NCBI GenBank assembly: GCA_024637145.1
Contig: JAGXFQ010000039.1
Span: 2,860-66,859 of the forward strand
Length of the DNA stretch: 64,000 nucleotides
Source of the DNA: Desulfobulbaceae bacterium
Lineage (GTDB): Bacteria > Desulfobacterota > Desulfobulbia > Desulfobulbales > SURF-16
Reading direction: 5' to 3'
The first letter of the stretch is position 1. Every line of letters starts with the position of its first letter. This document shows, piece by piece, positions 1-64,000 of the stretch. Below the pieces are notes generated by a model. That model was not told where the DNA came from. It did no database searches and was given only the letters and a program-made list of their open reading frames with translations. The translations under genes and the position numbers were made by a program.

Positions 1-147
1 GTAAATTAAAAAAAAATTGAGTGGGGGGTAATCACCCGCCTTGCTTGCCCGGCCTGCTTTCAGGGGCTTTGAGTTCCAGCGGGCAGCGTCCTTTTCTTAT
101 TGCATCTTTGTTTTACATTGATAAAAGCATAATGATAAACTGCAGCC

Positions 148-1467
148 ATGCGTTACTTGACCAGAGGTCTTTTTTGGATAGCAGTCTATCTGGGCCTGGC
201 CTTGTTCCCGTGCCTGGCACTTCTCAGCGGCAACATGCCGCCAGGCTACGGCTACTGGTGGGATTTTTCCCTGGCCCTGGGCTATGGGTCGGCATCCATG
301 ATGGCCATTATGTTTTTTCTTACCGCCAGATTCAAAAGGCCGGCCCTGCCCTTTGGCGTTGATGTCATCTATTACTTCCACAAGTATATCGCCCTGCTGC
401 TTTTTCTTATTGTCGCTGCGCATCCGGCAATTCTTCTTGCCACCGAGCCGGTTGTCCGGGAAATGCTTAAACCGGCACAGATCAACAGATACATGGCAGC
501 GGGAGTGGTCTCTTTCCTTCTGCTGACACTGATTGTTGTTTCCTCGCTGTGGCGCAAGCAGCTGAATATCCCCTACGATACCTGGCGCCTGATCCACGCC
601 CTGTTAGCGATTGCCGCCTTCATCCTTGCCCTGATCCATATTGAAGGAGCAGGATATTATATCAACACCCCGGGCAAACGCCTGATCTGGCCGCTGATCA
701 TGGTATGCTGGCTGCTCATCCAGCTTTATGTGCGCCTTATCAGGCCCCTGAGGCTGTTGAGCACTCCTTACCGGGTCAAAGAAGTTATCAAGGAAAGCGA
801 CGAGGTGTACACCCTGGTTGTGGAGCCCCGGCAGCATGAGATCCCTGCCTATAAACCAGGCCAGTTTGCCTGGCTCACCATGTTTTATTCACCCTTCAGC
901 ATGAAAGAGCACCCCTTTTCCTTTTCTTCCAATCCGGAACAAAAGGGCGAACTGCGTTTCACCATCAAGGAGCTTGGTGATTTCACCAAACGTATTAAGG
1001 AGGCCGGGCCGGGCCAGACGGTCTATATCGACGGTCCCTATGGCGCCTTCACTATTGACCGGCATCCTGCGGAGCGCGGCTCTGTTTTTATTGCGGGAGG
1101 GATCGGTATCGCTCCCCTCAGGAGCATGCTCAGGGCCTTGGCGGACAGAAAGGATCAGCGACCTCACATCCTGTTTTTCGCCGACAAATCGCTGGAGAAG
1201 ATGACCTTTTATGAAGAGCTGAAGGCGCTTCCGGATCAACTGAATCTGCAGGTGGTTTTTCTGCCGCAACATCCCCCGGCGAACTGGCCAGGCGAGACTG
1301 GTTATTTAAACCGGGAGATTTTAACCCGTCATCTGCCGGCTCATCTCTCGGAACTGGATTACTTTATCTGTGGACCGGCACCTCTGATGGATATGGCTGA
1401 AAAAGAGTTGCACGCCATGGGAGTCCCCCTGCAGAATCTGCACTCGGAACTGTTCGATTTTGTCTGA
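148..1467 (+). CDS. Ferric-reductase/NOX-family flavocytochrome (heme-binding TM domain fused to FAD/NAD(P)H-binding module)
   Basis: 439-aa ORF. The hydrophobic N-half has two His pairs, each spaced 14 residues apart in adjacent helices (H78/H92 in YYFHKY..AAHP; H150/H164 in LIHALL..LIHIEG). The C-half has HPFSFSS (FAD), GPYG, AGGIGIAP (NAD(P)H) and FICGP motifs typical of the FNR-like module of NOX/FRE enzymes. Confidence 0.8.
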   Translation: MRYLTRGLFWIAVYLGLALFPCLALLSGNMPPGYGYWWDFSLALGYGSASMMAIMFFLTARFKRPALPFGVDVIYYFHKYIALLLFLIVAAHPAILLATEPVVREMLKPAQINRYMAAGVVSFLLLTLIVVSSLWRKQLNIPYDTWRLIHALLAIAAFILALIHIEGAGYYINTPGKRLIWPLIMVCWLLIQLYVRLIRPLRLLSTPYRVKEVIKESDEVYTLVVEPRQHEIPAYKPGQFAWLTMFYSPFSMKEHPFSFSSNPEQKGELRFTIKELGDFTKRIKEAGPGQTVYIDGPYGAFTIDRHPAERGSVFIAGGIGIAPLRSMLRALADRKDQRPHILFFADKSLEKMTFYEELKALPDQLNLQVVFLPQHPPANWPGETGYLNREILTRHLPAHLSELDYFICGPAPLMDMAEKELHAMGVPLQNLHSELFDFV

Positions 1468-1481
1468 CCAGAGAGGTCTTC

Positions 1482-1574
1482 ATGCGCGAAATGCTTGCTA
1501 AAACCCTGGCGGTCTTGACAGCGGTGATGATCATTTTCCTGGCCGCGGCCTTTGCCTTTATCCAGAACGGTTAA
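1482..1574 (+). CDS. Possible 30-aa hydrophobic micro-protein downstream of the NOX-like gene
   Basis: ATG lies 14 nt after the upstream stop, with GAGAGG 5 nt upstream as a possible SD. Translation is MREMLAKTLAVLTAVMIIFLAAAFAFIQNG, a single TM-like helix. It is too short for the ORF track, and there is no homology evidence. Confidence 0.3.
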   Translation: MREMLAKTLAVLTAVMIIFLAAAFAFIQNG

Positions 1575-1695
1575 ACGGCATGTCGGTAGCAGGAATCGCC
1601 AAGGGCAAAGCCCTTGAAACCTGGATTTACCATAACGGCATGGGAATGACGGCTTTTTTGCAAAAGAGTCCGTTCAAAAAAAGCTAAGCAAGGCC

Positions 1696-2397
1696 CTATC
1701 TGTTTTGGTTGCCGTCAGGCGCAAAGCCCTTATCCAGATGGGCACCGACTGTAAAATAATACAGGTCCGTTTCACCTTCAAACCCCAGGTACAAGCCGCT
1801 CAACAGAATCACAATCCTCTCTTCAAAGGGGCTCACCAAGAAACCTTCAATAAGAATATCGCTTCTTTTCCTGGCCAATAAAGTGTCTTGCAAGGTACCC
1901 AGGTCCGCTACCTGCTTTTGGCCTCTTCGCTTGGAACTCAGCCATAATTTGCCATCTCTGATCCATGACTGGTAGTGGTCACCATTGATCTCCGCAGGAA
2001 ATAGCCGCATCTTTTTATCCGCGAGATCCTGAATCCCCCAGCCAAAGAGGAGGGCAGAGGCTTGAGCCTTATCGAATTCTCCCACGTAAAGCTGCTCTGC
2101 CACCTCCTCATCGTTGACCAAGTTAGTGACCACCACCTGGGGGCAATAGCCACAGCCGCCGTTGGCATAGTCAAGAACATAGGCAAAGAGTCCTTCAGGT
2201 GAAAACCCCACCGGCAACAAGGGGTTCTCGTTGAGCCCGAAAGGATAAACTTGACCTTGAGCGCTCGCGGCAGTGCGTGAAGAAATCGGCTGCAATGATT
2301 CCAGAGCCGGATGGATCCCGGTGTCTGCCTGAATGCTGGAAGACAGCCCTGTGAGCCACCACAATAAAGCTAAAATATAGAGATAGAGACGTTTCAT
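1696..2397 (-). CDS. Exported hypothetical protein
   Basis: Track ORF 1696..2559 trimmed to the internal ATG at 2397 (alternative 2403). This gives MKRLYLYILALLWWLTGLSSSIQA, a classical signal peptide. I recognise no family. Confidence 0.6.
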   Translation of the reverse strand: MKRLYLYILALLWWLTGLSSSIQADTGIHPALESLQPISSRTAASAQGQVYPFGLNENPLLPVGFSPEGLFAYVLDYANGGCGYCPQVVVTNLVNDEEVAEQLYVGEFDKAQASALLFGWGIQDLADKKMRLFPAEINGDHYQSWIRDGKLWLSSKRRGQKQVADLGTLQDTLLARKRSDILIEGFLVSPFEERIVILLSGLYLGFEGETDLYYFTVGAHLDKGFAPDGNQNR

Positions 2398-2503
2398 GCT
2401 CATTCCTAAAATCAGGCCCCCTTTTGTTTTACCGGCTGCAAAAGCACCTGCCACTTTGCAACCCGGCTTTATGCAGACGATGCGTTTTGAACTTGAATCT
2501 ACT

Positions 2504-3703
2504 TCAGGTCGGACTGACAGGATTCTTGTGATAGGCGGTACTGGGGGCACCGTCAACATAAATGCCTTCCAGGTAGGAGAGTTTTCGGGGCAACTGTTGC
2601 ACCGTGCCCCGGGTAATCAAGAAGGTTGCTTTCTGCCCGACAGTAAGGGTCCCCAGCCTCTCCATGCCGAAGAATCGGGCGCCATTTTCCGAGGCGCAGT
2701 GGATGGCCTCCTCCAGGCAATAACCGGCCTTGATGAACAATTTCATCTCCTCGACCATTGCCTCGCCATGGAGTATGCCGGCACTGCCGGCGCCGGTTCC
2801 CGTTGCCGTGGTGACGCCCCATTTTCTGGCAAGGCGCAGCTGGGTCAGGTGGGCGGCAAGGGTTTTTTGCCAGAAGGCCTCGGCGCCGGGGAGCGGCTTT
2901 CCCGGCGCCACATAGCGCTGGGAGAAACGGCAACACACAGCACCGCCGGAGCCGGCGCTATCCAAGGCGTTCTTGGCGCGCAGCAGGCTGGGAATCCACA
3001 GCACACCCCTCTTGGCCATTTCCCTCAGATTCTCCTCGCCCATGGCGTATCCCTGTTCTATGGCGTCACAGCCTGCCTCAAGTGCCTCGGCCACCTGCTG
3101 CCGGCCATTGGCCACCACCACCGCCTTTCTGCCACCCTTAGCCTGCAGAATGCGGCCCAGCTCTTCAGGGGTAAGCCCCAGCCAGGAGGCTTCCGGCTCT
3201 TCGATATTGCCGGAATACCCTACCTTAAGGAAATCAAGACCTGCCGCCTTGGCGGCCAGACAATCCTGCCTGCTCCGGCAGAGAGGGCCGGAGGAACGAA
3301 GGTCAATGATGGCCGCCAGCGCCCTCCCCTCTTGATAATCTTTCACCATGTCAAGCATAGCACTGCTGTCGGCAACTCCCAAGACACCATGGGCATGGCA
3401 GTAGCGGCTATGCCGCGCCAGCAGGGCTGACTTTTCAGCAGAGCCGGCCCCGGCGGTGGATAACCGCACCTCCCTGTCCACAGAGGGTGATTGCAACAAA
3501 GAGACGCTGCAGTCAACCAGCGCCGGCACCAGGGTACAGTGCGACAAGTCATCGACTACAGCCCCTGCAGGGCGAGGCACGTCGGCCGCGGCGCCAATGG
3601 CGGCAATAAGGGTATCCTTCACTGCCAGAAAGACGTTCCGGCGCACAGGGGTGCCGCTGCCGTCGATAAAGCGCCCCGCCACTATGAATCGTATTCCGGC
3701 CAT
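2504..3703 (-). CDS. Amidohydrolase-superfamily protein (atypical: no HxH metal motif)
   Basis: 399-aa ORF. It has an N-terminal IVAGRFIDGSG...AIG beta-sandwich pattern and a C-terminal ...AS.NGA.F.G......G.L.VGQKA.F pattern typical of amidohydrolases. The position of the usual G-x-ID-x-HxH reads PALVDCSVSL. Confidence 0.55.
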   Translation of the reverse strand: MAGIRFIVAGRFIDGSGTPVRRNVFLAVKDTLIAAIGAAADVPRPAGAVVDDLSHCTLVPALVDCSVSLLQSPSVDREVRLSTAGAGSAEKSALLARHSRYCHAHGVLGVADSSAMLDMVKDYQEGRALAAIIDLRSSGPLCRSRQDCLAAKAAGLDFLKVGYSGNIEEPEASWLGLTPEELGRILQAKGGRKAVVVANGRQQVAEALEAGCDAIEQGYAMGEENLREMAKRGVLWIPSLLRAKNALDSAGSGGAVCCRFSQRYVAPGKPLPGAEAFWQKTLAAHLTQLRLARKWGVTTATGTGAGSAGILHGEAMVEEMKLFIKAGYCLEEAIHCASENGARFFGMERLGTLTVGQKATFLITRGTVQQLPRKLSYLEGIYVDGAPSTAYHKNPVSPT

Positions 3704-3940
3704 GACATTTGTTTCCTCTCTCTGCGGTCATGCTTGTGCTGAGGGGTAATAAAGTAGCCACGATTTATCGCTGGCCTCAAGGGAAGATAAAAAAGATCCT
3801 TAGCCGGGATAAGACGCCCTTGTCAAGCTTGAGCCCAGAACCCCAGGCCCTTTTCCAGAGCGTGGGTACCCCTAACAAGAGGGCATCTCTTTACAGAGAC
3901 TGTTCTGCATGAAAATATTTACCCTCTGTACTCTCCACAT

Positions 3941-3963
3941 AAAAAAGGGCGCCAAAAGGCGCC
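3941..3963 (-). terminator. Rho-independent terminator (minus strand)
   Basis: GGCGCC(3948-3953)-AAAA-GGCGCC(3958-3963). On the minus strand the hairpin is followed by C + TTTTTT (plus-strand A run 3941-3946). Confidence 0.5.
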
Positions 3964-4578
3964 TGCAAAGGAGAATTTTCAGCGTCTTGCCTAAAAAAGC
4001 GGCGCCGGCCTCCCCTTGGCCACAGATCTCCACACCACAATCTATCCCGATCCTGTTTCCGGAGAGGAGAAAGGGGCCTACTCTGACCTCAATGGTCACT
4101 GGCAGGTCTGGCTGGGCGATGTCATTGCCGTGGCTTTTATTGTCTGAGCTGGCCACCAGATTTTTTGAACGGCTGGGACCCACTGAGTCCTATTGGCCCC
4201 TGAAAAATATTGACCTCTTCTATGGTGACAGGGGCAGCGGCAAGGGGTGAAATCACCAAGGTGCGCCTTTGGGCAACGACTGGCATGGCCAAAAATTCGG
4301 ACCTAAAAAAAAGCGCCGCGCTGCCGGCCACATCTCCATTGATTCCCGCCCTCAGCCGTCACCAAACCCTCCCAGGTTGGCGCAAAAATCCTTATTTCCG
4401 GACACCCCCTCAGCCAGGGCATACACAAGACCCGGAGAAAAGGGGGCACCAACCGGTTCTCCCTTCAGACGGGATAAGGGCGCGCAGAGGAAGCGCCTGT
4501 GGCAATAATGGGCAGGGCAGGCCCAAGGCCCAAACGCGAACGGAAAGTTAATCGCCGTCCTGACTTCTCATTCCCATC

Positions 4579-4830
4579 TTACTTTTTCGCACGATCTTCT
4601 GTCATCTCCGAGGGAATGGGCTTTCCGGTGTCGGTATATTCCGCGTTAACGGAAGCCTTGCCAATGAGGCCGGGCACATTTATGGTCTTCCCTTTCTCCT
4701 GCATAAGGCCCTGCAGTGCATTTTGCAAAGTGGCCATCTCGGAGATGTCCAGCTCTGCCATGATCTCCTGGGCTGATTTCCCTTCGTTAATCAATTCCCA
4801 TAACCTTTTAATCGCAATTTTTTGTTCCAT
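4579..4830 (-). CDS. Small 83-aa protein with helix-turn-helix-like N-terminus
   Basis: Clean ORF with protein-like composition. The segment GKSAQEIMAELDISEMATLQNAL resembles an HTH. No family assignment is possible by eye. Confidence 0.5.
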   Translation of the reverse strand: MEQKIAIKRLWELINEGKSAQEIMAELDISEMATLQNALQGLMQEKGKTINVPGLIGKASVNAEYTDTGKPIPSEMTEDRAKK

Positions 4831-4950
4831 GGCTACTCCTTGGGGCAGTGATTTATTGAGCTCCGTCCTTTTCTATAGAGGTCTGCAATATAAATGCCGA
4901 CGTCTGCCGGAGAGGCGGTGCTCCCCCTTTTCCCGGCTTAAAAGCGCCAG

Positions 4951-4966
4951 TGGTACAAACTTTGCT
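4951..4966 (+). promoter_or_regulatory. Sigma-54-type -24/-12 promoter candidate upstream of the di-heme peroxidase gene
   Basis: TGGTACAAACTTTGCT has GG at 4952-53 and GC at 4964-65, i.e. 10 nt between them. It matches TGGCAC-N5-TTGCW at all but 2 specified positions. It lies 140 nt upstream of the ATG at 5106. A TATAAT hexamer (4970-4975) follows without a good -35. Confidence 0.45.
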
Positions 4967-5105
4967 TTTTATAATTTCAACTGCAAAAGAGGGTGCGGTT
5001 AAAAACTGTCCTACTTGAGGTCATGAATCGGGCAATCCGGGAGTATGTGCAAGGTGGCCTCTCGTGCCGGGATGGAATTATAAAAATGAGAAAAGGAGAA
5101 CTAAA

Positions 5106-6542
5106 ATGAAACAGCAGCGGATGGTTGCCAAAGCACTCATACTTTCCACATCCCTACTCATGGCCGCCGGCCAGGCGCAGGGGGCGGGATACGAAAGTAA
5201 TAAGAAAATGGGTATTCCCGAAGATGTGGACGCGATCCATTCCACCTATCTGCCGGTGATGATCGACAAGGATTTCCAGAGCATGATGAAGATGGACACA
5301 GAAATGAAAAACAAGATCAAGAAGCGGCAGCAGGAGATGTTGGAACGCCGCTATGATCTGAGTAACCGTCCGGCTGACCTGAAGATGTCGGCAGGCAAAA
5401 AAGCCATACAGGAAGGAGTACGGGTAAAGCTTCCCGAGGGAATGAGCTGGGAGAAGCTGAACAACATGACGGCCATGGAGATTCGTGACCAAGGAGTCTT
5501 TCCCGAAGGATTTCTGTCCCTGCCGCATGTCAAGCACGAAACCGGCGGCCAGGTGATTCCCGCTGACCAGATCGATGAGATAACTAAGCTTGAGAAACGT
5601 AATCTTGAGCGCTTTGACGTGGAGTTTGATCTGCCCAAACATTTTCTGCCCGAATTTCCACCGCCGATCTACCTGACCACCAGGCCGGACCTTGGTGACG
5701 TTTCCCAGGGCAAGGTGTTGTCCATCGCGAATTACTACGAAATCATGCACGGGCTCGTCACCCCGGTACAGATGGAAGGTCTGCGGCTACTGCTCACCCC
5801 TTTCCCCCAGCAGCAGTTTAACCAGACCGAGGACAGGAAAGTCAAAGAACCGACCCTGGGAATCGCCTGTTTCGACTGCCACACCAATGGCCACACCAAT
5901 GCGGCTTTTCACCTCAATCCCGACACCCGGCCCCACATAGCACGTCTCCGGCTTGACACCGTCAGCCTCCGGGGCTTGTTTAATCAGCAGATTCACGGCT
6001 CAAAGCGCTCTCTGCGTTCAGTGGAGGATTTCACCGAATTCGAACAGCGCACCGCCTATTTTGATGGCGATCAGGTAACCGCGGCCAAGAAAGGCGTCAA
6101 TCTTCCCGATCGCGCCAGCCAGGTCGCCATGATGGCTCAGATGCAGAATATCCTGGATTTTCCACCGGCCCCTAAACTCGATGTTTTTGGCCGGCTCGAT
6201 CCTGATAAAGCTTCCACCTTGGAACTGCAGGGTGAAGAAATCTTTTTCGGCAAGGGACGTTGCGGCGCATGTCATCCCGCCCCCTTCTACTTGGACAACA
6301 ACATGCACAATCTGAAGGTGGAACGCTTCTACAAGCCCCATATGAGCAACATGAAATGGATTTCCGCGGCCGGCCCCATCAAAACCTTCACCCTGCGCGG
6401 CATCAAGGATTCTCCGCCATATATGCATGATGGCCGACTCCTGACCCTGGAGGATACGGTGGAGTTTTTCAACCTGGTCACCGGTATCGATCTTACCAAA
6501 GAGGAAAAAGAGGCCTTGACCGCCTTTATGCGTTGCCTGTAA
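5106..6542 (+). CDS. Exported di-heme cytochrome c peroxidase-family protein (CCP/MauG-like)
   Basis: Track ORF 5064..6542 trimmed to the ATG at 5106, which has AAAAGGAGAA upstream. It has a signal peptide (MKQQRMVAKALILSTSLLMAAGQAQG) and two CxxCH heme-c sites (CFDCH, CGACH) in the spacing and order typical of the di-heme CCP family. Confidence 0.75.
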   Translation: MKQQRMVAKALILSTSLLMAAGQAQGAGYESNKKMGIPEDVDAIHSTYLPVMIDKDFQSMMKMDTEMKNKIKKRQQEMLERRYDLSNRPADLKMSAGKKAIQEGVRVKLPEGMSWEKLNNMTAMEIRDQGVFPEGFLSLPHVKHETGGQVIPADQIDEITKLEKRNLERFDVEFDLPKHFLPEFPPPIYLTTRPDLGDVSQGKVLSIANYYEIMHGLVTPVQMEGLRLLLTPFPQQQFNQTEDRKVKEPTLGIACFDCHTNGHTNAAFHLNPDTRPHIARLRLDTVSLRGLFNQQIHGSKRSLRSVEDFTEFEQRTAYFDGDQVTAAKKGVNLPDRASQVAMMAQMQNILDFPPAPKLDVFGRLDPDKASTLELQGEEIFFGKGRCGACHPAPFYLDNNMHNLKVERFYKPHMSNMKWISAAGPIKTFTLRGIKDSPPYMHDGRLLTLEDTVEFFNLVTGIDLTKEEKEALTAFMRCL

Positions 6543-6857
6543 GCGGTTTTCATCCTTGACGACTATCTTTCCTGACGGAGGATGGTCGTCAAGACGGACA
6601 AAAATTTCCGGAATTACGAAATTCCGGGGACAATCTCTTGCCGCCCAAGGTACTTTACCGCGCCGGCATGGCCTCAATTGGCCCGCTGAGGACCGCCCCC
6701 GCATCCACACCCCAGGGACCTCACGCTCAAGCAGCTCTTTGGCCAAGATGACCCCGCAGCGATTTTTTTTTGTTGAACCCTTGGCAAGGAAAGGAGATCA
6801 TCGTCTCCCCTGCGCCAAACCAAGAGCTTTTCCTGGTTCACCCTCAGGCCCCAAGAG

Positions 6858-7475
6858 TCAAGGGCGGCCCGGAATCACTTTTTTGAGTAATGAATGCAGG
6901 GGCCATAACCACAACAACGGCACAGCCACCAGATAAAGCAGCAACCAAAGGGGCTGGGAGATCCACTCCCACTCATGGACCTGGGGATTAAAGACCCAAT
7001 TTATATTCTCGGCCGGATCCGTCAGCCCAAAGGTTGCCAGCGTCAGGAGCACGAAAACCACGATGACCGACTTAAAGGAGCGCGGATCGTAGCCCCATTT
7101 CCACAACAACCAGAGCCAGAGCGGCGGCAGGGGGAGATGAAAAAGGGAGAGTCCGCGTAAAAAGAGACTCATCTCCGCATCAAACATATAGGCGGCAACG
7201 CCGAGAAAGGCACTCCCCATGAGCAACTGCCAGATAAAATCGACCATCCAGACCAGCTCAAAAAGCAGGGCGAGAAGCACTATCATGCTATTGAGCAGCC
7301 GACTTTCGCGCCACAGAACAAAGAGGGTCGCAAAGAGCGCCACATCCGAAATCCACAGAAAATGGCGCAGGCCATATTCATACCAGTAGACCGGAAATAA
7401 GAGGGCCACGAATGCGGTGGCAATGAGTTTGACAGCCAGTGGAACCGGCCTGCTTATCGATGGAGAGTATGGCAC
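6858..7475 (-). CDS. Polytopic membrane protein, unknown function
   Basis: 205-aa ORF made almost entirely of hydrophobic, Trp/Leu-rich helices. Roughly 6 TM segments by eye. Confidence 0.6.
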   Translation of the reverse strand: MPYSPSISRPVPLAVKLIATAFVALLFPVYWYEYGLRHFLWISDVALFATLFVLWRESRLLNSMIVLLALLFELVWMVDFIWQLLMGSAFLGVAAYMFDAEMSLFLRGLSLFHLPLPPLWLWLLWKWGYDPRSFKSVIVVFVLLTLATFGLTDPAENINWVFNPQVHEWEWISQPLWLLLYLVAVPLLWLWPLHSLLKKVIPGRP

Positions 7476-7646
7476 GAGAACAACCCCTCTTTAGAGAATT
7501 TACCGGTACCCTGGAGAGAGCGCGAAGGCCGTTCAGGATGCCGGACTTAAGGGCCAGGCCGACAACGCCATCGTCAACAAGATGGGTGTTGACGAAGAAC
7601 GCAAGTGCTGGCCGGGCAATTTAAAAGCACCTGCCCACCGCTCTTC

Positions 7647-7675
7647 TTGACAAGGTCATTCCCCACTCCTAAAAT
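7647..7675 (+). promoter_or_regulatory. Sigma-70-type promoter candidate for the FlaG-like gene
   Basis: TTGACA (7647-7652), a 17-nt spacer, then TAAAAT (7670-7675). It lies about 75 nt upstream of the ATG at 7751. Confidence 0.5.
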
Positions 7676-7750
7676 TATTTTATATTCTGCCTATCATCTA
7701 AACAGCGCAGAGGGCGGATCTGCATAAACTGAGAAAAAAAGAGCAGAGAC

Positions 7751-8986
7751 ATGGCTGTGAGTGGCATTCCCACCAGTTATTCTATTCCGCCTCCGACCCT
7801 TACCAGCCGGGAAAGGGCACCGGTGCGACTTCCTCCCCCTCGGCCTGAAGCGGAGGAGCAGGAACAGGCAGCTGCACCGGTGCTGTCAACAGCGGAGGCC
7901 CTGCAGGACAATGAACTGCTGATTAACGAGATTCTGCGCAACTTGCTGTTTCCCCCTGCAGAGCCGGCAGACATCGGCATCTTCGACACCAGGTCGCCAC
8001 TACTCACCGTGCTGCAGGAGACCGAAGAGCTCTCCCCCCTCCAGCAAAGCGCCCTGCTGGTGAACGACATCCTGCGCAATCTGGGCGTTACCCCGGCCGA
8101 ACCAACGAGCCCCCTGTTGATCGATAACATGCCGGCCGCCCTGGAGGCCGCGGAAATAATCGAGGATCTGTCCCCCATCCAGCAGAATCTCTATTATGTC
8201 AACGAAACTCTGCTGGATCTTGGTTTCAGGCCCCCCCTTGGTCAGCCACAGCTACCGCCCGGACCCTTTCCTGTCACCATGGCGACCCAAGAGGAAATAA
8301 TCCCCGCAATGACAGCGGCAGGCGCCACGGCTGCCCCCCCCATTCTCGCCCTCACCCTGGCGCGCCAAGAACCTGTCATCATCACCCCGGTTACTCTCCC
8401 AGCGACGGCTCCCCCTGGGGCCGTTCCCCCTTCAGAGCCCGGAGAAGAGGCGGGTTTAACGGCCAGGGGAATATTCATGCGCCAAGAGATCACCCCCGCA
8501 ACCCTGCCTATAAGCCTTTTTCCAGAAAGAATTCCTTACGTGTTTGCTGTGTATATAATCGATAATCCCACCCCAGGGCCAAGTCTGATGGGGGAACCCC
8601 TTGATGTGGAGCTGCCGCCGCCCACCGCCATCACCAAAATAAGGGCGGTGGGCCAAGCGCGTCTCAGACAGGCCCACTTTCGTGAAAGGGGTGGTGAACA
8701 AAGCGGAAATATCGAATATAATGAGCCCCCGGTTACGGCCGGCCAGGTGGCAAAATCCATCCGCCATTCCCTTGACCTGATTAATGGGGAGCTGGCGGCA
8801 CAGAACAAGCCTTTTCATCTTGTTTTTGCCAGACACGACAATGACTTTGGCCTGGATCTGTATGACTGTTCTGCCAGCGATGCCTGCCGGAAGACGTATG
8901 AGGTCCCCATTCCCCTCGACAATCTGGCTGGGATGCTCGCCAAGATGGAGCACAAAACCGGAATTATCATCGACACTGATTCGTAA
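7751..8986 (+). CDS. Pro-rich repeat protein with C-terminal FlaG-like domain
   Basis: 411-aa ORF. The C-terminus FHLVFARHDNDFGLDLYDCSASDACRKTYEVPIPLDNLAGMLAKMEHKTGIIIDTDS follows the FlaG pattern (L.F..h......V.v.D..t.e.iR.iP.e..l.....m....G...D). The N-half has about 2.5 tandem repeats of about 46 aa (LLINEILRNL..PAEP..SPLQQ). Confidence 0.6.
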   Translation: MAVSGIPTSYSIPPPTLTSRERAPVRLPPPRPEAEEQEQAAAPVLSTAEALQDNELLINEILRNLLFPPAEPADIGIFDTRSPLLTVLQETEELSPLQQSALLVNDILRNLGVTPAEPTSPLLIDNMPAALEAAEIIEDLSPIQQNLYYVNETLLDLGFRPPLGQPQLPPGPFPVTMATQEEIIPAMTAAGATAAPPILALTLARQEPVIITPVTLPATAPPGAVPPSEPGEEAGLTARGIFMRQEITPATLPISLFPERIPYVFAVYIIDNPTPGPSLMGEPLDVELPPPTAITKIRAVGQARLRQAHFRERGGEQSGNIEYNEPPVTAGQVAKSIRHSLDLINGELAAQNKPFHLVFARHDNDFGLDLYDCSASDACRKTYEVPIPLDNLAGMLAKMEHKTGIIIDTDS

Positions 8987-9656
8987 GGGACCCTTCTCTC
9001 TATTTAAAAAAAGCCAAGGCCGCCCTTGACACCTCCTCTTTTTTTTTTTGCATATCTTTTACGTTCTTCTGCAAAGATGCTGCCTACTTCCTGACGCTGT
9101 CGCCTCTCTGCAATGAGATGGCCTGCACTCCCTCCTTACCTTCTGTTCCCTGGCACATGATTGTTCGTTTGGGGCGCCATCGAGGCGCTGGTCCCGCACG
9201 CTATTGACAGGGGCTGCAGGCTGCATTGAGAGAGAGGGCGGGTGCAGCATGACCCCCCACACAGGGGCAATTTAACATCAGGAAACAGTTTGCTATCTTG
9301 ACCTTACAGAACCTGCACCCGCAAGAAACTTTGATAATGGCATGGTCATCTTCGAAAAAAAAGGATATTCTTTCACTGACTTGCCATGATATGGAATGAT
9401 ACCGGCAAGAAGGGAATTTGCAGGGGTGACGCCTGGGGTACAGGAATCACCTCCAGACAATCAAGAAAAAGAAAAGCCAAGGGCATTCTTTTCTTCTTTC
9501 GTATACCTAGTTAATGATAGTCGTGCCCTGCTGTCCGCGACCAACAATGCCCTTGTGCAGGCAGAGGCGTTGATCTGGCAATCACCACCAGGAAAAAAAC
9601 AAGAATTCCTCCTTTTTTCAGCAGCAATCAAGGCCACCTCATATCGTTGCTATATT

Positions 9657-12600
9657 ATGAATCCCTTCGCCATTGCCAAAATCAACAGCCCGTCTCCGCC
9701 TGAGGGCCTGCTTCGCCAGAGATTGTTCCGACTCATCGACTCCCCCCCCCTGCGCCCGATTATGTGGATTTGCGGTCCGGCCGGCTCGGGCAAGACCACC
9801 TTGGCGGCCAGCTACCTGTCGTTTCAGCAGCACCGCAATCTGTGGTATCAGGTCGATGCAGGCGACGCAGATATCGCGACGTTTTTTCACTACCTGGGTC
9901 TGGCGAGCCAAAATGCCGCTCCCCGGCCCCCACAACTGCCGATCTTTTCCCCTGAATATCTCGAAGAGATAACCGTTTTCGCCCGGAGATATTTCATCGA
10001 GCTGTTCGCCGCAGTGGCAGACAACAGGGATGGCGACAGCGCTGCGGACAACCCCTACTTCCTCACTATTGACAACTACCAGGACGTCCCGCCTGAAGCG
10101 CCGTTGCATGAGGCGCTGGCGGCCGGCCTTGATGCGCTGCCCACCGGGATCAGGGTTATCGTCATCAGCAGGGAGGAGCCACCCCGGCAATACACCCGTC
10201 TGCGGGCCAATGGCCGTATCGCCATGATCGGCTGGAGCGACCTCAGGTTTACCCGGGAAGAATCCAGCGCCCTGCTCACCCACCACTACCAGGTAAAACA
10301 CAGTGCCGGTGACCTGGATCTGCTCTATGCCAGGTCTCAGGGCTGGGCAGCCGGACTGGTACTCTTTAACGAAAGCCTGCATATTGACAACACAGCCCTC
10401 AGCTTTCCGGAAGAATCGCCGCCCCATGAGGAGATTTTCGAATATTTCGCCGAAGAAGTCTACCGGCACCTGGCCACTGATATTCGTTCTTTTTTGATAA
10501 AAACAGCCTTTCTGCCGCAGATAACGCCACAATGCGCCGGGATTATCGCAGAAACAGAGCAGGCGGCCGCCATCCTCAGCACCCTGAGCCGCAGAAACTG
10601 CTTTACGGAAAGGCGAATCCTGCCCCAGCTTACCTATCAGTATCACCCGCTTTTTCGAGAATTTCTTCTCACCAAGGCGGCCACGCTCTTTTCCGCCCCG
10701 GCCATTGTGCGCTTGCAGCGCCAGGCAGCCCAGCTCCTGGAGAAGAACGGGCGCATTGAGGATGCGGTAGCGCTGCTCCTGGACGGGGACGACTGGGACG
10801 AACTTGTGCCGATTCTCGCCGCCAATATTCCTCTGCTGCTGGCCCAGGGCAGAGCCAAAACCGTCCAGGAATGGCTGCATAAAATTCCCGAGAAGATCCG
10901 GATACAGAACACCATACTCACCTATTATCTCGGCATCTGCCGGATGCATCTTGATCCGGCGGCCGCCTTGGCACTCCTTGAAACCTCTTTCAGAGAGGCC
11001 TGCCAACAAGGCAATGATGCCCTGGCCCTGACCAGTTGGTCGGATGCGGTGATCACTATCCTGCATGGCTGGAACGATTTCACCATCCTCGATAACTGGA
11101 TTGCCTGGCTGGAAATTAGGGTGGAGAGGGAACCGCCCCTGCCGGCCGGCAAAATCGAAGCCAAGGTGGCAGTCAGCATGGCCGGGGCCCTTATTTTCCG
11201 ACGCCCGGATCAGCCCGCAATGATCAGGCCGTGGCTGAACAGGGCTCTGCAGCTGAGCCGGGAAACGGCTGACGCCAATCTTCAGGCCCAGATTATCTGC
11301 TACGCCCTGCAGTATTACAGTTCTCTAGGCGACACCATCAATACCGAGGTTATCCTCCTGGAACTCAGGAGCATCCCCAGTGCCGCAATCACCTCGCCAA
11401 CGGCCGTTATCACCCTGAAGTGGATTGAAGCCGTGTCCTGCAACTGGCGGCTGGCAAACCCGGAGGCGGGCCTGCGGTTAATCAACGAAGGCCTGGACTT
11501 TGCCAAGGCCAACGGCCTCTCTTCCGGCAACGACGTCCTTTTTGCCGTGGGGGCCTATTGTGCCCTGCTCAAGGGCGATTTAGCCAGGGCCGGAGACTTC
11601 ATCAGGCGTATCGAAAAGACCCTCAACCGCAACAGATTTCACAGTTTCTGCCAGTACAATTACATCACCGCTTTTTATCAACTCTTGCAGGGGGATGTCC
11701 CTGCCGCCCAGCGCCACGCAGAAATCGCCTTACAATATGCCTCTGAAACCGGGATCTTTTTCCCGGTGCTGTTCTGCCGGCTGGCCCTGGCGCACATCAC
11801 GCTGGAGAGCGGTGATTATCAGCAAGCCGGCGAACACCTTGACCTGGTTGCTGAGCCGCTGACAAAGTCGGAAAGCGGCATTTTGACCTATTCCTTTGAA
11901 CTGGCCCGGGCGCGTCTGGCCTTGGCCACCGGCAAAAAAGCCGAGGGGCTCTTTTTTCTCCGTCAGGCCCTGCAACTTGCCCGCAAAAACGGCTACACCT
12001 GGCTCTTTTGGTGGTGGCACCCCGCCAGCATGGCGCGGCTATGCGCTATTGCCCTGGAAGCGGGCATTGAAGTGACCTATACGCAAAAGATCATCCGCAC
12101 CTGCAGGCTCAAACCGGCAGCACGGGCCGTCATCTCAGATACCTGGCCCTATCCTTTACAGATCACAACTCTGGGACGTTTTGGCATCATCCAGGATGGC
12201 CAGCCTTTGCTCTTTTCAGGAAAAGAGCCGCGTAAGCCCCTGGAGATGCTTAAGGCTCTGATCGCCTTTGGCGGCGATAATGTCAGAGAAGAACAGATAA
12301 GTGAGGCCCTCTGGCCGGAAGCAGACGGCGACGCAGCCCACAAATCCTTTGAAGTCTGCCTGGTCCGGCTCCGGAAACTGGTGGGCGGCCAGCAGGCCAT
12401 CCGTTGTCAAGGCGGCCTGGTAAGCATCAAGGCCGGATGGTGCCGGGTTGACGCCCTGGTTCTTGCCGATATTCTCGAGGAGGCTGAAAAATCGTGGCTG
12501 CACGCAGACCACCGACCGGCCGCGGCCTTGCCGGCGGATCATTTCGGTCAGGCCGTGCACAAAGCGGAGGGGGCGGTGAACATATACAATGGTGACTTTC

Positions 12601-12926
12601 TTCCTGCTGAGACCCATCAGGCCTGGGCCATATCGTATCGAGAGCGCTTGCGAAACAGAACCATACAGCTGCTGGCCCGCCTGGCTGCCCACTGGCAGAG
12701 GACCGGCGCCCTGGAAAAAACCCTGGCCTGTTACCAGCGCGGTCTGGAAATCGATGCACTGCGGGAAGAATTTTATCAGCAACTCATGGTCTGCCAGCAG
12801 CAACTGGGGCGGCATGCCGAGGCGGTAATCACCTATCAGCGCTGCCACCAAGCCCTCTCCGCCGACCTTGGTATTCGCCCCTCACCGACAACAGAAGGCA
12901 TCTTCCGCACAATCACTACCTCCTGA
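9657..12926 (+). CDS. Large STAND/MalT-like ATPase regulator with helical-repeat middle and C-terminal winged-helix + BTAD (SARP-type) module
   Basis: Track ORF 9396..12926 trimmed to the ATG at 9657 (MNPFAIAKINSPSPPEGLLRQRL.., MalT-like N-terminus). It has Walker A ICGPAGSGKTTLA, Walker B-like FLTIDNYQDV, and a long TPR-like helical region. The C-terminus ITTLGRFGIIQDGQPL..EEQISEALWPE..VRLRKL plus REEFYQQLMVCQQQLGRHAEAVITYQRC is typical of SARP wHTH+BTAD. Confidence 0.75.
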   Translation: MNPFAIAKINSPSPPEGLLRQRLFRLIDSPPLRPIMWICGPAGSGKTTLAASYLSFQQHRNLWYQVDAGDADIATFFHYLGLASQNAAPRPPQLPIFSPEYLEEITVFARRYFIELFAAVADNRDGDSAADNPYFLTIDNYQDVPPEAPLHEALAAGLDALPTGIRVIVISREEPPRQYTRLRANGRIAMIGWSDLRFTREESSALLTHHYQVKHSAGDLDLLYARSQGWAAGLVLFNESLHIDNTALSFPEESPPHEEIFEYFAEEVYRHLATDIRSFLIKTAFLPQITPQCAGIIAETEQAAAILSTLSRRNCFTERRILPQLTYQYHPLFREFLLTKAATLFSAPAIVRLQRQAAQLLEKNGRIEDAVALLLDGDDWDELVPILAANIPLLLAQGRAKTVQEWLHKIPEKIRIQNTILTYYLGICRMHLDPAAALALLETSFREACQQGNDALALTSWSDAVITILHGWNDFTILDNWIAWLEIRVEREPPLPAGKIEAKVAVSMAGALIFRRPDQPAMIRPWLNRALQLSRETADANLQAQIICYALQYYSSLGDTINTEVILLELRSIPSAAITSPTAVITLKWIEAVSCNWRLANPEAGLRLINEGLDFAKANGLSSGNDVLFAVGAYCALLKGDLARAGDFIRRIEKTLNRNRFHSFCQYNYITAFYQLLQGDVPAAQRHAEIALQYASETGIFFPVLFCRLALAHITLESGDYQQAGEHLDLVAEPLTKSESGILTYSFELARARLALATGKKAEGLFFLRQALQLARKNGYTWLFWWWHPASMARLCAIALEAGIEVTYTQKIIRTCRLKPAARAVISDTWPYPLQITTLGRFGIIQDGQPLLFSGKEPRKPLEMLKALIAFGGDNVREEQISEALWPEADGDAAHKSFEVCLVRLRKLVGGQQAIRCQGGLVSIKAGWCRVDALVLADILEEAEKSWLHADHRPAAALPADHFGQAVHKAEGAVNIYNGDFLPAETHQAWAISYRERLRNRTIQLLARLAAHWQRTGALEKTLACYQRGLEIDALREEFYQQLMVCQQQLGRHAEAVITYQRCHQALSADLGIRPSPTTEGIFRTITTS

Positions 12927-13095
12927 TCCGTGCTGTTTCCCCTTTTTTATTTTTTCCCAGACACCATCTGTAGGTAATCTGTAAGTAGCTGCGTGCTAAT
13001 CTTTCCTCTGTTTTTTGGCCGCTGGCCCCATTGCCAAAGCTCCCCGGTGCCGGATCCTGCCGGCTCTTACTATTCCAGAACAGGAGTGACAGACA

Positions 13096-13629
13096 ATGCC
13101 CCCTATATTGCATAAGAAACTGATAGTGGTCGGCATAATGCTTCTCTTAACCACAATTGCCGGCCGGCAAACAGGTGCTGCTACACCTGTGGCGCCGATG
13201 CTTGAGATGACGGCAGATGGCCGCAAGTTCATCAAATCCCAAGGGAAAACTTCCGCGGATATTGCCAGGACGATTCCCGCCAAAGAAAGTATCGGGCTGC
13301 CCATCTATCCCGGCGCTTATTTCGCCTCCCATCTCGACAATGTGGGCAGCAACGGCACCCTACTGGCGGCGCTCAATTTAGTTGCCGAGGACTCGCCGGC
13401 GCAGATAGAGGCATGGTATCGTAAAAATCTCAGCGACTGGTCCTACAGTGACACCTTCGCCCTTTTCTACAAAGGCCAGGGGGAAATCAACATGGGCAGC
13501 CTGATGGAAATACCGACCATTACCATTACGGACGAAGCTGATCCCGCTTTGCAGGGTTTTGATTTGATGTTTTATGAATCCCAGAAGATCAAGTCCCGCA
13601 TCATCATACGCTATGTGCCAGGGAAATAA
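13096..13629 (+). CDS. Exported/anchored hypothetical protein (first gene of CsgG-centred locus)
   Basis: AGGAG lies upstream. There is an N-terminal hydrophobic segment (LIVVGIMLLLTTIAG). The C-terminal approx 110 aa (LPIYPGAYF...IEAWYRKNL) share a pattern with both halves of the 16462-17328 lipoprotein. Confidence 0.65.
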   Translation: MPPILHKKLIVVGIMLLLTTIAGRQTGAATPVAPMLEMTADGRKFIKSQGKTSADIARTIPAKESIGLPIYPGAYFASHLDNVGSNGTLLAALNLVAEDSPAQIEAWYRKNLSDWSYSDTFALFYKGQGEINMGSLMEIPTITITDEADPALQGFDLMFYESQKIKSRIIIRYVPGK

Positions 13630-13702
13630 CCTGCAATGGCTGGCTTGTCGCGGTGCGGCACCGGCTATATCTACAGACCAATGAGCAAAAAAGAGGGGGA
13701 AA

Positions 13703-14422
13703 ATGAAAACCATATCTTGTAAAATAATGATCCTTTTATGGCTTGTTTTGCCGGCTGCTGCCTACGGCTGGGGAGAATCAGCACCTGAGATGGACAACTC
13801 CGCCACCACCCAGAAGCTGCAGAGCCTGCCCCGTCCACAGGGGCCCCGCAAGGCCGTCACCATTTACCAGTTCCGCAGTGCGGTGCAGGAAGTGAGTGCT
13901 GCCATGGCCACGGATATGTTTGCCACCGCCTTGATCAAATCAGGGTCGTTCCGGGTCATGGAGCGCCAGCGCTTACACGAAGGGGTGATGCAGGAACGGC
14001 AGCTCAATGCCCAAGGCCTGACCTCCGGCGATTCCGCCAATCAGCAACTGAAGGCCGCGGATTACATCTTTGAAGGGGCGGTTACCGAGGCCAATAGCCA
14101 GGAAAAGAGTACCGGTATCGGCGCCACCTTCAAGGGCCTGGGACTCGGCAGCAAAAGCAAAAAGGCCCAGATCGGCCTTGACTTACGGGTGATCAGCGCC
14201 GCCACAGGCGAAGTGCTCGATTCCGTAAATGTCCGCAAAAAAGTCGATCAGAGCGGTATTTCCGTGGCCGGCATCGGTCGTTTCGCGCAATCCTTCACCA
14301 AGGAAAACCTGCATGGCGCCGATCTGGACGTTGATCATGCCCGCAAGGAAGGGGTGGATAAGGCCTTACGGGCCTGTATTGAGGAAGCCGTCTACCAACT
14401 GGTAACCCGTTATGGCGACTGA
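13703..14422 (+). CDS. CsgG-family outer-membrane secretion-channel protein (no lipobox)
   Basis: It aligns by eye along its whole length with E. coli CsgG. LPRPQGPRKAVTIYQF matches LPAPTGKIFVSVYNI, ATDMFATALIKSGSFRVMERQRL matches ATAMLVTALKDSRWFIPLERQGL, and AADYIFEGAVTE..IGLDLRVISAATGEVLDSVNV matches AANIMVEGSIIG..IAVNLRVVNVSTGEILSSVNT. The signal peptide ends ..PAAAYG/WG with no L-x-x-C. Confidence 0.85.
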   Translation: MKTISCKIMILLWLVLPAAAYGWGESAPEMDNSATTQKLQSLPRPQGPRKAVTIYQFRSAVQEVSAAMATDMFATALIKSGSFRVMERQRLHEGVMQERQLNAQGLTSGDSANQQLKAADYIFEGAVTEANSQEKSTGIGATFKGLGLGSKSKKAQIGLDLRVISAATGEVLDSVNVRKKVDQSGISVAGIGRFAQSFTKENLHGADLDVDHARKEGVDKALRACIEEAVYQLVTRYGD

Positions 14423-15695
14423 AAAACGCATGTGGCTGCCCCTGCTGGCGGCACTGGTCTTGGTGATCTGGGTCGGCCTGGTCCAGGCGGAATCACGGCG
14501 GCCGCAGGGGACAGCCAGCAAAAGGGCCATTGAGCTTGCCGTCAATGCCACCCCCCTGATGGCCCGCTTCCCCTTTGATGTGACCTCGCCGCTGGATCGG
14601 GGCTTTCATTTCAGCAACGGCCGCCATCTGCTCTATGCCGTCCCGGTGCAGCCTGGTCAATTCTATTCCCTGGCCCTGACCTTTCCGGTCTTGAGCCAGG
14701 AAGTGGCAGTGACGCTCTATGACCGCTGGCCCTGGGCACCAGGAGCCCGCCAAGCCCGCCTGCCCTTTCCGGTCCTGGGCAGTAACCAGGGCCCCCTTGA
14801 ATGCTTCTGGGATTTCGGCATTTCTCCTCACTCCTCCGGCTCCATTATTTATATCGCCCTGGAAGCCTCCTCCCCCCTTGATCGCGGCGCAACCTATCTC
14901 CCCCATACGGTTTTTATCAGCTCGTCTGCCGGGCGCACCAGAGGCCACGGACAGCAGGGCGTTCATGTCATGGAGGGACCCAGAAGCTTCCAGGTGGTGG
15001 CCAGTCAATATGGTGGTGGCTCGCCCATGGCGGTGGCTGCCATGGAAAGTTCACCGGCCAGCCCGGCGACCCACGCCATCCCCCCGGAACTCCTGAATCG
15101 GCCGCTTCCCGGGGATCTGCTCCGCAACAGCCGCTTCCAGCAGGGACTCCTGCATTGGGAGCCGTCCCAGGACCCTGACAACAAAGCGCCGGTGCTGGCG
15201 GCCGTCACGGACGAGGGCCTGCGCCTCTGGAGTCAGGAAGGCCGGGGCCGGATCAGGATGACGCAGCAGATCGGCGCGGATGTTCGGGATGCAAAGGCCC
15301 TCTTCCTGCGTGCCCAGGTAAAAATCAGCCAACAGACATCAGTCGGACTCGGCAGCGGCCGCGAGGCGCCGGTGGCCATTGCCGTGTGCTACCAGGATAC
15401 CGAGGGTGCTTCCCATTGCGGGCAGGACGCTTTCTGGCAGGGTTTTTTCATCCTGGATCCGCCGGATGGCAAGCCGCCGCTCCATGGCCGGCAAGTGTCC
15501 CCGGGGCTCTGGTATCAATATATCACGGATCTCACCACCCTCGACCCCCCTCCCGCCATGATCAAGTCGATAACCCTGGAAGGCGCCGGCTGGCCCGAAT
15601 GGACGGGCTGGGTGCAGGAAGTGCATCTGCTCAAGCGCAGCAGTACCACGGCAGAGGCAGCCGAAGGCGGGGAAGCCTTTGGTCGGTCTCAGTGA
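14412..15695 (+). CDS. Exported hypothetical protein with C-terminal jelly-roll/CBM-like region
   Basis: The start overlaps the CsgG-like stop by 11 nt. The signal peptide is MWLPLLAALVLVIWVGLVQA. The C-terminal approx 170 aa begin NSRFQQGLLHWEP, a pattern common at the start of CBM4_9/galactose-binding-like domains. Confidence 0.6.
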   Translation: MATEKRMWLPLLAALVLVIWVGLVQAESRRPQGTASKRAIELAVNATPLMARFPFDVTSPLDRGFHFSNGRHLLYAVPVQPGQFYSLALTFPVLSQEVAVTLYDRWPWAPGARQARLPFPVLGSNQGPLECFWDFGISPHSSGSIIYIALEASSPLDRGATYLPHTVFISSSAGRTRGHGQQGVHVMEGPRSFQVVASQYGGGSPMAVAAMESSPASPATHAIPPELLNRPLPGDLLRNSRFQQGLLHWEPSQDPDNKAPVLAAVTDEGLRLWSQEGRGRIRMTQQIGADVRDAKALFLRAQVKISQQTSVGLGSGREAPVAIAVCYQDTEGASHCGQDAFWQGFFILDPPDGKPPLHGRQVSPGLWYQYITDLTTLDPPPAMIKSITLEGAGWPEWTGWVQEVHLLKRSSTTAEAAEGGEAFGRSQ

Positions 15696-15726
15696 TGCGA
15701 CAATAATTCAGAAAAAGGAGAAAAGG

Positions 15727-16425
15727 ATGGACAACACTCAAGCTCAGGATCCGCAGGGGATAGGAGAGCAGATTAAGGCCACTCCGGCCACAGCCCTTGA
15801 GGTGATCACCAACCCAACCGGATTTTTCCGGCAGATGCCGAAAACCGGCGGCTTTCTGCCGCCACTAATCTTTATGATTGTGATGGGCGCCATCGGGGGC
15901 CTGCTGCAGGCCATTCTGGGTCTTTTTGGCCTGGGCAGCGCCGATGTGATAAGCGGCCTGATCGCCTTGATCCTGATGCCCATCATGGTTGCCATCTTCA
16001 GTTTCGTGGGCGCTGCCATTCTTTTTGTGTTCTGGAAGATTCTCGGCTCAACGGAATCGTATGAGACCGCGTTTCGGTGCGGGGCCTATACCGCGGCCAT
16101 CATGCCCATTACCATCCTTTTGAATATCATTCCTTACCTGGGCGGCATCCTGGGGCTGGCCTGGATGACCTTTCTGCTGGTGCAGGCGAGCATCGAAGTG
16201 CATGGCCTGGCGGCCAAGAAGGCCTGGATCGCCTTTGGCATCCTCTTTGCCCTTCTGGCAATCAGTTCCATCACCACGGAGATCGCTACCCGCAAAATTT
16301 CCAGAAGCATGGCAGAGTGGCAGCAGACCAACCAGGCCCAAATTGATGAGATGAGTCCCGAGGAGGCCGGCAAGGCCATGGGGAAATTCCTGAAGGCCTT
16401 TGAAGAGGCGGCTGAAAAGGAATAA
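15727..16425 (+). CDS. Yip1-like polytopic membrane protein
   Basis: Trimmed to the ATG at 15727, which has AAAAAGGAGAAAAGG upstream. There is a short soluble N-terminus (..NPTGFFRQMPKTGG), then about 5 TM helices. The architecture and motif resemble bacterial Yip1-domain proteins. Confidence 0.55.
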   Translation: MDNTQAQDPQGIGEQIKATPATALEVITNPTGFFRQMPKTGGFLPPLIFMIVMGAIGGLLQAILGLFGLGSADVISGLIALILMPIMVAIFSFVGAAILFVFWKILGSTESYETAFRCGAYTAAIMPITILLNIIPYLGGILGLAWMTFLLVQASIEVHGLAAKKAWIAFGILFALLAISSITTEIATRKISRSMAEWQQTNQAQIDEMSPEEAGKAMGKFLKAFEEAAEKE

Positions 16426-16461
16426 TTTTCTACAAAGCTTAGATTACAAAAGGTGCTGCCA

Positions 16462-17328
16462 ATGACAAAAATTTTCATTTCTCTTATGACATTCATCATG
16501 CTCGCCTTACCCGGCTGCAGCTCTGATCCGGCAGAAAAGCAAACCAGGGAGAGTGACAACGGACCTGCCGAATCGGCCCGACAAAAGGCTGTAGCCGACG
16601 CCCATGGCGGGCAAGAGGGCCTCTCTGTGCCTCAGGGCTATCCGGAAGAACTTGTACCGATCATGCCTGGCAAGATTGTGGGCGGTGCTTCAGGCCCGCA
16701 GGAAGTATGGGTCCAGTTTCTGGTGAATAAGGAGCTTGAGGCGGTAGCTGCTTATTACAAAGATGTTCTGAGCAAGGGGAAGTTGACAAACGCCCTGAAA
16801 ATGGGTGATGACCTCTATATGATCGACGGGGAAATCGAGGGGAAAAGCATTGACATCAAGGTTTCACCGCCGCAGCAGGATGACAGTTTCAAAACGCATG
16901 TTATGATTACCATCAAGGGAGATTTTGGACCTCTGCAGCAAAAGAGCGGCGCTGCCGGAGCTGATCAAACCATGGCGAACAAGGATATCCAGGATCTGGC
17001 AAAGCTCCCGGCTGATTATCCCCTGGACCTGGTCCCCCTCTATGGCGGCAGCAAAATTACCCATGCCGAAAAAACGACGTACAACGGCAAGATGATTTTC
17101 TTGGTGAAAACAATATCCACTGCTAATAAAGATGCGGTTCATGCCTTTTATAAAGAAGTGTTGCGGGAGGCAAAGGATAAAGAAGAAGCGGTTTTGTTTG
17201 GCGGCAAGATGTATACGCTTGCCGGCGTGCTTGGAAAATATAAAACCAGCTTGCTTTTTGGCAATTATGATATTGAAGGCAGCAGTTTCAAGTCTCTCTG
17301 TACCATCCAGCTTGATATTTTAGAATGA
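16462..17328 (+). CDS. Lipoprotein with two tandem copies of an approx 110-aa domain
   Basis: Lipobox LALPGC after MTKIFISLMTFIM. The two halves (PQGYPEELVPIMPG...AVAAYYKDVL and PADYPLDLVPLYGG...AVHAFYKEVL) are clearly related to each other and to the 13096-13629 product. Confidence 0.65.
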   Translation: MTKIFISLMTFIMLALPGCSSDPAEKQTRESDNGPAESARQKAVADAHGGQEGLSVPQGYPEELVPIMPGKIVGGASGPQEVWVQFLVNKELEAVAAYYKDVLSKGKLTNALKMGDDLYMIDGEIEGKSIDIKVSPPQQDDSFKTHVMITIKGDFGPLQQKSGAAGADQTMANKDIQDLAKLPADYPLDLVPLYGGSKITHAEKTTYNGKMIFLVKTISTANKDAVHAFYKEVLREAKDKEEAVLFGGKMYTLAGVLGKYKTSLLFGNYDIEGSSFKSLCTIQLDILE

Positions 17329-17330
17329 TT

Positions 17331-17356
17331 GCCGGGACGGGATCCCGGCCTTTTTT
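17331..17356 (+). terminator. Rho-independent terminator inside the exported-protein locus
   Basis: GCCGGGA(17331-37)-CGGGA-TCCCGGC(17343-49), followed by C + TTTTTT (17351-56). It starts 3 nt after the stop codon at 17326-28. Confidence 0.6.
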
Positions 17357-17368
17357 GTCCCACCGACT

Positions 17369-17384
17369 TGGCGGTGCCATTGCT
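17369..17384 (+). promoter_or_regulatory. Sigma-54-type -24/-12 promoter candidate
   Basis: TGGCGGTGCCATTGCT has GG at 17370-71 and GC at 17382-83 with 10 nt between them (TGGC-N7-TTGCT). It lies 50 nt upstream of the ATG at 17434. Confidence 0.45.
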
Positions 17385-17433
17385 TGAGATCTTCAGCGCC
17401 TGGCCGCCAGAAACGCAAGGCAGGAGAAAAAAA

Positions 17434-18150
17434 ATGGCTGTCAAAATACAGCTTTTGAGAGGAATTATTGCCACTGCCCTCCTTATGGGCATGGCTTTTC
17501 CGGCTCTGGCCGGATGGGTGCAGACGGAAAGAGATGGCACCAAAACCCTTATCAGCGACGGCAAGGTCAAAGAGCTGCCGGCAGAGCCGGATGAGGGATG
17601 GTTGGTGATGGACCACCGTGGCCGGAAGGTGTTGGTATTCAACCCGGAACAAAACACCTGCTCTGAGGCTACTTTTAGCCAATATTGTGAGACAATAGAG
17701 ATCTTAACCGCTGCCCATCAAAAGGCCCTGGCTGCTTTTGAAGGTGATGAAGAAGGGCACAGTCCTCCTGCTGTGGAAATAAAGAAGCGGGGTTCAGGAG
17801 GAAAAATAGCCGGCTTTGAAACCACCAAATACCAGGTTTATGCTGATGGCGAGCTCTATGAAGAGCTCTGGCTGACCACAGACAAAGCAGTGCTGAGCGA
17901 AGTCGGCGATCAATCCTCGCTTCAGGATCTGTTCCGATGTCTGCATGAATCCGAGGTGGAGGGCAATCCAGCCTATTTTAAAATGATGATTTCAGGCTGG
18001 CCGCTGAAAACCCTTTCACAAGAAGCGGGCCTAATGGAGGTCTATACTGATGTCGTGACTCTGATCAAGACAGAGATTCCGCCAGCGGATCTGGCCCTGC
18101 CCCCCAGCTGCCGCTCCGTGCCGTTGCAAGAAAGCATGGAGAATATGTAA
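17434..18150 (+). CDS. Exported protein, DUF4412/LolA-like (paralogue of next gene)
   Basis: Trimmed to the ATG at 17434. The signal peptide is MAVKIQLLRGIIATALLMGMAFPALA. It shares ..G.ETTKYQV......ELW.T.D.. and a C-terminal ..I.....P.... pattern with the 18229-18933 product. Confidence 0.55.
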   Translation: MAVKIQLLRGIIATALLMGMAFPALAGWVQTERDGTKTLISDGKVKELPAEPDEGWLVMDHRGRKVLVFNPEQNTCSEATFSQYCETIEILTAAHQKALAAFEGDEEGHSPPAVEIKKRGSGGKIAGFETTKYQVYADGELYEELWLTTDKAVLSEVGDQSSLQDLFRCLHESEVEGNPAYFKMMISGWPLKTLSQEAGLMEVYTDVVTLIKTEIPPADLALPPSCRSVPLQESMENM

Positions 18151-18228
18151 TATAATCAATGTGATCAACAGGCAAAACCCGGCACAGGCCAGGTTCTGCC
18201 GGAGCAAGAAAACAGGGAGAAAGAGAGA

Positions 18229-18933
18229 ATGGTAAAGAATGTAAGGCGAATGATGTCCGCTCTGATTATCACCGGCCTCGCCATGGCGGCGCTTGCCACT
18301 GCCGGCGAAGAAATGCCGGAAGCGAAGGTCTCCTATGCAGCGGATTCCATCATGGAATCCGCTGAGATGAAGATGAGCGGCAAGGTCTATGTAGCGCCCG
18401 GCATGGAACGGCGAGAGCACATGAGCGGCGGAGAGAAAACTATCATCATTGTCCGCCGCGATAAAGGGGTGATCTGGAATGTGATGCCCTCGGAAGGGAT
18501 ATATATGGAAAACGCCCTGGAGGGTGGCTCCGGGACAGCTGATGCCCCCTTTACCATTCGGGAGAAAGAGGTGGTGGGCGAAGAGGTGATTAATGGCCTG
18601 CAGACGACCAAGTATAAAGTGATCCTCGATCAGGGCAACAGCGTCTTTGGCGGCTTCATCTGGGTAACTGCTGACGGCATCACCATGAAAATGGATGCCA
18701 TTGCCAAGGAGCAGGGGGAAAAAGTACGTATTCGCCAGGAATTGCGCAATGTCAAGATCGGCAAGCAGGACCCCTCCCTTTTTGTGGTCCCGGCCGGCTA
18801 TCATAAAATGGCCATGGGTATGCCCGACATGGGCGGCATGATGGATGACATGGGCAGCAATTTTGAAGAAGAAGAGGAGGCCGGCGGTTTAGGCGGCATG
18901 ATGAAAGGCATGAAAGGCCTCCTGGGGAGATAG
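18229..18933 (+). CDS. Exported protein, DUF4412/LolA-like, with Met/Gly-rich acidic C-terminal tail
   Basis: Signal peptide ..ITGLAMAALATA. The core INGLQTTKYKVILDQ..GGFIWVTADGI..LFVVPAGYHKM resembles DUF4412 proteins. The last 41 aa contain 10 Met (MAMGMPDMGGMMDDMGSNFEEEEEAGGLGGMMKGMKGLLGR). Confidence 0.55.
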   Translation: MVKNVRRMMSALIITGLAMAALATAGEEMPEAKVSYAADSIMESAEMKMSGKVYVAPGMERREHMSGGEKTIIIVRRDKGVIWNVMPSEGIYMENALEGGSGTADAPFTIREKEVVGEEVINGLQTTKYKVILDQGNSVFGGFIWVTADGITMKMDAIAKEQGEKVRIRQELRNVKIGKQDPSLFVVPAGYHKMAMGMPDMGGMMDDMGSNFEEEEEAGGLGGMMKGMKGLLGR

Positions 18934-18937
18934 GAAA

Positions 18938-20890
18938 ATGGCCGTGGGCAAATTGGGTTATCTTGGCCTCCTCTCTGCTCTGCTGCTGGCGAGCTGCTGG
19001 TTGACACCGGCGGCCTGTGCCCAGGAAACGCCTTCCTGGCTGAAGACGCTGCAAAAGCAGATGGAGACCATGCAGGGCCAGCCGCCGCTAGGGAGGCCTG
19101 AGGAGCCGCGGGCAGGGACGGCAGCCTCTGAAAAGGCAGAGGGCAGTGTCCTTCTGCAGATCAAAGAGACGCCCCAGGTGCGCCTGGAACGGGCCTGGCT
19201 CGAGTCATCTTCAGGGAAAGCGAGCTTTGATTTTCTCCGTGAAGGAGGGGCATGGCGCCGCCAGGTACCGGCAGGTCCCTATCGCCTCTACCTGGAGGTG
19301 ATGGGGCCCACCGTCGCCTTTATTGTTGATCAGGGCCCGCTCACTGTCCATGGCGGCCAAACCGCCCGCTCGGCAATCAATCTGCAGCAGGTAAGTTCAA
19401 CAGTGCGGATTGAATATCCCCCCGGTGCTTTACCGCCAGGGGCCACGCTCCATTTCTATATGGATCGGTTCAGCAAAAACTCCTTTGCCGAGCAGGAGTT
19501 GCCGGCAGACGGCCTGGTGGTGGGTTTGCCGGTGGGGCCACTCTGGCTGGCGATCCGCGCTGCGGCCGGTGCCATTCTTTTTGAAGATGCGGTCACCATT
19601 CACGCCGGGCAACAGAGCGTTTGCCGGATTGAACGCTTCCGGGATGTGTCACGGCCCCTGCCGTTGCGCCTGTGGGTGCGTTCAGAAGCAAACCCCACAC
19701 CCTCGTTTTCCGCTGTCTTAAAAGACGCCGCCGGTACCCAGCATCAGCTCAAGCCGGCCTCGCCGGGGCTGTGGCAGGCAGCCGTGTTGCCGGGCAACTA
19801 CCAGCTCATCATCAAGGGCCGGGGCATCAAGCAGACAGAGAATCTGACCATGGGTGATAACGACTTGCCCCTCAATCTCCTGCTGGTGCTTAAAGAGCGG
19901 AGCCATCTCTGCAAGGAGAGTGAGACCTTTCGGGCACGGGATTATTTCGTCAGGGCCGAGAAGGCGGAAAAAGCGGGCCGGGCCCCGGATGCCATCCTCT
20001 TTTACCATGCGGCAGACCACTGCTCAATGACCAACGATGCCCAGCAAGCGGTGGAGCGGCTCGGCACCATGCTGGCGGTCCAGGCCGAGAAAAAGGGCAA
20101 GGACTACAGCGGTCCCCCTCTCTATGAGCGGCGGGCCGATGACCCGTTATGTAAAACCGATCCCCTGGCTTTCTGTACCACCCGTGGGGAGCGCATTGTC
20201 TTCAAAGAGGAGCTGGGCGCCATTGACTGGTATCTGCTGAGCGGCAATCATGGGGCCGCGGCACAGACCATGATACGCGTTGCCGACGAGCTGCCGCTTG
20301 AGGCCCATGACCAGTTCAAGAATTTTCTGGAGTATTTCGCGGCCAGACGCAACCGACAAGCCTTTGCCGCCATGGCCGAGATAGCCGCCCGCCAAGGCCG
20401 ACGCGCCCTGGAAAAGGAAGAAGAGGTCTTCAGCCCCGGTCTGCAGGGGCAAAGCCGGGAGAGCAGAAACGCCGTCATAAATCGCTCCGTCCAGTTGCTC
20501 GAAGCGGCCAACCGCTGGCTGACCTATGCCCAGAACCGGCAGATGAAAGAGATCAGCCGGCGCGCTGAAAGCCGCGGCACTGCCCTGCTCGAAAAAAGAG
20601 AGCTGCGGCCGGCTGATCTTGAGCATGCCCAAACCTATTACACGTTGGCGGCCGTGCCGGACGGCATCATCCGAATTCGGCAGGTCGCGGCGCAGCAGGG
20701 GGAAAGGGCTGCCCGGGAGGGCTCCTTTCGGCAGGCCGCTGACTTTTTCCGCCTGGCCGGCAACTTTGCCGAAGCAGAGAAAATGACCGCCAAAGCCGAG
20801 TCACAGAACGATGTTGAGCAAAAATCAGCAGAGCAACAGCGGAGTTTCAGCCGCGACTCCGAGGCCCTGGCAGACGAACTGGGGATTTGA
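18938..20890 (+). CDS. Large exported (possibly lipo-) protein: beta-rich N-half, helical C-half
   Basis: 650-aa ORF starting 4 nt after the previous stop. The N-terminus LLSALLLASCWLTPAACAQE offers a lipobox-like LASC or SPI cleavage at ACA/QE. I recognise no family. Confidence 0.6.
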   Translation: MAVGKLGYLGLLSALLLASCWLTPAACAQETPSWLKTLQKQMETMQGQPPLGRPEEPRAGTAASEKAEGSVLLQIKETPQVRLERAWLESSSGKASFDFLREGGAWRRQVPAGPYRLYLEVMGPTVAFIVDQGPLTVHGGQTARSAINLQQVSSTVRIEYPPGALPPGATLHFYMDRFSKNSFAEQELPADGLVVGLPVGPLWLAIRAAAGAILFEDAVTIHAGQQSVCRIERFRDVSRPLPLRLWVRSEANPTPSFSAVLKDAAGTQHQLKPASPGLWQAAVLPGNYQLIIKGRGIKQTENLTMGDNDLPLNLLLVLKERSHLCKESETFRARDYFVRAEKAEKAGRAPDAILFYHAADHCSMTNDAQQAVERLGTMLAVQAEKKGKDYSGPPLYERRADDPLCKTDPLAFCTTRGERIVFKEELGAIDWYLLSGNHGAAAQTMIRVADELPLEAHDQFKNFLEYFAARRNRQAFAAMAEIAARQGRRALEKEEEVFSPGLQGQSRESRNAVINRSVQLLEAANRWLTYAQNRQMKEISRRAESRGTALLEKRELRPADLEHAQTYYTLAAVPDGIIRIRQVAAQQGERAAREGSFRQAADFFRLAGNFAEAEKMTAKAESQNDVEQKSAEQQRSFSRDSEALADELGI

Positions 20891-20911
20891 GTGGAAGAGA
20901 GAGTGGAGGAC

Positions 20912-21661
20912 ATGAACAACAGAGAACAGCGCGATTTCAGCGGAATTAGCAAGGGCCGGACCCGTTTCCTGCCCAAGGGGGCTGTGCTGGCAGGGCTGGC
21001 ACTCTTTCTGCTGATGGGTCTGGGAGGCGAGGCGGCGGTGGCGTGGTCTGATGGCCAATATGCCTTACCTCTGCCCAGTTACCGCGGCGAGTCAGGGAGC
21101 TGCCGGCCGTCCCCGGAGCAAAAGATGGTGAGAATGAACGATCCCTGCCAGGACGTCTGTTCCTCGGAGGCAGGGGTTGATGAATACGGCGACGCGGTGC
21201 GCGACAGGATCCGCCGCAAGCACGACCGCAAGTTTCAGATGCATGAAAAATATCAACTCAACTGCGAGGATTACTGGTGGGCATCCTCCCATATCGAATG
21301 CCGGGCCGCCGATTCCTTCTTTGACGATGTCAATAGAATCGTGGAGAACTACAAGGACTTCTGCCGCGATATAATGGAGGGCGATTGCCGCGACTTCATG
21401 GAGTGTCAACAGAACGCCAATCCCGCCTCTGCCCAGGGGTTGGCAGCGGCGCTGGGTGGCGGGCCGCAAAGCTTCTGCACGGAAATGGAAGATATTGTCA
21501 GAAGTTTCTGCCACCAGGCGGATGACGAGGGCAGCCTGCAAGGCGCTTATAATCGCCTGATCGGCGAAAATCCCTGCTTTGCTAAAATAATGCCGGAATT
21601 CAGCACCATGAAAAAGATCTGCATTCTGCCTTCAGTGGACCCGATTTTCGGAGCCCTCTAG
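20912..21661 (+). CDS. Cys-rich (12 Cys) exported/anchored hypothetical protein
   Basis: ATG at 20912 has GGAGG 5 nt upstream (the track used GTG 20891). The N-terminus is ..SKGRTRFLPKGAVLAGLALFLLMGLGGEAAVA. There are 12 cysteines in the mature approx 200 aa. Confidence 0.55.
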   Translation: MNNREQRDFSGISKGRTRFLPKGAVLAGLALFLLMGLGGEAAVAWSDGQYALPLPSYRGESGSCRPSPEQKMVRMNDPCQDVCSSEAGVDEYGDAVRDRIRRKHDRKFQMHEKYQLNCEDYWWASSHIECRAADSFFDDVNRIVENYKDFCRDIMEGDCRDFMECQQNANPASAQGLAAALGGGPQSFCTEMEDIVRSFCHQADDEGSLQGAYNRLIGENPCFAKIMPEFSTMKKICILPSVDPIFGAL

Positions 21662-23302
21662 GTGAAGACCGGCAGAACCGGGGAGCAGTTGCTTGGCATT
21701 CTCTGGGCTGGAGCCGTCACCTTGCCTTTTCTCCCCCAGGCCTACCGGGCCTTCGCACCGCTGCAGGATCTCATGCTGGTGGCCGGTGGTAGCCTTGTCT
21801 GCCTGCTTACCGCCTGCCGCACTTCCTCCGGCGGTGCTAAGGGAGCGCCAGGTTGGCCCCTGTGGGGGGCTGCTGCCGCTGTTTTTCTGATGATCGTTGC
21901 CCCCTGGCCGGGGGCCGCCTCACCTGCCCGCCACCTGAGCGAGGCCATTCGCCTTGGTGCCCTCTGCGGCATTGCCCTGACCCTGCCCTTGCTTATCGGT
22001 GCCGAAAGCCGCCGCTTCCTGCTGCGGGCCTGGCTTGTCATCGGCTGGCTGCAGGCGGCACTGGTCTTTCTGCAGCTGGGCGGCCTCGATCCTTTTGCAG
22101 CCTTTGTCGGCCCGGCCCTGGTCTGGCGGGTGTACGGCACCCTGGGAAACCCAAACCTGGTTGCTGTCCTGCTCCTGCCCCTGGCCGTCCTCTCCCTTGA
22201 CCATACTCTCCTGGCCAAGCGCCGCCACCGCCTGTTGTCGGTAGTGATTCTCAGCCTGGCACTCTGTGCCACCGGCAGCCGCCTGGCAACCCTGCTCCTG
22301 GTGCTGGGCCTGGGCCTGGCAATGGGCCACCTGCACCTTGCGGCAGCCACCACAAAGGCAAGGGGAAGGCCGATGCTCTGGGCCGGGCTCCTGCTGCTTC
22401 TGGGCGCTGCCATGTCTGCGGCCTTTCTCATGGGGAAAAATTTCAATTCGCCCTGGGGTCGCCTTTTTTTCTGGCGGGCCGCTCTGCTGCTCTTTTACAG
22501 GCAACCCCTCCAGGGCCACGGACTTGGTCACTTCCAGGGCGCCTATCCGCAGGCGGCCGGAGAAATAGCGGCGCCAGGCGCGGCGCCCTTGGCCCTGCCG
22601 GTGCATGCCCATAACGACTGGCTTGAATATGCGGTTGAGGGGGGGGCCGCCTCTTTTTTACTTGTGGCCAGTATCGTCGCCGCCCTGTGGGCCGGCTGGC
22701 AGACCCCTGACAAGCGCCCCCTGGTCCTGGCCCTGGGCCTGATGTTTTTGGCGGCCTGCTGGTATTCCCCCCTGCATACCGCGCCCACCGCCCTTCTCTT
22801 CTGGACCCTCTTTGGTCTTGTCGCTGCCGTCCAGGGCGAAGGCACGAAAAGGAGAATCCCCCGGCTTCTGCCGGCCGGGCTGTGCCTCATCATGCTCTTG
22901 GGGGTGGGGCCAATGGCCAAGGGGGTTTACGGCCACCTCCTGGCCGGCCGGGCAGAGGCCGCCTACGCCCAAGGGGCCATTAAGGAGGGGGTGGGTCTAT
23001 GGGCACGTGCCGTGCAGCTGGCTCCCGGCGAAGGGGCCTTTGTCTATGGGTGGGCCTGGGGCCTGGCCAGGACAGGAGAGGAGGGCAAGGCCCTGGGGCT
23101 GGCCCAGGACGCCGCCCACATCCACGCCAATTTTGATCTCTACCTGCTGCAGATAACCCTGCTGGCCCGCCAGAGGCGGCTAGCAGAAGCCAGAGCGCAC
23201 CTGACCTGGTTGACCACGGTGTTCCCCGATCTGCAGGAGGCGCAGCTCCTGTTGCCTGCGCTGGAAGTGCGCCCCCAGCACCTGTCAGGCGGGGTTTTGT
23301 GA
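21662..23302 (+). CDS. O-antigen-ligase/Wzy_C-family polytopic membrane protein with C-terminal TPR-like repeats
   Basis: GTG start directly after the previous stop. About 10-12 TM helices. The periplasmic-loop motif PVHAHNDWLEYAVEGG is typical of the Wzy_C/O-antigen ligase family. The C-terminal approx 130 aa are helical TPR-like (AEAAYAQGAIKEGVGLWARAVQLAP..). Confidence 0.7.
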   Translation: MKTGRTGEQLLGILWAGAVTLPFLPQAYRAFAPLQDLMLVAGGSLVCLLTACRTSSGGAKGAPGWPLWGAAAAVFLMIVAPWPGAASPARHLSEAIRLGALCGIALTLPLLIGAESRRFLLRAWLVIGWLQAALVFLQLGGLDPFAAFVGPALVWRVYGTLGNPNLVAVLLLPLAVLSLDHTLLAKRRHRLLSVVILSLALCATGSRLATLLLVLGLGLAMGHLHLAAATTKARGRPMLWAGLLLLLGAAMSAAFLMGKNFNSPWGRLFFWRAALLLFYRQPLQGHGLGHFQGAYPQAAGEIAAPGAAPLALPVHAHNDWLEYAVEGGAASFLLVASIVAALWAGWQTPDKRPLVLALGLMFLAACWYSPLHTAPTALLFWTLFGLVAAVQGEGTKRRIPRLLPAGLCLIMLLGVGPMAKGVYGHLLAGRAEAAYAQGAIKEGVGLWARAVQLAPGEGAFVYGWAWGLARTGEEGKALGLAQDAAHIHANFDLYLLQITLLARQRRLAEARAHLTWLTTVFPDLQEAQLLLPALEVRPQHLSGGVL

Positions 23303-23372
23303 GATGATGCGGCAACTGCGGGGGCAAGCGCTCCTTGGGGAGAAGGGCGGACTCTTGCCAGCGTTTCTTTTT

Positions 23373-23864
23373 TTAATTTGCCGTTGTTATTACCTGCCCC
23401 CTGGAGGTAAAGGAAATGCCCTGCTGCCCCCCGGCACCAATCATTACGGACTCAACAAGGGGTGGATTAACCGCTTTTTCAGAGTGCCATTCAACTAGGA
23501 AATTGGCCCCTGACCCCCCAGATTTGTCTTTTTGTGGAATAATAAACCGTGTCGTTTCAAAGGGCTTAAGAACCACTTTTTTGTCTACATATTTTTTCAG
23601 GAATGCCCCTTTTGTTTCATGATAGTCTACAGAGCTAATGGTAATTGCATGTTTTGAGTCTATATTTCTGATACTCAGAGTCACAGTCAGCAATATGGGC
23701 TGTTCACGATTGCCCGCGTAAATATGGGAATAGACCGGCACATAGAGGGTTTGTCCCTGGGACAGGGGTATTTCCGCCGCCGCCTGGGCAGAGGATGAAA
23801 AGCTGTTTACTATTGCCAAAATGGCTAACAGTATAAAGCTGAGTTGAGCAGCTAGCCTGCTCAA
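23373..23864 (-). CDS. DUF3124-like exported protein
   Basis: The core GQTLYVPVYSHIYAG....LTVTLSIRN........I.SVDYH...G...K......LKP..T..F.I......GGSGANFLV.W matches what I recall of DUF3124. I place the start at in-frame TTG 23864 (M-SRLAAQLSFILLAILAIVNSFSSSAQA signal peptide), because codons 1-39 of the track ORF are encoded by the repeat element. Confidence 0.6.
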   Translation of the reverse strand: MSRLAAQLSFILLAILAIVNSFSSSAQAAAEIPLSQGQTLYVPVYSHIYAGNREQPILLTVTLSIRNIDSKHAITISSVDYHETKGAFLKKYVDKKVVLKPFETTRFIIPQKDKSGGSGANFLVEWHSEKAVNPPLVESVMIGAGGQQGISFTSRGQVITTAN

Positions 23865-23960
23865 ACGAAACTTATGCCCTTGTGGTATAAAGCTGAGTTG
23901 AGCAGCTTGTCTGCTTTTATGCCCTTTAGGGTGCAAACGAAACTTATGCCCTGTGGGTAT
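23832..23960. repeat. Tandem copies (54 bp + 72 bp + start of a third) of a dispersed repeat element
   Basis: TATAAAGCTGAGTTGAGCAGCT starts at 23832 and 23886, and TATAAAG starts again at 23958. CAAACGAAACTTATGCCCT recurs at the end of each unit. Unit 2 carries an extra TGTCTGCTTTTATGCCCTTTAGGGTG block. Confidence 0.9.
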
Positions 23961-24013
23961 AAAGATAGATACCTTTCTCATAACACGTCCTCTTTAGCCG
24001 TAGATATTGACAC

Positions 24014-25966
24014 TCAAGCCAGGTTTTTGAAAGCACTTCGTTCTTGCTGATTACCCACCACCGCCACCAAATCTCCCTGGTGGAAGGCATAATCCGCCTT
24101 GGGATTGGAATAAAATATTTTTTCATGGATAATCCCGACGATGGAGGCCCCGGTTCTGGTGCGCACAGCCGCATCTTTGATGCTTTTATTGATAAGGGGG
24201 CTTTCAGGCGAGAGTGTAACCCATGAAATCTCTAACATATTTTTTATGTTATCAAGCTTTGCCAACAGCTGATGACCACTTGCGGATTGGTAAATAGGGG
24301 CATAGAGCTGTTGGCGGACAGCATCCGTATATTGCTGAATAACCGTTACAGGAATTTCAAGGTGCAGCAGCGCCTGCCTGGCAATTTCCAGCCCTGCCTC
24401 CATCTCGGGCAGCACCGCCATATAGACCCCGCTTTCATATAATGCTCGGGCGTGCGCAACCCCCTCGGCCCTGACGATAATGGGTAATTGCGGCTTAAGA
24501 AGATGGGCCTGTTTGACAATGGCCTGGGAAGTAATAACGGAAGGGGTGGTAATAAGCAAAAGTCGGGCAGCCTCTACCTTGGAGACATCCAGCACGGTTT
24601 TCTGACTCATGTCGCCATAGATAGTGGGGAAGTGGGCACTTTTACATTCCAGCATGCGCTGATGATTCAATTCAATAATGACAAAAGGGAGCTTGAGTTG
24701 CGTGAGAATATGAGCGACATGTTGCCCCACCCGGCCGCCACCCGCAATGACAACATGATCCTTGAGCCCCAAACGGGGTATATTTTCGGTGAGCAGCGGC
24801 TCATGTTTAAAGAATCTTTTTTTAACTTTATAGAGGGGCAGCGCCAGAGCTGAAGCAAAAGGGGTAATCATCATGCTCAACACCGATATGGCCAGAATGA
24901 GCGAATACATATCAGGATCAATGGCCTGGGTCTCAAGGCCGACCCGGGCCAGAACAAAACTGAATTCACCCACCTGAAACAGACCCAGGGCAACTGCTAT
25001 GGGAACAATATTGATATACCCGAATAACATTGCCAGCCCGTAAAAGAGTGCCCCCTTGAAAAGGGCGACAACCAGAACCAGGGAGAGGATTATGTCCCAC
25101 TTGTCCAGTAAAAAGGCCGGGTCAATGAGCATGCCCACCGAGGTAAAGAACAACAGGCCGAAGATGTCTCGTAAGGGGACAATATCACTCAAGGCCTGAT
25201 GTCCATAATCGGACTCACTGAGGACCATACCGGCCACAAAGGCGCCGAACGCAAAGGAGAGCCCGAAGAGATAGGTGGCATAGCCAATGCCGAGACCTAT
25301 GGCGGTTATGGATAATATAAAAAGCTCCCTGGAATTCCACTGGGCCACATGGGCCAGCAACCAGGGGAGCAACTTCCGGCCCAGATAAAACATGACCAGC
25401 AGGAAGAATATTGACTTAACAACAGCAAGGGCCAAGAGAGGCAGGCCTACCCCGGGAGTGCTCAGTTGCGGGAGAATAATCATCATAGGGATGACAGCCA
25501 GATCTTGCACAATAAGCATGCCGATCATGACCCGACTGGAAAGGGTTCCCACAAGCCCCCTGCTCATAAGGGTTTTCAGGGTCACCATGGTGCTGGAAAG
25601 AGAAATTAAGGCGCCGAGCCATAAGGCGTCCACAAAGGACCAGCCTAAATATTTACCAAGGTAAAAGCCAAAGGTGATGGTAAGAAGAATTTGGAGAGGC
25701 GTGCCAATAAGGGCAATATAGCGGACTGATTTTAATTCGCTGAGGGAAAATTCCAGACCCAGGGCAAAGAGCAGCAGGGCCACGCCGATTTCCGCCAACA
25801 GTTCGATCTCATGGATATCGCCAACAGTAACCCCGCCCGTATAGGGGCCGACCACGATGCCGGCCAGGATATAGCCCAGAATCAGCGGTTGCTTGATTCG
25901 TTGCGCAATCAGCGCCCCAATCAAGGCGGCCACCATGATAATGATGATATCAGCCGCTAGGCCCAT
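24014..25966 (-). CDS. CPA2-family monovalent cation:proton antiporter with C-terminal RCK (TrkA-N/TrkA-C) domains (Kef/YbaL-like)
   Basis: 650-aa ORF. The N-terminus [35 protein letters not shown] and about 12 TM helices are typical of Kef/YbaL. This is followed by [14 protein letters not shown] (Rossmann GxGxxG) and a TrkA-C-like end. Confidence 0.85.
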
Positions 25967-26251
25967 GATGAGACCCTTGTTTTAAAAAGCATTTTTCACA
26001 CCGTATTTTTTGTGCTGCAGCTGACTTATTTTTATCCAATAGCCATTATCTATCCAATATGCATGGACTAATTTTCAATAGTAGCGAATAAGTTGGAGAC
26101 AAACCACTTTTTTCTCGCTTATATGCGCAGACACCAGCGGCCGCCATTCTCAGCCCCCATCCCTTTATCCCCCAGCGCCCTGGAGCACGATGGCGCTCCT
26201 TGGCGATGGCCACTTATTTGCGTGCGTACAGCAAAGGAAGCAACAAGAAAG

Positions 26252-26620
26252 ATGGCCATAAAAAAATCAAATGAAAACAAAGGATTGGTTTATTCCACCG
26301 AGTTTGGCACCATGTGTCCCACATGTCATAATCCCACCGCCCAATGTAGTTGCCGGAAAAACCAAGCGCTCCCCCAAAATGATGGTATTGTTCGCTTAAG
26401 ACGGGAGACAAAGGGGCGAAAAGGTAAAGGGGTGACCCTGATAACCGGTCTGCCCTTGGCTGGTGATGACCTTAAAAAACGTGCCAAGGCCCTTAAACAG
26501 ATGTGTGGGAGCGGGGGCAGCGTAAAGGATGGGGTTATTGAAATTCAGGGTGACCACAGGGATGTCCTGGAAAAAGAATTAAAGAGGCTTGGCCACAAAG
26601 TTAAACGCGCTGGCGGCTGA
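26252..26620 (+). CDS. yciH: SUI1/eIF1-family translation initiation factor YciH
   Basis: Trimmed to the ATG at 26252. LVYSTEFG..CP.C......C.C....DGIVR..RETKGRKGKGVTLITGL......LK.LAK.LK..CG.GG.VKDG.IEIQGD.R is the characteristic YciH/SUI1 pattern. Confidence 0.85.
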   Translation: MAIKKSNENKGLVYSTEFGTMCPTCHNPTAQCSCRKNQALPQNDGIVRLRRETKGRKGKGVTLITGLPLAGDDLKKRAKALKQMCGSGGSVKDGVIEIQGDHRDVLEKELKRLGHKVKRAGG

Positions 26621-26720
26621 TCGGTTGTGCTGAAACCACTTGGACAGAAACGCAAAATTATCCATAACTGCTCACAGAGCATCGCATCTTCCAGCGAGCA
26701 GGCCGGCTTACGTATGACGT

Positions 26721-26794
26721 ATACCACAAGGGCATAAGTTTCGTTTGCACCCTAAAGGGCATAAAAGCAGACAAGCTGCTCAACTCAGCTATAT
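26721..26794. repeat. Inverted copy of the 23.9-kb repeat element
   Basis: The reverse complement of 26721-26794 aligns with 23887-23960. The stretch 26729-26790 is a 62-nt perfect match to 23891-23952 on the opposite strand. Confidence 0.9.
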
Positions 26795-26881
26795 ACGCGG
26801 CGCCGGTTTGATCGCGAAAATCTCCGGCACCCTGCAAACAGTTACAACTCCCGTGGTTCTTATAATTGAGATGGCCATGGG

Positions 26882-27601
26882 GTGAGCAGTGACAATTATC
26901 CCAGGGCTCAGGACCCGTTATTCACAATTATGCCCCCTATGCATCGTATAGTCCAGCCCGGACGGCTGCCAGGAACACTCCGCTCAGAATCGGGAGAAGA
27001 GCTTACCCCGGCTGCGGACTGGGCCTTTCTTCCTGCCGGGGATGCAGCCATCACCAGAAGTGTCAAGGCCCAGACCGACACCTGGGTCGTCCAGATACGC
27101 CGGGGCAAGAGGCTGATCTCCACGGGCATCTGGGCCAAAGAAGCGACCATCCTGGCCGCACAGCAGGAGGTCGAAGCCAAGAGATCAACCCCGGAATATG
27201 AGGGACGGCGACAAAAGGATCTTGCCCGACGCCAAGCCAGACATAATGCCTATGTCGACGAGTTTTGCGCTGAGGTCATCCATTTCCTCGATTTTCATCC
27301 GCGCTATGGGCAGATGGCCTCTCTTCTTGCCGGGAAAATCACTGCCCACGCCACCCCGGTGGGAAGCGGCACCGTGGCAAGGACCGAACGGATCCCCGTG
27401 GCCAGACGGGCAGAGGCCGCGGTTATCGCCTGGCTGCGGCATCAGACCACGGCCTACGACTCCATGCGTATCGCCCGGATAAAGGGCAAAAGAAAAGAGG
27501 TGCGCAGAGAGCTCGCCGTAAAATCTGTCGCGGTACTGCAGCCCTATCGGCAGGGCCTTGATATTGCCGCACACTGTCCCCTGCAAAAAACCTTGGCCTG
27601 A
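26882..27601 (+). CDS. DUF2293-like protein
   Basis: 239-aa ORF (GTG 26882; ATG alternatives at 26930 and 26939). The C-half ..VARTERIPVARRAEAAVIAWLRHQTTAYDSM.IARIKGKRKEVRR resembles DUF2293 as I recall it. Confidence 0.5.
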   Translation: MSSDNYPRAQDPLFTIMPPMHRIVQPGRLPGTLRSESGEELTPAADWAFLPAGDAAITRSVKAQTDTWVVQIRRGKRLISTGIWAKEATILAAQQEVEAKRSTPEYEGRRQKDLARRQARHNAYVDEFCAEVIHFLDFHPRYGQMASLLAGKITAHATPVGSGTVARTERIPVARRAEAAVIAWLRHQTTAYDSMRIARIKGKRKEVRRELAVKSVAVLQPYRQGLDIAAHCPLQKTLA

Positions 27602-28083
27602 GATCTGCCAGCGCCTTCTTCCCTGCCCTTAATCATGCGGGATTGCCTGCCCCCTCTCCCCTTGCCCACCACAACCCAGCCGGATCACCTGGAGGCAGCG
27701 ATCCGATGCCCACAGAAAATGGTCTCTTTGCCGGTGGAGCCGTATACCCTGCCGACGTTGTTTATCCTGTCCATTCCCCGCCAATCTGTACCCCCATAAA
27801 CCCCGCCTCAGAAAAAGTTCACAAGGCCCCCCCCTCCAGCAAAGAACATAAAGGCCTCCCAGTTGAGCGCCGCGAACGTATTTCCCCTCCTTGCCAACCA
27901 AAAACCATGATATTTATGAATTTAATTTGACAAGTTACGTCCTTTGATCATAGCGTTAGAACTGCATGGGAGAAAACCCGTCATACTCATGTTGGCCTTT
28001 GGTCAGTGATTGACCAAAAACGACCAGCAGAATCCGCTCATCAGGCTCTATTTCAAAATACACATTCCTCGGAGAACATTGCA

Positions 28084-28575
28084 ATGAACATGACCGAAAT
28101 CAAGTCAAAGGCCAGAAACCTAGGAGTACAGGTCGGCAGGCTGCCGAAGAAAGATCTCATTCGCTCTATCCAGAACAAGGAAGGCAACTTCCCCTGCTTT
28201 GCCACCGCCAAAGATTACTGCAGTCAAAAGCTGTGCTGCTGGCGCGATGCCTGCCTGCCCACCAAGAAAAAGAGCCTGACCGCCTGGGAAACGAAAAAAA
28301 ATACCTACACCGAGAAACTGACTGTTCAACTTGCGGAGCTTAAAAAAGAAATCACGGAGCTTAAGAAAAAGACCAAGACACTAGTGGGTAAGGGCAAGGA
28401 AGAGGCCGTGGCTGACATCAACAAGATTGAACTCAAAATGGCGGAGCTCAAGGAAAAGAGTCAAAAGCTTGCCGTTGCCACTGAAGACGCCTGGAAAATC
28501 AAGAAAAAGGCCCTTGACGATATCAGGGACGATCTCAACAAAACCTTTAAGAAGGCAGTAAAAAAATTGAAATAG
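28084..28575 (+). CDS. Rho_N/SAP-like domain protein with Cys motif and Lys-rich coiled-coil tail
   Basis: Trimmed to the ATG at 28084. MTEIKSKARNLGVQVGRLPKKDLIRSIQNKEGNFPCF....DYC....CCWRDAC follows the Rho-termination-factor-N-like/SAP pattern with conserved Cys. The remainder is a K/E-rich helix. Confidence 0.55.
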   Translation: MNMTEIKSKARNLGVQVGRLPKKDLIRSIQNKEGNFPCFATAKDYCSQKLCCWRDACLPTKKKSLTAWETKKNTYTEKLTVQLAELKKEITELKKKTKTLVGKGKEEAVADINKIELKMAELKEKSQKLAVATEDAWKIKKKALDDIRDDLNKTFKKAVKKLK

Positions 28576-28788
28576 AGATACGCTCCGTCCGCTTGGGATG
28601 GGAATTGGGAGAGGGGGTGGTGGTCAGTGGTGTGTCAAGAAGAGGTAAGGCTATAAGGGCCAGGACTGAAGAAAAGGGGTATCAGCGCCATACTCTCCGC
28701 TAGACAGAGAGTGTGGCCCGCCCAAAAAAGTGCCCCCAGTAGAGATATCAACCGCTTTGACCCCTATCAATAGGCTGGCTCACGCCCC

Positions 28789-29232
28789 CTATTGATAGGG
28801 GTTAAAGGTAAGGACTGGACAGGGGGCCTTTTTCACCACCCTCCCGGCCACCGAGCCCAGCAGGATCTTCTCAAGACCCTTGACACCGTGGGTGCCAATG
28901 ACCAGCAGATCGGCCTTTTCATCAGTGGCATACTCTATAATACCATCCTCCACATCACCCACCAGCACCTTGCCGGTACACTTGACAGACTCTGAGCTGT
29001 TATCTGTCAGCAGATGCTCCATCTTTTTTTCGGCCTGCTGGCGGAGCTCATTTTCAACATCCTCAAAAGAAGGGTGGGCAATACCTGCATAGCGGCCGCC
29101 ATACCCCTCTGCCACATGGACAAAAGAAACGTTGGCCGCAAAGCATTTGGCCACATAGACGGCATATTCAACAATTTTAGCCGTATGCTGAGAAAAATCT
29201 ACAGGGACAACTATTTTGCGAACTTCCTTCAT
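28789..29232 (-). CDS. Universal stress protein (UspA family)
   Basis: 147-aa ORF. It has KIVVPVDFS..., ...DLLVIGTHGVKGLEKILLGSVAGRVVKKAPCPVL and a G-x2-G-x9-G(S/T) ATP-binding-type motif. Confidence 0.85.
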   Translation of the reverse strand: MKEVRKIVVPVDFSQHTAKIVEYAVYVAKCFAANVSFVHVAEGYGGRYAGIAHPSFEDVENELRQQAEKKMEHLLTDNSSESVKCTGKVLVGDVEDGIIEYATDEKADLLVIGTHGVKGLEKILLGSVAGRVVKKAPCPVLTFNPYQ

Positions 29233-29285
29233 GGCTTTTCCTCCCTTTTTTTATCTCAAGCGCGTGGCTGCCGCACCTTTTGACC

Positions 29286-29301
29286 TGGCCACTTACTTGC
29301 C
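29286..29301 (+). promoter_or_regulatory. Sigma-54-type -24/-12 promoter candidate far upstream of rtcB
   Basis: TGGCCACTTACTTGCC has GG at 29287-88 and GC at 29299-300 with 10 nt between them (TGGC-N7-TTGC). It lies about 275 nt upstream of the rtcB ATG. Confidence 0.35.
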
Positions 29302-29573
29302 TCCCTACTTTTAGTAAGTATAAGCCCGGCCCTCTGCAAATATCAAGATGGAAATAGAGATCAGCCAGCCGAGCCAGGGCCCTAAACTATATATCTCCAC
29401 CATGGCCACGGCTCCATTGACTTGCCAGCCCTGTTCTTCTTATCATTGTTTGACAGAAACTGGGCAAACGCACTGCCGTCTGCCTGGAGCCAGGGATTTC
29501 CCCTTCCTTGGCCCGGGGCGTCGGCAAATGTCTTCTTTAAGGCACCATGCCTGGGTCTGCTAGCGGGGCAGCC

Positions 29574-30749
29574 ATGAAAACAGAAATACGCAGCGAAAAG
29601 CTGCCCATCAAACTCTGGCTTGACGACATTGAAGAGGGGGCCTTAGAACAGGCCAGACACCTGGCTAACCTGCCCTTCAGCCACAAGCATATAGCAGTAA
29701 TGCCGGATGCCCACCTGGGCTACGGCATGCCCATTGGCGGCGTCATGGCCACTCATGGTGTCATTATCCCCAACGCCGTGGGGGTGGATATCGGCTGCGG
29801 CATGTGCGCCCTGCAGACCTCCTTGAGCAACATAAGTACCGATCAGCTCAAGGCAATCATGAGTGGTATCCGCCGCCTTGTCCCCCTGGGATTCAGGCAT
29901 CATGACACCAAACAGAAGAGGGAACTCATGCCCAAGCCGCCGGCAGGACTCTCACTTACCGACCTGCCCATTGTCCACCAGGAGTATGAGCATGCCCGCA
30001 CCCAGCTCGGCACCCTGGGCGGCGGCAATCATTTCATCGAGATCCAGAAAGGCAGTGATGGCCATATCTGGATCATGATCCACTCAGGTAGCCGCAATCT
30101 GGGTTTCAAGGTGGCCAATTTTTACAACAGAGTGGCCAGCCAGCTTAATGCCCAAGGGGGTTCAAATATCCCGGTCAACTGGCAGCTTGCCTACCTCCCC
30201 CTGGATTTGCCGGAGGGCCGCCAATATCTCGCCGAGATGGAGTACTGTGTCACCTTTGCCCTGGCCAACCGCACCTTTATGATGGAGCGGATCAAGGATA
30301 TTTTCCAGCTCGTCAGCGGCACCGTGAAGTTCGGCACCTTTATCAATATTGCCCATAACTATGCGGCCCTGGAAAACCACTATCACCAGAATGTCATGGT
30401 CCATCGCAAAGGGGCCACCCGCGCTCTGCCCGGTGAGTATGGTATCATTCCCGGTTCCCAGGGTACCCCCAGTTACATTGTGCAGGGTAAGGGCAATGAG
30501 GAGAGTTTCCACTCCTGTTCCCATGGCGCCGGCCGCCGCATGGGCCGCAAACAGGCGCAACGCCAACTCGACCTGGAAGATGAAAGAAAAATCCTGAATG
30601 ATCAAGGCATCATCCATGCCCTCCGTTCACGCCGGGATCTGGACGAGGCTGCCGGGGCCTATAAAGAAATCGACAAGGTCATTGACAATCAGCTGGACCT
30701 GGTGGAGGTGGTGGTTTCCCTGCGTCCCCTGGCCGTAATTAAGGGTTGA
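29574..30749 (+). CDS. rtcB: RtcB-family RNA 3'-phosphate ligase
   Basis: Trimmed to the ATG at 29574. It carries VMPDAHLGYGMPIGGV, VGVDIGCGM, GGGNHFIEIQ, HSGSRNLG, HNYA, HRKGAT, GS.G..SY and SCSHGAGR, the full set of RtcB metal/GMP-His motifs. Confidence 0.9.
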   Translation: MKTEIRSEKLPIKLWLDDIEEGALEQARHLANLPFSHKHIAVMPDAHLGYGMPIGGVMATHGVIIPNAVGVDIGCGMCALQTSLSNISTDQLKAIMSGIRRLVPLGFRHHDTKQKRELMPKPPAGLSLTDLPIVHQEYEHARTQLGTLGGGNHFIEIQKGSDGHIWIMIHSGSRNLGFKVANFYNRVASQLNAQGGSNIPVNWQLAYLPLDLPEGRQYLAEMEYCVTFALANRTFMMERIKDIFQLVSGTVKFGTFINIAHNYAALENHYHQNVMVHRKGATRALPGEYGIIPGSQGTPSYIVQGKGNEESFHSCSHGAGRRMGRKQAQRQLDLEDERKILNDQGIIHALRSRRDLDEAAGAYKEIDKVIDNQLDLVEVVVSLRPLAVIKG

Positions 30750-31065
30750 ACTTGGGGATGTTTGACAGCCGGGACTGCGAGCCCATAAGGATAAAGGAGC
30801 AGCATCGCCCCTCAAGACCTTGATTGTCCGCCTGCAGGAACCGAGAAAAGATATTGGTTACCCCCTTCTCTGGACGAAGATGGCGCATCTTCTCCATCCG
30901 GGCAGATGCAGGAAGACCGCGACCATCTATCACCATCACAAAAAGGCCCGGGGGTATGGGTCTGCCAGAAGAGCAAGCGCCGCCTAACATAAGGGGACCA
31001 TGAAGAGGAAGCAAAGTCCCACAGACACATTCACGGCATAAAAAAGCAGGTAAGAGGAAAGGAAG

Positions 31066-32721
31066 ATGACAGAAGAAGTCAGCTGGGCCAGGTCGCCGCA
31101 CGAGGAGCGGCGGACAAGGCAGGACCTGCGCGCCCACCAGATAGAACTGGAACTACAGAATGAGACATTGCGGCAGACCCAGGAAGACCTTCTGGTCTCC
31201 CAGAAGAAATACGCCGACCTGTACGACTTTGCCCCGGTAGGCTACCTGACCGTAAGCGCCGGGGGCTTGATCACGGAGGCCAACCTCACTGCCGCCAGAA
31301 TGCTGGGTCTGGAAAGAGGCGTTCTTATTAAAAAACCGCTCTCTCTGTTTCTGGCCAAGGAAGAGCAGGACCGCCATTATCTCTGCCGGAATCGACTTCT
31401 GCAAGACAAAGAACAACAGACCTGCCACATGCCCCTGCAGAGAAAGGATGGCCGGGAATTTGACGCCCAATGCCGATGTGTCACCAGTCCGGGTGTGGAC
31501 GGCAATGACGGCCAATTCCGCATGGTGATCACCGACATCTCCGAACAGAAAAAGGCTGAACGGGAAAAAAACAGACTGGCGGTCCAACTTCGTCAATCCC
31601 ACAAAATGCAGGCCGTGGGAACCTTGGCCGGCGGCATCGCCCATGAGTTTAACAACCTCCTTGGCATTATCATGGGCTTTGCCGACCTGGCCCGGGAACA
31701 GATCCCCACCGACAACCTGGGCCGACAACACCTGGACAAAGTGATGGTCGCCTCGCACCGGGCAAAAAATCTGGTGCAGCAGCTGCTCACCTTCAGCAGG
31801 AAGTCCCCCCATAAACGGACCCCCACCTCCCTGCAACCGCTGCTCAAAGAGTCCATCAGTCTTATTAAGCCGTCCCTGCCGGCTTCAGTGCAGATCAATG
31901 AGGACATAGCCTCCGGCTCCTTCAGGGTGCTTATTGACCCCACGGAAATCCAGCAGATAGTCATGAATGTCTGCGCCAACGCTGTCTGGGCCATGCGCGA
32001 AAAAGGGGATCTGGCCATCAACCTCAGGCAGGTGCAGCAATCAGACAAAGAGCCCGCAACAGCAGACCTGCCTGCAGGCAAATATGCCTGCCTCTCTTTC
32101 AGAGATAGCGGCCCCGGCATGGACAAGCAAACATTGGCCAGGATTTTCGACCCCTTTTTCACCACCAAAGAGGTGGGTCAGGGCACGGGCATGGGATTAT
32201 CCATCCTGCATGGCATCATGACAAGCTGTAGTGGCAAGATCCTGGTGGAGAGCGAGGTGGGCACCGGTACAACCTTCCACTTTTACCTGCCGCTCACCAC
32301 GGAACCGGACGTAGCCGGGCCTCCTGAAATCACAGAATACCTGGGTCACGGCGAACATATCCTTTTTGTTGACGACGAAGAATTGTATGCGGAAATGAGC
32401 TGCGAGATGCTCTCCTACCTCGGCTATAACATCGACCTGCAGATAAACAGCGCGGCTGCCCTGGCTGCCTTCAAGGCTGATCCTGACAAATATGACTTGA
32501 TCATCACCGATCAGATTATGCCCAACCTGTCAGGGGATGATTTGACAAAGGAAATCCGCACCCTGCGGCCGACAATCCCCATCATTCTGTGCACCGGCTA
32601 TAGTAATCAGATTAATGCGGAAACAATCAAGGTCCTGCACATCAATGCCTTTGTCATGAAACCGCTGAGCAAGGGGGAGCTTCCCAGGCTGATCCGCAGG
32701 ACGCTGGATAGCGGCAAATGA
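31066..32721 (+). CDS. Hybrid sensor histidine kinase (coiled coil-PAS-HisKA-HATPase_c-REC)
   Basis: PAS (YDFAPVGYLTVSAGGLITEAN), H-box GGIAHEFNNLLGII, N-box NVCANAVWAM, G-boxes RDSGPGM and GQGTGMGLS. The C-terminal receiver has ILFVDDE ... LIITDQIMP ... K. Confidence 0.85.
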   Translation: MTEEVSWARSPHEERRTRQDLRAHQIELELQNETLRQTQEDLLVSQKKYADLYDFAPVGYLTVSAGGLITEANLTAARMLGLERGVLIKKPLSLFLAKEEQDRHYLCRNRLLQDKEQQTCHMPLQRKDGREFDAQCRCVTSPGVDGNDGQFRMVITDISEQKKAEREKNRLAVQLRQSHKMQAVGTLAGGIAHEFNNLLGIIMGFADLAREQIPTDNLGRQHLDKVMVASHRAKNLVQQLLTFSRKSPHKRTPTSLQPLLKESISLIKPSLPASVQINEDIASGSFRVLIDPTEIQQIVMNVCANAVWAMREKGDLAINLRQVQQSDKEPATADLPAGKYACLSFRDSGPGMDKQTLARIFDPFFTTKEVGQGTGMGLSILHGIMTSCSGKILVESEVGTGTTFHFYLPLTTEPDVAGPPEITEYLGHGEHILFVDDEELYAEMSCEMLSYLGYNIDLQINSAAALAAFKADPDKYDLIITDQIMPNLSGDDLTKEIRTLRPTIPIILCTGYSNQINAETIKVLHINAFVMKPLSKGELPRLIRRTLDSGK

Positions 32722-33686
32722 GCTTTCTTAACATTCACCAGAATCAAGTTGCAAAGGATGCCTTCATGACCAGCAATGTTTCTATTCTTATTGCAGACGA
32801 TAACCCTGACTACCTGGAATTGCTTCAAAATTTCCTGTCATCCTTCGGCCATCAAAAGGTGATGCTGGCCCATGACGGCCTGGCCGCTGTTGCTCTGCTT
32901 GAGAAAAACACCTTTGATATCATCATTACCGACATCAAAATGCCGCACATGGATGGCATGCACCTTATTCACCATGTCAAGACCCATACCCCCTTGACCG
33001 ATATCATGGTGATGACCGGCTTTAGCTCCGAGTACAGCTTCAACGATATCATCAAGGCCGGAGCCATTGAATATTTGAGTAAGCCCTTTACCAGGGATGA
33101 ATTGGAGGCCAAACTAAACCGGGTGATCCGGGAGCGAAATTCCGTGGCCTTGCTGCAAAAAGAAATCAGGGAGCGTAAGCAGGTGGAGAAAAAATTGCGC
33201 CAGGCCCGTGACGGACTGGGTATCCAGGTAGCGGATCGGACAAAGGCCCTGGAGCGCCAAAAGGCCCGACTCGAACAGACCAATACGGCTCTCAAAATCC
33301 TCCTTGATAAAAGAGAACAGGACAAGCAGGACCTGGGGGATCAGGTCATGGCCCAAGTCAAACAGCTTATAGATCCTTATATCAATATGTTACACAGCAC
33401 CAACCTCAATGATGAACAGAGCGCCGTACTCAACATCATCACGGCAAATCTACAGGAAATCGTCTCCCCCTTTGCCCAGAGGTTCTCGGCCATGCAGGCC
33501 CGTTTAACCCCCACGGAAATCAAGATCGCCAATTTGATCAAACAAGGCATGACTTCCAAGGATATCGCCGCTCTGTTAAAATCATCCCCCGGCACCATCG
33601 ACATTCACCGCAAAAATATCCGCAAGAAATGTGGTCTGGCCAGCAAGAAGCTCAACCTCCGCAGCTTCCTGCTTTCCCGCCAATAA
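32718..33686 (+). CDS. Response regulator: REC - coiled coil - LuxR-type HTH
   Basis: The ATG at 32718 overlaps the kinase stop (ATGA); the alternative ATG is at 32766. It has ILIADDNPDY..IIITDIKMPHMDG..K, then a helical linker, then LTPTEIKIANLIKQGMTSKDIAALLKSSPGTIDIHRKNIRKKCGL. Confidence 0.85.
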   Translation: MSFLNIHQNQVAKDAFMTSNVSILIADDNPDYLELLQNFLSSFGHQKVMLAHDGLAAVALLEKNTFDIIITDIKMPHMDGMHLIHHVKTHTPLTDIMVMTGFSSEYSFNDIIKAGAIEYLSKPFTRDELEAKLNRVIRERNSVALLQKEIRERKQVEKKLRQARDGLGIQVADRTKALERQKARLEQTNTALKILLDKREQDKQDLGDQVMAQVKQLIDPYINMLHSTNLNDEQSAVLNIITANLQEIVSPFAQRFSAMQARLTPTEIKIANLIKQGMTSKDIAALLKSSPGTIDIHRKNIRKKCGLASKKLNLRSFLLSRQ

Positions 33687-33868
33687 TGGATATATTAACT
33701 ATCTATTCCATATCTCATTTTCCCCCATTGCCCACTTCACCCCTTTGCTATTAAAAATATACTGCGTCGCCAAACAGTAATTGTCTTTTTTCAAGTAAAA
33801 AAATCTTATTAGAGAAGCGACAAGATTGCCTCTGTCGCCTTTATCAGAAACATTTGGGAGAAATCAGC

Positions 33869-34420
33869 ATGCCTCTGCCACAAAGTATCGAGAACTCAGA
33901 AGCACCCCCCAAACAGGGGGTTTTTAATTTCAAGAAACTGATGGCAAAGACGGCCGTCCACCTGGGTATCAAGCTTGAGGCCAAAGGGTTTTTCCTGGAT
34001 ATCGCCGTATCCCCCGAGATCCCGCGCTACTTCCACGGCGATCCTCAGCTGGTTGAAAAAATAGTACACACCTTGGTGGGCCACAGCATGAAATGCCTCG
34101 ATAATGGCGGCATTACCATCCGCATCAACACCCTTGATTTTACCGCCCAAGGCAACCATCGCCTGGTTATCAGCATCAATGAATCAAGCCATGGCATGAT
34201 GCCGGAAGAAGTGCAGACCATCAACCAATCTCTCCAAGAACAGCAGTGGCAGGATACAGATGGAACCATCTCTCCACACCTGTGCATAGCCGCCAAATGG
34301 ATCCAATCACTGGGCGGTCATCTCACCATAGAGAGTGTGTTCGGATGGGGAACTAGGTATCTCATCACCCTCAATCTCTGCGTGGCAGGGTGTGACAATT
34401 CCTGCCTGGGGGCCGCCTAA
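33869..34420 (+). CDS. Stand-alone, degenerate HATPase_c-like protein (pseudo-kinase ATP-lid domain, no DHp/His)
   Basis: ATG at 33869 has GGGAG 8 nt upstream. GDPQLVEKIVHTLVGHSMKCLDNGGITIRI matches the N-box region but Asn is replaced. LVISINESSHGMM replaces the D-x-G-x-G G1 box. ISPHLCIA replaces G-x-G-L-G. The end GGHLTIESVFGWGTRYLITL is the normal HATPase_c C-terminus. Confidence 0.6.
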   Translation: MPLPQSIENSEAPPKQGVFNFKKLMAKTAVHLGIKLEAKGFFLDIAVSPEIPRYFHGDPQLVEKIVHTLVGHSMKCLDNGGITIRINTLDFTAQGNHRLVISINESSHGMMPEEVQTINQSLQEQQWQDTDGTISPHLCIAAKWIQSLGGHLTIESVFGWGTRYLITLNLCVAGCDNSCLGAA

Positions 34421-34513
34421 AGAGAGTACCCCCTGGTCACCCTCCTTAAAAGCCCCTTCTGCTTCTTATTTTTTTCACAAAAAAAAGCCTTTATTGCCAA
34501 CTCGGAGTGAATC

Positions 34514-35695
34514 ATGGCCAACAAACCAGATGATATCTTAGATTTTTTACTGCCGGTGAACAACAACCTCAATTTGGGCAAAGCGTACAGAAGCATTGAG
34601 GATGCTGCCTTTCATATTTTACAACCCAAGGTCTATGAAGAACTGGAACACCAGGTGGCGCCCATCCAGGCCGAGGACACTGAGTGCCTGAAGATCCTCC
34701 AAAAAGCTGCCCGAGGGCTCTTACAAAGAAACAACATCAAGGGGAGTGTTCAAGGCAGGATCAAAAGTCTCTACAGCCTTCACTGCAAAATGGCCCGTAA
34801 AGGGGTCAGCCTTGAAACCATCATGGACCGCGTCGCTCTGCGGATAATCGTCTCCAGCGTCCCTGAATGCTACCAGGTTTTAGGCCTGCTCCATGCCCAT
34901 TTCCAACCGGTTCCCGGCACCTTTATGGATTACATCGGCCAGCCCAAGGAAAACGGCTACCAATCCCTGCACACCTGCGTTTATCCGTTTCGCGATATTT
35001 CACATAAAAACATTGAATTTCAAATCCGCACCGAACTGATGCATACAGAGGCGGAATATGGTGACGCCGCCCACTGGAAGTATAAAGAGGGAACCGGCTC
35101 AATTATCACCGGCAACCAGGTAAAACGCGCCGGCCAGGAAGCTCAGAACCAGCAGCAGCAAGAACCCATAGGTACAGCTGCCTTTATTAAACTTCTCTGC
35201 CAGCAGATGGCGGCTGACCATATCGTTATTTTTGGTACCAGCGGCCACAAGGTGTGGCTTCCGGAAAACGCCACGGTGGAGCACTATTTAAAGAAAACCA
35301 ACAGCACTCTTTCTCCGCCCCCCTTAATCAAAGTAAATAACAGAACCGTGGCCCTGGGTCATATCCTGAAAGATGCGGACACCATTGAAGTCATTGCGCA
35401 GGGAAAAGTGCCGCGGCAAAGATCTGTCCCTGCCAGGCGCCCGCGCCGACCTATCTATGGCACAAAACAGCCAACCTCCCGAGGTTCCGCCTGGAAAACA
35501 AACCCACCTCTGCCGTCAAGCCGGCAGCTCATCTCAAAGGATCTGGGCAAGACGACGCGGTGCAGCACAGACAAGAAGGGCGATGCCGCACATAATGCAG
35601 CAGAGAGGAGTCGCGGCCGGGATATGTGGAGGCCAGGACCCACGCCGGCCTCCCCCCTCTTCCCTACAGACTTCAAAAAAAGCTCTGTTCAATAG
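34514..35695 (+). CDS. RelA/SpoT-family (p)ppGpp synthetase domain + TGS domain, no HD hydrolase domain
   Basis: RIKSLYSLHCKMARKG, DRVALRIIV, ENGYQSLHTCV and EFQIRTELMHTEAEYGDAAHWKYKEG are all the synthetase motifs. They are followed by a TGS-like IVIFGTSGHKVWLPENATVEHYL...TIEVI. Only about 80 aa precede the synthetase domain. The last approx 100 aa are Arg/Pro/Ser-rich low complexity. Confidence 0.8.
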   Translation: MANKPDDILDFLLPVNNNLNLGKAYRSIEDAAFHILQPKVYEELEHQVAPIQAEDTECLKILQKAARGLLQRNNIKGSVQGRIKSLYSLHCKMARKGVSLETIMDRVALRIIVSSVPECYQVLGLLHAHFQPVPGTFMDYIGQPKENGYQSLHTCVYPFRDISHKNIEFQIRTELMHTEAEYGDAAHWKYKEGTGSIITGNQVKRAGQEAQNQQQQEPIGTAAFIKLLCQQMAADHIVIFGTSGHKVWLPENATVEHYLKKTNSTLSPPPLIKVNNRTVALGHILKDADTIEVIAQGKVPRQRSVPARRPRRPIYGTKQPTSRGSAWKTNPPLPSSRQLISKDLGKTTRCSTDKKGDAAHNAAERSRGRDMWRPGPTPASPLFPTDFKKSSVQ

Positions 35696-35776
35696 AGATA
35701 CGATCTTTGCACGAAAGGATTCGTGTTGTCCGGCGCACAGCAAAGAGACAACACCTATCCTGCCATAATAATTTGA

Positions 35777-35788
35777 GGGGGGGGGGGG
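35777..35788. repeat. G12 homopolymer tract
   Basis: Twelve consecutive G (35777-35788) lie in the 253-bp gap between the convergent RelA/SpoT-like and ABC-F genes. Confidence 0.95.
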
Positions 35789-35948
35789 CATGTCTCCTGT
35801 TCCTCTTTACTCCCTGCATCTGTTGAGGCAGGGCCGCGTTCACAGGGGACAACAAAGGCAAAGAACTGGAGAAAAGACAACTTCCTGTTCTTCATGGTGG
35901 TAGATCATGGGCAAAAAAAGTTGCCGTTCAAGATCCACCACCATGATG

Positions 35949-37568
35949 TTACGCTGATAATTCAAGCCGCAACTTGGCCACCCTCTCATCAAGCAGATAC
36001 TCGTCAAAGGGCATCATCTGATCGATAATGCCACCGGGAAGAATCTCCACGATGCGGTTGGCAACGGAGGAGACGAACTGGTGATCGTGGGAGGTGAAAA
36101 GCACCACCTCGGGGAAGGCGATCAGGGCATTATTAAGGGCGGTGATGGACTCGAGATCAAGATGGTTGGTGGGCTCATCCAGAATCAGGGCATTGGCCTC
36201 GGAGAGCATCATCCGCGACAACATGCACCGCACCCGCTCCCCACCTGAGAGCACCGATGTTTTCTTCAGGGCCTCTTCCCCGGAAAAAAGCATCTTGCCC
36301 AGGAAACCGCGGGCAAAACTCTCTCCCTCGGTGACCGGGGTAAAACGGCTCAGCCATTCCACCAGGTTGGTATTATCCTGAAAAAAGGCGTTATTCTCCT
36401 TGGGAAAATAGGAGGTGGACATGGTCACTCCCCACCGAAAGCTACCGCTATCAGGGGCCATATCCCCGGCCAGAATGGCGAAAAGAGTGGATTTGGCCAG
36501 GCTGTTGGTGCTGCCGACAAAGGCGATTTTCTCCCCTTTATTGACGGTCAAACTGAAATTCTCCAGCACAGAGACGCCGTCCACCTCCTTCCCCAACTCC
36601 GTAATTTCCAGAATATTGTCACCGCAGGACCGACTTGCCTTAAATTGGATAAAGGGATACTTGCGGGAGGAAACCGGCATATCCTCAATGGTCAGCTTCT
36701 CCAAGAGCTTTTTACGGGAAGTTGCCTGCTTGGCCTTGGAGGCGTTGGAGGAGAAGCGCTGGATGAAATCCTTGAGTTCCTGGGCCTTGGTGGACACCTT
36801 TTTGTTCTCGTTCTGTTTCTGCTGGAGGACAAGTTGGCTGGCCTCGTACCAAAAATCATAATTGCCCACATAGACAGTGACCCGGCCGAAATCGATATCC
36901 GCCATATGGGTACAGACCTGGTTTAAGAAATAACGGTCATGGGAGACGATGATCACCGTGTTGGTGAAACGCTCCAGGAAATGCTCCAGCCAGGTGATGG
37001 AATCGATATCGAGGTTGTTGGTGGGCTCATCGAGAAGCAGGACATCCGGATTGCCGAACAGGGCCTGGGCCAGGAGGACCCTGACCTTCTCGCCACCCTC
37101 AAGATCCTTCATCTTCTGATGATGGAGATTCTCGCCAATACCGAGACCGGCCAGGAGGGTACCGGCCTCAGACTCGGCCTCATAGCCATTCATCTCACCA
37201 AACTCGGCCTCCAGTTCCCCGCTGCGGATACCGTCCTCGTCAGTGAAATCGACCTTGGCATAGATGGCCTCACGTTCCATCATCAGCTCATAGAGGCGAG
37301 CATGCCCCATGATCACGGTATGAAGAACGGTCTCCTCATCAAAGGCAAAATGATCCTGGCGCAGCATGGCCAGGCGCTCCCTTGCTCCCAGGGAGACCTC
37401 TCCCCGATCCGGTTCAATCTCGCCGGCCAGGATCTTCAGGAAAGTGGACTTGCCGGCACCATTGGCGCCGATGAGCCCATAGCAGTTGCCAGGGGTGAAC
37501 TTAATAGTGACGTCTTGAAAGATGACCCTTTTGCCATAGGAGAGGGCGACATTATTGGCGTTTATCAT
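35949..37568 (-). CDS. ybiT: ABC-F family ATPase (YbiT-like)
   Basis: 539-aa ORF collinear with E. coli YbiT as I recall it. There are two ABC cassettes with no TM domain. The first Walker A is GANGAGKST, the signatures are LEGGEKVRV and LSGGERVRC, and the Walker B motifs are LLLDEPTN and LILDEPTN. The second P-loop is atypical (GSTNSLAKST). Confidence 0.85.
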   Translation of the reverse strand: MINANNVALSYGKRVIFQDVTIKFTPGNCYGLIGANGAGKSTFLKILAGEIEPDRGEVSLGARERLAMLRQDHFAFDEETVLHTVIMGHARLYELMMEREAIYAKVDFTDEDGIRSGELEAEFGEMNGYEAESEAGTLLAGLGIGENLHHQKMKDLEGGEKVRVLLAQALFGNPDVLLLDEPTNNLDIDSITWLEHFLERFTNTVIIVSHDRYFLNQVCTHMADIDFGRVTVYVGNYDFWYEASQLVLQQKQNENKKVSTKAQELKDFIQRFSSNASKAKQATSRKKLLEKLTIEDMPVSSRKYPFIQFKASRSCGDNILEITELGKEVDGVSVLENFSLTVNKGEKIAFVGSTNSLAKSTLFAILAGDMAPDSGSFRWGVTMSTSYFPKENNAFFQDNTNLVEWLSRFTPVTEGESFARGFLGKMLFSGEEALKKTSVLSGGERVRCMLSRMMLSEANALILDEPTNHLDLESITALNNALIAFPEVVLFTSHDHQFVSSVANRIVEILPGGIIDQMMPFDEYLLDERVAKLRLELSA

Positions 37569-38090
37569 GATGGATCCATTACATTTTTACCTGGACCAGC
37601 CCCAAGGCCGGGCGCCAGTGCTTTAAAACAAAAAGCCACAGGAAGGAGTCCCTGTGGCCGCGATGCCTACCCTATATAGCATTTCTGACGGCCTGGCGCC
37701 ACGATTTTTCAGTAAGCAGAGTGGACCGGGCCATGTCCTCCCCTCCCCTTCACCTGGCACAAAGACGCCACCCCCTTTTTCCCCAAAAACCCTGCCTACT
37801 CTCCAGCCCCACGCCAGGAAGGCCCGAACGGGCATAAAAAACAACAAGGGTATGGGTGGACAAGGTATGGATTGTACCTGGGAATAATTCGAGTAACAAG
37901 AAGTTGCAATGGGTAGGCAGGGAAGCATGCCAGGAATGGCATTGCAGATAAAAAGGGGGACAAGCCCCCGCGGAGCCTTGAGCCGCGGAGGGAGGGTATT
38001 GGGTAGATTTTTTTGGGGAAGGCGCTGGCCACCATAACCCCCCTATAACTTGCCAATAATTCAGGGTAAATCTGCCCCACCAAAAAGGCC

Positions 38091-38130
38091 AAAAAAAACG
38101 GGAAACCAAACTTAACAGCTTGATTTCCCG
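38091..38130 (-). terminator. Rho-independent terminator after tRNA-Glu
   Basis: On the minus strand: CGGGAAA (38130-38124), an 18-nt loop, TTTCCCG (38105-38099), then TTTTTTTT (38098-38091). It begins 13 nt after the tRNA 3' end. Confidence 0.6.
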
Positions 38131-38142
38131 TGACATTTTACA

Positions 38143-38217
38143 TGGTGACCCCTAGGGGAATCGAACCCCTGTTACCGGCGTGAGAGGCCAGTGTCCTGAC
38201 CGCTAGACGAAGGGGCC
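38143..38217 (-). tRNA. tRNA-Glu (anticodon CUC)
   Basis: The 75-nt reverse complement is GGCCCCTTCGTCTAGCGGTCAGGACACTGGCCTCTCACGCCGGTAACAGGGGTTCGATTCCCCTAGGGGTCACCA. It folds as a cloverleaf with a 7-bp acceptor stem, D arm GTCT/GGAC, anticodon stem CTGGC/GCCGG with loop CTCTCAC, T arm AGGGG-TTCGATT-CCCCT, and an encoded CCA. It is near-collinear with E. coli tRNA-Glu. Confidence 0.9.
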
Positions 38218-38258
38218 ATGTTATAAGCCGTTTTAATTACTCTGCTGGCCATACTTTG

Positions 38259-39788
38259 TCAAGCATCTTCCTCCTCCTTTTCCGCAAAAAAGGTACGGCC
38301 ATAAAATTCGTTTTCCTTTCGCAAAAAGGCTGCCACTTCATCACTCAAATAATGGGGGGCACAGCGCCACAACCAATTACCTTCCACAGTGGCAGGCGTG
38401 TTCATCCGGCAATCAGAACCAAAGCCCAAGAGATCCTGCATGGGCAGCACTGCCATGGTGGCAGTGGAGGAAAGCGCCAGACGGATAAAATCAAGATGAA
38501 CAGCAGAGCCGTCGCTGTTGGCATAACGGAGCATTCTCTCTCTGGTTCGTTGAGAAACCTCGGGATCGAAAAACCAGCCCACGGAGGTGTCATTATCATG
38601 GGTGCCCGTATAGATGAGACAGTTGGGATCGGTGAGATTGTGGGGAAGATAGTTATTTGCCGCATCGGAATCAAAGGCAAACTGCAGGACCTTCATTCCC
38701 GGAAAACCAAGATCAGCCCGAAGTTTTTCCACCGCTGGAGTCAGCATACCGAGATCTTCGGCAACAATGACAAGATCCTTGACCACATCTGCCATTTCCG
38801 CAAAAAAAGCAGACCCCGGTCCCTTGTGCCATTTCCCTTTAACAGCCGTCTTTTCCTGGGCCGGGATCACCCAGTAGGACTCAAAGGCCCGGAAATGATC
38901 GATCCGCACCATATCCAGCATGGAGGAGAGCACCTGGAATCGTTTGCGCCACCACCGATAGACCGCGGCATTAGCTTTTGTTTGTTGCTGCCAAAGATAT
39001 AAAGGATTCCCCCAGCGCTGACCTGTGGCACTGAAATAATCAGGTGGGACGCCCGCCACATTACGGGGGGCGCCGCTTTTGGGGTCAAGGTCAAAACAGC
39101 CCTGATTGGCCCAGACATCACTTGAATCATGGCTTACATATATGGGTATGTCCCCAAAGAGCAGGACCCCTTTTTGGCGGGCATAGTCCTGCAGCTGGTG
39201 CCACTGTGCAAAAAAAAGATACTGACAGAACTTCTGAAATTCCACGGCGTCTTCATTCTTCTCACAAAAGAGCGCCAGCTCCTTACCGTCACGCCTGGCG
39301 ATGGCCGGCGGCCAACAATTCCAGGCAGCATTATCAAATTTTTCCTTCAAGGCCATAAAAAGGGCATATTCATCAAGCCAATCTTTCTCAGCGGCGCAAA
39401 AGGTCACAAATTCCCGCTGCCTTTCACCGGAAAGCTGACGATAGGCCTTGACAAACAAGGGTTGGCGAACAACATCCGCATAGCTGAAATCTGCCGTATA
39501 CGGGGAGGATGTCTGTAAGCCTTCAAGATCGCCTTCCTCCAGAAAACCTGAGGCAACCATCAAGGCAGGACTGATAAAGAGCGGATTCCCGGCACAGGCG
39601 GAGAACCCCATATAAGGAGAAAAGCCAAAGGTCCCGGAGGTGGGGCCGGTGGGCAGAAATTGCCAGCAGCGGACGCCGGCCTTAACAAGGAAATCGATAA
39701 AAGGAAAGCCGCCGCCCATATCACCGCTGCCATATGGCCCTGGCAACGATGAAATATGAAGCAGAATGGCCGTAGAACGTTGGGGCAT
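38259..39788 (-). CDS. malQ: 4-alpha-glucanotransferase (amylomaltase, GH77)
   Basis: 509-aa ORF with STAILLHISSLPGPYGSGDMG, GDIPIYVSHDSSDVW, VRIDHFRAF and YTGTHDNDTSVGWF, the characteristic MalQ motifs. Confidence 0.9.
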   Translation of the reverse strand: MPQRSTAILLHISSLPGPYGSGDMGGGFPFIDFLVKAGVRCWQFLPTGPTSGTFGFSPYMGFSACAGNPLFISPALMVASGFLEEGDLEGLQTSSPYTADFSYADVVRQPLFVKAYRQLSGERQREFVTFCAAEKDWLDEYALFMALKEKFDNAAWNCWPPAIARRDGKELALFCEKNEDAVEFQKFCQYLFFAQWHQLQDYARQKGVLLFGDIPIYVSHDSSDVWANQGCFDLDPKSGAPRNVAGVPPDYFSATGQRWGNPLYLWQQQTKANAAVYRWWRKRFQVLSSMLDMVRIDHFRAFESYWVIPAQEKTAVKGKWHKGPGSAFFAEMADVVKDLVIVAEDLGMLTPAVEKLRADLGFPGMKVLQFAFDSDAANNYLPHNLTDPNCLIYTGTHDNDTSVGWFFDPEVSQRTRERMLRYANSDGSAVHLDFIRLALSSTATMAVLPMQDLLGFGSDCRMNTPATVEGNWLWRCAPHYLSDEVAAFLRKENEFYGRTFFAEKEEEDA

Positions 39789-40090
39789 AGGGATGACCTC
39801 ATATTTTTAAGGAGTGGAGATAGAGGATTTAATTATGCGAGAGGCCTTAGGGAAAGTCAAGCAGCGTCTGGCGCCAAGACCAAAAAATGATTGCTATTCC
39901 TTTATTTTTTTTGTATCTTACGAAGTTTTCTTGTCACTGGTGAAGCATCTGCTGGTGTCAGGTATTTTTTTTGCCTGCGGAGCCCCCAAAACCGGGCTCC
40001 GCACCGGTTTATTCAGAAGCCAGGAACAAAATTATCCTATGGGCTTCTTTATTCTATTGAACAAAGTCCTTTTACATATTTCCCGGGAGT

Positions 40091-41398
40091 GTGCCTGTGC
40101 CAGCAGACATTCAAGCTAAATTACAGAAAATGAGTAAACAATGTGGTTGTGTCAGCATTGACATGCTCAACGATCTCATTTCTGAAGAAAAAGATGTCTC
40201 CTATATTGACCACATCTTTGACTTCCTTGAAAAAAAAGATATCAAGGTTGTCGATTACCTCCCATCTGACCAGGAAGATCAAGATGCCGCTGATGGCAGC
40301 GAAGATGATGGTCCTCCTTCCAGGAGCCAGAAATTTGAGCCGGCCCAGGAAGCAGAAGAAACAACGACCACCTATCTGCGCGAGATGGGTCGATTCGACC
40401 TTCTCACCCCTGCTGAAGAAGAAAAATACTCCAAGATCATCCGCGAGGGCTTTGACTCCATCATCAAAACCATCCGCACCAACGAATCGATGTTGCCGGA
40501 AGTGAGCAGCCTCGTGGAACGTATTGACCTCTGGGAAAAACGCGATCCCACCTTGAAACCGAAAAAACAGCATTTAAATCATATGCGCCGCACCATCCAG
40601 GCCATTGCTGCCGTCCACGAGGAGAACGAGCCTATTCGGGCGGCCAACCACCGCATATCCCTCTATACCCGCTCCATCGAAACAGCCAAAGACGCCATGA
40701 TCAAGGCCAACCTTCGGCTGGTGGTCTCCATTGCTAAACGCTATATGCACCAGGGATTGAGCCTTGCCGACCTGATCCAGGAGGGCAATCTCGGCCTTAT
40801 GCGGGCCGTATTTCGTTTCGATTATACCAAGGGTAATAAATTTTCCACCTATGCCAGTTGGTGGATTCGGCAGGCCATCACCCGCGCCATCCTGGACAAA
40901 ACCAGAACCATCCGGCTGCCCGTTCACTTCCTGGAGCTGCGCAGCCAGTTTTTCAAGGCCTTCTACTCGCTCCTCAAAGAGCTGGGCCGTGAACCAACTC
41001 CGGTTGAGATTTCTGAAAAGACCGGCCTGCCCATGGACAAAATCCTGGCCATCCTCGAGGCCTCACGAGAACCCATCTCCCTGGAAACCCCAGTGGGAGA
41101 CGATGACTCAACCCTGGGTGATTTTCTGGAAAATCAGGAAGCAATCTCCCCCTATGAGTCCGTGAAAAACAGTGAGCTGGCTGATCGGGTTACCGGTATT
41201 CTTTCCACCCTGAGCCCCAGGGAGGAGAAAATAATCCGCCTCCGCTTCGGCATAGGCGAAGATGCGGAATACACCCTGGAGGAAATAGGCAAGCGCTTTA
41301 ACGTTTCCAGAGAGCGTATCCGCCAGATTGAGAAAAAGGCCCTCAACCGGCTTCGTCATTCAAGCCGTCGGGAAAAGCTGAAGTTCTTCCTCGATTAA
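40091..41398 (+). CDS. Sigma-70 family RNA polymerase sigma factor (group 1/2, RpoD/RpoS-like)
   Basis: GTG start at 40091. It has an acidic spacer, region 1.2 TYLREMGRFDLLTPAEE, region 2 ANLRLVVSIAKRYMHQGLSLADLIQEGNLGLMRAVFRFDYTKGNKFSTYASWWIRQAITRAI, and region 4 YTLEEIGKRFNVSRERIRQIEKKALNRLRH. Confidence 0.85.
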   Translation: MPVPADIQAKLQKMSKQCGCVSIDMLNDLISEEKDVSYIDHIFDFLEKKDIKVVDYLPSDQEDQDAADGSEDDGPPSRSQKFEPAQEAEETTTTYLREMGRFDLLTPAEEEKYSKIIREGFDSIIKTIRTNESMLPEVSSLVERIDLWEKRDPTLKPKKQHLNHMRRTIQAIAAVHEENEPIRAANHRISLYTRSIETAKDAMIKANLRLVVSIAKRYMHQGLSLADLIQEGNLGLMRAVFRFDYTKGNKFSTYASWWIRQAITRAILDKTRTIRLPVHFLELRSQFFKAFYSLLKELGREPTPVEISEKTGLPMDKILAILEASREPISLETPVGDDDSTLGDFLENQEAISPYESVKNSELADRVTGILSTLSPREEKIIRLRFGIGEDAEYTLEEIGKRFNVSRERIRQIEKKALNRLRHSSRREKLKFFLD

Positions 41399-41410
41399 GA
41401 GACTAAACAA

Positions 41411-41441
41411 AAAACCGCTTTGCAAAAAGAGCGGTTTTTTT
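41411..41441 (+). terminator. Rho-independent terminator after the sigma-factor gene
   Basis: AAAACCGCT(41411-19), a 10-nt loop, AGCGGTTTT(41430-38), with the T run extending to 41441. Confidence 0.65.
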
Positions 41442-41443
41442 AC

Positions 41444-43903
41444 ATGGTCAACAGGCCCTTGAACAACCTGTTTTCGCCTACCTTCCTTGTCATCCATTCG
41501 ACGGTCGCCTTTGGCGGCGGCATCATCCTGGCCCGTCCTGATTTTGCCTCTTCCCCTCCTCTCCTTGTTACCACTTTCGGCCTGGGCCTTGCCGGTCTCC
41601 TCCTTGCCCTGACCAACAAAAGGTCCCACGCCCTTGGTGTTCTTTTTTTTCTACTGGCCGGGGTCTGCCACGGCAGCCAGGCCCTGGCCCCACCCCGGAC
41701 AGGGCATCATATTGCCAACCTCATACCAGAACAAAGAGAGGTGGCCTTGATCGGCGTGGTGGACCAGGCCATTGAATATGGTATTGAAAAGACGACCTTG
41801 GTCATGGAAAGCCAGGAAATCTTCATCCCCTCACCCACTCCCACCCTTCTTCTGCCGGCAGAGCAGATCAGCCCGCCCTTTCAGAAGGCCACCGGCCGGG
41901 TAAAACTCAGCATGCGCGGCAGGCCGGCGGAATCCTTCCTGCCGGGAGACCGCCTTCTCATCAGGGCAAAGATCAGCCCCCCGCAAGGATTTAATAATCC
42001 AGGGGGCTTCAACCTTTCCCGCTTTCTGGCCAGCCAGGATATCTTGATCAGCGGCTGGATCAGCTCCCCCCAGAGCCTCATCAGATTAGAGCTCCCACCT
42101 GACCACCAGCGCCTTCTGAGACACGGGGCGGAACGCCAGCGGGCCCGGCTCATCAACTTTATGCGCCTCCAGCTGCCGGAGCAACAGAGCGCGCTCTACC
42201 GGGCCCTGATCACCGGCGACCGGGCCGGTCTTTCCCCGGCCACGGTGGGACTCTTCCGGTCCCTGGGTATTGTCCATCTGCTGGCCATCTCCGGCCTTCA
42301 CATGGCCCTTCTGGCCGGAGCGATCATGGCCCTCTCCTTTTGGCTCCTGCAGAGGTCTGAGACCATCCTCCTCCACGGTTCTGCCCGGAAGATTTCTGCC
42401 TGTGCCGCCATCATCCCCCTGTTTCTCTATTGCCTGATCGCCGGCTTCCAGACCCCGGCCCTGCGCGCCCTGATCATGACCCTGATTTTTTTCAGTGCCC
42501 TGCTCAGCGATCGCCCCTGGCACGGGCCAACCAATGTCAGTCTGGCGGCCCTGCTCATCCTCTTGATCAGTCCCCTGGCCATAACCACGGTCTCCTTCCA
42601 GCTCTCCTTTGCCGCGGTGACCGGGATCATCCTCATCCTGCCCCTGCTCCGGCCTTTTTTCACAGATCCCCTGCACCAGAATTCCAAAAGCAAGATCAGC
42701 CGTTACCTCTCCGGCAGCATAGCGGTCTCCCTGGCGGCCAGTCTGGCCACCCTCCCCCTTCTGCTCTATCATTTTAATCGATTCGCCCTCAGCAGCTCCC
42801 TGGCCACCCTGATCACAGAGCCTTTCCTCTGCATCTGGGCGCTGGGATGGGGACTGCCGGCCAGCCTGCTCAGCCCCTTCTTTCCTGACCTGGCCCTCTT
42901 CCTCTTTAAAACCGGGGGCTGGGGGCTTGATGCTGCTCTTTTTCTGGCAGAAAAGATGCAATCAATTGCAAAATCCATCTGGCTGCCCACCCCGTCGCTG
43001 TCCCAGGTCATCTTTTTCTACATCTGCCTTTTTCTCTTCATCAAGACAGAAAAAATCTGGCTCAGAGTAACCTCTGCGCTTTGCAGCCTCTTGCTTTTTC
43101 TCCCTTATTCTGCGGTTCCCAGCACAGACCAAGCCACCATCCTTGATGTGGGGCAGGGCAATTGCGTCCTCATCGAAACAAGCAACGGCAAGGTTCTCAT
43201 CATTGATGCCGGCGGACCATCCTCCCCCACTTTTGATATCGGCAGACAGGTGATTGCCCCTGTTTTGTGGTCAAAGGGCATAAAGAGCATTGATCTTCTC
43301 GTCCTCAGCCATCCGGATGAGGATCATTATAGCGGCGCCGCCTTTCTCCTGGACCATTTTCCCACTAAAACCCTGTGGATCCCCACTCGCAACAGCCAGG
43401 ATTACGGGTGGCAGAAGACACTTGCCATTGCTGAGAAGCGGCACACCTTCACCCACATTCCCGAGGCCGGCGAATTCTTGCCCCTGGGGAGCGGCAGAGA
43501 AATATCCTCCCTTGCCGACCTCCACCTCAGCAGGCAGACCCAAAAAAACAACCAGGGCCTGGTGCTCAAATTCACCGCCGCGGGTCACTCCCTCCTTATG
43601 CCAGGCGATATCGAGACAGAGGCAGAAAGAGAGCTGATCCACAGCCACCTAGATCTAACCAGCACCATGATCATTGCCCCCCACCACGGCAGTGCCAGCT
43701 CCAGCAGCCGGGATTTCCTGACCCAGGTGGCCCCCCAGACCGTTATTTTTTCCGCCAGCAGATACAAAAAACCTCATTTCCCAAGCCCGGCGGTAGAGCA
43801 GAGATACCACAGCCTCGGGATCTTTTCCCTGAGCACTGCCGAGAGTGGTGCCATTACGGTGCTCTTTGACAAGGAAGGGCTGAAGACGGCAACCTGGCAA
43901 TAA
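41444..43903 (+). CDS. comEC: DNA internalization-related competence protein ComEC/Rec2 (with metallo-beta-lactamase domain)
   Basis: Trimmed to the ATG at 41444, after the terminator. It has a polytopic competence domain (..ITGDRAGLSPATVGLFRSLGIVHLLAISGLHMAL..) and a C-terminal MBL fold (ILDVGQGNCVLIE...LVLSHPDEDHYSGA...APHHGS). Confidence 0.85.
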   Translation: MVNRPLNNLFSPTFLVIHSTVAFGGGIILARPDFASSPPLLVTTFGLGLAGLLLALTNKRSHALGVLFFLLAGVCHGSQALAPPRTGHHIANLIPEQREVALIGVVDQAIEYGIEKTTLVMESQEIFIPSPTPTLLLPAEQISPPFQKATGRVKLSMRGRPAESFLPGDRLLIRAKISPPQGFNNPGGFNLSRFLASQDILISGWISSPQSLIRLELPPDHQRLLRHGAERQRARLINFMRLQLPEQQSALYRALITGDRAGLSPATVGLFRSLGIVHLLAISGLHMALLAGAIMALSFWLLQRSETILLHGSARKISACAAIIPLFLYCLIAGFQTPALRALIMTLIFFSALLSDRPWHGPTNVSLAALLILLISPLAITTVSFQLSFAAVTGIILILPLLRPFFTDPLHQNSKSKISRYLSGSIAVSLAASLATLPLLLYHFNRFALSSSLATLITEPFLCIWALGWGLPASLLSPFFPDLALFLFKTGGWGLDAALFLAEKMQSIAKSIWLPTPSLSQVIFFYICLFLFIKTEKIWLRVTSALCSLLLFLPYSAVPSTDQATILDVGQGNCVLIETSNGKVLIIDAGGPSSPTFDIGRQVIAPVLWSKGIKSIDLLVLSHPDEDHYSGAAFLLDHFPTKTLWIPTRNSQDYGWQKTLAIAEKRHTFTHIPEAGEFLPLGSGREISSLADLHLSRQTQKNNQGLVLKFTAAGHSLLMPGDIETEAERELIHSHLDLTSTMIIAPHHGSASSSSRDFLTQVAPQTVIFSASRYKKPHFPSPAVEQRYHSLGIFSLSTAESGAITVLFDKEGLKTATWQ

Positions 43904-43935
43904 AAAAAGCGGCCTCTGCAGAGACCGCCTTTTTT
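43904..43935. terminator. Bidirectional terminator between convergent comEC and pilT
   Basis: AAAAAAA-GCGGCCTCTG/CAGAGACCGC-C-TTTTTT: an imperfect GC-rich palindrome flanked by an A run and a T run. Confidence 0.65.
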
Positions 43936-43951
43936 AAAATGAAGACGCGGC

Positions 43952-45040
43952 TTAGATATCCGTGAAATCCGTGGGGGGCTTCTTGAGAAACTGCACAAAC
44001 TTACTCTTCTCAATACAATGCATATAGGCGTCACCAGGGGCGATCCAGCCCCGCTGGAGATAATCCATAATGGCATCATCCAGGGTCTGCATGCCATATT
44101 TCTTGCCGGTCTGCATGGCAGAGGGAATCTGGTAGGTCTTCCCCTCCCGGATGAGGTTACGGACCGCCGGGGTACAGATCAGCACCTCCAGGGCGGCACA
44201 ACGGCCCTTGACATCGACCCGCTTAAACAGGGTCTGAGAGACAACGGCCTTGAGGGCGTCCGCCAGGGTGGAACGGACCTGGGCCTGTTGGTCAGAAGGG
44301 AAGATCTCAATAATACGGTCAACCGTCTTGGCGGCGTTTAAGGTATGCAGGGTACCAAAGACAAGATGACCTGTCATGGCTGCCTCCATGGCCAGGGAAA
44401 TGGTCTCCAGATCACGCATCTCACCCACCATGATAATGTCTGGATCCTCACGCAGGGCGCCGCGCAGGGCCGCGGCAAAACTCTTGGTATGGGTGCCCAC
44501 CTCACGATGGTTAATCACGGCGAGCTGGCTGCGATGCACGAATTCGATGGGATCCTCAATGGTGAGGATATGATCACTCCGGGTGCGGTTGCACTCGTCA
44601 ATAACGGCTGCCAGGGTGGTGGACTTACCTGAACCCGTGGGGCCGGTCACCAGGACCATGCCCTTGGGAAGCCCGGAAAGCTTGCCGACCACCGGCGGTA
44701 GATTGAGCTGCTGGACGCTCAAAATCTCGCTGGGGATCTCACGAAATACCGCACCGACACCATATTTCTGCTGAAAGAGGTTACCACGATAGCGGGCCAG
44801 GCCAGAGATCTCGTAACCAAAATCGACATCACCTGTCTCCTCGAATTTTTTTGCCTTTTCCTCGGTGATAATCTCATAGAACATGGCCTTGAGTTCATCA
44901 TTCTCGAGAATCTTATACTTCACGCGCTCAATATCGCCGCGAATACGCAAGATGGGTTTCTGACCGGCAATCATATGAAGATCAGAGGCACCTTGCTCAT
45001 TCATCAGTTTAAAAAAGGCATCTATCTGCGCCATTACCAA
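43952..45040 (-). CDS. pilT: Type IV pilus retraction ATPase PilT
   Basis: It carries ASDLHMIAGQKPILRIRGD, Walker A GPTGSGKSTTLAA, ILTIEDPIEF, the Walker B region IIMVGEMRD, and the His box GHLVFGTLHT. The length of 362 aa is typical of PilT. Confidence 0.9.
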   Translation of the reverse strand: MVMAQIDAFFKLMNEQGASDLHMIAGQKPILRIRGDIERVKYKILENDELKAMFYEIITEEKAKKFEETGDVDFGYEISGLARYRGNLFQQKYGVGAVFREIPSEILSVQQLNLPPVVGKLSGLPKGMVLVTGPTGSGKSTTLAAVIDECNRTRSDHILTIEDPIEFVHRSQLAVINHREVGTHTKSFAAALRGALREDPDIIMVGEMRDLETISLAMEAAMTGHLVFGTLHTLNAAKTVDRIIEIFPSDQQAQVRSTLADALKAVVSQTLFKRVDVKGRCAALEVLICTPAVRNLIREGKTYQIPSAMQTGKKYGMQTLDDAIMDYLQRGWIAPGDAYMHCIEKSKFVQFLKKPPTDFTDI

Positions 45041-45360
45041 CCTCCGTTTTCAGTGGCCACCTGATGCTATCCAGCCCGGCTCGAAAAAAATCAAAAAAGG
45101 CACCCCAACCTCCCCTTTCCTCCAGATCAATGTGCCCCACTATAGCATGGCCCAGCCATTTCCTTCAATGAATAACAGCAGGATGCAGACACCTCCTCTG
45201 CAAAGGCAAGCAGATAACGACCCCATTCTCCCAGACAACATCTCCAGCAGCACGCCAACCTGCATACCCGCCTGATTACCCTTGCACCAAAAGGGAGAGC
45301 GCGTTAGATTCGTATCTCTGCAATTTCATCCACCTCTGCTGTCAACCCACATCGCCAACC

Positions 45361-46218
45361 ATGCAACATATTGACCTCCATTGCCACTCCAGCTTCTCCG
45401 ACGGCACCATGACCCCTGCCGAGCTGGTGGCCATGGCCCGCCATGAGAAATTAGGCGGCCTGGCCTTGACAGATCATGACACCATTGCCGGTCTCCCCGA
45501 ACTGTTTACAGAGGCCAAAAAAATTGGCCTGGTCACTCTTTCCGGAGTTGAACTGAGCGCCAACCATGGCGATATCCCCATCCACATCCTGGGCTACGGC
45601 TTTGATCTTGAGGAGGCAACGCTCAAGGAGAGCCTCAACCATCTGCAGCAGACAAGAAAAAGACGCAATGAAAAGATAATTGCCAACCTTCTGGAGCTCG
45701 GCATTGCCGTTACCTATAAGGAGATGCAGGTCTTGGCTGGCCATGGCGTCATGGGGCGTCCCCATTTTGGCCAACTCCTTATCAACCGCGGCAAGGTCAG
45801 GAACATGCAGGAGGCCTTTGCTCTCTATTTGCGTAAAGGCAGACCCGCCTATGCCTCCCGAGAAAAACTGCCGGTACCGGAGGCCTTGGAAATCATCCAC
45901 CAGGCCAAGGGGTTGGCAGTTCTGGCCCACCCTGGAATTATCCCCCTTGATCGCCCTAAGAGCATGGCGCTTATCAGCGAATTTCTGGCCATGGGCCTTG
46001 ACGGCATTGAGATCTATTACCCTACCCACTCAAGCGGGCTGCGCAAAAAACTACTCTCCCTCTGTGCGCAGGAGGATCTTGTTATTACCGGCGGCAGTGA
46101 CTATCATGGTGACACCCGACCCGGCACCCGGCTGGGCACCATGCAAAAAAAACAGCGCGTTCCCCTGGAAGTCCTGCTACAATTGCAGCAACGCCTCTCC
46201 CTGATTAACAAAGATTAA
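45361..46218 (+). CDS. PHP-domain phosphoesterase (TrpH/YciV, RNase AM-like)
   Basis: MQHIDLHCHSSFSDGTMTP..., LTDHDT, VELS, LAHPG, GIEIYYP and GGSDYHG are the PHP-family metal-binding motifs. Confidence 0.75.
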   Translation: MQHIDLHCHSSFSDGTMTPAELVAMARHEKLGGLALTDHDTIAGLPELFTEAKKIGLVTLSGVELSANHGDIPIHILGYGFDLEEATLKESLNHLQQTRKRRNEKIIANLLELGIAVTYKEMQVLAGHGVMGRPHFGQLLINRGKVRNMQEAFALYLRKGRPAYASREKLPVPEALEIIHQAKGLAVLAHPGIIPLDRPKSMALISEFLAMGLDGIEIYYPTHSSGLRKKLLSLCAQEDLVITGGSDYHGDTRPGTRLGTMQKKQRVPLEVLLQLQQRLSLINKD

Positions 46219-46223
46219 AACCC

Positions 46224-47618
46224 ATGTATACCATTCTCATCGTTGACGACGAACCAAATTACCTCATTGTCCTGCAAGATCTTCTCGAAGATGAAGGTTT
46301 TGAGGTTTTTACCGCCAACAACGGCCAGGAAGCCCTGCATATATGCCGGGATACCGATCTCGACCTCGTCCTCACCGACATGCAGATGCCCGGCATGGGC
46401 GGCATGGAGCTGCTCACCAAGATTAAAGAAGAGACTCCGCAGCTGCCGGTGATCATGATGACCGCCTTTGGCGAAGTGGACAAGGCCGTTGCCGCCATGC
46501 AGGCCGGCTCCTTTAACTTTCTCAGCAAACCCTTTAAGAATGACGAACTCCTGGCCAATATCAACAAGGCCATTGAACACCATTCCCTGTTAAGGGAAAA
46601 CATCCGCCTCCGTAACGAGGCCAAACAACGTTGCGATTTTGCCGGCATGGTTGGTAAAAACCGGATCATGCAGGACATCTATTCCCTCATCGAAAAAGTG
46701 GCGCCCACCTCCACCTCGATCCTTATTACCGGCGAGAGCGGCACGGGCAAAGAACTTATTGCCAAGGCCATTCACAGCAACTCAAAGAGAGAAAACGGCC
46801 CCTTTATTTCGGTGAACTGTGCAGCCCTGCCTGACTCGCTTCTGGAAAGCGAATTATTCGGCCATGAAAAGGGTGCCTTCACCGGCGCTATTTCCATGCG
46901 CAAAGGCCGTTTTGAACGGGCAGACCACGGCACTCTTTTCCTTGATGAAATTGGCGAAATTCCCTTGTCGCTCCAGGCCAAATTGCTGCGTATTATTCAG
47001 GAAAAGACCTTTGAGAGGGTAGGCGGATCCAGCGAGATCAACGTCGATGTCCGCATTATCACCGCCACCAACAAAGAGCTGAAAGAAGAGGTTGACCTGG
47101 GTAACTTCCGTGAGGATCTTTATTATCGCATCAATGTTCTCAACATCCACGTCCCCCCCTTGCGTGAACGGATGGATGACATTCCGCTCCTGGCCCGCCA
47201 TTTTGTTGGTAAATTTGCCCACCAACTCAGCAAACCTGACCTTACCATCTCCGAAGAGTCCATCGCCTTTCTGTCCAGTCTCCCCTGGGAGGGCAATATC
47301 AGAGAACTGGAAAATACCCTTGAACGCGCCTCCATTCTCTGCAACAATAACAAAATAGAACCAGAAGATGTGCAGCCCGACATCATCAGTTCCAATCAGC
47401 CGGAACTTGACGCCTATTTCAATATTGATGAAATATTCAGACCCGATATTCGCCTCCCTGACATCCTCAACGCCCTGGAAAAAAAAATGATCGTCAGGGC
47501 CATGGAACAGTCAGATTACGTTCAGACCAAGGCCGCCCAAAGTCTGGGCATCACCAAGAGTCTTCTCCAATATAAGATGAAAAAATTCGGCATCAAAAAA
47601 AAGGCCCCTGTTCATTAA
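46224..47618 (+). CDS. Sigma-54-dependent response regulator (NtrC family: REC-AAA+-Fis HTH)
   Basis: ILIVDDEPNY..LVLTDMQMPGMGG..K, Walker A GESGTGKELIAKAIH, the sigma-54 contact loop GAFTGA, Walker B LFLDEIGE, and the C-terminal QTKAAQSLGITKSLLQYKMKKFGI. Confidence 0.9.
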   Translation: MYTILIVDDEPNYLIVLQDLLEDEGFEVFTANNGQEALHICRDTDLDLVLTDMQMPGMGGMELLTKIKEETPQLPVIMMTAFGEVDKAVAAMQAGSFNFLSKPFKNDELLANINKAIEHHSLLRENIRLRNEAKQRCDFAGMVGKNRIMQDIYSLIEKVAPTSTSILITGESGTGKELIAKAIHSNSKRENGPFISVNCAALPDSLLESELFGHEKGAFTGAISMRKGRFERADHGTLFLDEIGEIPLSLQAKLLRIIQEKTFERVGGSSEINVDVRIITATNKELKEEVDLGNFREDLYYRINVLNIHVPPLRERMDDIPLLARHFVGKFAHQLSKPDLTISEESIAFLSSLPWEGNIRELENTLERASILCNNNKIEPEDVQPDIISSNQPELDAYFNIDEIFRPDIRLPDILNALEKKMIVRAMEQSDYVQTKAAQSLGITKSLLQYKMKKFGIKKKAPVH

Positions 47619-47721
47619 TCGGCAACTGCCTTATTTACAAAGATCCTCCTTTATGTGAAAATGAAAATATAATTCAAGGTTTTTCTTTAGTTCATGCCAT
47701 GATCCCCAGGAGTACCATACC

Positions 47722-48093
47722 GTGACCCCCTTGACACTTTTTCTTACCGTTATCGCCCTTGCAGTTGTGGTCTTGGTGGCTATGCTTATCCCCACCCTCT
47801 ACCAGATCCGCATGACCTCCAAAAAACTGAAAGAAACAGTGGAACAAGTTAGAGTGGAACTTATTCCTCTTATCAAATCAGCCACTGCCACCTCGGATGA
47901 ACTGCAGACCCTTACGGCCTCCATTAATAACAAGATGGACCAGACAAACATGCTTTTTAATGAACTGCAGGAGGCGGGTCATCTGGTCTTGGCCACCACC
48001 CATATCCTGAAAAATAAAATTTCGCCGGCCCTCATCCAGGTAGCCGGCCTTAATGCCGGCATTAAGGCATTTACAAATTTTTTCACAAGATGA
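47722..48093 (+). CDS. DUF948-like membrane-anchored coiled-coil protein
   Basis: GTG start. A single N-terminal TM segment (LTLFLTVIALAVVVLVAMLIPTLY) is followed by a helical region, as in DUF948/general-stress proteins. Confidence 0.5.
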   Translation: MTPLTLFLTVIALAVVVLVAMLIPTLYQIRMTSKKLKETVEQVRVELIPLIKSATATSDELQTLTASINNKMDQTNMLFNELQEAGHLVLATTHILKNKISPALIQVAGLNAGIKAFTNFFTR

Positions 48094-48347
48094 CAGCTGC
48101 ACCGGGCTGGCACATGGCGAGAGACCAGCCAGTTCGGTACATTTCAGCTCAAACCTTGCCCTGCTGTTGCAGCGGCAACTAAAGAAAGAAACATATGTGC
48201 TGTTAACGCCTTACGCAGGCTGCATGCTTGGCTGATTCAGGTACACATGTTACCTTTTTCAGCAATCAAGGAGCCGAAAAGGGGCTGGCGGCTTCAGGCC
48301 CAATACCAAGCCACCAAGATTTCAACCTTTATCAAAGGAGAAACATC

Positions 48348-48737
48348 ATGCATAGAGATGATCACTGCAGTTCAGGAACAACCCTTCTTTCTTTTCTAAC
48401 CGGCACGGTTATCGGTGCCGGCATTGCGCTGCTTTATGCCCCCAAAACAGGCGTTGAAACGAGAGAAATGCTTTCTGATTACGGCAATGACTTGCGAGAC
48501 AAAACTCGCCACCTGCCAGAAAGCCTGCGCTATTCCGCCGAGGATATTGCGGAGCATGGAAAAAATCTTATCAACAGAGGCAAAGAGCTCATTGAGCAGG
48601 GCAGTGAGATGGTCAACAGCGGCAAGGATTATCTGGACGAGAAGAAAAACGCCCTGAGTGAAGCCATCGAGGCAGGCCGCCATGCCATGCTTGAAGAGAA
48701 AGAGGAACTGACCGCAAGCCTGGAAAAGGAGAGCTGA
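48348..48737 (+). CDS. YtxH-domain protein
   Basis: Trimmed to the ATG at 48348, with AAAGGAG upstream. LLSFLTGTVIGAGIALLYAPKTGVETRE matches the YtxH signature (G...G...alL.AP.sG.etR). The tail is helical and K/E-rich. Confidence 0.75.
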   Translation: MHRDDHCSSGTTLLSFLTGTVIGAGIALLYAPKTGVETREMLSDYGNDLRDKTRHLPESLRYSAEDIAEHGKNLINRGKELIEQGSEMVNSGKDYLDEKKNALSEAIEAGRHAMLEEKEELTASLEKES

Positions 48738-48774
48738 CAAGCATTCTAAATGATTGCCCCTCAGCCCGACACAC

Positions 48775-48812
48775 AAAAAAGCCCTGAAGGATGTAACCTT
48801 CAGGGCTTTTTT
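48775..48812. terminator. Bidirectional terminator between ytxH-like gene and convergent lpxC
   Basis: AAAAAA-GCCCTGAAGG(48781-90)-ATGTAA-CCTTCAGGGC(48797-806)-TTTTTT: a perfect 10-bp stem. Confidence 0.8.
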
Positions 48813-48847
48813 GTGTCTTTGTTGTTGCGGAGAATCAGCAGGCCATC

Positions 48848-49807
48848 TCAGGAAAGTGAAGGCCGGGGTACAGGAGGCAGGAGAAAGGGTAAAACCATTT
48901 TCCCGGCGGCCCGGCTGGCCATGCGCATCTTATCCATCACACTTTCCTTACCATCTTCACTATGCTTCACTAGCTCCCAGCAATCCTGATTGGCCGCCAG
49001 CATCCTCATAAAGGCTACATGCTGGGTATGCCCCCCCCGGCAGGCGGTGATATGACCCAGGAGAGGACAACCAAGCAAGGCGAGATCACCCACCAGATCA
49101 AGGATCTTATGACGGGCAAACTCGTCAGCAAAGCGCAGACCTTCGGCATTGACAACACCATCCTGATCAATCACCACGGCATTTTCCAGAGAGCCACCCA
49201 AGGCCTTGCCATTTGCCCGGAGATACTCCACCTGTTCAAGAAAACCAAAGGTCCGGGCTGAGGCTATCTCCTTAACAAAGGAGTCTTGATCAATCTCAAC
49301 CGTATAGGACTGGCTCTTTATCACCGGATGATCAAACTGGACCTTACTGGTGATCTTAAAACCAGCAAAAGGCTTAACCTGAATCTCCGTAGCACCGGCC
49401 TTAAAAGTCATCTCTTTGGTGATTTTCATCATCAAACGTCTGGCCTTCTGCTCCTTTCTGTTTTTCTTCAGGACCTGAACAAAGGGGCCGGCACTGCCAT
49501 CCATGATGGGCAGCTCATCGCTGTCAAGCTCCACCATGACATTGTCAATACCCAGACCGCAAAGAGCGGCCAACAGATGTTCGGTGGTACCTACGAAAAC
49601 GTTATTCTTGGAGAGGGTGGTGGCCAGAGTGGTGTCACTCACCCTGCGCATGGAGGCGCGGACAATGGTATCCTGCCCCAGATCCACACGTTTGAAGCGA
49701 ATCCCGGTATGAACGGCTGCGGGCTTTATCCGCATCTTCACGGGCTTACCACTATGGAGACCAACGCCGGCAAAGGAAATTTCTTTTTTAACTGTATGTT
49801 GCCACAT
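48848..49807 (-). CDS. lpxC: UDP-3-O-acyl-N-acetylglucosamine deacetylase
   Basis: ISFAGVGLHSGKPVKMRIKPA..TGIRF, TTEHLLAAL.GLGIDN and EFARHKILDLVGDLALLG are diagnostic LpxC motifs. Confidence 0.9.
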   Translation of the reverse strand: MWQHTVKKEISFAGVGLHSGKPVKMRIKPAAVHTGIRFKRVDLGQDTIVRASMRRVSDTTLATTLSKNNVFVGTTEHLLAALCGLGIDNVMVELDSDELPIMDGSAGPFVQVLKKNRKEQKARRLMMKITKEMTFKAGATEIQVKPFAGFKITSKVQFDHPVIKSQSYTVEIDQDSFVKEIASARTFGFLEQVEYLRANGKALGGSLENAVVIDQDGVVNAEGLRFADEFARHKILDLVGDLALLGCPLLGHITACRGGHTQHVAFMRMLAANQDCWELVKHSEDGKESVMDKMRMASRAAGKMVLPFLLPPVPRPSLS

Positions 49808-49997
49808 TCTTTCTTTTCTCGCTTATTAAGGAATGCCAGGGGCATTTTAACACATTCTTAACCTAGGTGCCATAATGCACCTTCTGTGCCAGAAAGAAAA
49901 AGAAGGTCGCAAAACACGAAAACAACGCTTATTCAACATATTAGAGCAATACTGCAGACAAAGAGATCCTGTGGCCAAAAAACCACACCGCCCCCTA

Positions 49998-51089
49998 CTA
50001 GGCTTTATAGTGAGGACTTTCTGCCACAGAGAGCCGCCGGCAGACAAAGTCGTCAAAGCCCTTTGCCATCACCACATCCATTCGCAGGGCTAAGAGAGGT
50101 ATATCAGTGGTAAATTCCTTCACCTTGACCAGATCCTTTTCCGTGGTCACCAGGGCCTCAACTCCGAATCGCTCCCTGCAGCTATCAACCAAAGCGGCAA
50201 TCTGCCGGGACCTGTAAAGATGATGATCCGGATAGGCGGAAAATGTGTTTACGGTCAACCCTGCCACGGCAAGACTCTTTTCAAAATAAGCGGGCTGGGC
50301 CAAACCGCAAAAAGCGCCCACTTTTTTCCCAGCCAGAGTTGACAGCGCATACTCATGTCCTTGACCATCCACCAGACAGGCGGGCCGGTAGGCGCTGAAA
50401 AAAACAGGAATCCCCTCAAAACGTTTCTCCAGGGCCTGCCGAAGTGTTTCGGCACGTTGTTTGTTTTCTTCATCAACACAGGTCAGCACAAAACAATGGG
50501 CCCGCCCCAGGGCCGCCAGGGGCTCACGCATATCACCACCTGGGAAAATCCGGTTATTGCCCAGAAAGCTGTCCACCTTAAAAAGAACCATATCAAGATC
50601 GCGCGCCATTGCCAGATGCTGAAAACCATCATCGAGAAGAAGCAGCCCGGCACCGAGTTTTTCAACGCCGTAATGACTGGCCAAGATCCTTTGGCGGCCG
50701 GTAATAACAGGAACACCGGGTAAAACAGAGGCCATCAGATAGGGCTCATCACCAGCCTGCCTGGCATCAAGGAGAATCGCCTGGCCATCGCTCACCACAT
50801 TAATCTTACCACCCGCCTTACCGCCATAGCCCCGGCTGACGATGGCGACCTTGCGGGGGGCCAACAGCCGGGCAAGGTAGATCACCATGGGCGTTTTGCC
50901 GGTGCCCCCCATGGTGAGATTGCCGACACTGACCACCGGCACCCCCAGGTGGTGGCGGCGCAAGAGACCCCGCGCATAAAGGCTGGCCCGCATGGCCATG
51001 GCCGCTCCATACAGAGGGGCAAAGGGCCTGCCGATAGTGAAAAGAGGATTCAACCGGAGATCCTGTTTTTTTTCCTTTTTCCTGCTCAT
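49998..51089 (-). CDS. lpxK: Tetraacyldisaccharide 4'-kinase
   Basis: VVSVGNLTMGGTGKTPMVIYLARLL (LpxK P-loop), SRGYGG and LLDDGFQH. Confidence 0.85.
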   Translation of the reverse strand: MSRKKEKKQDLRLNPLFTIGRPFAPLYGAAMAMRASLYARGLLRRHHLGVPVVSVGNLTMGGTGKTPMVIYLARLLAPRKVAIVSRGYGGKAGGKINVVSDGQAILLDARQAGDEPYLMASVLPGVPVITGRQRILASHYGVEKLGAGLLLLDDGFQHLAMARDLDMVLFKVDSFLGNNRIFPGGDMREPLAALGRAHCFVLTCVDEENKQRAETLRQALEKRFEGIPVFFSAYRPACLVDGQGHEYALSTLAGKKVGAFCGLAQPAYFEKSLAVAGLTVNTFSAYPDHHLYRSRQIAALVDSCRERFGVEALVTTEKDLVKVKEFTTDIPLLALRMDVVMAKGFDDFVCRRLSVAESPHYKA

Positions 51090-52390
51090 GCCCTCGGCGC
51101 CTCCAAAAGTGTGGCAATGACCTGAAGATGGCGAGCCGTGACCCCCTGCCGCTCTTCAACAAAAGCGCGGGCCCGCTGTCCTGCCCTTTGCCGGGCAACC
51201 TGGTCTGCGGCCAGGAGTTGCAGGGCCTGGCAGAGATCAGCCACATCCTTCACCTGCCGGGCCGCCTCCTCAGCCAGCATCTCACTGACAATATCGGCAA
51301 AATCCGCCGTATAAGGGCCAAACAGGACGGGCTTGCCAAAGGCGGCCGGCTCCAAGGGGTTATGCCCCCCAAAAGGCACCAGACTGCCGCCGACAAAAAC
51401 CAGGTCAGCCAGCTGATAAAAATCCACCAGCTCCCCCATACTATCAACAACAAGCAGCTCCTTATCAGCCCAGGCCACGCCCTTTTCACTGCGGCGCACC
51501 ACGGAGAAGCCAAGGCTGCCGTAGAGAGCGGCAATCTCAGGACCTCGTTGGATATTACGGGGCGCAATAACCAGGAAGAGCTCCGGAAACTCCTGGCGCA
51601 GCTTGCTGAAACAAGGCGCCAGGAGTTTCTCTTCCCCTGGGTGGGTGGAACCCACCACGATGATCAATTTTCCCTCCGGCAGGGCCAGGGGATCTTTACC
51701 CTGCCGGCGCCGGGGTCGAAAGCTGGGCAGAGCGGCATCGATCTTCAGGTTCCCAAGCGCACATACCTTGGCAGGGGCGATGCCCAGGGCGCCCATCTTG
51801 TCAACATCAGCAGCGGTCTGCATGCTGAGAAGATGAAAAGAGTCAAAAAGGGGGGCAAAGAAAAAGGCGAATCTCTGAAAGCGCCGAAATGAGGCCGCCG
51901 AGATTCGACCATTAACCAGAATGGCCGGCGTCCCGGTCTGCTTGAGCGTGGCCAGAAAATTGGGCCAGAAATCGGTCTCCACCTGCACAAAGAGATCCGG
52001 CTGCAAGGTCCTGATAAAAAAACGTACCACCCAGAAATGATCCAGGGGGAAATCTACAAAGCGGTCCACCACCTCCGCCAGCACTTCCCTGCCATAATGG
52101 CCACCGCTCCGGGTGGAGGTGGAGAGAAAAATCTGGGCCTCAGGGTAGTGATTGCGCAGGCCGCGCACCAGTGATACAACGGAGGAGACCTCGCCCACGG
52201 ACAGGGCATGCACCCATATCCGCTGCCTGCCTGACGGCAGGCCGGCAACCTGTTCGTGCAGGCCGCGGCCGAGACGGGCCAGGATGCGGCCGCGATAGCG
52301 CGGCGTCACCGCCACAAAAAGGGCCAGAGGCACTCCCAGCACCACGATCACCAGATGCTGCAAAACATTATAAAAAAAGCGAATTATCAA
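51086..52390 (-). CDS. waaA: 3-deoxy-D-manno-octulosonic acid transferase
   Basis: The N-terminal TM helix is followed by WVHALSVGEV (E. coli: MLHSVSVGET). GT-B fold motifs follow (..GGSL.P.GGHNPLEPAAFGKPVLFGP..). It overlaps the lpxK start by 4 nt. The only start near the N-terminus is TTG at 52390. Confidence 0.85.
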   Translation of the reverse strand: MIIRFFYNVLQHLVIVVLGVPLALFVAVTPRYRGRILARLGRGLHEQVAGLPSGRQRIWVHALSVGEVSSVVSLVRGLRNHYPEAQIFLSTSTRSGGHYGREVLAEVVDRFVDFPLDHFWVVRFFIRTLQPDLFVQVETDFWPNFLATLKQTGTPAILVNGRISAASFRRFQRFAFFFAPLFDSFHLLSMQTAADVDKMGALGIAPAKVCALGNLKIDAALPSFRPRRRQGKDPLALPEGKLIIVVGSTHPGEEKLLAPCFSKLRQEFPELFLVIAPRNIQRGPEIAALYGSLGFSVVRRSEKGVAWADKELLVVDSMGELVDFYQLADLVFVGGSLVPFGGHNPLEPAAFGKPVLFGPYTADFADIVSEMLAEEAARQVKDVADLCQALQLLAADQVARQRAGQRARAFVEERQGVTARHLQVIATLLEAPRA

Positions 52391-53124
52391 TGAATATTAT
52401 CCTTTTTGATAGAGATGAAAGAGACGGCAACACCCTTATGCTCACCGGTCGCCGGGCCGAGCATATCATCAAAATTTTAAAAAGCAAAGCAGGCGACATC
52501 CTCAAGACCGGAATCATCACCGGCCCCACCGGCACCTCCACTGTCCGCCAGATTGCCGGCACCACAGTGGAACTGCTTGTCGGGGATCACAAAACCCAAC
52601 CTGTCCCCCCCCTGGTGGATATTGTGCTGGCCCTGCCCCGCCCCATCATGCTGAAAAGGGTTCTGGCCCAGGTGGCAACCTTCGGCACAGGCCATCTCTT
52701 CCTCATCAACTCCAGACGGGTGGAAAAAAGCTTTTTCAGCGCCTCCCTTCTGCAGGAGAGCAAGATGAAACAGCGTCTGCTGGCCGGCCTTGAACAGGCC
52801 GGCGCCACCCTTCTCCCCGGCATCTCCGTCCATAGCCGCTTCCGCCCCTTTGTGGAAGAGAGCTTACCGGCAATGGCCCCAGATTATCAGGCGATGATTC
52901 TGGCCCACCCCGGCTCCCCCTGCAACCTCGGCCAACTTCTGCCCCCCCCTCTCCACGGCCGGATCCTGCTGATCATCGGCCCTGAAGGGGGCTGGGTCGA
53001 CTTCGAGGTCTCTCTCTTCACAGAGCAAGGGGCACGCCCCTTTCATCTCGGGCCCCGCATCCTCAGGGTGGACAGCGTGGTCCCCTCCCTTCTCGGTCAG
53101 CTCGACCTGCTGCGCCGTCTTTGA
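52390..53124 (+). CDS. rsmE: 16S rRNA (uracil1498-N3)-methyltransferase
   Basis: Trimmed to the ATG at 52390. It has a PUA-like N-terminus, LALPRP...KR.L.......G, and IIGPEGGW...E.......G.....LGPRILRV, the RsmE SPOUT signature. Confidence 0.8.
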   Translation: MNIILFDRDERDGNTLMLTGRRAEHIIKILKSKAGDILKTGIITGPTGTSTVRQIAGTTVELLVGDHKTQPVPPLVDIVLALPRPIMLKRVLAQVATFGTGHLFLINSRRVEKSFFSASLLQESKMKQRLLAGLEQAGATLLPGISVHSRFRPFVEESLPAMAPDYQAMILAHPGSPCNLGQLLPPPLHGRILLIIGPEGGWVDFEVSLFTEQGARPFHLGPRILRVDSVVPSLLGQLDLLRRL

Positions 53125-53131
53125 AGGAGTA

Positions 53132-54724
53132 TCAAGAGCGGATCCTTGCCAGCACTTTCTCCACCAGGCTCTCCACCTCCTGCAAACGAAAGGCGACAAC
53201 AAGAGCACCATACACAAAAGCGCCGCCAGCCACACACAAAAATAGAGCAACCACCTGGGCAATAAAGGAGCCAACAAGCCACGCCTCAAACAACCAGACA
53301 AGGCCAGAGACGCACAGAGACATGAGGGCGGAAGCGACAAGGATTTTCAGCAGCCCCTTACCCATATAGAGCAAGGAAAACCCGGAAAGTTTGCGATAGA
53401 GCATGACCAGCAGAAAGATAAAATTACAGGCCATTGCCCCGGAAAGGGCCAGGGCCGTGGCCCGGTAGCTCAAGGTGTCGATCAGACTGACCACCAGCAG
53501 CAGATTGGCCCCCACGCCGATAAAACTGCCGATAACCGGATATCTGGTGTCGCCCAGGGCGTAAAAAACAGGAACGGTTATTTTCACGGCCGCATAGGCA
53601 AAAAGCCCCAGAGAATAAAAACGGATGGCCTCGGCAGTGCGGCTGACATCAAAACTGGTAAAACTGCCGTGTCCGAAGAGAACCCGGACAATGGGCTCTG
53701 CCAAAATCCACAAACCGCAGGCGGCCGGTATGGTGAGACAGAATCCCATGGTTAAAGAAGAGACAAAGGCCTCTTTGAGGGGCCCGAATTGTCGGCGGGC
53801 CGCATAGCGGGCAATTAAAGGCAGACTGGCCATGGAAAGGGCCACCCCGAAAACCCCGATGGGCAACTGCATGAGACGGAAGGCATACTGGAGCCAAGAA
53901 ACACTGCCCTGTTCGCAGGAAGAGGCAAAATTGGTATTAATGAAGATATTAAGCTGGGTGGCGGAAAGACCGATCACCGCGGGAACCATCAGGGCGAGAA
54001 TACGATGCAGACCCGGATCCTTGAGATCAAGATAGGGTTGAAAGCGAAAGCCGACCCTGCGCAAGAGGGGCAGTTGGCAGCCCAGTTGCAGACCGCCACC
54101 GATAAGGGTTCCCACGGCCATGCCGGCAATGGCCGGTTGGCCGATCCGAGTAAAGAGATAGGCAAAGCCGAGACCACCGACAATTGAGCCCAGGTTAAAA
54201 AAAGAAGAGGCCATGGCCGGCACAAAAAACTTGCCCTTGGTGTTCAAGGCGCCCATGACCACGGCCGCCAGCGAAATCAAGACCAGAAAGGGAAACATGA
54301 TCATGGTGAGCATAGTGGTCAAGGCCACCTTGCCCGGTTCCTGCTCAAAGTCACCCTTGACCAGGAGCAGAACAATATCTTCAGCAAAATAGATCCCAGC
54401 CAGGGTCAGCAGACTCAAAAAAACGGCAAAAAAGGCCAGCACATTATTGGCCAGCCGCCAAGTCTCCTCCTCTCCCCTGGTGGCCTCATAATCAGAAAAC
54501 ACTGCCACAAACGCCGCTGAGAGGGCCCCTTCGCCAAAGAGATCCCGCAGGAGATTGGGTATACGGAAGGCGACAACAAAGGCATCATAGGCATAGCCGG
54601 CCCCAAAATAAAAGGCAAAGACCTGTTCGCGGACAAGGCCTAACACCCTGCTGCACATCACCGCAAAGCCGACGGTTCCCGCTGAACGCGCTATGGTGCC
54701 TGTATCGTTGGATGCCTGTTTCAT
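53132..54724 (-). CDS. murJ: Lipid II flippase MurJ (MviN)
   Basis: 530-aa polytopic ORF. SRVLGLVREQVFAFYFGAGYAYDAFVVAFRIPNLLRDLFGEGALSAAFV is the conserved MurJ N-terminus. Confidence 0.9.
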   Translation of the reverse strand: MKQASNDTGTIARSAGTVGFAVMCSRVLGLVREQVFAFYFGAGYAYDAFVVAFRIPNLLRDLFGEGALSAAFVAVFSDYEATRGEEETWRLANNVLAFFAVFLSLLTLAGIYFAEDIVLLLVKGDFEQEPGKVALTTMLTMIMFPFLVLISLAAVVMGALNTKGKFFVPAMASSFFNLGSIVGGLGFAYLFTRIGQPAIAGMAVGTLIGGGLQLGCQLPLLRRVGFRFQPYLDLKDPGLHRILALMVPAVIGLSATQLNIFINTNFASSCEQGSVSWLQYAFRLMQLPIGVFGVALSMASLPLIARYAARRQFGPLKEAFVSSLTMGFCLTIPAACGLWILAEPIVRVLFGHGSFTSFDVSRTAEAIRFYSLGLFAYAAVKITVPVFYALGDTRYPVIGSFIGVGANLLLVVSLIDTLSYRATALALSGAMACNFIFLLVMLYRKLSGFSLLYMGKGLLKILVASALMSLCVSGLVWLFEAWLVGSFIAQVVALFLCVAGGAFVYGALVVAFRLQEVESLVEKVLARIRS

Positions 54725-55126
54725 GGTGTTTTTAGTCAGATCGCAGGGGAACTCGTCATTAGGCAGGGAAGAGGCGGTGTGACAACATGCCGCAACAGGG
54801 GCTGCTGCTGGCAGAATCCGCCTTTTTCCGGAAATTATAGTGCTTGCTTTCTAGCAGGTCAGCCTTTACTATACTTGCCATAGCGAGGTTAACCAGCCGT
54901 TTTAAATCGCTATCTCTTAAAAAGATGTGAGGCCACACAGGCAGCCCCTGTTCCTCGTCAAAACAGGGAAAAGGCAGCACCTGACAGCAGTATTGTATTT
55001 TACCGGTCAATCTCCTCAACCGGCAGGATCCAGCAATCAGGCCTTTTCTTACCAGTGTTTCATAGATGACGCCAATGCTTTACATTCGCCTGACGCTCTT
55101 TAGCATCTGACGCACGGAGAAATTTC

Positions 55127-56782
55127 ATGGGGATTGCAACGGTCACCAAAAATATCGTCCTCCTCGGCCACTCCAAGGCCGGCAAAACAGCCCTTAGCCG
55201 CGCCCTGCTTAAAGCGGCCGGCGTTGAAAATCCAGTCATTGATAAAGACCCGGAATCCCTGGCCCACGGCATGACCACCACCTCCAGCCATTTCCACTTC
55301 AGCTGGCATGGGGCCAACACGGTGATCACCAACACCCCGGGGGATGACAATTTCCTTCATGAAGCCGATATCATGGCCCACATCAGCGACAATGCCGTGC
55401 TCACCATTTGTGCGGACGAGGCCCATAAATTCCAGACAGAAAAGGCGGCCCGTCTTATTCAGCAATCCACCATGCCCGCCATTCTTTTCATTAACCGAAT
55501 GGATGAGGAGAAGGCGGATTTCAGGGGCACTCTGGCGGCAATCCGTAAAAATATTCTCCTGGATCCTGCCATCCTCTACCTGCCCATTGGCAGCGGCACT
55601 GAATTTTGCGGTCTCATCGATGTAATCGGCGAAAAAGCCCTCTATTTCAAGACAGACAGCCCAGCCGCCCTCACCGAGGCGGAGATCCCCCTTGCCCTGC
55701 AAAAGGAGGCCTATCTGGCCCTTGAAAAACTGATGGAACAAGTTGCGGAAACAGATGATGAGCTTATTGAGGAATTGCTTGAAGAAGGCGAGCTTGACCA
55801 TGAAGATCTTGTCGCTGGCCTGAAAAAAGCGGTTGCCTCGGGCGCCCTGTCACCTGTGCTGCCCGGGGCAGCCAAAAAAGGTTTTGGGGCAGGGCTTCTT
55901 CTGGAGATGAGCCACAGCCTCTTTCCCGAAGGCGGCCAGATGGAGGCGCCGCCCCGCTGCCAGATCTTCAAGGTGGAGCACGATGCCAAGATGGGCACCC
56001 TTTACTACTGCAAGGTTGATTCCGGCACCATCCACACCGGCACCCTGTACAATATCAGCCAAAACAGTGAGGAAAAAGCGACAACCTTTTATATCCCCTT
56101 CGGCGGCACCCTTAAACAGACAGAGAGCCTCACCGCCGGCATGATCGGCGTCCTTGTCGACCTGAAGAAGAGCGCTCCCGGCGACACCCTGGCCCACTCT
56201 CCAGAGGCCCAACCCCTGGAACCGCTGCCTGTGGTGGCACGCTCTCATTGCACCTATGCCATTGCCTGCAAAAACCCCACAGAGAAGGGCCGCCTGCAGG
56301 AGGCCCTTGCAAAAATAATGGCGGAAGACCCGGCCCTGCACCTGGACCAGGAACCAAAAACCGGCGAAACACTTCTTTCCGGCCAGGGCCGCCTCCACCT
56401 TGAGACTGCCTGCAAGCGGATATCCCGCAAATTCGGCATTGAGCTTCTGCTTACCCTGCCCACAGTCCCCTATCAGGAAAAACAACAGGAGGGCAGGGAG
56501 CAGATTCTCCTTGAACCCCTGATGAGCCTGGCAATCACCCTGCCGGACGATTGTGTCGGCGAAGTCATTAAAGATCTTGGAAAACGTCGCGGCAAAATCA
56601 TGGAAATTCGCTCTGAGGCCAGCAACGAGGTCATTGTCAGCCAGGTGCCCATGGCTGAAATTCTTGAATATGGCAGCGACCTGGCCCAGTTGACCGGCGG
56701 CCGGGCCAGCTTCAAGGCTGTTTTCTCCCACTATGAACAGCTTGACGATAATGCGGTTCTGCACAAAAGTGCCGTGGTATGA
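55127..56782 (+). CDS. EF-G-like translational-GTPase paralogue lacking domain IV, with altered G3/G4 motifs
   Basis: GGAG lies 7 nt upstream. G1 is GHSKAGKT, G3 is NTPGD (canonical DTPGH), and G4 is NRMD (canonical NKMD). The domain II, III and V patterns are present (FKVEHDAKMGTLYYCKV; ALAKIMAEDPALHL; ILLEPLMSLAITLPDDCVGEVIKDLGKRRG..GRASF). Domain III joins domain V directly (..TVPYQEKQQEGREQILLEP..), and the protein is 551 aa. Confidence 0.75.
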   Translation: MGIATVTKNIVLLGHSKAGKTALSRALLKAAGVENPVIDKDPESLAHGMTTTSSHFHFSWHGANTVITNTPGDDNFLHEADIMAHISDNAVLTICADEAHKFQTEKAARLIQQSTMPAILFINRMDEEKADFRGTLAAIRKNILLDPAILYLPIGSGTEFCGLIDVIGEKALYFKTDSPAALTEAEIPLALQKEAYLALEKLMEQVAETDDELIEELLEEGELDHEDLVAGLKKAVASGALSPVLPGAAKKGFGAGLLLEMSHSLFPEGGQMEAPPRCQIFKVEHDAKMGTLYYCKVDSGTIHTGTLYNISQNSEEKATTFYIPFGGTLKQTESLTAGMIGVLVDLKKSAPGDTLAHSPEAQPLEPLPVVARSHCTYAIACKNPTEKGRLQEALAKIMAEDPALHLDQEPKTGETLLSGQGRLHLETACKRISRKFGIELLLTLPTVPYQEKQQEGREQILLEPLMSLAITLPDDCVGEVIKDLGKRRGKIMEIRSEASNEVIVSQVPMAEILEYGSDLAQLTGGRASFKAVFSHYEQLDDNAVLHKSAVV

Positions 56783-57291
56783 GCAGGGAAACCACCGAAA
56801 CCTATTGCTGCGGCATACTCACCATCAGCGACAAAGGTTCCCGGGGGGAACGGCAGGATACCAGCGGCCCGCAACTCCGGGAACAATTAGGCGCTGCCGG
56901 CCCGTATATCATCAGCAAATACGCCATTGTCGCCGATGACCCCACAGCCATCACCGCCACCCTGACCAACTGGTGCGACAGGCAGGGCCTGGATCTCATC
57001 CTGACCACCGGCGGCACCGGCGTGAGTCCCAGTGACCAGACCCCGGAAACCACCCGTCCCCTGCTTGACAAAGAGATACCGGGCATAAGCGAGATGATGC
57101 GCATGGCAAGTTTCCAAAAGACAGCCCATGCCGTCCTTTCCCGAGGCGTGGCCGGTATCCGCAAGAGATGCCTGATCATCAATCTGCCAGGCAGTGAACG
57201 AGCGGCCCGGGAAAACCTGGAAACCATCCTTCCCGGCCTGGCCCACGCCATTTACAAAATAAAGGGCGGCAGCAAGGATTGCGGCAGCTGA
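56779..57291 (+). CDS. mog: MogA/MoaB-family molybdopterin adenylyltransferase
   Basis: The ATG overlaps the upstream stop (ATGA). ILTISDKGS.G.R.D.SGP, LILTTGGTGVSPSD.TPE and LSRGVAGIR...LIINLPGS are MoaB/MogA signatures. Confidence 0.8.
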   Translation: MSRETTETYCCGILTISDKGSRGERQDTSGPQLREQLGAAGPYIISKYAIVADDPTAITATLTNWCDRQGLDLILTTGGTGVSPSDQTPETTRPLLDKEIPGISEMMRMASFQKTAHAVLSRGVAGIRKRCLIINLPGSERAARENLETILPGLAHAIYKIKGGSKDCGS

Positions 57292-57364
57292 CCTGCGGTT
57301 TTCTGGCACCAAAAGATACCTAAGGGATAGGCCATAACAAAAAAAGCCCTCCAGCAAAAAACAT

Positions 57365-57406
57365 AAAAAAAGGGCCGTGAGGATTAAACCCTCACGGCCC
57401 TTTTTT
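57365..57406. terminator. Bidirectional terminator between mog and convergent purM
   Basis: AAAAAAA-GGGCCGTGAGG(57372-82)-ATTAAAC-CCTCACGGCCC(57390-400)-TTTTTT: a perfect 11-bp stem. Confidence 0.8.
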
Positions 57407-57429
57407 ATGTTACCAACAGGCGATTCGCC

Positions 57430-58479
57430 TCAGACAAAGATAACGGAATCTTCACCATCCGCACGGGCAGCAACCTCGCCAATAATATAAGGCGATTCAC
57501 CCAGGGCCGTGAGCTGCGAAACAACATCATCCACCACCTTTTCATCAACAACCACCGCCATACCGATACCGTAGTTGAAGGTCCGTCTCATCTCAGCCAC
57601 CGGCACATTGCCCTTTGCCTGGAGGAATTGAAAAATGGGCTGGATGGGCCAGCTGCCTTCATTAATCACCGCCTTACTACCCTTGGGCAGAACACGGGGG
57701 ATATTATCATCAAAACCGCCGCCGGTGATATGAACCAGACCGCGAACCTTAAAGTTCTTAAAAAGGTTGAGCATGGACTCGGTATAAATCCGGGTGGGCC
57801 GAATCAGCTCTTCACCCAAGGTGCAGCCCAGCTCATCCACATAATCATCCACCTTGAGGCCAAGCTCATCAAAACAGATTTTACGCACAAGGGAATAACC
57901 GTTGGAGTGAATGCCGCTGGAAGAGAGCCCGATAATCTTGTCCCCCACCTTGATTTCAGAGCCGTCAATGAGCTTGTCACGTTCGGCGATACCCACCACA
58001 AAACCGGCCAGGTCATAGTCACCGGCAGAATAGAGGCCAGGCATCTCCGCTGTTTCTCCGCCGATAAGAGAGCATTTGGAGATCTCACAACCCTTGGCAA
58101 TACCCCTGACAACATCAACGGCCACGGCGGTGTCAAGCTTGCCCACCGAGAAATAATCGAGGAAAAAAAGAGGCTGGGCCCCACAAACCACGATATCATT
58201 GACACACATGGCCACAAGATCAATACCGATAGTGTCATGTTTGTTACACAGGTTGGCCACCATGAGCTTGGTGCCGACGCCGTCTGTGGAGGAGACCAGC
58301 ACAGGATCCTTGTAGCGATCACCGCCCAGGGCAAAAAGGCCTCCGAAACCGCCGATATCGGTCAAGACTCCCCGCCTGTAGGTTGACGAGACAATGGGCT
58401 TAATCTCATCTATAAAATCATTTGCCTTGTCAATATCAACACCGGCTTCTGCATAACGTGAGGAGGATGATTTACTCAT
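57430..58479 (-). CDS. purM: Phosphoribosylformylglycinamidine cyclo-ligase (AIR synthetase)
   Basis: YAEAGVDID, STDGVGTKL, IGIDLVAMCVNDI, GGETAEMPG and HSNGYSL are the PurM motifs. Length is 349 aa. Confidence 0.9.
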   Translation of the reverse strand: MSKSSSSRYAEAGVDIDKANDFIDEIKPIVSSTYRRGVLTDIGGFGGLFALGGDRYKDPVLVSSTDGVGTKLMVANLCNKHDTIGIDLVAMCVNDIVVCGAQPLFFLDYFSVGKLDTAVAVDVVRGIAKGCEISKCSLIGGETAEMPGLYSAGDYDLAGFVVGIAERDKLIDGSEIKVGDKIIGLSSSGIHSNGYSLVRKICFDELGLKVDDYVDELGCTLGEELIRPTRIYTESMLNLFKNFKVRGLVHITGGGFDDNIPRVLPKGSKAVINEGSWPIQPIFQFLQAKGNVPVAEMRRTFNYGIGMAVVVDEKVVDDVVSQLTALGESPYIIGEVAARADGEDSVIFV

Positions 58480-58961
58480 ATTTATCGAATTTGATTTAAT
58501 GGTTTATAATTTAAAACAAGGGGCTGTCAGGACCGAAGAAAAATTTACAAAAAAGATTCGATACTTTCTTTGAATTGCCCGGCAGAAGACCCTGAGACGC
58601 ATATAACAACTTATATGGCAGAGAAAGGGAACTTAAATACTCCAATTCAGGGAGAAATGTCAAACAAATTATGAACATGAACCACACAACAGCGTGTAGG
58701 TCACAAAAACACTATACAACAAAGAGAGTAGTTCCTTAACTTTTTTTCAGCATCTCTCCAAGAAAATAGATTTGCCTTTACCTTTTGGAGAGATAGGCCA
58801 TGAGAGACTAAAAAAGCGTTTGACAGCAGGAACGAGGGCATGGTAATTAGACAAACTTTATATTTTGATAAAGGATCACCTATCGGCTCTTGGCGAGGCG
58901 ATACTGTTGACCCATCACCTTCTTGCCCTATCAAGGGGCCTTACGTCCATAAGGAGGACCT

Positions 58962-59324
58962 ATGGAAAAGTACGAAACCATATCCATCATCAGGCCTAAT
59001 GCTACTGAAGAGATCATCACGGCCATCAGCGACAAAACCGCAGCCATCATCGCTAAAACAGGCGGTGAAATCCTCAAGATAGACAAATGGGGCCTCAGGC
59101 AACTGGCCTATCCCATCAAAAAAGAGCCCCATGGCTACTATGTTTATACCGTTTTCTCCGGCAACGGCGCCGGGGTTGATGAGATGGAGAGGATCTTCAA
59201 AATTGATGACAATGTCTTAAAATACATGACCATCAAACTGGACAAAAACTTTGTTCTGAGTGACAAATCCTATGCAAACCAGGCCGAAGGCACTGACGAT
59301 TCTTTCAATGACGAAGAAGAGTAA
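58962..59324 (+). CDS. rpsF: 30S ribosomal protein S6
   Basis: AAGGAGG lies upstream. MEKYETISIIRPN....I......I...GGEI.KIDKWG.RQLAYPIKK...GYYV matches S6, with an acidic C-terminal tail. Confidence 0.9.
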   Translation: MEKYETISIIRPNATEEIITAISDKTAAIIAKTGGEILKIDKWGLRQLAYPIKKEPHGYYVYTVFSGNGAGVDEMERIFKIDDNVLKYMTIKLDKNFVLSDKSYANQAEGTDDSFNDEEE

Positions 59325-59388
59325 CAGAGGCCCCAAGCCCTCCCAGACTTAACAGATTTAGCTTAATTTAATATATAAGGATAAGCTC

Positions 59389-59643
59389 ATGAAACCCACA
59401 GGTACCAGACACAAGAAAAAGATTTTCCAGCGTCGCAGGGTATGCCGCTTTTGTGCGGATAAGGAACTGACCATTGACTATAAAGAAGTTAAGGTCCTGC
59501 GCAATTATCTGAGCGAGCGCGGCAAGATCATTCCCCGCCGGATTTACGGAAACTGCGCCAAGCACCAGCGCCAAATGACTGAGGCCATTAAAAGAGCTCG
59601 TCAGATCGCCCTGTTGCCTTATGCCGGCAACCCGCAGGCCTAG
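59389..59643 (+). CDS. rpsR: 30S ribosomal protein S18
   Basis: RRRVCRFC......IDYK.V..L..Y.SERGKI.PRR..G.CAKHQR....AIKRAR..ALLPY is the S18 pattern. Confidence 0.9.
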
Positions 59644-59662
59644 GGAATTCGTGCCGGATGCG

Positions 59663-60619
59663 ATGCCCACCACAGGTTCAGAACCGCAGAAACAGTGGCG
59701 CGCGGTTCTCCTGACATCACTGCTGTGCGGGCTTCCGGCCCTCAGTCCTGTTTTTGATTTTCTCCACTTCCTGCTCCCTCTGGCCCCCTTTTATTTCAGT
59801 GTCACCTTGGGCCAGAAAAGAGGGCAACACGTTTGCCTTTTTGCCTTTATCATTGCCGGCCTTTTTTCTGTGCTGGCCGGCAATATCGGCAATGCCATTT
59901 TCCCCCTGATTCTCTTTCCGGTGGGCTTTCTCCTGGCATGGGCAATGGAGAAAAGGAAAACAATTGCCTGGGCAGGAGTCGCGGCCACAGGTGCTGTCCT
60001 GCTGGGATGGCTGGCAGCTGGTCTGCTGTTTTGGCAGTCAACCGGTCTTAATCCCTACAGCCAGGGATTGGCGGCCATGGATCAAACCATGGCGGCCATG
60101 GCGGAGATGTACACCACCTCCGGAGATTTCTCGCCAGAGGTGGTGAAAGAGATAGAGCAAGGTTTTGATCAGGCCCGCCAGAAAATGCCCCAGATCTTCC
60201 CGGCATTGCTCATTATTTCTGCCATTGTGATCAGTTGGCTCAACATGGTCCTGGGAAATCATCTCCTTGAGCGTTTCGCTCCGGAACGGACCATATGGCC
60301 GCCCTACCGTTTCTGGAGATTGCCCGACAATCTGGTCTGGCTGGTGATTCTGGCAGGAGTATGTACCATAGTGCCGGTGACAGCTGTTAAGGCAGTGGGC
60401 CTGAATAGCCTTCTCCTTATGGGGAATATTTATTTTTTCCAGGGAGTGGCTGTCCTTTTTGCCATGATGGCAAGATGGAATGCCCCAAAGGCCATCAGGA
60501 TTTTTATATATATATTTATCTTTATCCAGACCTACTCCATTGTTCTGCTTGCCGTTCTGGGGATTGTGGATGTCTGGAAGGATTTAGGTAACATTTACAA
60601 GGAAGAAGAGACGCCGTAG
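59663..60619 (+). CDS. DUF2232 (YybS-like) polytopic membrane protein
   Basis: ATG at 59663 (in-frame GTG at 59651 also possible). There are about 8 TM helices. Its position between rpsR and rplI mirrors the yybS position in Firmicutes. Confidence 0.55.
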   Translation: MPTTGSEPQKQWRAVLLTSLLCGLPALSPVFDFLHFLLPLAPFYFSVTLGQKRGQHVCLFAFIIAGLFSVLAGNIGNAIFPLILFPVGFLLAWAMEKRKTIAWAGVAATGAVLLGWLAAGLLFWQSTGLNPYSQGLAAMDQTMAAMAEMYTTSGDFSPEVVKEIEQGFDQARQKMPQIFPALLIISAIVISWLNMVLGNHLLERFAPERTIWPPYRFWRLPDNLVWLVILAGVCTIVPVTAVKAVGLNSLLLMGNIYFFQGVAVLFAMMARWNAPKAIRIFIYIFIFIQTYSIVLLAVLGIVDVWKDLGNIYKEEETP

Positions 60620-60704
60620 GCTGCTCCCCTCCTCTTTGTTTGAAAAATATATCCCGAAACCGGGATGCAATAGACAACAGGTTTATCTACCTGAGGTGAA
60701 CATT

Positions 60705-61220
60705 ATGGAAGTGATTCTTACACAAACAATTGATACCCTTGGTCCAGAGGGTGCCGTGGTCAACGTAAAACCTGGTTATGGCCGCAATTACTTGATCCCT
60801 CAAGGCAAGGCAGTGCAGGCAACCAAGGCTACCATGGCCGCACGTGAACGTAATATGGCAGCTATCAAGGCCCGCCTGGATAGCGAGCGCCAAGGTGCCG
60901 AAGGTGTGGCCAAAAAACTGCTGGGCACCACGCTTACCATTACCATGCGTTCCGGTGAGGACAGCAAACTTTACGGATCCGTAACCAGTGCTGATATTGC
61001 TGATAAACTTGCTGAAATCGGCATCAAGGTAGATAAACGCAAGATCATCCTTGATGAACCTTTAAAGAGCCTTGGCGAATTTACCCTTTCCTACAAGGCG
61101 GGTTATCAGGTTCTTGGTGAATTCAAGGTGCTTATCACCTCGCTGCAGGCCCAGGAACAAACTCCGGCGCCAAGGGCACCCGAACCAGCAGCCCTTGAAG
61201 AGGCCGGTACCGAAGAATAA
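60705..61220 (+). CDS. rplI: 50S ribosomal protein L9 (with Pro/Ala/Glu-rich C-terminal extension)
   Basis: Trimmed to the ATG at 60705. MEVILTQTIDTLGPEGAVVNVKPGYGRNYLIPQGKAV.AT is the L9 N-domain. About 25 extra residues (..QAQEQTPAPRAPEPAALEEAGTEE) lie at the C-terminus. Confidence 0.9.
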   Translation: MEVILTQTIDTLGPEGAVVNVKPGYGRNYLIPQGKAVQATKATMAARERNMAAIKARLDSERQGAEGVAKKLLGTTLTITMRSGEDSKLYGSVTSADIADKLAEIGIKVDKRKIILDEPLKSLGEFTLSYKAGYQVLGEFKVLITSLQAQEQTPAPRAPEPAALEEAGTEE

Positions 61221-61249
61221 TTACTCTCCGGCATAACGTCTTCTTTCCA

Positions 61250-61288
61250 GCGGCTCTTTTCACCTAAAAGGAAAAGGGCCGCTTTTTT
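61250..61288 (+). terminator. Rho-independent terminator after rplI
   Basis: GCGGCTCTTTTC(61250-61), a 9-nt loop, GAAAAGGGCCGC(61271-82) with one G-U pair, then TTTTTT (61283-88). Confidence 0.7.
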
Positions 61289-61366
61289 CTTGCAGGACTT
61301 GCATAAGAATCCGCAACAGATAGTATGCAGCTGTTGCGAAGATTTCTCTGACCTCATTGCCCTCCC

Positions 61367-62737
61367 ATGGAACAACCCCCTAGCACCTCTTACGGCCACC
61401 GTCTGCCTCCCCAGAACAAGGAGGCCGAACAATGTGTTCTCGGCGCCATTCTCCAGCAGGGCGGCATGATGGCCAAGACCGTCGACCTGATCAGCTCCGA
61501 CGACTTCTATTTCGACAATCATAAAGCCATTTTCAAGGCCATGGTCACCCTCTTTGAGCGTAATCAGCCCCAGGACATGGTCACCGTGATCAACCATCTC
61601 ACCAGCACCAATTTCCTGGAAGGCGCGGGTGGGGCGGCCTATGTCGCCACCCTCACCGACAGCGTGCCCCTGGCCTCAAACATCGTCCATTACGCCAATA
61701 TTGTCCGTGAAAAATCAATTCTCCGGCAATTGATCACCACCACCACCTCCATCGCCTCCCGCTGCTACGACGAACAGGATGAGATCGATCGTCTGCTGGA
61801 TGATGTTGAAACCACGGTGTTTGAAATATCCAGCAGCAAGAGCGGCTCCAAGTTCGAATCCCTGAGCTCCATCATGAAAGGCACCTTTGACAAGGTGACC
61901 CAGCTCGCTGAACGCAAGGAGCTTATTACCGGTGTACCCACCGGCTATAATGTTTTTGACCAGATGACCGCCGGCCTGCAGCCGTCCGACCTGATCATCC
62001 TGGCCGGCCGCCCCAGTATGGGCAAAACAGCCCTGGCCATGAATATGGTCCAGAATGCCGCCATGCAGTTTAATGTCCCGGTGGCGGTTTTCAGCCTGGA
62101 GATGTCCAAACACCAGCTGGCCATGCGTCTTCTCTGCTCAGTGAGTCGGGTGGACTCCAATGAGGTCCGTACCGGCCGCATCAGGGATACGGACTGGCCC
62201 AAACTCACCAGGGCCACCGGTGAGCTGAGCAAAGCCCCCATCTTTATCGATGACACGGCCGCTATCTCCGTCCTGGAGATGCGGGCCAAGGCCCGGCGCC
62301 TGAAGATTGAGCACAATATCGGCCTGGTTGTTGTTGATTATCTCCAGCTCATGAAGGGCCGTGGCGACAGCCGGGAGCAGGAGATCAGTGAAATTTCCCG
62401 CTCCCTGAAGGCCATGGCCAAGGAGCTTGAAATCCCGGTCATCGGCCTTTCCCAGTTAAACCGCAGCCTGGAGAGCCGGCCTAATAAACGTCCCCAGCTC
62501 TCTGACCTGCGGGAATCAGGGGCCATTGAACAGGACGCCGACGTTATCTGTTTCATCTATCGTGACGAGGTCTATAACAAGGCGGAAGATAACCCCAAAA
62601 AAGGGCTGGCCGAACTGATCATCGGCAAACAGCGCAACGGCGCCACCGGCACCGTGGAGCTCGCCTTTATCGGCCGCTATACCACCTTTGAGAACCTTGC
62701 CTTCCAGCATACAGGGCAACCCATACCCGTGGGTTGA
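61367..62737 (+). CDS. dnaB: Replicative DNA helicase DnaB
   Basis: LPPQNKEAEQCVLGAIL (N-terminal domain), Walker A LAGRPSMGKTALAMN, FSLEMS, VVVDYLQLM and SQLNRSLE. Length is 456 aa. Confidence 0.9.
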   Translation: MEQPPSTSYGHRLPPQNKEAEQCVLGAILQQGGMMAKTVDLISSDDFYFDNHKAIFKAMVTLFERNQPQDMVTVINHLTSTNFLEGAGGAAYVATLTDSVPLASNIVHYANIVREKSILRQLITTTTSIASRCYDEQDEIDRLLDDVETTVFEISSSKSGSKFESLSSIMKGTFDKVTQLAERKELITGVPTGYNVFDQMTAGLQPSDLIILAGRPSMGKTALAMNMVQNAAMQFNVPVAVFSLEMSKHQLAMRLLCSVSRVDSNEVRTGRIRDTDWPKLTRATGELSKAPIFIDDTAAISVLEMRAKARRLKIEHNIGLVVVDYLQLMKGRGDSREQEISEISRSLKAMAKELEIPVIGLSQLNRSLESRPNKRPQLSDLRESGAIEQDADVICFIYRDEVYNKAEDNPKKGLAELIIGKQRNGATGTVELAFIGRYTTFENLAFQHTGQPIPVG

Positions 62738-62896
62738 TTTTTTTATCTGCCCCAAAAGGGCCAAGCAGTTGCACTTCGCTGCTGATATGGTAAAAATAGT
62801 TCGCAAATCAAGGGGACTACGCTGCATCACCTCTCCCTCGTATCCCCACGACCCCGGTTATCCCCAGCCCTTCCAACTTTTTTTAAGGATATTATC

Positions 62897-64000
62897 ATGG
62901 CCAGCGCCCCCACCCTTCATTACGATTTTGCTGCCATTGAGAGTAAATGGCAGCAGAAATGGCTACAGGAAAAAACCTTCACGGTCACTGAGGACCTCAA
63001 CCGCAAGAAGTATTATCTCCTGGAGATGTTTCCTTATCCCTCCGGCCGCATCCACATGGGCCATGTCCGCAATTACACCATCGGCGATGTGGTGGCCCGC
63101 TTCAAACGGATGCAGGGCTATAACGTCCTCCATCCCATGGGCTGGGATGCCTTTGGCCTGCCCGCGGAAAATGCGGCCATCAAAAATGCCACCCACCCGG
63201 CAAAATGGACCTATGAGAATATCGACTACATGCGCGGCCAGCTCCAGCAGCTGGGGCTCAGCTACGACTGGGACAGGGAGCTTGCCACCTGCAACGAGGA
63301 TTATTATCGCTGGGAACAGCTCTTTTTTGTCGAGCTCTACGAAAAAGGCCTGATTTACCAGAAAGTCACCATCGTTAATTGGTGCGAGACCTGCCAGACC
63401 GTGCTCGCCCGCGAGCAGGTCATTGACGGCTGCTGTTGGCGTTGCGACCAGGGGGTTGTGCCCAGGGAGATGAACGGCTGGTTTTTCAAGATCACCGATT
63501 ACGCCGAAGAGCTGCTGGCTGAATGCGACCATCTCACGGGCTGGCCGGAAAAGGTCCTGACCATGCAACGCAACTGGATCGGCAAGTCCACAGGAGCCCA
63601 GCTTGATTTTGCCATTGAGGGACGCGATGAGCTCCTGACCATTTTCACCACCCGGCCCGACACCATCTATGGCGCCACCTTCATGTCCATTGCCCCAGAA
63701 CATCCCCTGGTGGCAGCGCTGACCCACGGCAGTGAACAAGAGGCCGCGGTGGCCGACTTTGTCAGACGCACCACCATTGCCAAGCAGCGCCAGAAGCCGG
63801 GTGATGAACTTGCCAAGGAAGGGGTCTTCACCGGCGCCTATGCCATCAACCCCTATAGCGGCGACAGAGTCCCCATCTATACGGCAAATTTTGTCCTCAT
63901 GGAGTATGGCACCGGGGCGGTGATGGCCGTGCCGGCCCATGACCAGCGGGATTTTGAGTTCGCCCGGAAATACCAGATCCCCATCAAGGTCGTTGTCCAG
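62897..64000 (+). CDS. leuS: Leucyl-tRNA synthetase (5' part, runs off the window)
   Basis: This open frame is not in the ORF track because no stop occurs before 64000. Translation is [28 protein letters not shown]...[57 protein letters not shown], which has the HIGH-type motif and the LeuS N-terminus. Confidence 0.9.

Follow-up and report, generated by a model that had tools for sequence, protein, structure and literature searches.

Organisation and inheritance of the locus

Ten open reading frames, here called g1 to g10, lie on the plus strand of the window (the whole 64-kb stretch of DNA analysed), downstream of a regulator gene and separated from each other by +73, -11, +31, +36, +105, +78, +4, +21 and 0 nt. 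The coordinates and spacings (-11 to +105 nt) of the initial annotation agree with the ORFs and with independent gene calls, which reproduce the ORF lengths on near-identical contigs. A Shine-Dalgarno-like motif is present at nine of the ten ORFs, the exception being g3, which overlaps the stop codon of the CsgG-like gene g2 by 11 nt, and dN/dS values against the orthologues on contig L002, a relative of 87-98% identity, are 0.11-0.69 for all nine shared genes. Given these ribosome-binding sites, the agreement between gene calls and the dN/dS values, the ten ORFs are real genes. In each product there is either a hydrophobic segment at the amino-terminus or a series of several transmembrane segments, and export or a membrane location is predicted for all ten, as had been proposed. 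The four families initially named (CsgG, Yip1, DUF4412 and Wzy_C) were recovered by Pfam, while g1, g3, g5, g6, g8 and g9 have no match in Pfam or NCBIfam.

The regulator and the ten genes are inherited together as one 13.8-kb block (9614-23414, plus strand). The match between the window and L002 is confined to this block, where 7.7 kb align at 94% and 5.3 kb at 90% nucleotide identity (orthologous proteins are 83-98% identical), and the flanks of L002 have no match anywhere in the entire window. The block has identical ends in two contigs that are otherwise non-syntenic. Its GC content (0.56-0.61) exceeds that of the flanks (0.50-0.55), and the sign of the GC skew flips. The block is probably a self-contained, horizontally acquired envelope island. 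Its host is an uncultured bacterium of the sulfate-reducer type.

The regulator and its candidate operator

The regulator (9657-12926, plus strand) combines a STAND ATPase (AAA_22, E = 1.7e-4), MalT-like TPRs (TPR_MalT, 7.5e-9), a winged helix (Trans_reg_C, 0.019) and a BTAD transcription activator domain (4e-20). Its reading frame opens at 9396, but the L002 orthologue (92% identical) aligns from residue 88 onwards, and translation probably starts at Met88, at position 9657. In this combination of BTAD, winged helix, NTPase and TPR the protein resembles the SARP or AfsR-type activators with a STAND ATPase. AfsR has its DNA-binding and BTAD part at the amino-terminus, whereas in the window regulator this part is carboxy-terminal, and the candidate target is an envelope operon rather than an antibiotic cluster.

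Between the regulator and g1, two direct repeats with an 11-bp period, ATCTGTAGGTA and ATCTGTAAGTA (12966-12987, plus strand), are followed about 9 bp downstream by a -10-like box, TGCTAATCT, ahead of the first structural gene. The classical SARP site has the same layout, with tandem direct repeats one helical turn (11 bp) apart abutting the -10 region. The candidate operator is the sole site in the window even when two mismatches are allowed (0.02 expected), and an equivalent architecture occurs in the same relative place in L100 (2647-2665), in L007 (6199-6217) and in L002 and L003. Relatives of the regulator in L007 (33% identical) and L100 (36%) likewise adjoin the CsgG module. Control of the operon by the regulator, proposed initially from adjacency, is supported by the conserved repeats upstream and by this adjacency in four divergent versions of the locus; we infer that the repeats would be the regulator binding site.

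The core genes

The first gene, g1 (13096-13629, plus strand), encodes a 177-residue exported protein with a 'PxYPGA...AWY' domain. Its homologues, all of them within the CsgG module, occur in L002 (87% identical), in L007 as a pair of copies (55% and 35%) and in L100 (profile E = 3e-12). The second, g2 (13703-14422, plus strand), is predicted to be a short outer-membrane protein of the CsgG/HfaB family (Pfam CsgG, PF03783, 2.1e-33, 115.8 bits). It has a signal peptide but no lipobox cysteine, 'GWG' standing where that residue would be expected. Its alignment to the solved structures of E. coli CsgG (PDB entries 4UV3 and 4Q79) runs from mature residue 59 to 221 and takes in the two stretches that build the transmembrane hairpins. 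It is about 40 residues shorter than the curli protein and lacks the carboxy-terminal helix, and a 15-residue deletion takes away the greater part of the constriction loop with the position of Y51, as judged with an E. coli CsgG sequence that was checked in part against the structure alignment. With 318 homologues at E <= 1e-10, g2 belongs to a large clade of proteins of about 240 residues without the curli constriction loop or carboxy-terminal helix, in which the hairpin-forming segments are kept at full length; a lipobox is present in 19 of 116 members, the cysteine being missing from most.

In 8 of 11 distinct loci the gene immediately following the CsgG-like one is g3 (14412-15695, plus strand) or its counterpart, at identities of 27-92%. 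The g3 gene nearly always overlaps its CsgG-like neighbour, by 11 nt in the window, L002, L005 and L007. It encodes a 427-residue exported protein composed of an amino-terminal beta domain, a proline-rich linker and a carboxy-terminal domain with a modelled jelly-roll fold of the carbohydrate-binding type. The AlphaFold2 model is poor as a whole (pLDDT 59.7), with values of 65-94 in the carboxy-terminal domain, for which Foldseek matches the CBM16, 61, 4, 22 and 11 families at TM scores of 0.6-0.66. In L015 and L016, the CsgG partner consists of the g3 amino-terminal domain alone. By gene neighbourhood, the steady partner of CsgG-like genes in this clade is g3, which had not been singled out initially; it is not obligatory, since L100 lacks it.

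The core is completed by g4 and g5. The former (15727-16425, plus strand) encodes a Yip1-family inner-membrane protein with five transmembrane segments (Pfam, 2.3e-14) and is kept after the CsgG module in L002, L007, L012 and L100. The latter (16462-17328, plus strand) encodes a 288-residue predicted lipoprotein (LPGC) that contains one domain twice: a profile of the carboxy-terminal half matches the amino-terminal half with an E-value of 1e-5 (4e-7 in L002), and the L007 homologue has a single domain (177 residues, lipobox LVGC). The duplication claimed initially therefore stands, while the claimed paralogy of g1 and g5 has weak support (BLASTP E = 0.002; profile E-values between 2e-4 and 1e-3).

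A CsgG relative without curli

CsgA, CsgB, CsgE and CsgF are all unmatched in Pfam and NCBIfam profile searches, and a glutamine/asparagine-rich or repeat protein is absent from the island, where the Q+N content is 4.6-9.2%, as the initial annotation had observed. The absence was given prominence there; however, only 171 of 601 Pfam CsgG hits lie in curli loci (Dueholm et al. 2012), so that a CsgG-family gene without such partners is by itself nothing out of the ordinary. The partner of g2 is a different one, the translationally coupled g3.

A closely related gene arrangement is an uncharacterised three-gene operon, found for example in Geopsychrobacter electrodiphilus (GCA_000384395.1) and in metagenome-assembled genomes labelled Thermodesulfobacteriota and Bacteriovoracaceae. 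It has a CsgG-like gene, a g3-like gene and a gene for a protein with PASTA domain or low-complexity tail, with the gene order and overlap of the window and identities of 57-62% for g2 and 27-42% for g3. The window lineage differs in having Yip1 in place of the PASTA/tail gene and in the addition of the regulator, the g1/g5-type proteins and the g6-g10 module. The tail is rich in Q, Y, G and P, and this, together with the family membership of g2, might suggest a hidden functional amyloid of the curli or Fap kind, with a subunit unrecognisable by sequence. Such an amyloid is largely refuted and retains almost no probability: Fap profiles are unmatched, as are the Curlin repeat, CsgE and CsgF, the window contains no PASTA or Q/Y-tail gene, and g2 lacks most of the loop that curli subunits pass through.

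LpoB, the activator of PBP1b, shares the alpha/beta core fold family of g2, and residues 27-136 of g2 match Pfam LpoB (3.2e-9). It is conceivable, though we consider it unlikely, that g2 is no channel but a periplasmic oligomeric scaffold, similar to LpoB or the TolB amino-terminal domain, acting with glycan-binding partners on peptidoglycan or envelope architecture. The missing lipobox cysteine, here and in most of the clade, and the loss of most of the constriction loop would agree with such a role, as would the PASTA domain (2.5e-8) encoded by the last gene of the three-gene operons and the CBM-like domain of g3. The LpoB match is far below the CsgG match, however (37.3 against 115.8 bits), and only 21 bits are reached on the NCBIfam LpoB model, with a cut-off of 110.55. 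LpoB lacks the CsgG transmembrane-hairpin segments, which g2 has and its clade keeps, and some clade members do carry a lipobox.

The downstream genes

Between g5 and g6 there is an intrinsic-terminator-like hairpin, GCCGGGA-CGGGA-TCCCGGC followed by CTTTTTTGTC (17331-17358, plus strand), the role of which is uncertain because it is not conserved in L002. The g6 gene (17434-18150, plus strand) encodes a 238-residue exported protein with four cysteines; only its last codons remain in L002, where it has thus been deleted. The proposed paralogy of g6 and g7 was not established, the similarity being confined to about 50 residues (BLASTP E = 0.005, profile E = 0.019, hhalign probability 1.4%). The g7 product (18229-18933, plus strand) is an exported protein of the DUF4412 family (Pfam, 1e-7) with a glycine/methionine-rich tail ending in GLLGR, and related genes occur at 387 metagenome loci.

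The g8 gene (18938-20890, plus strand) encodes a 650-residue predicted lipoprotein (LASC). Its AlphaFold2 model (pLDDT 88.9) contains three Ig-like beta-sandwich domains (residues 68-325) followed by a TPR-like helical solenoid (residues 327-647), in agreement with the beta-rich and then helical composition noted initially. Foldseek matches TPR proteins and stalk domains of adhesins or pilins, none of them specifically, an exhaustive search yields 48 representatives, most with the helical domain alone, and the extreme carboxy-terminus (...ELG[ILFM]) is conserved. Initially put forward as a candidate CsgG substrate, g8 looks more like a lipoprotein scaffold travelling with the DUF4412 protein, judging from its modelled scaffold-like domains and from its pairing with g7-type genes at loci without CsgG.

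The 249-residue g9 product (20912-21661, plus strand) is exported or anchored by its amino-terminus and contains the 12 cysteines counted initially, all in identical positions in L002 (dN/dS 0.13); it is confined to the L002 and L004 clade. The last gene, g10 (21662-23302, plus strand), encodes a polytopic membrane protein of the Wzy_C family (O-antigen ligase, polymerase or O-oligosaccharyltransferase; Pfam, 1.6e-9, above the cut-off) with nine hydrophobic segments and a helical carboxy-terminal domain. It has no match among PDB sequences, and the TPRs assigned to it initially fall well short of the threshold (E = 1.1 and 4.5).

Conservation of the locus

A conserved ten-gene system had been anticipated, but the neighbourhood comparison reveals conservation in three levels, by which the locus is not one indivisible system. 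Full synteny is limited to the very close relatives L002-L004. L007 has the regulator, genes 1-5 and 7 and other genes downstream, including one for a giant VWA protein. In more distant relatives only the regulator, the CsgG-like protein, Yip1 and the g1-like protein recur, as in L100, where this core is followed by genes for a radical-SAM enzyme, a 76-residue peptide with a GG motif and an ABC transporter with a C39 peptidase (a RiPP cluster). Because the downstream genes of L007 and L100 are quite different, the two halves of the island may be functionally independent.

Taken further, this would mean that two or three unrelated envelope operons (g1-g5, g7-g8 and g9-g10) stand side by side rather than forming a single machine, which we consider rather unlikely. 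The g7-g8 pair is present in at least nine other loci (L018-L021, L023, L025, L028, L030 and L031), with no CsgG, g3, Yip1, g9 or Wzy_C gene within up to 20 kb, the hairpin after g5 is of the canonical terminator type and there is no second operator copy ahead of g6. On the other hand, the entire block is shared with identical ends by two non-syntenic contigs, the core of L007 is also followed by a DUF4412 gene, the genes are tightly spaced (0-105 nt) on one strand, the hairpin is not conserved and no alternative promoter was identified.

The L100 arrangement, with a weak YknW match of Yip1, could also indicate a module for export or immunity connected with stress, toxins or peptides, in which the regulator, CsgG, Yip1 and g1 serve a neighbouring cargo cluster and Yip1 plays the part that YknW has in the YknWXYZ exporter of B. 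subtilis. Such a module is very improbable. The NCBIfam YknW_fam match of g4 (1.9e-5) is far below the cut-off (24 against 110 bits), the adjacency is seen at a single locus and may be due to chance, RiPP, ABC and MFP genes are missing from the window island and PADLOC gave no match.

Proposed function

Profile and fold searches placed the unfamiliar members in no characterised system, and the initial proposal of a dedicated envelope locus distinct from curli, Fap and known EPS or LPS systems is upheld. A functional parallel is the Caulobacter holdfast anchor, in which several unrelated secreted anchor proteins, among them the 10-cysteine HfaE, depend on the CsgG-like lipoprotein HfaB, and the HfaB-dependent proteins HfaA, HfaD and HfaE tether polysaccharide to the cell (10.1101/2022.07.20.500906). 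The island similarly contains a CsgG relative, a glycan-binding-type domain, the cysteine-rich g9 and a Wzy-family enzyme. The likeness is one of logic only, as the partners are not homologous: g2 scores 31.5 bits on the NCBIfam HfaB model (cut-off 300) and is not a lipoprotein, no homologue of HfaA, HfaD or HfaE was detected and the island lacks holdfast (hfs) synthesis genes.

On our best reading, an inducible outer-membrane export or anchoring module of Hfa-like logic would be coupled to a second module with lipoprotein and glycan ligase, in three layers. In the first, the SARP-like STAND-BTAD activator would bind the two repeats upstream of the -10-like box and switch on the operon upon a signal. 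In the second, the core g1-g5, g2 would oligomerise into an outer-membrane beta-barrel; it keeps both CsgG hairpin segments but has lost the lipid anchor, the carboxy-terminal helix and the greater part of the curli constriction loop. The translationally coupled g3 would dock onto it by its clade-specific amino-terminal domain and display the jelly roll. Accessory roles would fall to the inner-membrane protein of Yip1 type and to the periplasmic proteins and lipoprotein of g1/g5 type. In the third, the add-on g6-g10, the DUF4412 protein, the Ig-like/TPR-like lipoprotein and the 12-cysteine secreted protein would be accompanied by the Wzy_C enzyme, which may transfer or polymerise an undecaprenyl-linked glycan at the periplasmic face. 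Counting against this reading are the CsgG-free g7-g8 pairs, the g5/g6 hairpin, the lack of g3 in L100, the poor g3 model and the absence of a glycosyltransferase, flippase or polysaccharide exporter from the island and adjoining genes.

Part of the island is a widespread yet unstudied gene set. For the island as a whole, self-contained, three-layered and probably horizontally acquired, the most likely function, at a probability of about 0.4, would be to export and anchor, upon induction, a surface structure made of protein or glycan.

Gene content and boundaries of the island

The island covers window positions 9614–23414 on the forward strand and contains a gene for a STAND-BTAD regulator (9657–12926), followed by ten structural genes, g1 to g10 (13096–23302). 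The ten forward-strand ORFs proposed in the initial annotation are all present, with spacings of +73, −11, +31, +36, +105, +78, +4, +21 and 0 nt. A Shine-Dalgarno-like motif precedes nine of them; the tenth, g3, begins 11 nt within the gene for the CsgG-like protein, g2. Product lengths are identical in the gene calls of near-identical public contigs, and dN/dS is between 0.11 and 0.69 for each gene common to the window and L002, a comparison locus whose orthologues are 83–98% identical in amino acid sequence. Given these motifs, the matching gene calls and the dN/dS values, the ten ORFs are genuine coding genes.

As had been proposed, all ten products have an N-terminal hydrophobic segment or several transmembrane segments. 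Lipoboxes are present in the 288-residue g5 (LPGC) and the 650-residue g8 (LASC), while the 249-residue g9 contains 12 cysteines, every one of them kept in L002. Pfam bears out the three family assignments made beforehand, CsgG (g2, E-value 2.1e-33), Yip1 (g4, 2.3e-14) and Wzy_C (g10, 1.6e-9), and adds DUF4412 for g7 (1e-7); the remaining six products match no Pfam or NCBIfam family, lenient thresholds included. Of the two paralogue families suggested, the internal duplication of g5 stands (profile E-value 1e-5, and 4e-7 in L002) but the relation between g5 and the 177-residue g1 is weak. The paralogy of the 238-residue g6 with g7 could not be established, and a DUF4412 kinship of g6 is not supported: it has no DUF4412 match and aligns to the g7 family with an hhalign probability of 1.4%.

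The match between the window and L002 is confined to positions 9614–23414 (94% and 90% nucleotide identity), and the 10-kb flanks of L002 have no match anywhere within the 64-kb window. In L002, an IS200/IS605-type transposase gene adjoins the regulator. The island has a higher G+C content than its surroundings and the GC skew switches sign; the window flanks encode unrelated functions (RtcB ligase, a cation/H+ antiporter, DUF3124 and a ferric-reductase-like protein). From the confined match, the compositional contrast and the unrelated flanks, the regulator and the ten genes form a discrete block of 13.8 kb, which was probably acquired horizontally. The g6 gene is missing from L002, where just its final codons are left; it has therefore been deleted there, rather than inserted in the window.

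An imperfect 25-nt direct repeat (76%) is located near the island ends (9524–9548 and 23417–23441), its right copy beginning 3 nt past the end of the L002 homology; as an att site it was rejected for being too weak. The convergent DUF3124 gene downstream (23373–23981, reverse strand, E-value 1.5e-51) contains tandem imperfect nucleotide repeats in its N-terminal region (23831–23964).

The CsgG-like protein

The g2 protein matches the Pfam CsgG family (PF03783) with 115.8 bits (cut-off 20.8), covering profile positions 32–200 of 210, and PDB entries of CsgG with an E-value of 1.5e-13. It belongs to a populous clade of CsgG-like proteins of about 240 residues, with 318 matches at an E-value of at most 1e-10. 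The two insert segments that refold into the transmembrane beta-hairpins in CsgG are both retained: they align with the E. coli protein over their full length, and 12 clade members share them. In g2, these segments may likewise span the membrane. Where curli CsgG has a constriction loop with Y51, N55 and F56, g2 lacks most of that loop: 15 residues are deleted, the Y51 position among them, and only a Q/E-F pair is left at the position of N55 and F56. The C-terminal helix of E. coli CsgG is also absent from the clade.

The signal peptide of g2 ends in AAAYG, with the mature protein starting at WGES, and has no lipobox cysteine. A lipobox is found in just 19 of 116 clade members, and GWG or WG stands in the position of the lipobox cysteine in about five sixths of the clade. 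In the alignment of the g2 amino-terminus (13703–13790) with homologues P0004–P0123, for example, LLAGWGSG stands opposite LLAGCASG. The cysteine-to-tryptophan replacement is recurrent or clade-wide, and the invariant GWG or WG in place of the cysteine would imply outer-membrane targeting without lipidation. A match to LpoB is also found in Pfam, weaker than that to CsgG; g2 scores 21 bits on the LpoB model TIGR02722 (cut-off 110.55) and differs from LpoB in having no lipobox. With the hairpin segments retained as well, it is unlikely that g2 is an LpoB-like scaffold that forms no channel.

The absence of curli-type partners noted in the initial annotation is borne out: there is no Q/N-rich product among the ten, and no CsgE or CsgF in the island or the ten flanking proteins scanned, the smallest island product having 177 residues. 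Pfam and NCBIfam reveal no curlin repeats (CsgA/CsgB) or other repeat matches in the island products. Curli loci hold only 171 of 601 Pfam CsgG hits (Dueholm et al. 2012), and non-curli homologues are thus the majority of the family, so that the absence of curli partners is in itself ordinary. A curli or Fap identity was rejected, as subunit, CsgE and CsgF are missing and the constriction loop is largely deleted; a cryptic amyloid is extremely improbable.

Functionally, HfaB with HfaA, HfaD and HfaE offers the closest parallel, but membership in the Hfa system fails: g2 scores 31.5 bits on the NCBIfam HfaB model (cut-off 300) and none of the ten proteins matches any other NCBIfam holdfast model. 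The DUF799/DUF4810 context, judged beforehand not to fit, is indeed without matches in the island. Anti-phage defence via the STAND NTPase was also rejected, as PADLOC gave no more than a P-loop match.

The other island proteins

The model of g3 (427 residues) contains two beta domains with a proline-rich linker between them. The C-terminal domain (pLDDT 65–94) matches the folds of carbohydrate-binding modules CBM16, 61, 4, 22 and 11 with TM-scores of 0.6–0.66, while the N-terminal domain is modelled poorly. PDB sequence searches with g3, the g7 family and g10 gave no match. A scan of the genome collection with the g3 alignment, using a narrow search pattern, returned three loci; among named relatives, the one nearest to g3 comes from a Desulfurivibrionaceae MAG. 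Elsewhere, the CBM-like domain is fused to a different N-terminal domain (L014, 9671–10564; P0132), in which a pre-peptidase-C-terminal-like EREPNDTP motif was recognised by eye; the 14.5-kb L014 locus contains no CsgG-like ORF of at least 80 amino acids.

The g4 protein matches Yip1 (PF04893) with 54.1 bits (cut-off 28.6) and has five transmembrane segments, and g7 matches DUF4412 (PF14371) with 32.4 bits (cut-off 21.6). At the carboxy-terminus of many DUF4412 proteins, a linker that is acidic or of low complexity leads into a short basic motif, which reads KGLFGR, GLLGR or (D/M)LLK (window 18800–18933; L020–L099), independently of a nearby CsgG gene. The g7 tail was accordingly rejected as a CsgG-docking peptide, the same motif being found in DUF4412 proteins without CsgG.

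The g8 model is confident (pLDDT 88.9) and shows a lipobox signal peptide, three Ig-like sandwiches, similar to the stalk domains of adhesins or pilins, and a TPR-like solenoid. An exhaustive search yielded 48 representative homologues, chiefly of the helical half alone, with a signal peptide and an invariant carboxy-terminal LEKELG[LFM]. This helical-domain family (P0134–P0180) is exported, has a cysteine a few residues past the signal peptide, and is nearly invariant at its extreme carboxy-terminus, F(K)KEQDxLEKELG[LFM]; g8 itself ends in SEALADELGI (20830–20890). The conserved end may be a sorting or interaction signal.

The g10 protein is a polytopic membrane protein with nine hydrophobic segments and matches Wzy_C (PF04932) with 38.2 bits (cut-off 31.7) at residues 193–335, which assigns it, at family level, to the ligase/polymerase/PglL-type O-OTases. 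The carboxy-terminal TPRs attributed to it earlier are below threshold (TPR_2, E-value 1.1; TPR_14, 4.5).

Conservation of gene order

The full gene set, whose co-occurrence in other genomes had been the stake of the initial proposal, is limited to the closest relatives, L002–L004; farther loci keep subsets only. In L007, the CsgG-like protein is 85% identical across the region covered by its shorter gene call, and the regulator (33% identical), a g1-like gene, CsgG, g3 and Yip1 are kept. Next to Yip1 is another g1-like gene, followed by genes for a DUF4412 protein and for a g5-like lipoprotein with a single domain, then by unrelated genes including that of a 2028-residue VWA protein; g8, g9 and g10 are absent. 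A cysteine-containing 284-residue protein at the analogous place in L007 was considered as kin of g9 and rejected, as the two show no similarity. In L100 (CsgG 75% identical), the regulator, CsgG, Yip1 and a g1-like gene are kept, without g3. The L100 core is immediately followed by a RiPP/bacteriocin-type cluster (5223–8715), composed of a radical-SAM enzyme, a 76-residue peptide with a GG motif, a 194-residue protein and a C39-peptidase ABC transporter. For the core shared with the window, a role as accessory of peptide or toxin export is highly improbable.

CsgG, g3 and Yip1 are together in L012, a Desulfurivibrionaceae MAG. At 57–62% identity, a three-gene operon encodes a CsgG-like protein, a g3-like protein and an exported PASTA protein, in this order; it is carried by Geopsychrobacter electrodiphilus (GCA_000384395.1), by Thermodesulfobacteriota- and Bacteriovoracaceae-labelled MAGs and by L017. 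The third protein has a signal peptide, a PASTA domain (E-value 2.5e-8) and a long Q/Y/G/P-rich tail, also containing S and T, in which the stretch QQ(F)Q(M/V)QQYYYP is conserved; its gene is located at 12024–12614 in L005, 11947–12636 in L010, 11960–12745 in L017 and 2417–3184 in L013, and has no counterpart in the window. This protein could be what the pore transports, or it could be a tether that passes through it. The more distant L015 and L016 have a partner of about 200 residues related to the N-terminal domain of g3 only, plus a Q/P-rich protein.

A g7-type DUF4412 gene followed by a g8-type gene is found in L018 and L019 (46% and 26% identity), and in seven of the closest metagenome DUF4412 loci the next protein corresponds to the helical half of g8. 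CsgG, g3, g1, g5, Yip1, g9 and Wzy_C are all absent from the 80 DUF4412 loci examined. Since conservation is layered and the DUF4412/g8 pair occurs apart from CsgG, the island is, on these comparisons, a three-part composite in which a CsgG core is joined by a DUF4412/g8 pair and by g9 and g10, which are restricted to the clade.

The regulator and its candidate operator

The regulator consists of an NTPase, a MalT-type TPR region, a winged helix and a BTAD domain (73.1 bits, cut-off 22.1); Trans_reg_C scores 15.5 bits, below its cut-off. Its ORF opens 87 codons before the probable start, Met88 (9657), the upstream stretch being 9396–9656; the L002 homology begins at 9614, and the L002 regulator gene call has 1089 residues.

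About 108 nt upstream of g1 (12966–12987, forward strand), direct repeats ATCTGTAGGTA and ATCTGTAAGTA are located at a spacing of 11 bp, with TGCTAATCT after them. L100 and L007, whose regulators are just 33–36% identical, show this layout ahead of the first structural gene too; in all, the 11-bp-spaced repeats are conserved in four loci. In L007, regulator and operon have been parted by an IS element. Within the window the motif occurs only once (0.02 expected), and it is absent before g6. Such a tandem arrangement is the classical layout of SARP sites. Conservation, uniqueness and layout together support control of the operon by the adjacent regulator, as suggested beforehand, and the regulator presumably binds to the repeats.

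A strong terminator-like hairpin is located 3' of g5 (17331–17358, forward strand); it is degraded or not conserved in L002 (9156–9288). The hairpin, and the occurrence of the DUF4412/g8 pair elsewhere, could be read as independent neighbouring operons, set side by side; with the whole set kept together in L002–L004, this is unlikely.

Proposed function

Our best reading, to which we give a probability of about 0.4, is that the regulator would induce the operon, that the CsgG-like protein would assemble in the outer membrane as an oligomer in which g3 is a stoichiometric partner, and that a protein or glycan surface structure would be exported and anchored. The partnership of g2 and g3 is proposed because their translational coupling is conserved; export and anchoring are suggested by the glycan-binding-type domain of g3, the Wzy_C enzyme, the cysteine-rich protein and the Ig/TPR lipoprotein. 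Counting against this reading, g3 is dispensable in L100 and there are no glycan-synthesis genes near the island.

A more far-reaching proposal, which we regard as doubtful, is that the CsgG relatives of about 240 residues constitute a hitherto overlooked system of outer-membrane translocation or anchoring, with a wide distribution in Thermodesulfobacteriota and neighbouring groups, with g3 as obligatory, coupled two-beta-sandwich partner, Lol-independent insertion and non-amyloid cargo. The island would have recruited it, with a STAND-BTAD switch in control, for the display of a layer of glycan-modified lipoprotein and cysteine-rich protein.

Literature searches on this gene combination (CsgG-like operon, PASTA, DUF4412, cable bacteria) returned nothing specific. 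As far as the searched literature shows, the short CsgG clade, with its truncated constriction loop and mostly no lipobox, is new, as are its constant partner g3 and the regulated composite island form. The CsgG family far outnumbers curli systems and, to our knowledge, a role has been assigned only to curli CsgG and Caulobacter HfaB. The present analysis defines a clade with structural departures and a constant partner, and shows how its core is joined to further envelope modules, with a regulator of their own. The minimal operon is present in the genome of Geopsychrobacter electrodiphilus, a cultured organism, so that the question would be within reach of experiment. Nanopore engineers may also take an interest in a pore whose constriction loop is truncated and, if the core is a channel, the cargo range of CsgG-type pores would be wider, with other routes to the outer membrane.

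Follow-up and report, generated by a model that had tools for sequence, protein, structure and literature searches.

Alarmone synthetases linked to two-component systems in described bacteria

In Staphylococcus aureus, induction of relP and relQ depends on VraRS. In Streptococcus mutans, relP, a small alarmone synthetase (SAS) gene, shares an operon with the genes of the relRS two-component system (PMC4963387, citing Lemos 2007). This operon is a precedent for the wiring analyzed here, which an initial annotation of this DNA had not recognized as described. Secondary loss of domains in long RSH enzymes is exemplified by RickRel and RickSpo (Jimmy et al. 2020, PMC7229694). Atkinson et al. 2011 (PMC3153485) define RshD from delta-proteobacteria, including Desulfotalea and Syntrophobacter, and describe RshC as truncated after the TGS domain.

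The present locus, which contains a histidine kinase (HK), a response regulator (RR), a pseudo-kinase (pCA) and a synthetase (RSH), resembles S. mutans relPRS in that a hydrolase-free synthetase adjoins, and is apparently controlled by, a two-component system, with alarmone output presumably set by gene expression rather than ribosome sensing. However, there are differences between the two. The synthetase is a truncated long-RSH paralogue with a TGS domain, not a RelP/RelQ-type SAS; the genes run HK-RR-pCA-RSH rather than relP-relR-relS, with an extra pseudo-kinase gene in between; the regulator is LuxR-type; and the host belongs to another phylum. Like RickRel and RickSpo, RSH descends from a long RSH, has lost a domain and is now a shorter monofunctional enzyme, but, belonging to another lineage, it retains two domains (SYNTH and TGS) where they keep one. 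On balance, we judge it somewhat probable that this is a lineage-specific stress-signaling locus whose two-component system exerts transcriptional control over a monofunctional alarmone synthetase.

Organization of the locus and its two-component system

The window, the whole 64,000-nucleotide stretch of DNA that was analyzed, comes from an uncultured sulfur-cycle bacterium of the family Desulfurivibrionaceae. Domain searches and reading of the open reading frames revealed a row of four genes on the + strand, and the gene set and domains first annotated are borne out by Pfam matches. The features of the locus are:

31066..32721, + strand: HK, soluble hybrid histidine kinase with N-terminal coiled coil, PAS, HisKA, HATPase_c and REC domains (Pfam)
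32766..33686, + strand: RR, response regulator with REC, ~110-aa coiled-coil linker and LuxR/GerE HTH (Pfam; start revised by relatives)
33687..33705, no strand assigned: dyad TGGATA-N7-TATCTA, candidate operator of the LuxR-type RR (conservation, exact-match search)
33736..33763, + strand: weak candidate for a sigma-70-like promoter, TTCACC-16-TATACT, 3′ of the dyad (consensus scan only)
33869..34420, + strand: pCA, stand-alone degenerate catalytic ATP-binding (CA, Bergerat-fold) domain without DHp (Pfam, AF2)
34421..34513, + strand: pCA–RSH spacer, 93 nt; a GGAG ribosome-binding site precedes the RSH ATG by 8 nt (no terminator- or promoter-like hit in the simple scan)
34514..35113, + strand: RSH residues 1-200, central helix bundle remnant and SYNTH (Pfam, structure alignment)
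35114..35401, + strand: RSH residues 201-296, low-confidence linker and divergent TGS (beta-grasp) (alignment, AF2)
35402..35695, + strand: RSH residues 297-393, basic Pro/Arg-rich tail (dN/dS, pLDDT)
35716..35761, + strand: hairpin with 15-nt arms, 21 nt past the RSH stop, without a clear T-run after it

As read from the translation, the H-box (AHEFNN), the N, G1 and G2 boxes and the receiver Asp of the HK are all intact, and its dN/dS against the near relative L001 is 0.23. Since the HK carries a receiver of its own and no Hpt protein lies near the locus, direct HK-to-RR phosphotransfer is an assumption, which weighs against the reading favored below.

The RR contains REC and GerE/LuxR domains (Pfam), as initially annotated, and has a dN/dS of 0.07–0.13. 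Its open reading frame opens at 32718 (+ strand, to 33686), where an ATGA (32718-32721) would allow the regulator start to overlap the kinase stop. That part of the annotation probably does not hold up. In L001 (92% identical) a TAA breaks the 16-codon N-terminal extension, and the start in all relatives is the Met matching window position 32766, with a conserved AAAGGA Shine-Dalgarno sequence; both disfavor a start at the overlap. Comparison of these sequences thus indicates that the RR probably starts at 32766, and that the HK and RR genes most likely lie 44 nt apart, without overlap.

A candidate operator between the RR and pCA genes

The dyad (consensus TRGATA-N7-TATCYA, 19 bp) lies immediately 3′ of the RR stop codon and upstream of pCA, within the most conserved part of the RR–pCA intergenic alignment (four loci from three lineages). 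It is the sole exact match in the whole window. Among ~0.97 Mb of fetched loci, exact matches are present in five independent lineages, against a chance expectation of ~0.2, and every one lies either on the 3′ side of an RR homologue or ahead of a pCA homologue. These include a site upstream of a 30%-identical pCA (L091) and one downstream of a 40%-identical RR, where it precedes an HSP20 gene (L088). In L093/L094 a variant, TGGATA-N5-TATCC, is found 55 nt upstream of a 25%-identical pCA. The promoter candidate, a 9/12 consensus match, would put the dyad center near −74.

A simple scan detected no terminator-like site between RR and pCA and neither a terminator-like nor a promoter-like site in the pCA–RSH spacer, in agreement with the earlier observation that no terminator separates the last two genes; the lone terminator-like match of the RR-to-RSH stretch (33904-33921) falls inside the pCA coding start. 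Between near relatives the pCA–RSH spacer shows poor conservation (75%), and a separate promoter might be concealed in it. Beyond RSH, the hairpin is tentatively taken as the probable end of the + strand transcription unit.

RSH is a truncated paralogue of a pseudo-HD family

The RSH open reading frame (34514-35695, + strand) encodes a RelA_SpoT domain (Pfam E 1.3e-35), and Pfam finds no HD domain in the protein, the first residue of which aligns near residue 160-166 of B. subtilis Rel. In alignments with structures of B. subtilis Rel and of M. tuberculosis-type RelA, every synthetase motif is intact. The TGS domain that had been annotated alongside the synthetase is divergent and lies under the Pfam threshold (E 0.039), but residues up to 295-301 align to TIGR00691 and solved Rel/RelA structures, and residues 235-294 form a beta-grasp-like segment in the AF2 model, both of which support it. 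The helical, zinc-finger and ACT/RRM domains through which long RSH enzymes bind the ribosome are all absent from RSH.

By sequence comparison, RSH is an N-terminally truncated paralogue, shorter by ~160 codons, of a ~470-aa pseudo-HD–SYNTH–TGS family often found in Thermodesulfobacteriota. Both paralogues occur in the same MAG, one in the four-gene cluster (P0002) and the other elsewhere (P0004). In the parent family the hydrolase domain is dead, the catalytic HD reading AP, a replacement that we did not find stated in the available sections of Atkinson et al. 2011 (PMC3153485). Thus, the enzyme is indeed "hydrolase-less," as first described, in having no HD domain, but this is a lesser departure than the term implies, since the HD domain of its parent family was already dead. 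The parent family is probably Atkinson's "RshD," to which we liken it by description. The nearest relatives of RSH are second copies, 450-500 aa long, from Thermodesulfobacteriota; these RSH proteins harbor HD_4, SYNTH and TGS domains and end soon after TGS, much as RshC does. The window RSH differs in also lacking the whole N-terminal (pseudo-)HD domain.

Gene order is retained in a second lineage

The order HK-RR-pCA-RSH is retained in a second lineage, L087/L004, at dS ~1-1.4. Synteny between the window and L001 is uninformative because their DNA is 92-94% identical. The HD-less RSH was found in only two related lineages, each time directly behind pCA with a spacer of 93-109 nt. Both RSH-carrying lineages are uncultured and related, and their synteny could partly reflect inertia.

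Such a narrow distribution would also fit a truncated RshD-like duplicate that landed by chance after pCA and is expressed independently, the four genes forming no pathway. The contexts of the parent family (groESL, Mla/AsmA, glycosyltransferase), which show no consistent two-component link, and the uninformative comparison with L001 favor this explanation. We nevertheless consider it unlikely, as the order is kept at dS >1 while the locus flanks are rearranged in the sister lineage L086, the genes share a strand and short spacers with no terminator-like site, and purifying selection acts on RSH.

pCA belongs to a wider family of degenerate CA domains

pCA is a 183-aa HATPase_c protein (Pfam E 7e-7) with His72 in place of the N-box Asn, E105-S-S-H-G in place of the DxGxG of G1, and T-I-S-P-H-L in place of the GxGLGL of G2. 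Its AF2 model (pLDDT 90) has the CA domains of ETR1, GacS and RetS as top structural matches, RetS is among its best PDB sequence and fold matches, and its best NCBIfam match is the RcsD pseudo-kinase region (E 9e-16). RetS and RcsD regulate phosphorelays through non-catalytic, histidine-kinase-like domains that bind other proteins, and the CA domain of pCA is likewise degenerate; however, both are large membrane proteins made up of several domains, among them a DHp-like or Hpt domain, while pCA is a lone CA domain with no DHp.

These likenesses raise the question of whether pCA binds the SYNTH–TGS protein, standing in for the lost pseudo-hydrolase as an allosteric partner, or bridges RSH to the kinase or regulator, such that the phosphorelay state would switch the synthetase directly. 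The position of RSH directly behind pCA in both lineages fits such gating, as does the coincidence of N-terminal regulatory domain loss with the gain of a pCA neighbor. Non-catalytic kinase domains such as that of RetS act via protein binding, and RSH retains TGS, which in long RSH enzymes is a protein and RNA interaction module. However, pCA belongs to an older, wider, unnamed family of CA-like proteins (160-205 aa, at least 25 clusters) in which the N-box Asn and the G2 box are missing and which have conserved motifs of their own. The neighbor conserved across this family is a regulator of the REC-(PAS)-LuxR type rather than an RSH enzyme. Indeed, the distant members P0232 and P0230 adjoin REC-PAS-GerE regulators, and three of the five independent pCA lineages with visible downstream context (L086/L003, L092 and L093/L094) have no RSH, L086/L003 carrying an RR–pCA pair. 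The adaptor role initially proposed for the pseudo-kinase is thus disfavored, and we regard direct gating as quite doubtful.

RSH and pCA are maintained by selection

RSH, and perhaps pCA, might instead be rearrangement fragments becoming pseudogenes. The N-terminal truncation of RSH and the lack of ATP-binding motifs and DHp in pCA could be read this way, as could the last 97 codons of RSH, which evolve neutrally (dN/dS ~1.2, pLDDT ~30), have no homologues outside the nearest relative L001, are predicted to be disordered and may be a read-through extension. In addition, RSH on the L087 MAG contig is interrupted by an in-frame stop at codon 64, a stop missing from L004, which comes from another sample and is 98.9% identical to L087. 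However, the RSH core has a dN/dS of 0.21 against L001 and 0.14 at dS ~1.4, indicating purifying selection (residues 1-200, 0.18 against L001 and 0.14 against L004; residues 201-296, 0.26), and the window and L001 differ by zero frameshifts and a single 6-nt in-frame indel. With the synthetase motifs intact, and with pCA under purifying selection (dN/dS 0.24-0.26), confidently modeled and part of a family with its own motifs, decay is very improbable.

A toxSAS-type toxin–antitoxin or defense module, with RSH as toxic synthetase and pCA as antitoxin, we hold to be scarcely credible: although the locus includes a bicistronic pair of a small protein and a hydrolase-less synthetase, as reported for several SAS subfamilies (Jimmy et al. 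2020, PMC7229694), and the SYNTH domain weakly matches the PADLOC candidate PDC-S33 (E 6e-17), RSH is far nearer long RSH enzymes (TIGR00691 E 4e-63) and chromosomal paralogues (up to 59% identity) than any defense model, pCA is mostly found without RSH, and the locus is embedded in conserved core-gene synteny with no signs of mobile elements.

A model for transcriptional control of alarmone synthesis

In the transcriptional reading that we favor, the HK would phosphorylate the RR, which would then bind the dyad and activate a promoter before pCA, and pCA and RSH would be co-transcribed. The amount of RSH protein, not ribosome sensing, would set (p)ppGpp synthesis, and alarmone degradation would be left to an enzyme encoded elsewhere. 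pCA would serve chiefly as a partner of the regulator family, or as its target, rather than as a dedicated RSH subunit; by analogy with non-catalytic kinase domains like that of RetS, its most plausible role may be to provide inducible feedback on the kinase or regulator. The RSH gene would have been added once, downstream of an existing RR–pCA pair, in the common ancestor of the two lineages. The link first suggested between the two-component system and the synthetase thus remains plausible, given the retained order, the candidate operator and the lack of a terminator-like site, but its adaptor and its supposed lack of precedent are not supported. The locus would be a local variation on an established means of coupling stress sensing with alarmone production.

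Organization of the four-gene locus

The locus comprises four successive plus-strand ORFs, whose Pfam domains agree with the initial annotation in identifying a hybrid PAS histidine kinase (HK), a REC–LuxR response regulator (RR), a stand-alone degenerate catalytic and ATP-binding (CA, HATPase_c) protein (pCA) and a RelA/SpoT-type synthetase (RSH). L001, the locus of a near relative, is syntenic with the window upstream of HK, in the interval 26882–30749, which is rich in stress and repair genes.

Features of the locus and its surroundings (window positions)
26882–27601: DUF2293 gene, syntenic with L001
28006–28575: sll1863-family stress protein gene, syntenic with L001
28789–29232, minus strand: universal stress protein gene, syntenic with L001
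29547–30749: RtcB RNA ligase, upstream of HK, syntenic with L001
31066–32721, plus strand: HK
32718–33686, plus strand: RR
33687–33705: dyad TRGATA-N7-TATCYA, candidate operator of RR
33736–33763: weak sigma-70-like promoter candidate, downstream of the dyad
33854/33869–34420, plus strand: pCA
34514–35695, plus strand: RSH
35949–37568, minus strand: ABC-F ATPase, convergent, downstream of RSH
38146–38217, minus strand: tRNA gene (Rfam, 60 bits), flanked by the genes for ABC-F and 4-alpha-glucanotransferase

HK contains PAS, HisKA, HATPase_c and REC domains (Pfam), and its translation shows intact H, N, G1 and G2 boxes, an intact receiver aspartate and no apparent membrane segment. RR is a NarL/FixJ (LuxR-type) regulator, with a REC domain (PF00072, E 2.6e-28) that carries the DD...D...K residues, including the acceptor Asp and the Lys, a linker of ~110 residues and a C-terminal GerE helix-turn-helix (PF00196, E 6e-10). 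The ATGA overlap between HK and RR noted in the initial annotation is present in the sequence but is probably unused. In L001, the 16-codon RR extension is interrupted by a TAA (8155–8205, the counterpart of window 32718–32766), and every relative begins RR at the Met corresponding to window 32766, preceded by a conserved AAAGGA ribosome-binding site. Thus, the HK and RR genes are probably ~44 nt apart.

Downstream of the locus, an 86-nt stretch within 35850–35946 is missing from L001. It holds an inverted repeat with 18-nt arms (35892–35909/35929–35946) located just past the ABC-F stop codon, and may act as a terminator or be a small repeat that was inserted there. Twelve consecutive Gs occur at about 35779–35790.

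RSH is a truncated long-type synthetase

The sole Pfam domain assigned to RSH is its SYNTH domain (PF04607, RelA_SpoT; E 1.3e-35, 122.5 bits against a cut-off of 27). Alignment to Bacillus subtilis Rel (6yxa) and RelA (8fr8) shows that RSH keeps the RxKxxxSxxxK motif, the catalytic Asp in D-x-x-x-R-I, and the YxxxxxNGYQSLHT, ExQIRT and AAHWxYK motifs, all of which are invariant in the RSH family alignment. The first residue of RSH corresponds to Rel residue 160–166, from which the Rel/RelA structure alignment continues through the TGS domain, and residues 9–297 match positions 138–424 of TIGR00691. Pfam detects no HD_4 or HD domain in the protein. When P0004, an HD-bearing paralogue, was compared with the window by tblastn, only its residues 181–449 matched, and they did so at the known RSH gene, ruling out an HD remnant or a second RSH elsewhere in the window.

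The description of RSH as a hydrolase-less SYNTH–TGS protein holds for the SYNTH domain and the missing HD. Its TGS region scores below the Pfam threshold (TGS, E 0.039; ThiS, E 0.007) but is covered by the TIGR00691 and PDB alignments, which reach residue 295–301, and corresponds to a beta-grasp-like segment at residues 235–294 in the AF2 model (pLDDT 58–82). The helical, zinc-finger/CC and ACT/RRM domains of long enzymes are absent, and past residue ~300 nothing matches any model or structure. Residues 297–393 lack matches altogether, are predicted by AF2 to be disordered, and show a dN/dS of ~1.2 between the window and its closest relative, compared with 0.21 for the RSH core. A frameshifted long RSH was rejected, as the three translated frames of 35300–35960 contain no helical, CC or ACT remnants and the window and L001 genes differ by a single in-frame 6-nt indel.

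Because RSH keeps a TGS-homologous region, it is not a SYNTH-only small alarmone synthetase (SAS; Atkinson 2011). Indeed, it is closer to the long type than to RelP/RelQ (spoT_relA model, E 4e-63, versus YjbM model, E 8e-11), and the proteins nearest to it are long-type paralogues. Among 5.8 billion proteins searched, P0002 was the only close relative; it is 85% identical and comes from the Desulfurivibrionaceae MAG Uz-K9-06. The remaining matches are at most 59% identical and are mostly Thermodesulfobacteriota proteins of 450–500 aa with HD_4, SYNTH and TGS/ThiS-like regions. In this parent family (P0003–P0117 in the alignment), the catalytic HD of the hydrolase motif is replaced by AP or SP, xFDD stands where Rel has its RxKD motif, and the proteins end just after TGS. 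The AP/SP replacement indicates that these proteins are RelA-like pseudo-hydrolases, and the family is predicted to consist of RelA-like monofunctional synthetases without ribosome-binding domains. Taxonomy and architecture suggest RshD of Atkinson et al. 2011 as its probable counterpart, and it also resembles the truncated RshC (PMC3153485). The RSH papers examined contain no statement of the AP/SP and xFDD trait in Thermodesulfobacteriota paralogues; long RSH enzymes that secondarily lost a domain have been described before (PMC7229694).

MAG Uz-K9-06 carries the HD-less gene in L001 and, beside groESL, a paralogue that retains the HD domain (L002), so that the window RSH is a truncated paralogue and not the organism's sole copy. 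The distribution of the HD-less form is narrow, being confined to two lineages of uncultured Desulfurivibrionaceae-like bacteria. Among GTDB species representatives it was found in just the one MAG already known, and a metagenome scan with the RSH N-terminal alignment yielded only generic long RSH proteins (38–44% identity), as expected of a scan keyed on the pan-family AAHWKYK motif; these loci were left out of the analysis. The parent family showed no consistent link to two-component genes in the three unrelated contexts inspected.

In the HD-less RSH at 1992–2729 of locus L087 (GCA_041558055.1), codon 64 is an in-frame stop; contig L004, which is 98.9% identical, encodes Lys there. Past the AAHWKYK motif the L087 sequence turns into a canonical Rel-like linker and TGS (FLESVKMDLFPDEVYVFTPKGD), which suggests either a chimeric assembly that joined it to the true Rel of this organism or a recombination event.

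pCA represents a family of degenerate stand-alone CA domains

pCA consists of a HATPase_c domain alone (PF02518, E 7e-7). It has no Pfam HisKA match, and hence no DHp region with a phospho-accepting His, and its sequence opens directly with the CA domain. The AF2 model (pLDDT 90) has a Bergerat fold, for which Foldseek returned the CA domains of ETR1, GacS and RetS (E 1e-12 to 1e-13), with pCA aligning to the CA domains of GacS (7z8n residues 162–314) and RetS. The ATP-binding motifs are absent: the N-box Asn is replaced by His72, G1 DxGxG by E-S-S-H-G and G2 GxGxG by T-I-S-P-H-L. Among NCBIfam models, pCA matches the RcsD pseudo-kinase region best.

A word-indexed protein search with pCA returned three clusters only. 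In an exhaustive profile search, a family of stand-alone proteins of 160–205 aa, amounting to roughly 25 or more clusters, outranked true kinases (E 1e-29 to about 1e-11). The 27-member alignment of this family reveals the common motifs PRYFxGDP and GWGTRY and a uniform lack of the N-box Asn and G2; Pfam detects a weak HATPase_c domain alone in 22 of the 27. A metagenome scan with the pCA alignment found nothing.

Within the first 20 pCA codons, at window 33904–33921, a GC-rich hairpin is followed by a T-run (ACCCCCCAAACAGGGGGT TTTTAATTT), which may function as an attenuator-like element or be fortuitous; the MAG annotation begins pCA downstream of it, at Met25. Beside a distant pCA homologue, locus L093 encodes a 113-aa stand-alone HisKA (DHp-only) protein (9861–10202, minus strand) and an 80-aa REC protein (6629–6871), and thus kinase parts are encoded individually there, possibly as a split phosphorelay.

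A conserved dyad marks the RR–pCA pair

In alignments of the RR–pCA intergenic region, conservation is highest directly past the RR stop, where the dyad is located. The dyad has a single exact match in the window and no second copy upstream of HK that would indicate autoregulation; the sole other near-match in the window, at 60671, carries one mismatch and is unrelated. Across ~0.97 Mb of fetched loci, seven loci from five independent lineages carry the dyad, compared with about 0.2 occurrences expected for this self-complementary pattern.

Gene order and dyad positions in the compared loci
Lineage 1 (window, L001), 92–94% DNA identity: RtcB, HK, RR, pCA, RSH, then convergent ABC-F; dyad after the RR stop
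Lineage 2 (L087, L004), ~77% DNA identity, dS about 1–1.4: HK end (REC), RR, pCA and HD-less RSH with the same start; dyad after the RR stop
Lineage 3 (L086, L003), RR 73% and pCA 57% identical: RR followed by pCA, with neither RSH nor a neighbouring HK; upstream, ion-channel gene on the other strand; downstream, 182-aa gene of unknown kind and ABC-F fragment; dyad after the RR stop
L091: dyad abutting a '...FLP*' stop, with a 30%-identical pCA ~175 nt further downstream
L088 (GCA_054928395.1): one-mismatch dyad directly after RR (8958–8976), exact dyad before an HSP20 gene (9755–9773)
L092 (P0232), distant, pCA 27% identical: pCA immediately preceded by a REC-PAS-GerE regulator; no RSH
L093/L094 (P0230), distant, pCA 25% identical: divergent REC-PAS-GerE regulator, pCA, small REC protein, kinase; no RSH; dyad variant TGGATA-N5-TATCC 55 nt upstream of pCA

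The order shared by the window and L001 is uninformative, given their 92–94% identity in DNA. The four-gene order is kept in lineage 2, where dN/dS is 0.14 for the RSH SYNTH domain, 0.25 for pCA and 0.07 for RR, but RSH is absent beside pCA in lineage 3, L092 and L093/L094. The lineage comparison identifies pCA and a LuxR-type response regulator as the conserved pair, and, judged by gene order, RSH appears to have been added to this pair in a single event, in the common ancestor of lineages 1 and 2. In L088, a single-domain REC gene and the HSP20 gene lie behind a 40%-identical HK–RR pair, and the dyads there hint that this regulator family may control stress genes more generally.

The four genes combine same-strand adjacency and short spacers with the conserved dyad. 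As the initial annotation stated for the last two genes, no terminator-like site lies in the pCA–RSH spacer, and none lies between RR and pCA; the sole match is the hairpin inside the pCA coding start. A further hairpin follows the RSH stop. In the spacers Rfam gave no match at the gathering score, and the single sub-threshold match, mir-633, is attributable to chance; a riboswitch or comparable RNA element was therefore rejected.

Proposed control of alarmone synthesis

Transcriptional control of pCA and RSH is the best-supported model. The anatomy of the locus, its conservation and the selection acting on it are observed; binding of RR to the dyad, co-transcription, RSH activity and the role of pCA are inferred. 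A cytoplasmic signal sensed by the PAS domain would lead HK to phosphorylate RR, and phosphorylated RR would bind the dyad, raising expression of pCA and RSH and hence alarmone synthesis. RSH output would be governed mainly by RSH abundance, because the enzyme is without hydrolase and ribosome-binding domains. The most plausible role of pCA, given its conserved place in the regulon and beside regulators of this family, would be feedback on the phosphorelay through protein binding.

The initial annotation had instead proposed that the pseudo-kinase, as an adaptor, gates the synthetase at the protein level. This is conceivable but not favored, as pCA is mostly found without RSH. A bolder reading takes pCA as an undescribed, nucleotide-blind stand-alone CA family that is an obligate partner of REC-(PAS)-LuxR regulators sharing the TRGATA dyad operator, and that has here also been co-opted as a trans-acting subunit of the SYNTH–TGS synthetase, replacing the lost pseudo-hydrolase domain and coupling phosphorelay state directly to alarmone synthesis; conversely, the remodelled pCA pocket might sense alarmone and feed back on the kinase. 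We consider this reading improbable. A toxSAS toxin–antitoxin or defence module was rejected: RSH is nearest to chromosomal long-type paralogues, the same scarcity of RSH beside pCA, its putative partner, applies, and PADLOC gives a weak, generic SYNTH match only.

Control of a hydrolase-less synthetase by a two-component system is already known in principle from relPRS of Streptococcus mutans (PMC4963387), so the wiring is less unfamiliar than it had seemed to the initial annotation. What is new is the SYNTH–TGS architecture arising by pseudo-HD loss from an RshD-like paralogue, the recruitment of such a synthetase behind an RR–pCA pair, and the pCA family itself, recognized together with its dyad. 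The impact is moderate, since the distribution is narrow, being limited to uncultured relatives, and the locus exemplifies a principle that was known before. Beyond Firmicutes and Gammaproteobacteria, how multiple (p)ppGpp synthetases in one bacterium are matched to their signals has yet to be settled, and the locus offers a concrete, testable case in sulfur-cycling Thermodesulfobacteriota. Here a long-type RSH paralogue had its hydrolase inactivated first, lost the domain next and ended behind a two-component system, a history that presents a route from long RSH enzymes to SAS-like ones. The resulting architecture separates TGS from the ribosome-binding domains and could help to find the function of TGS itself. 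In addition, a small family of dead stand-alone CA domains travels with LuxR-type response regulators and a common candidate operator, providing a new handle on two-component accessory proteins.

Follow-up and report, generated by a model that had tools for sequence, protein, structure and literature searches.

An EFG II (EF-G2-type) paralogue of elongation factor G without domain IV in the Desulfobulbales

What can a relative of elongation factor G (EF-G) still do on the ribosome once it has lost domain IV, the part that contacts the A-site tRNA and the mRNA and blocks back-sliding (PMC5207388)? This question is raised by a gene in the 64,000-nucleotide stretch of Desulfobulbaceae DNA that was analyzed here (the window), which encodes a 551-aa protein and is followed by mog. 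The DNA comes from an uncultured sulfur-cycle bacterium, here assigned to the Desulfurivibrionaceae. A sequence-only reading had described an EF-G paralogue of this length with domains II, III and V, an intact G1 motif (GHSKAGKT) and unusual G3 (NTPGD) and G4 (NRMD) motifs. The motifs are reproduced by translation and alignment and the domains by Pfam and phmmer, at the positions given in Table 1. In G3, Asn replaces the Asp of the Mg site and Asp replaces the catalytic His, and G2 reads HGMTT, with T50, rather than RGITI. Pfam assigns GTP_EFTU to residues 8-267, EF-G_D2 to 279-356, EFG_III to 374-440 and EFG_C to 461-542, and the protein ends 11 residues past domain V in a short, poorly conserved tail.

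Table 1. Features of the EFG-mog unit and its flanks, in window coordinates
Feature	Coordinates	Strand	Basis
Candidate promoter TTTACA-16-TAGCAT with candidate Shine-Dalgarno GGAG (55116-55119)	55079..55119	+	Consensus scan
EF-G-paralogue gene, EFG II (EF-G2-type), without domain IV, 551 aa	55127..56782	+	ORF and translation, Pfam
G1/P-loop GHSKAGKT, residues 14-21, followed by A22-L23	55166..55189	+	Translation, alignment
G3 motif NTPGD, residues 69-73	55331..55345	+	Translation, alignment
G4 motif NRMD, residues 123-126	55493..55504	+	Alignment
G' subdomain acidic patch MEQVAETDDELIEELLEEGE, residues 203-222	55733..55792	+	Alignment
Domain II, residues 271-365, including D345	55937..56221	+	Pfam EF-G_D2
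Domain III, residues 366-451	56222..56479	+	Pfam EFG_III; EF-G alignment
Deletion scar, 8-residue polar linker KQQEGREQ, residues 452-459	56480..56503	+	Alignments
Domain V, residues 460-540	56504..56746	+	Pfam EFG_C
mog, MogA/MoaB-family molybdopterin-binding protein, 170 aa	56779..57291	+	MoCF_biosynth domain
Bidirectional intrinsic-terminator hairpin in the convergent mog/purM gap	57366..57406	.	19-pair stem, A and T runs

The absence of domain IV is supported by several independent comparisons. Pfam yields no EFG_IV match in the 551-aa protein. With phmmer, residues 8-451 align with residues 13-485 of Thermus thermophilus EF-G (2bm1) and residues 450-540 with 591-680, such that 105-106 residues are gone and the 8-residue linker stands in their place. 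The junction runs ..TVPYQE-KQQEGREQ-ILLEPLM.., as had been described from the sequence. In alignments, this protein and its domain-IV-less relatives (the short forms) have 30-31 residues where full-length relatives (the long forms) have 136. The gap is clean in all three comparisons, which rules out a cryptic or split domain IV, and a divergent copy, which would have overturned the original description, is not present either. Also, no separate open reading frame for domain IV was found in the assembly, where the sole EFG_IV match is the canonical fusA on contig C18. A sequencing or assembly artefact is ruled out because about 24 clusters (90% identity) drawn from independent metagenomes, as well as 11 species-level genomes, show this architecture too. 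Among the best 150 of 11,810 matches in a library at 50% identity, the short-form clade contains the only EF-G relatives that lack domain IV, and a literature search for natural EF-G proteins without this domain turned up only remarks on RF3. The AlphaFold2 model has a mean pLDDT of 89.9 and a pTM of 0.87, with pLDDT values of about 76 at the linker and 44-57 in the C-terminal tail. Foldseek matches this model to ribosome-bound EF-G, mtEFG2 and EF-G2 structures with query-normalized TM-scores (TMq) of 0.85-0.94.

In a quick tree with long branches, which does not fix the deep branching order, the short forms, the long forms of Desulfobulbales and T. thermophilus EF-G2 (P0194, 1WDT; 1328 bits) form a single clade of 82 rows (SH-aLRT 100, branch 0.52). 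Outside it fall the sequences that carry DTPGH: fusA of the window's genome and, from other phyla, the EF-Gs L074 and L077. On this placement the 551-aa paralogue belongs to the EFG II (EF-G2) subfamily. To the concern that the family might already have been described, the answer is twofold: EFG II is known (Margus et al. 2011, PMC3150367), but the domain-IV-less form is absent from that account. As in other EFG II proteins, G1 opens with Gly and a Leu follows GKT(x), and there is neither an RGITI motif nor a catalytic His. The two G1 residues, Gly14 and Leu23, are signature residues of the subfamily (Margus 2011, Table 1, PMC3150367) and are invariant in all aligned short forms. Another shared trait is that the protein is an accessory copy, always accompanied by a canonical EF-G. 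In the window's genome, the survey proposed in the sequence-only reading located that companion on contig C18 (696 aa, AHIDSGKT, DTPGH, 1014 bits).

The missing catalytic His had been presented as a peculiarity of the 551-aa paralogue, whereas it proves to be a trait of the whole subfamily. His occurs nowhere at position 73 among the aligned sequences of the EFG II clade; the residue is D or E in 45 of 45 Desulfobulbales long forms and Y, D, F or A in 16 wider representatives. By this distribution, the His-less G3 motif is ancestral to EFG II. The remaining motif changes are more local. All 12 sequences from the window's subclade read NTPGD, with N69, whereas D69 is kept in the remaining short forms and in every long form. 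Arg in G4 is likewise present in 12 of 12, as well as in 10 of 45 long forms, and the N and D of this motif are retained. Thus, the changes are not sequencing errors, and they are conserved within the window's subclade but not in the other two short subclades, which read DTPGD or DTPGN together with NKMD. It was also observed that curated models name the long relatives "elongation factor G" even though none has the catalytic histidine, which is a lesson for annotation.

Beyond G1, the short forms depart from their subfamily. The EFG II signature positions were taken from Table 1 of Margus 2011 (PMC3150367), with residues 316, 360 and 379 in T. thermophilus EF-G1 numbering. Long orthologues carry the full set (G, L, T316, G360, K379 and, at position 64, S or T), but the short forms lack the complete domain-II signature (Thr316, Gly360, Lys/Arg379). 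Position 316 is I, V or L in short forms (T in one) versus T in 45 of 45 long forms. Position 360 is G (A in the g11-like subclade) versus G in 44 of 45. Position 379, which corresponds to D345 of the window's protein, is K throughout the 45 long forms and the 16 other EFG II proteins, whereas among the 21 short forms it is D or G in 20 and N in one. In the g5-like subclade, the Thr/Ser of G2 is not alignable, and the conserved domain-IV residues Lys471, Lys472 and Glu513 of EFG II have gone with the domain. Because the domain-II signature is incomplete, the 551-aa paralogue is best regarded as a derived, atypical EFG II descendant. Against NCBIfam models of canonical EF-G, the query reaches 251.9 bits against a cut-off of 659.4 (TIGR00484) and 404.8 against 583 (NF009381), whereas the long orthologues exceed both cut-offs with 883-906 and 666-695 bits, respectively.

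The distribution of short and long forms indicates how the protein arose. Across the Desulfobulbales, the same murJ(-)|EFG|mog|purM(-) locus houses either a short or a long form. Among 201 genomes of the order, each genome with a match has one or the other and none has both, which rules out that the short form is carried in addition to a full-length EFG II. On these grounds, the gene for the 551-aa protein is orthologous by position to an EFG II of 685-694 aa that is full-length and also His-less. Short forms occur in 11 of 11 sampled genomes of genera g1, g5 and g11 of family f1, and they are monophyletic both in the EFG tree (100) and in that of the neighboring MurJ (99, one change). As judged from these alignments and trees, the ancestor shared by the three genera lost domain IV when a single in-frame deletion removed 105-106 codons. 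The short forms encountered are confined to about 12 uncultured species.

The shortened gene has since been maintained by selection. Values of dN/dS are 0.06-0.17 in eight short-form pairs and 0.04-0.15 in full-length forms. Reading frames are intact over 53-95% identity, with no frameshifts and one reported internal stop (G061) among the 11 genomes of three genera and the approximately 24 clusters. The novel finding here is that domain IV was excised once and precisely, and that the shortened gene became fixed across three genera of a single family, where it is under purifying selection. The stem branch of the short forms measures 1.12 substitutions per site for EFG versus 0.34 for MurJ, which indicates that the function changed, though not to what. 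Between short and long forms, domain II is the most diverged (29% identity), followed by the G core (37%) and domain III (39%), whereas G' and domain V are the best conserved (51% each). Switch I is shorter by 9-16 residues in the short forms. The acidic patch of G' (MEQVAETDDELIEELLEEGE) is nearly invariant between the two forms, and its equivalent in EF-G binds the L7/L12 stalk (Margus 2011, PMC3150367).

The adjacent mog gene had been noted as translationally coupled and its link to molybdenum-cofactor biosynthesis as unexplained. The two genes do overlap in the window, where the EFG stop codon TGA (56780-56782) overlaps the mog ATG (56779-56781) as ATGA in GTATGAGC, but the 4-nt overlap is not a fixed arrangement. 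In every short-form locus with enough flanking sequence mog adjoins EFG, at spacings from -3 to +76 nt, and the pair persists at locus L014 despite different flanks. Full-length orthologues occupy the same murJ|EFG|mog|purM locus, such that the link to mog is most simply an inherited gene order. A general association between EFG II and mog is ruled out, since at least 13 full-length loci with complete flanks in the order have no mog after the EFG gene and three EFG II genes sampled outside the order adjoin rimP-nusA-infB or relA. Overall, the adjacency looks like order-specific synteny rather than shared function. The predicted terminator hairpin closes a two-gene EFG-mog unit. Upstream of the EFG start codon, TGCTTTAC and ACGGAG are conserved among relatives, although the promoter and Shine-Dalgarno assignments are tentative candidates. 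No Moco riboswitch or other Rfam element was detected upstream of EFG-mog, where all matches fall far below gathering scores.

The other translational GTPases of the genome bear on what is left for this protein to do. LepA/BipA-like genes lie on contigs C13 and C27, and prfC is on C13. Most sampled genomes of the same genus carry two EF-Gs of about 1000 bits; the window's assembly shows one canonical EF-G, probably because it is 86% complete. On this gene content, the 551-aa paralogue is not essential for core translation. The main EF-G carries a spdEFG1 "KDG" insert, which raised the possibility that ribosome recycling falls to the 551-aa factor. The two canonical-scoring EF-Gs found in most sampled genomes of the short-form genera rule this out.

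No extra EF-G copy is more common in bacteria than EFG II, whose role is disputed. Its studied members are those of T. thermophilus (1WDT), Mycobacterium smegmatis (9K0Z/9K10) and Bacteroides thetaiotaomicron (8DMF). The roles reported for EF-G2 conflict: the Bacteroides protein is reported to be a slow, GTPase-free translocase, whereas the mycobacterial protein is reported to be a stress factor with no GTPase or recycling activity and Thermus EF-G2, which is His-less (DAPGY), to hydrolyze GTP and actively translocate (bioRxiv 10.64898/2026.05.25.727771). The short forms differ from other EFG II proteins in that domain IV has been deleted together with three conserved subfamily positions, Thr316 and Lys379 have been lost, switch I is shortened and, in the window's subclade, the G3 Asp has become Asn. 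With these losses, even the slow translocation of the Thermus and Bacteroides proteins should be impossible for the 551-aa paralogue.

In composition (G-G'-II-III-V), the natural protein resembles laboratory EF-G constructs without domain IV, which are said to have been studied by Rodnina and coworkers in 1997, Martemyanov and Gudkov in 1999 and Savelsbergh and coworkers in 2000. Reportedly, such constructs bind ribosomes and hydrolyze GTP (the 1997 Rodnina and 2000 Savelsbergh work). However, they derive from canonical EF-G, with an intact DTPGH motif and a full switch I, whereas the short forms have evolved over genus-level time and have a remodeled G core and remodeled domains II and III.

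LepA (EF4) and BipA (TypA) are non-essential, stress-linked translational GTPases that bind the same ribosomal site. Like the 551-aa paralogue they have a G-II-III-V arrangement without domain IV, but they have no G' and keep canonical G motifs, including the His. Furthermore, they possess family-specific C-terminal domains that contact tRNA (PMC5207388). The 551-aa paralogue has no such C-terminal domain and groups with EF-G in both sequence and fold searches. RF3 (PrfC) is another EF-G-like GTPase without domain IV, though it retains the catalytic His and has no domain V of the EF-G type. The Tet(M)/Tet(O) ribosomal protection proteins have five EF-G-like domains, with loops in domain IV that dislodge tetracycline. 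Comparison with family profiles, as had been suggested, places the query far below each NCBIfam cut-off: LepA (76.8 versus 533.9), BipA (98.9 versus 757.3), RF3 (80.5 versus 473) and Tet(M)/Tet(O) (178.4 versus 775, with domain IV absent).

Two functional expectations of the sequence-only reading have held up. Translocation by the domain-IV mechanism is impossible, since Pfam, phmmer and alignments all show the domain to be absent, and the canonical His-dependent GTPase mechanism is excluded by NTPGD. Since T. thermophilus EF-G2 is active though His-less, a missing His alone is no proof of a dead GTPase. The P-loop, G4 and G5 are kept, and thus the 551-aa paralogue probably still binds guanine nucleotide. 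It probably also binds the ribosome without moving tRNA, as suggested by the conservation of G' and domain V and by the predicted fold. A regulatory or hibernation-type ribosome binder, which had been among the earlier suggestions, is the best functional guess.

In our preferred explanation, the protein occupies the factor-binding site of the ribosome but does not translocate. The nucleotide-bound protein would dock at this site like EF-G, recruited to the L7/L12 stalk through its retained acidic patch, while the retained domain V could settle on the L11 stalk base as it does in EF-G. The parts facing the 30S subunit and the tRNA (domain IV, the EFG II-specific lysine of domain II, and switch I) are lost or remodeled. 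The factor would then be unable to reach the A site, to move tRNA or to cooperate with ribosome recycling factor (RRF), and its GTP turnover would be slow or nil. A factor with these properties would sit in the factor site blind to tRNA and compete there with EF-G, EF-Tu and others. When energy is limiting, it might throttle translation or protect ribosomes, much like the stress role that has been suggested for mycobacterial EF-G2. The genome's canonical full-length EF-Gs would carry out the essential steps of translocation and recycling, and the pairing with mog would be inherited operon structure. The chances of this whole explanation, including the EFG II origin, seem slightly better than even.

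The replacement of the domain-II lysine, a putative contact of 16S h15, and the short switch I might just as well point to weaker binding to the ribosome or to a role away from it. One such role would be that of a nucleotide-dependent partner of Mog (molybdopterin adenylyltransferase), by analogy with CysN, an EF-Tu-like regulator of CysD. The invariable presence of mog after the short-form gene, the ATGA overlap in the window, the persistence of the pair at L014 and the remodeling of 30S-facing features would all fit such a partnership. Nevertheless, it deserves very little credence given the mog-less full-length loci, the translation or stringent-response neighbors of EFG II outside the order, the lack of a Moco riboswitch or other Rfam element upstream, and the fact that the stalk-binding G' patch is the best-conserved segment. 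It is also very unlikely that the gene is a slowly decaying remnant without selected function in a lineage where EFG II had become dispensable. [quoted passage not shown] However, the dN/dS values lie near those of full-length forms, frames have stayed open apart from the one reported stop, the deletion keeps the frame exactly and coincides with domain boundaries, and a four-domain fold is predicted confidently.

If the protein does act on ribosomes, it might do so in ways other than occupying the factor site. It may be a ribosome assembly or subunit factor whose target, bound at the stalk base, is the free 50S subunit or a late precursor, with a role in biogenesis, anti-association or quality control. 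This seems unlikely but has several points in its favor: the protein has come to resemble the LepA/BipA core in its architecture, divergence is lowest in the 50S-facing G' and domain V, EFG II genes of other phyla lie directly upstream of rimP-nusA-infB, and mycobacterial EF-G2 is known in complex with the 50S subunit (PDB 9K10, as cited by bioRxiv 10.64898/2026.05.25.727771). Against these stand the lack of the C-terminal domain that gives LepA and BipA specific contacts, the low scores against both families, and the fact that 50S binding cannot be told from 70S binding in silico. Partial EF-G-like catalysis is a more doubtful proposition still, whereby the protein would stabilize the rotated or hybrid state, aid RRF, rescue factors or initiation, and turn over GTP without a His. 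The engineered constructs reportedly retain ribosome binding and GTP hydrolysis, and the Thermus protein is GTPase-active without a His, but the G3 Asn of the window's subclade and the short switch I speak against efficient hydrolysis. Likewise, EF-G recycling with RRF uses domain IV (bioRxiv 10.64898/2026.05.25.727771).

The preferred reading of a non-translocating factor-site occupant can be extended, with considerably more doubt, to a new class of translational GTPase. Its members, derived from EF-G and blind to tRNA, would plug the factor site, sense the guanine-nucleotide pool and silence or protect ribosomes in energy-starved sulfur-cycle bacteria. The short forms overturn nothing, but their lineage amounts to a natural deletion experiment on EFG II. 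They also offer a compact four-domain protein for studying the EF-G body at the factor-binding site free of tRNA contact. That domain IV has been shed while purifying selection continues argues that the selected function, at least here, is not translocation or recycling. If this is true, EFG II in the order Desulfobulbales would have been selected for something other than translocation, and for something that can be done without domain IV.

The 551-aa protein is a real and clean case of an EFG II paralogue that lacks domain IV. This domain's absence, claimed in the sequence-only reading along with the motif readings at G1, G3 and G4, is borne out by several approaches, and re-reading of the ORF showed those motifs to have been read correctly. 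Pfam gives no EFG_IV match in the protein, and phmmer comparisons with solved structures match two segments of the protein to T. thermophilus EF-G, 8-451 to its residues 13-485 and 450-540 to its residues 591-680, leaving unmatched the approximately 105 residues of domain IV. In the alignment the deletion site is exact, with 30-31 residues in short forms (this protein and its orthologues) versus 136 in long relatives, and a polar 8-residue linker (KQQEGREQ) lies between ..VPYQE and ILLEP.. in the short protein. The sole EFG_IV domain in the 2.86-Mb assembly is in canonical fusA on a different contig, and domain IV is therefore not separately encoded. The four-domain AlphaFold2 model is confident (mean pLDDT 89.9, pTM 0.87; pLDDT about 76 in the linker and 44-57 in the C-terminal tail), and Foldseek comparison with ribosome-bound EF-G, mtEFG2 and EF-G2 structures gives query-normalised TM-scores (TMq) of 0.85-0.94. 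GGAG lies 8 nt upstream of the start codon.

Features of the short-form gene, its product and its surroundings in the window
Feature	Residues	Nucleotides	Description
Short-form ORF (+)	551 aa	55127-56782	
GTP_EFTU	8-267		Pfam
EF-G_D2	279-356		Pfam
EFG_III	374-440		Pfam
EFG_C	461-542		Pfam
G1			GHSKAGKT
G3	69-73	55331-55345	NTPGD
G4	123-126		NRMD
mog	170 aa	ATG 56779-56781	MoCF_biosynth (MogA/MoaB-family); overlaps short-form stop TGA 56780-56782
Hairpin		57366-57406	19-pair, GC-rich, A-run and T-run flanks; between convergent mog and purM
Conserved block		~54867-54926	Divergent murJ/EFG intergenic region; putative regulator site
murJ promoter match (-)		54862-54834	Good minus-strand match

The EFG II subfamily was defined by Margus et al. 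(2011, PMC3150367). Its traits include a G1 that begins with Gly rather than Ala, Leu replacing Thr after GKT-x, a relaxed G2 without RGITI, and Thr316, Gly360 and Lys379 in domain II, and its genes always co-occur with another EF-G (PMC3150367). Full-length neighbours carry GHGKSGKT-SL and DTPGD; the catalytic His is therefore missing there too, although these proteins score above the cut-offs of the 'elongation factor G' models NF009381 and TIGR00484 of NCBIfam. Among full-length proteins of the Desulfobulbales, the G1 traits are present in 45/45 (G) and 43/45 (L), G2 has S or T, and the domain II positions read T in 45/45, G in 44/45 and K in 45/45. In a tree of 85 sequences, short and long forms share one clade (SH-aLRT 100) with P0194, which is T. 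thermophilus EF-G2 (PDB 1WDT; 1328 bits), and all three DTPGH sequences fall outside it. The residue after DxPG is never His in this clade, being D/E in Desulfobulbales and Y/F/A/D elsewhere; it is Tyr in M. smegmatis EF-G2 (bioRxiv 10.64898/2026.05.25.727771). Thus, the His-less G3 is indeed NTPGD as first read, but the missing His is a known trait of the whole subfamily rather than a peculiarity of this gene. The Asp-to-Asn change at the Mg site is fixed only in the window's subclade (12/12), likewise NRMD, and is not conserved in the other short subclades, which retain DTPGD or DTPGN together with NKMD.

A search of 5.8 billion proteins yielded about 24 clusters (lengths 537-552 aa, identities 53-93%), none with EFG_IV, and the next-best matches (682-694 aa, EFG_IV present) show 34-39% BLAST identity, or about 40% in the MAFFT alignment. 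Among the best 150 matches in an exhaustive 50%-identity library, there was one further domain-IV-less representative (P0023), and the remaining short entries were a truncated fragment and a protein without domain II. At a cut-off of E <= 1e-50, matches occurred in 144 of 201 sampled genomes of the order, none of which carried both forms. Short forms were found in 11/11 sampled genomes of three genera of the window's family (g1, g5, g11), and the long form in its other sampled genera having a match. In all three short subclades the gene sits between murJ (-) and mog (+)/purM (-), a slot that also holds full-length forms. Short forms are monophyletic (support 100) and nested within long forms, and a branch in an independent tree of the neighbouring MurJ separates the same 11 short-form loci from the others (support 99; one change). 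The short clade's stem measures 1.12 substitutions per site in EFG versus 0.34 in MurJ, so the loss of domain IV was accompanied by a burst of change specific to this gene.

Two irregular relatives were also encountered. P0162, a library representative from outside the window, is a 577-aa EFG II-type protein with DTPGY and no domain II (blastp to full-length P0026: 4-279 to 2-277, 271-569 to 388-684); it may be a second natural domain deletion in EFG II or a gene-call or assembly artefact. In a same-genus genome, the short-form match G061:C35:746-2386 is reported with one internal TAG, which may be a true nonsense allele, a natural stop within the aligned range or an error.

The overlap of the short-form stop with the mog start, described earlier from the sequence, is present, and mog comes next in every short-form locus having enough flank, at a spacing of -3 to +76 nt. 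The pairing is common to most full-length orthologues, but at least 13 full-length loci with complete flanks have no mog, with purM directly after the EFG gene. For the molybdenum-cofactor link, which had been left unexplained, lineage-specific gene order is the simplest reading; a functional tie, though conceivable, is unsupported. Upstream of the pair, neither a Moco riboswitch nor any other Rfam family was found. The hairpin beyond mog looks like a strong bidirectional intrinsic terminator, shared with purM, that would end a two-gene EFG-mog unit. On the other side, short-form loci from different genera share the conserved block just upstream of the murJ promoter match; it includes the inverted repeat ATAGCG..CGCTAT and may serve as a regulator site. 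A full-length subgroup (loci L046, L047, L054, L057-L059, L061, L062, L069) has TRMD instead of NKMD at G4 and purM directly next, with no downstream mog. In two of these loci a regex matched DTPGA/DSPGA, probably at second sites, because the alignment has D/E after G3 in 45/45 long forms. Outside the order, the three EFG II genes that were sampled adjoin rimP-nusA-infB (twice) or relA: L088 and L089, on two unrelated metagenomic contigs, are full-length, His-less and directly upstream of rimP-nusA-infB, and L090, on a third contig, is three genes upstream of relA.

A survey for canonical fusA found one in the same genome (C18:90327-92381, L002/L080; 696 aa, AHIDSGKT, DTPGH, 1014 bits to TIGR00484), in addition to RF3 and LepA-type and BipA-type genes. 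It has the 'KDG' switch-I insert by which Margus et al. (PMC3150367) recognise spdEFG1, the mitochondrial EF-G1-like subfamily. Two EF-Gs scoring about 1000 bits occur in most of the genomes sampled from short-form genera; in long-form genera EFG II is typically the third EF-G. Only one canonical-scoring EF-G is present in this assembly (86% complete), the second probably being missing through incompleteness. Given these canonical EF-Gs, essential translocation and recycling are independent of the short protein.

Domain IV of EF-G extends to the decoding centre, keeps hold of tRNA-mRNA as translocation proceeds and prevents back-sliding (PMC5207388); in mycobacterial recycling it additionally drives domain II of RRF (bioRxiv 10.64898/2026.05.25.727771). 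The short protein keeps the P-loop, G4, G5, the G' patch and domain V, and domain IV, the catalytic His and part of switch I are absent or reduced. The reading that best accounts for these features is a protein that occupies the ribosomal factor-binding site in a nucleotide-dependent way, would neither translocate nor recycle and would probably turn over slowly. Engineered domain-IV-less EF-G, in work attributed to Rodnina in 1997 and Savelsbergh in 2000, reportedly binds ribosomes and hydrolyses GTP in a single round, without translocation or efficient release, a behaviour that matches this proposal. The stress-specific, GTPase-poor role of mycobacterial EF-G2 resembles it as well (bioRxiv 10.64898/2026.05.25.727771).

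Other explanations must be weighed alongside factor-site occupancy. Decay of the gene is very unlikely; purifying selection on the short form is clear across genus-level divergence, with dN/dS of 0.06-0.17 in eight short-form pairs and 0.04-0.15 in ten long-form pairs (Nei-Gojobori). Domains have diverged unequally since the deletion, identity between short and long forms (among long forms in parentheses) being 29% (68%) in domain II, 37% (62%) in the G core, 39% (69%) in domain III, 51% (61%) in G' and 51% (71%) in domain V. The acidic G' patch MEQVAETDDELIEELLEEGE, which contacts the L7/L12 stalk in EF-G (PMC3150367), is near-invariant. In contrast, the EFG II-specific Lys379, with 16S h15 as its proposed contact (PMC3150367), is Asp, Asn or Gly in 21/21 short forms. 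Most short forms have a hydrophobic residue in place of Thr316, and switch I is 9 residues shorter (16 in one subclade). A role at the 50S level or in ribosome assembly is conceivable, if unlikely, and a residual activity that stabilises the rotated state is improbable. An off-ribosome role with Mog, set beside the full-length loci without mog, is the least probable of these accounts.

The EFG II subfamily and its missing His are already known. The literature searched yielded no description of an EFG II that lacks domain IV in nature and is maintained by selection; Margus et al. (PMC3150367) refer only to Leptospira EFGs 'with large deletions', left out of their tree. The domain-IV-less form is evolutionarily informative but confined to about a dozen uncultured species.
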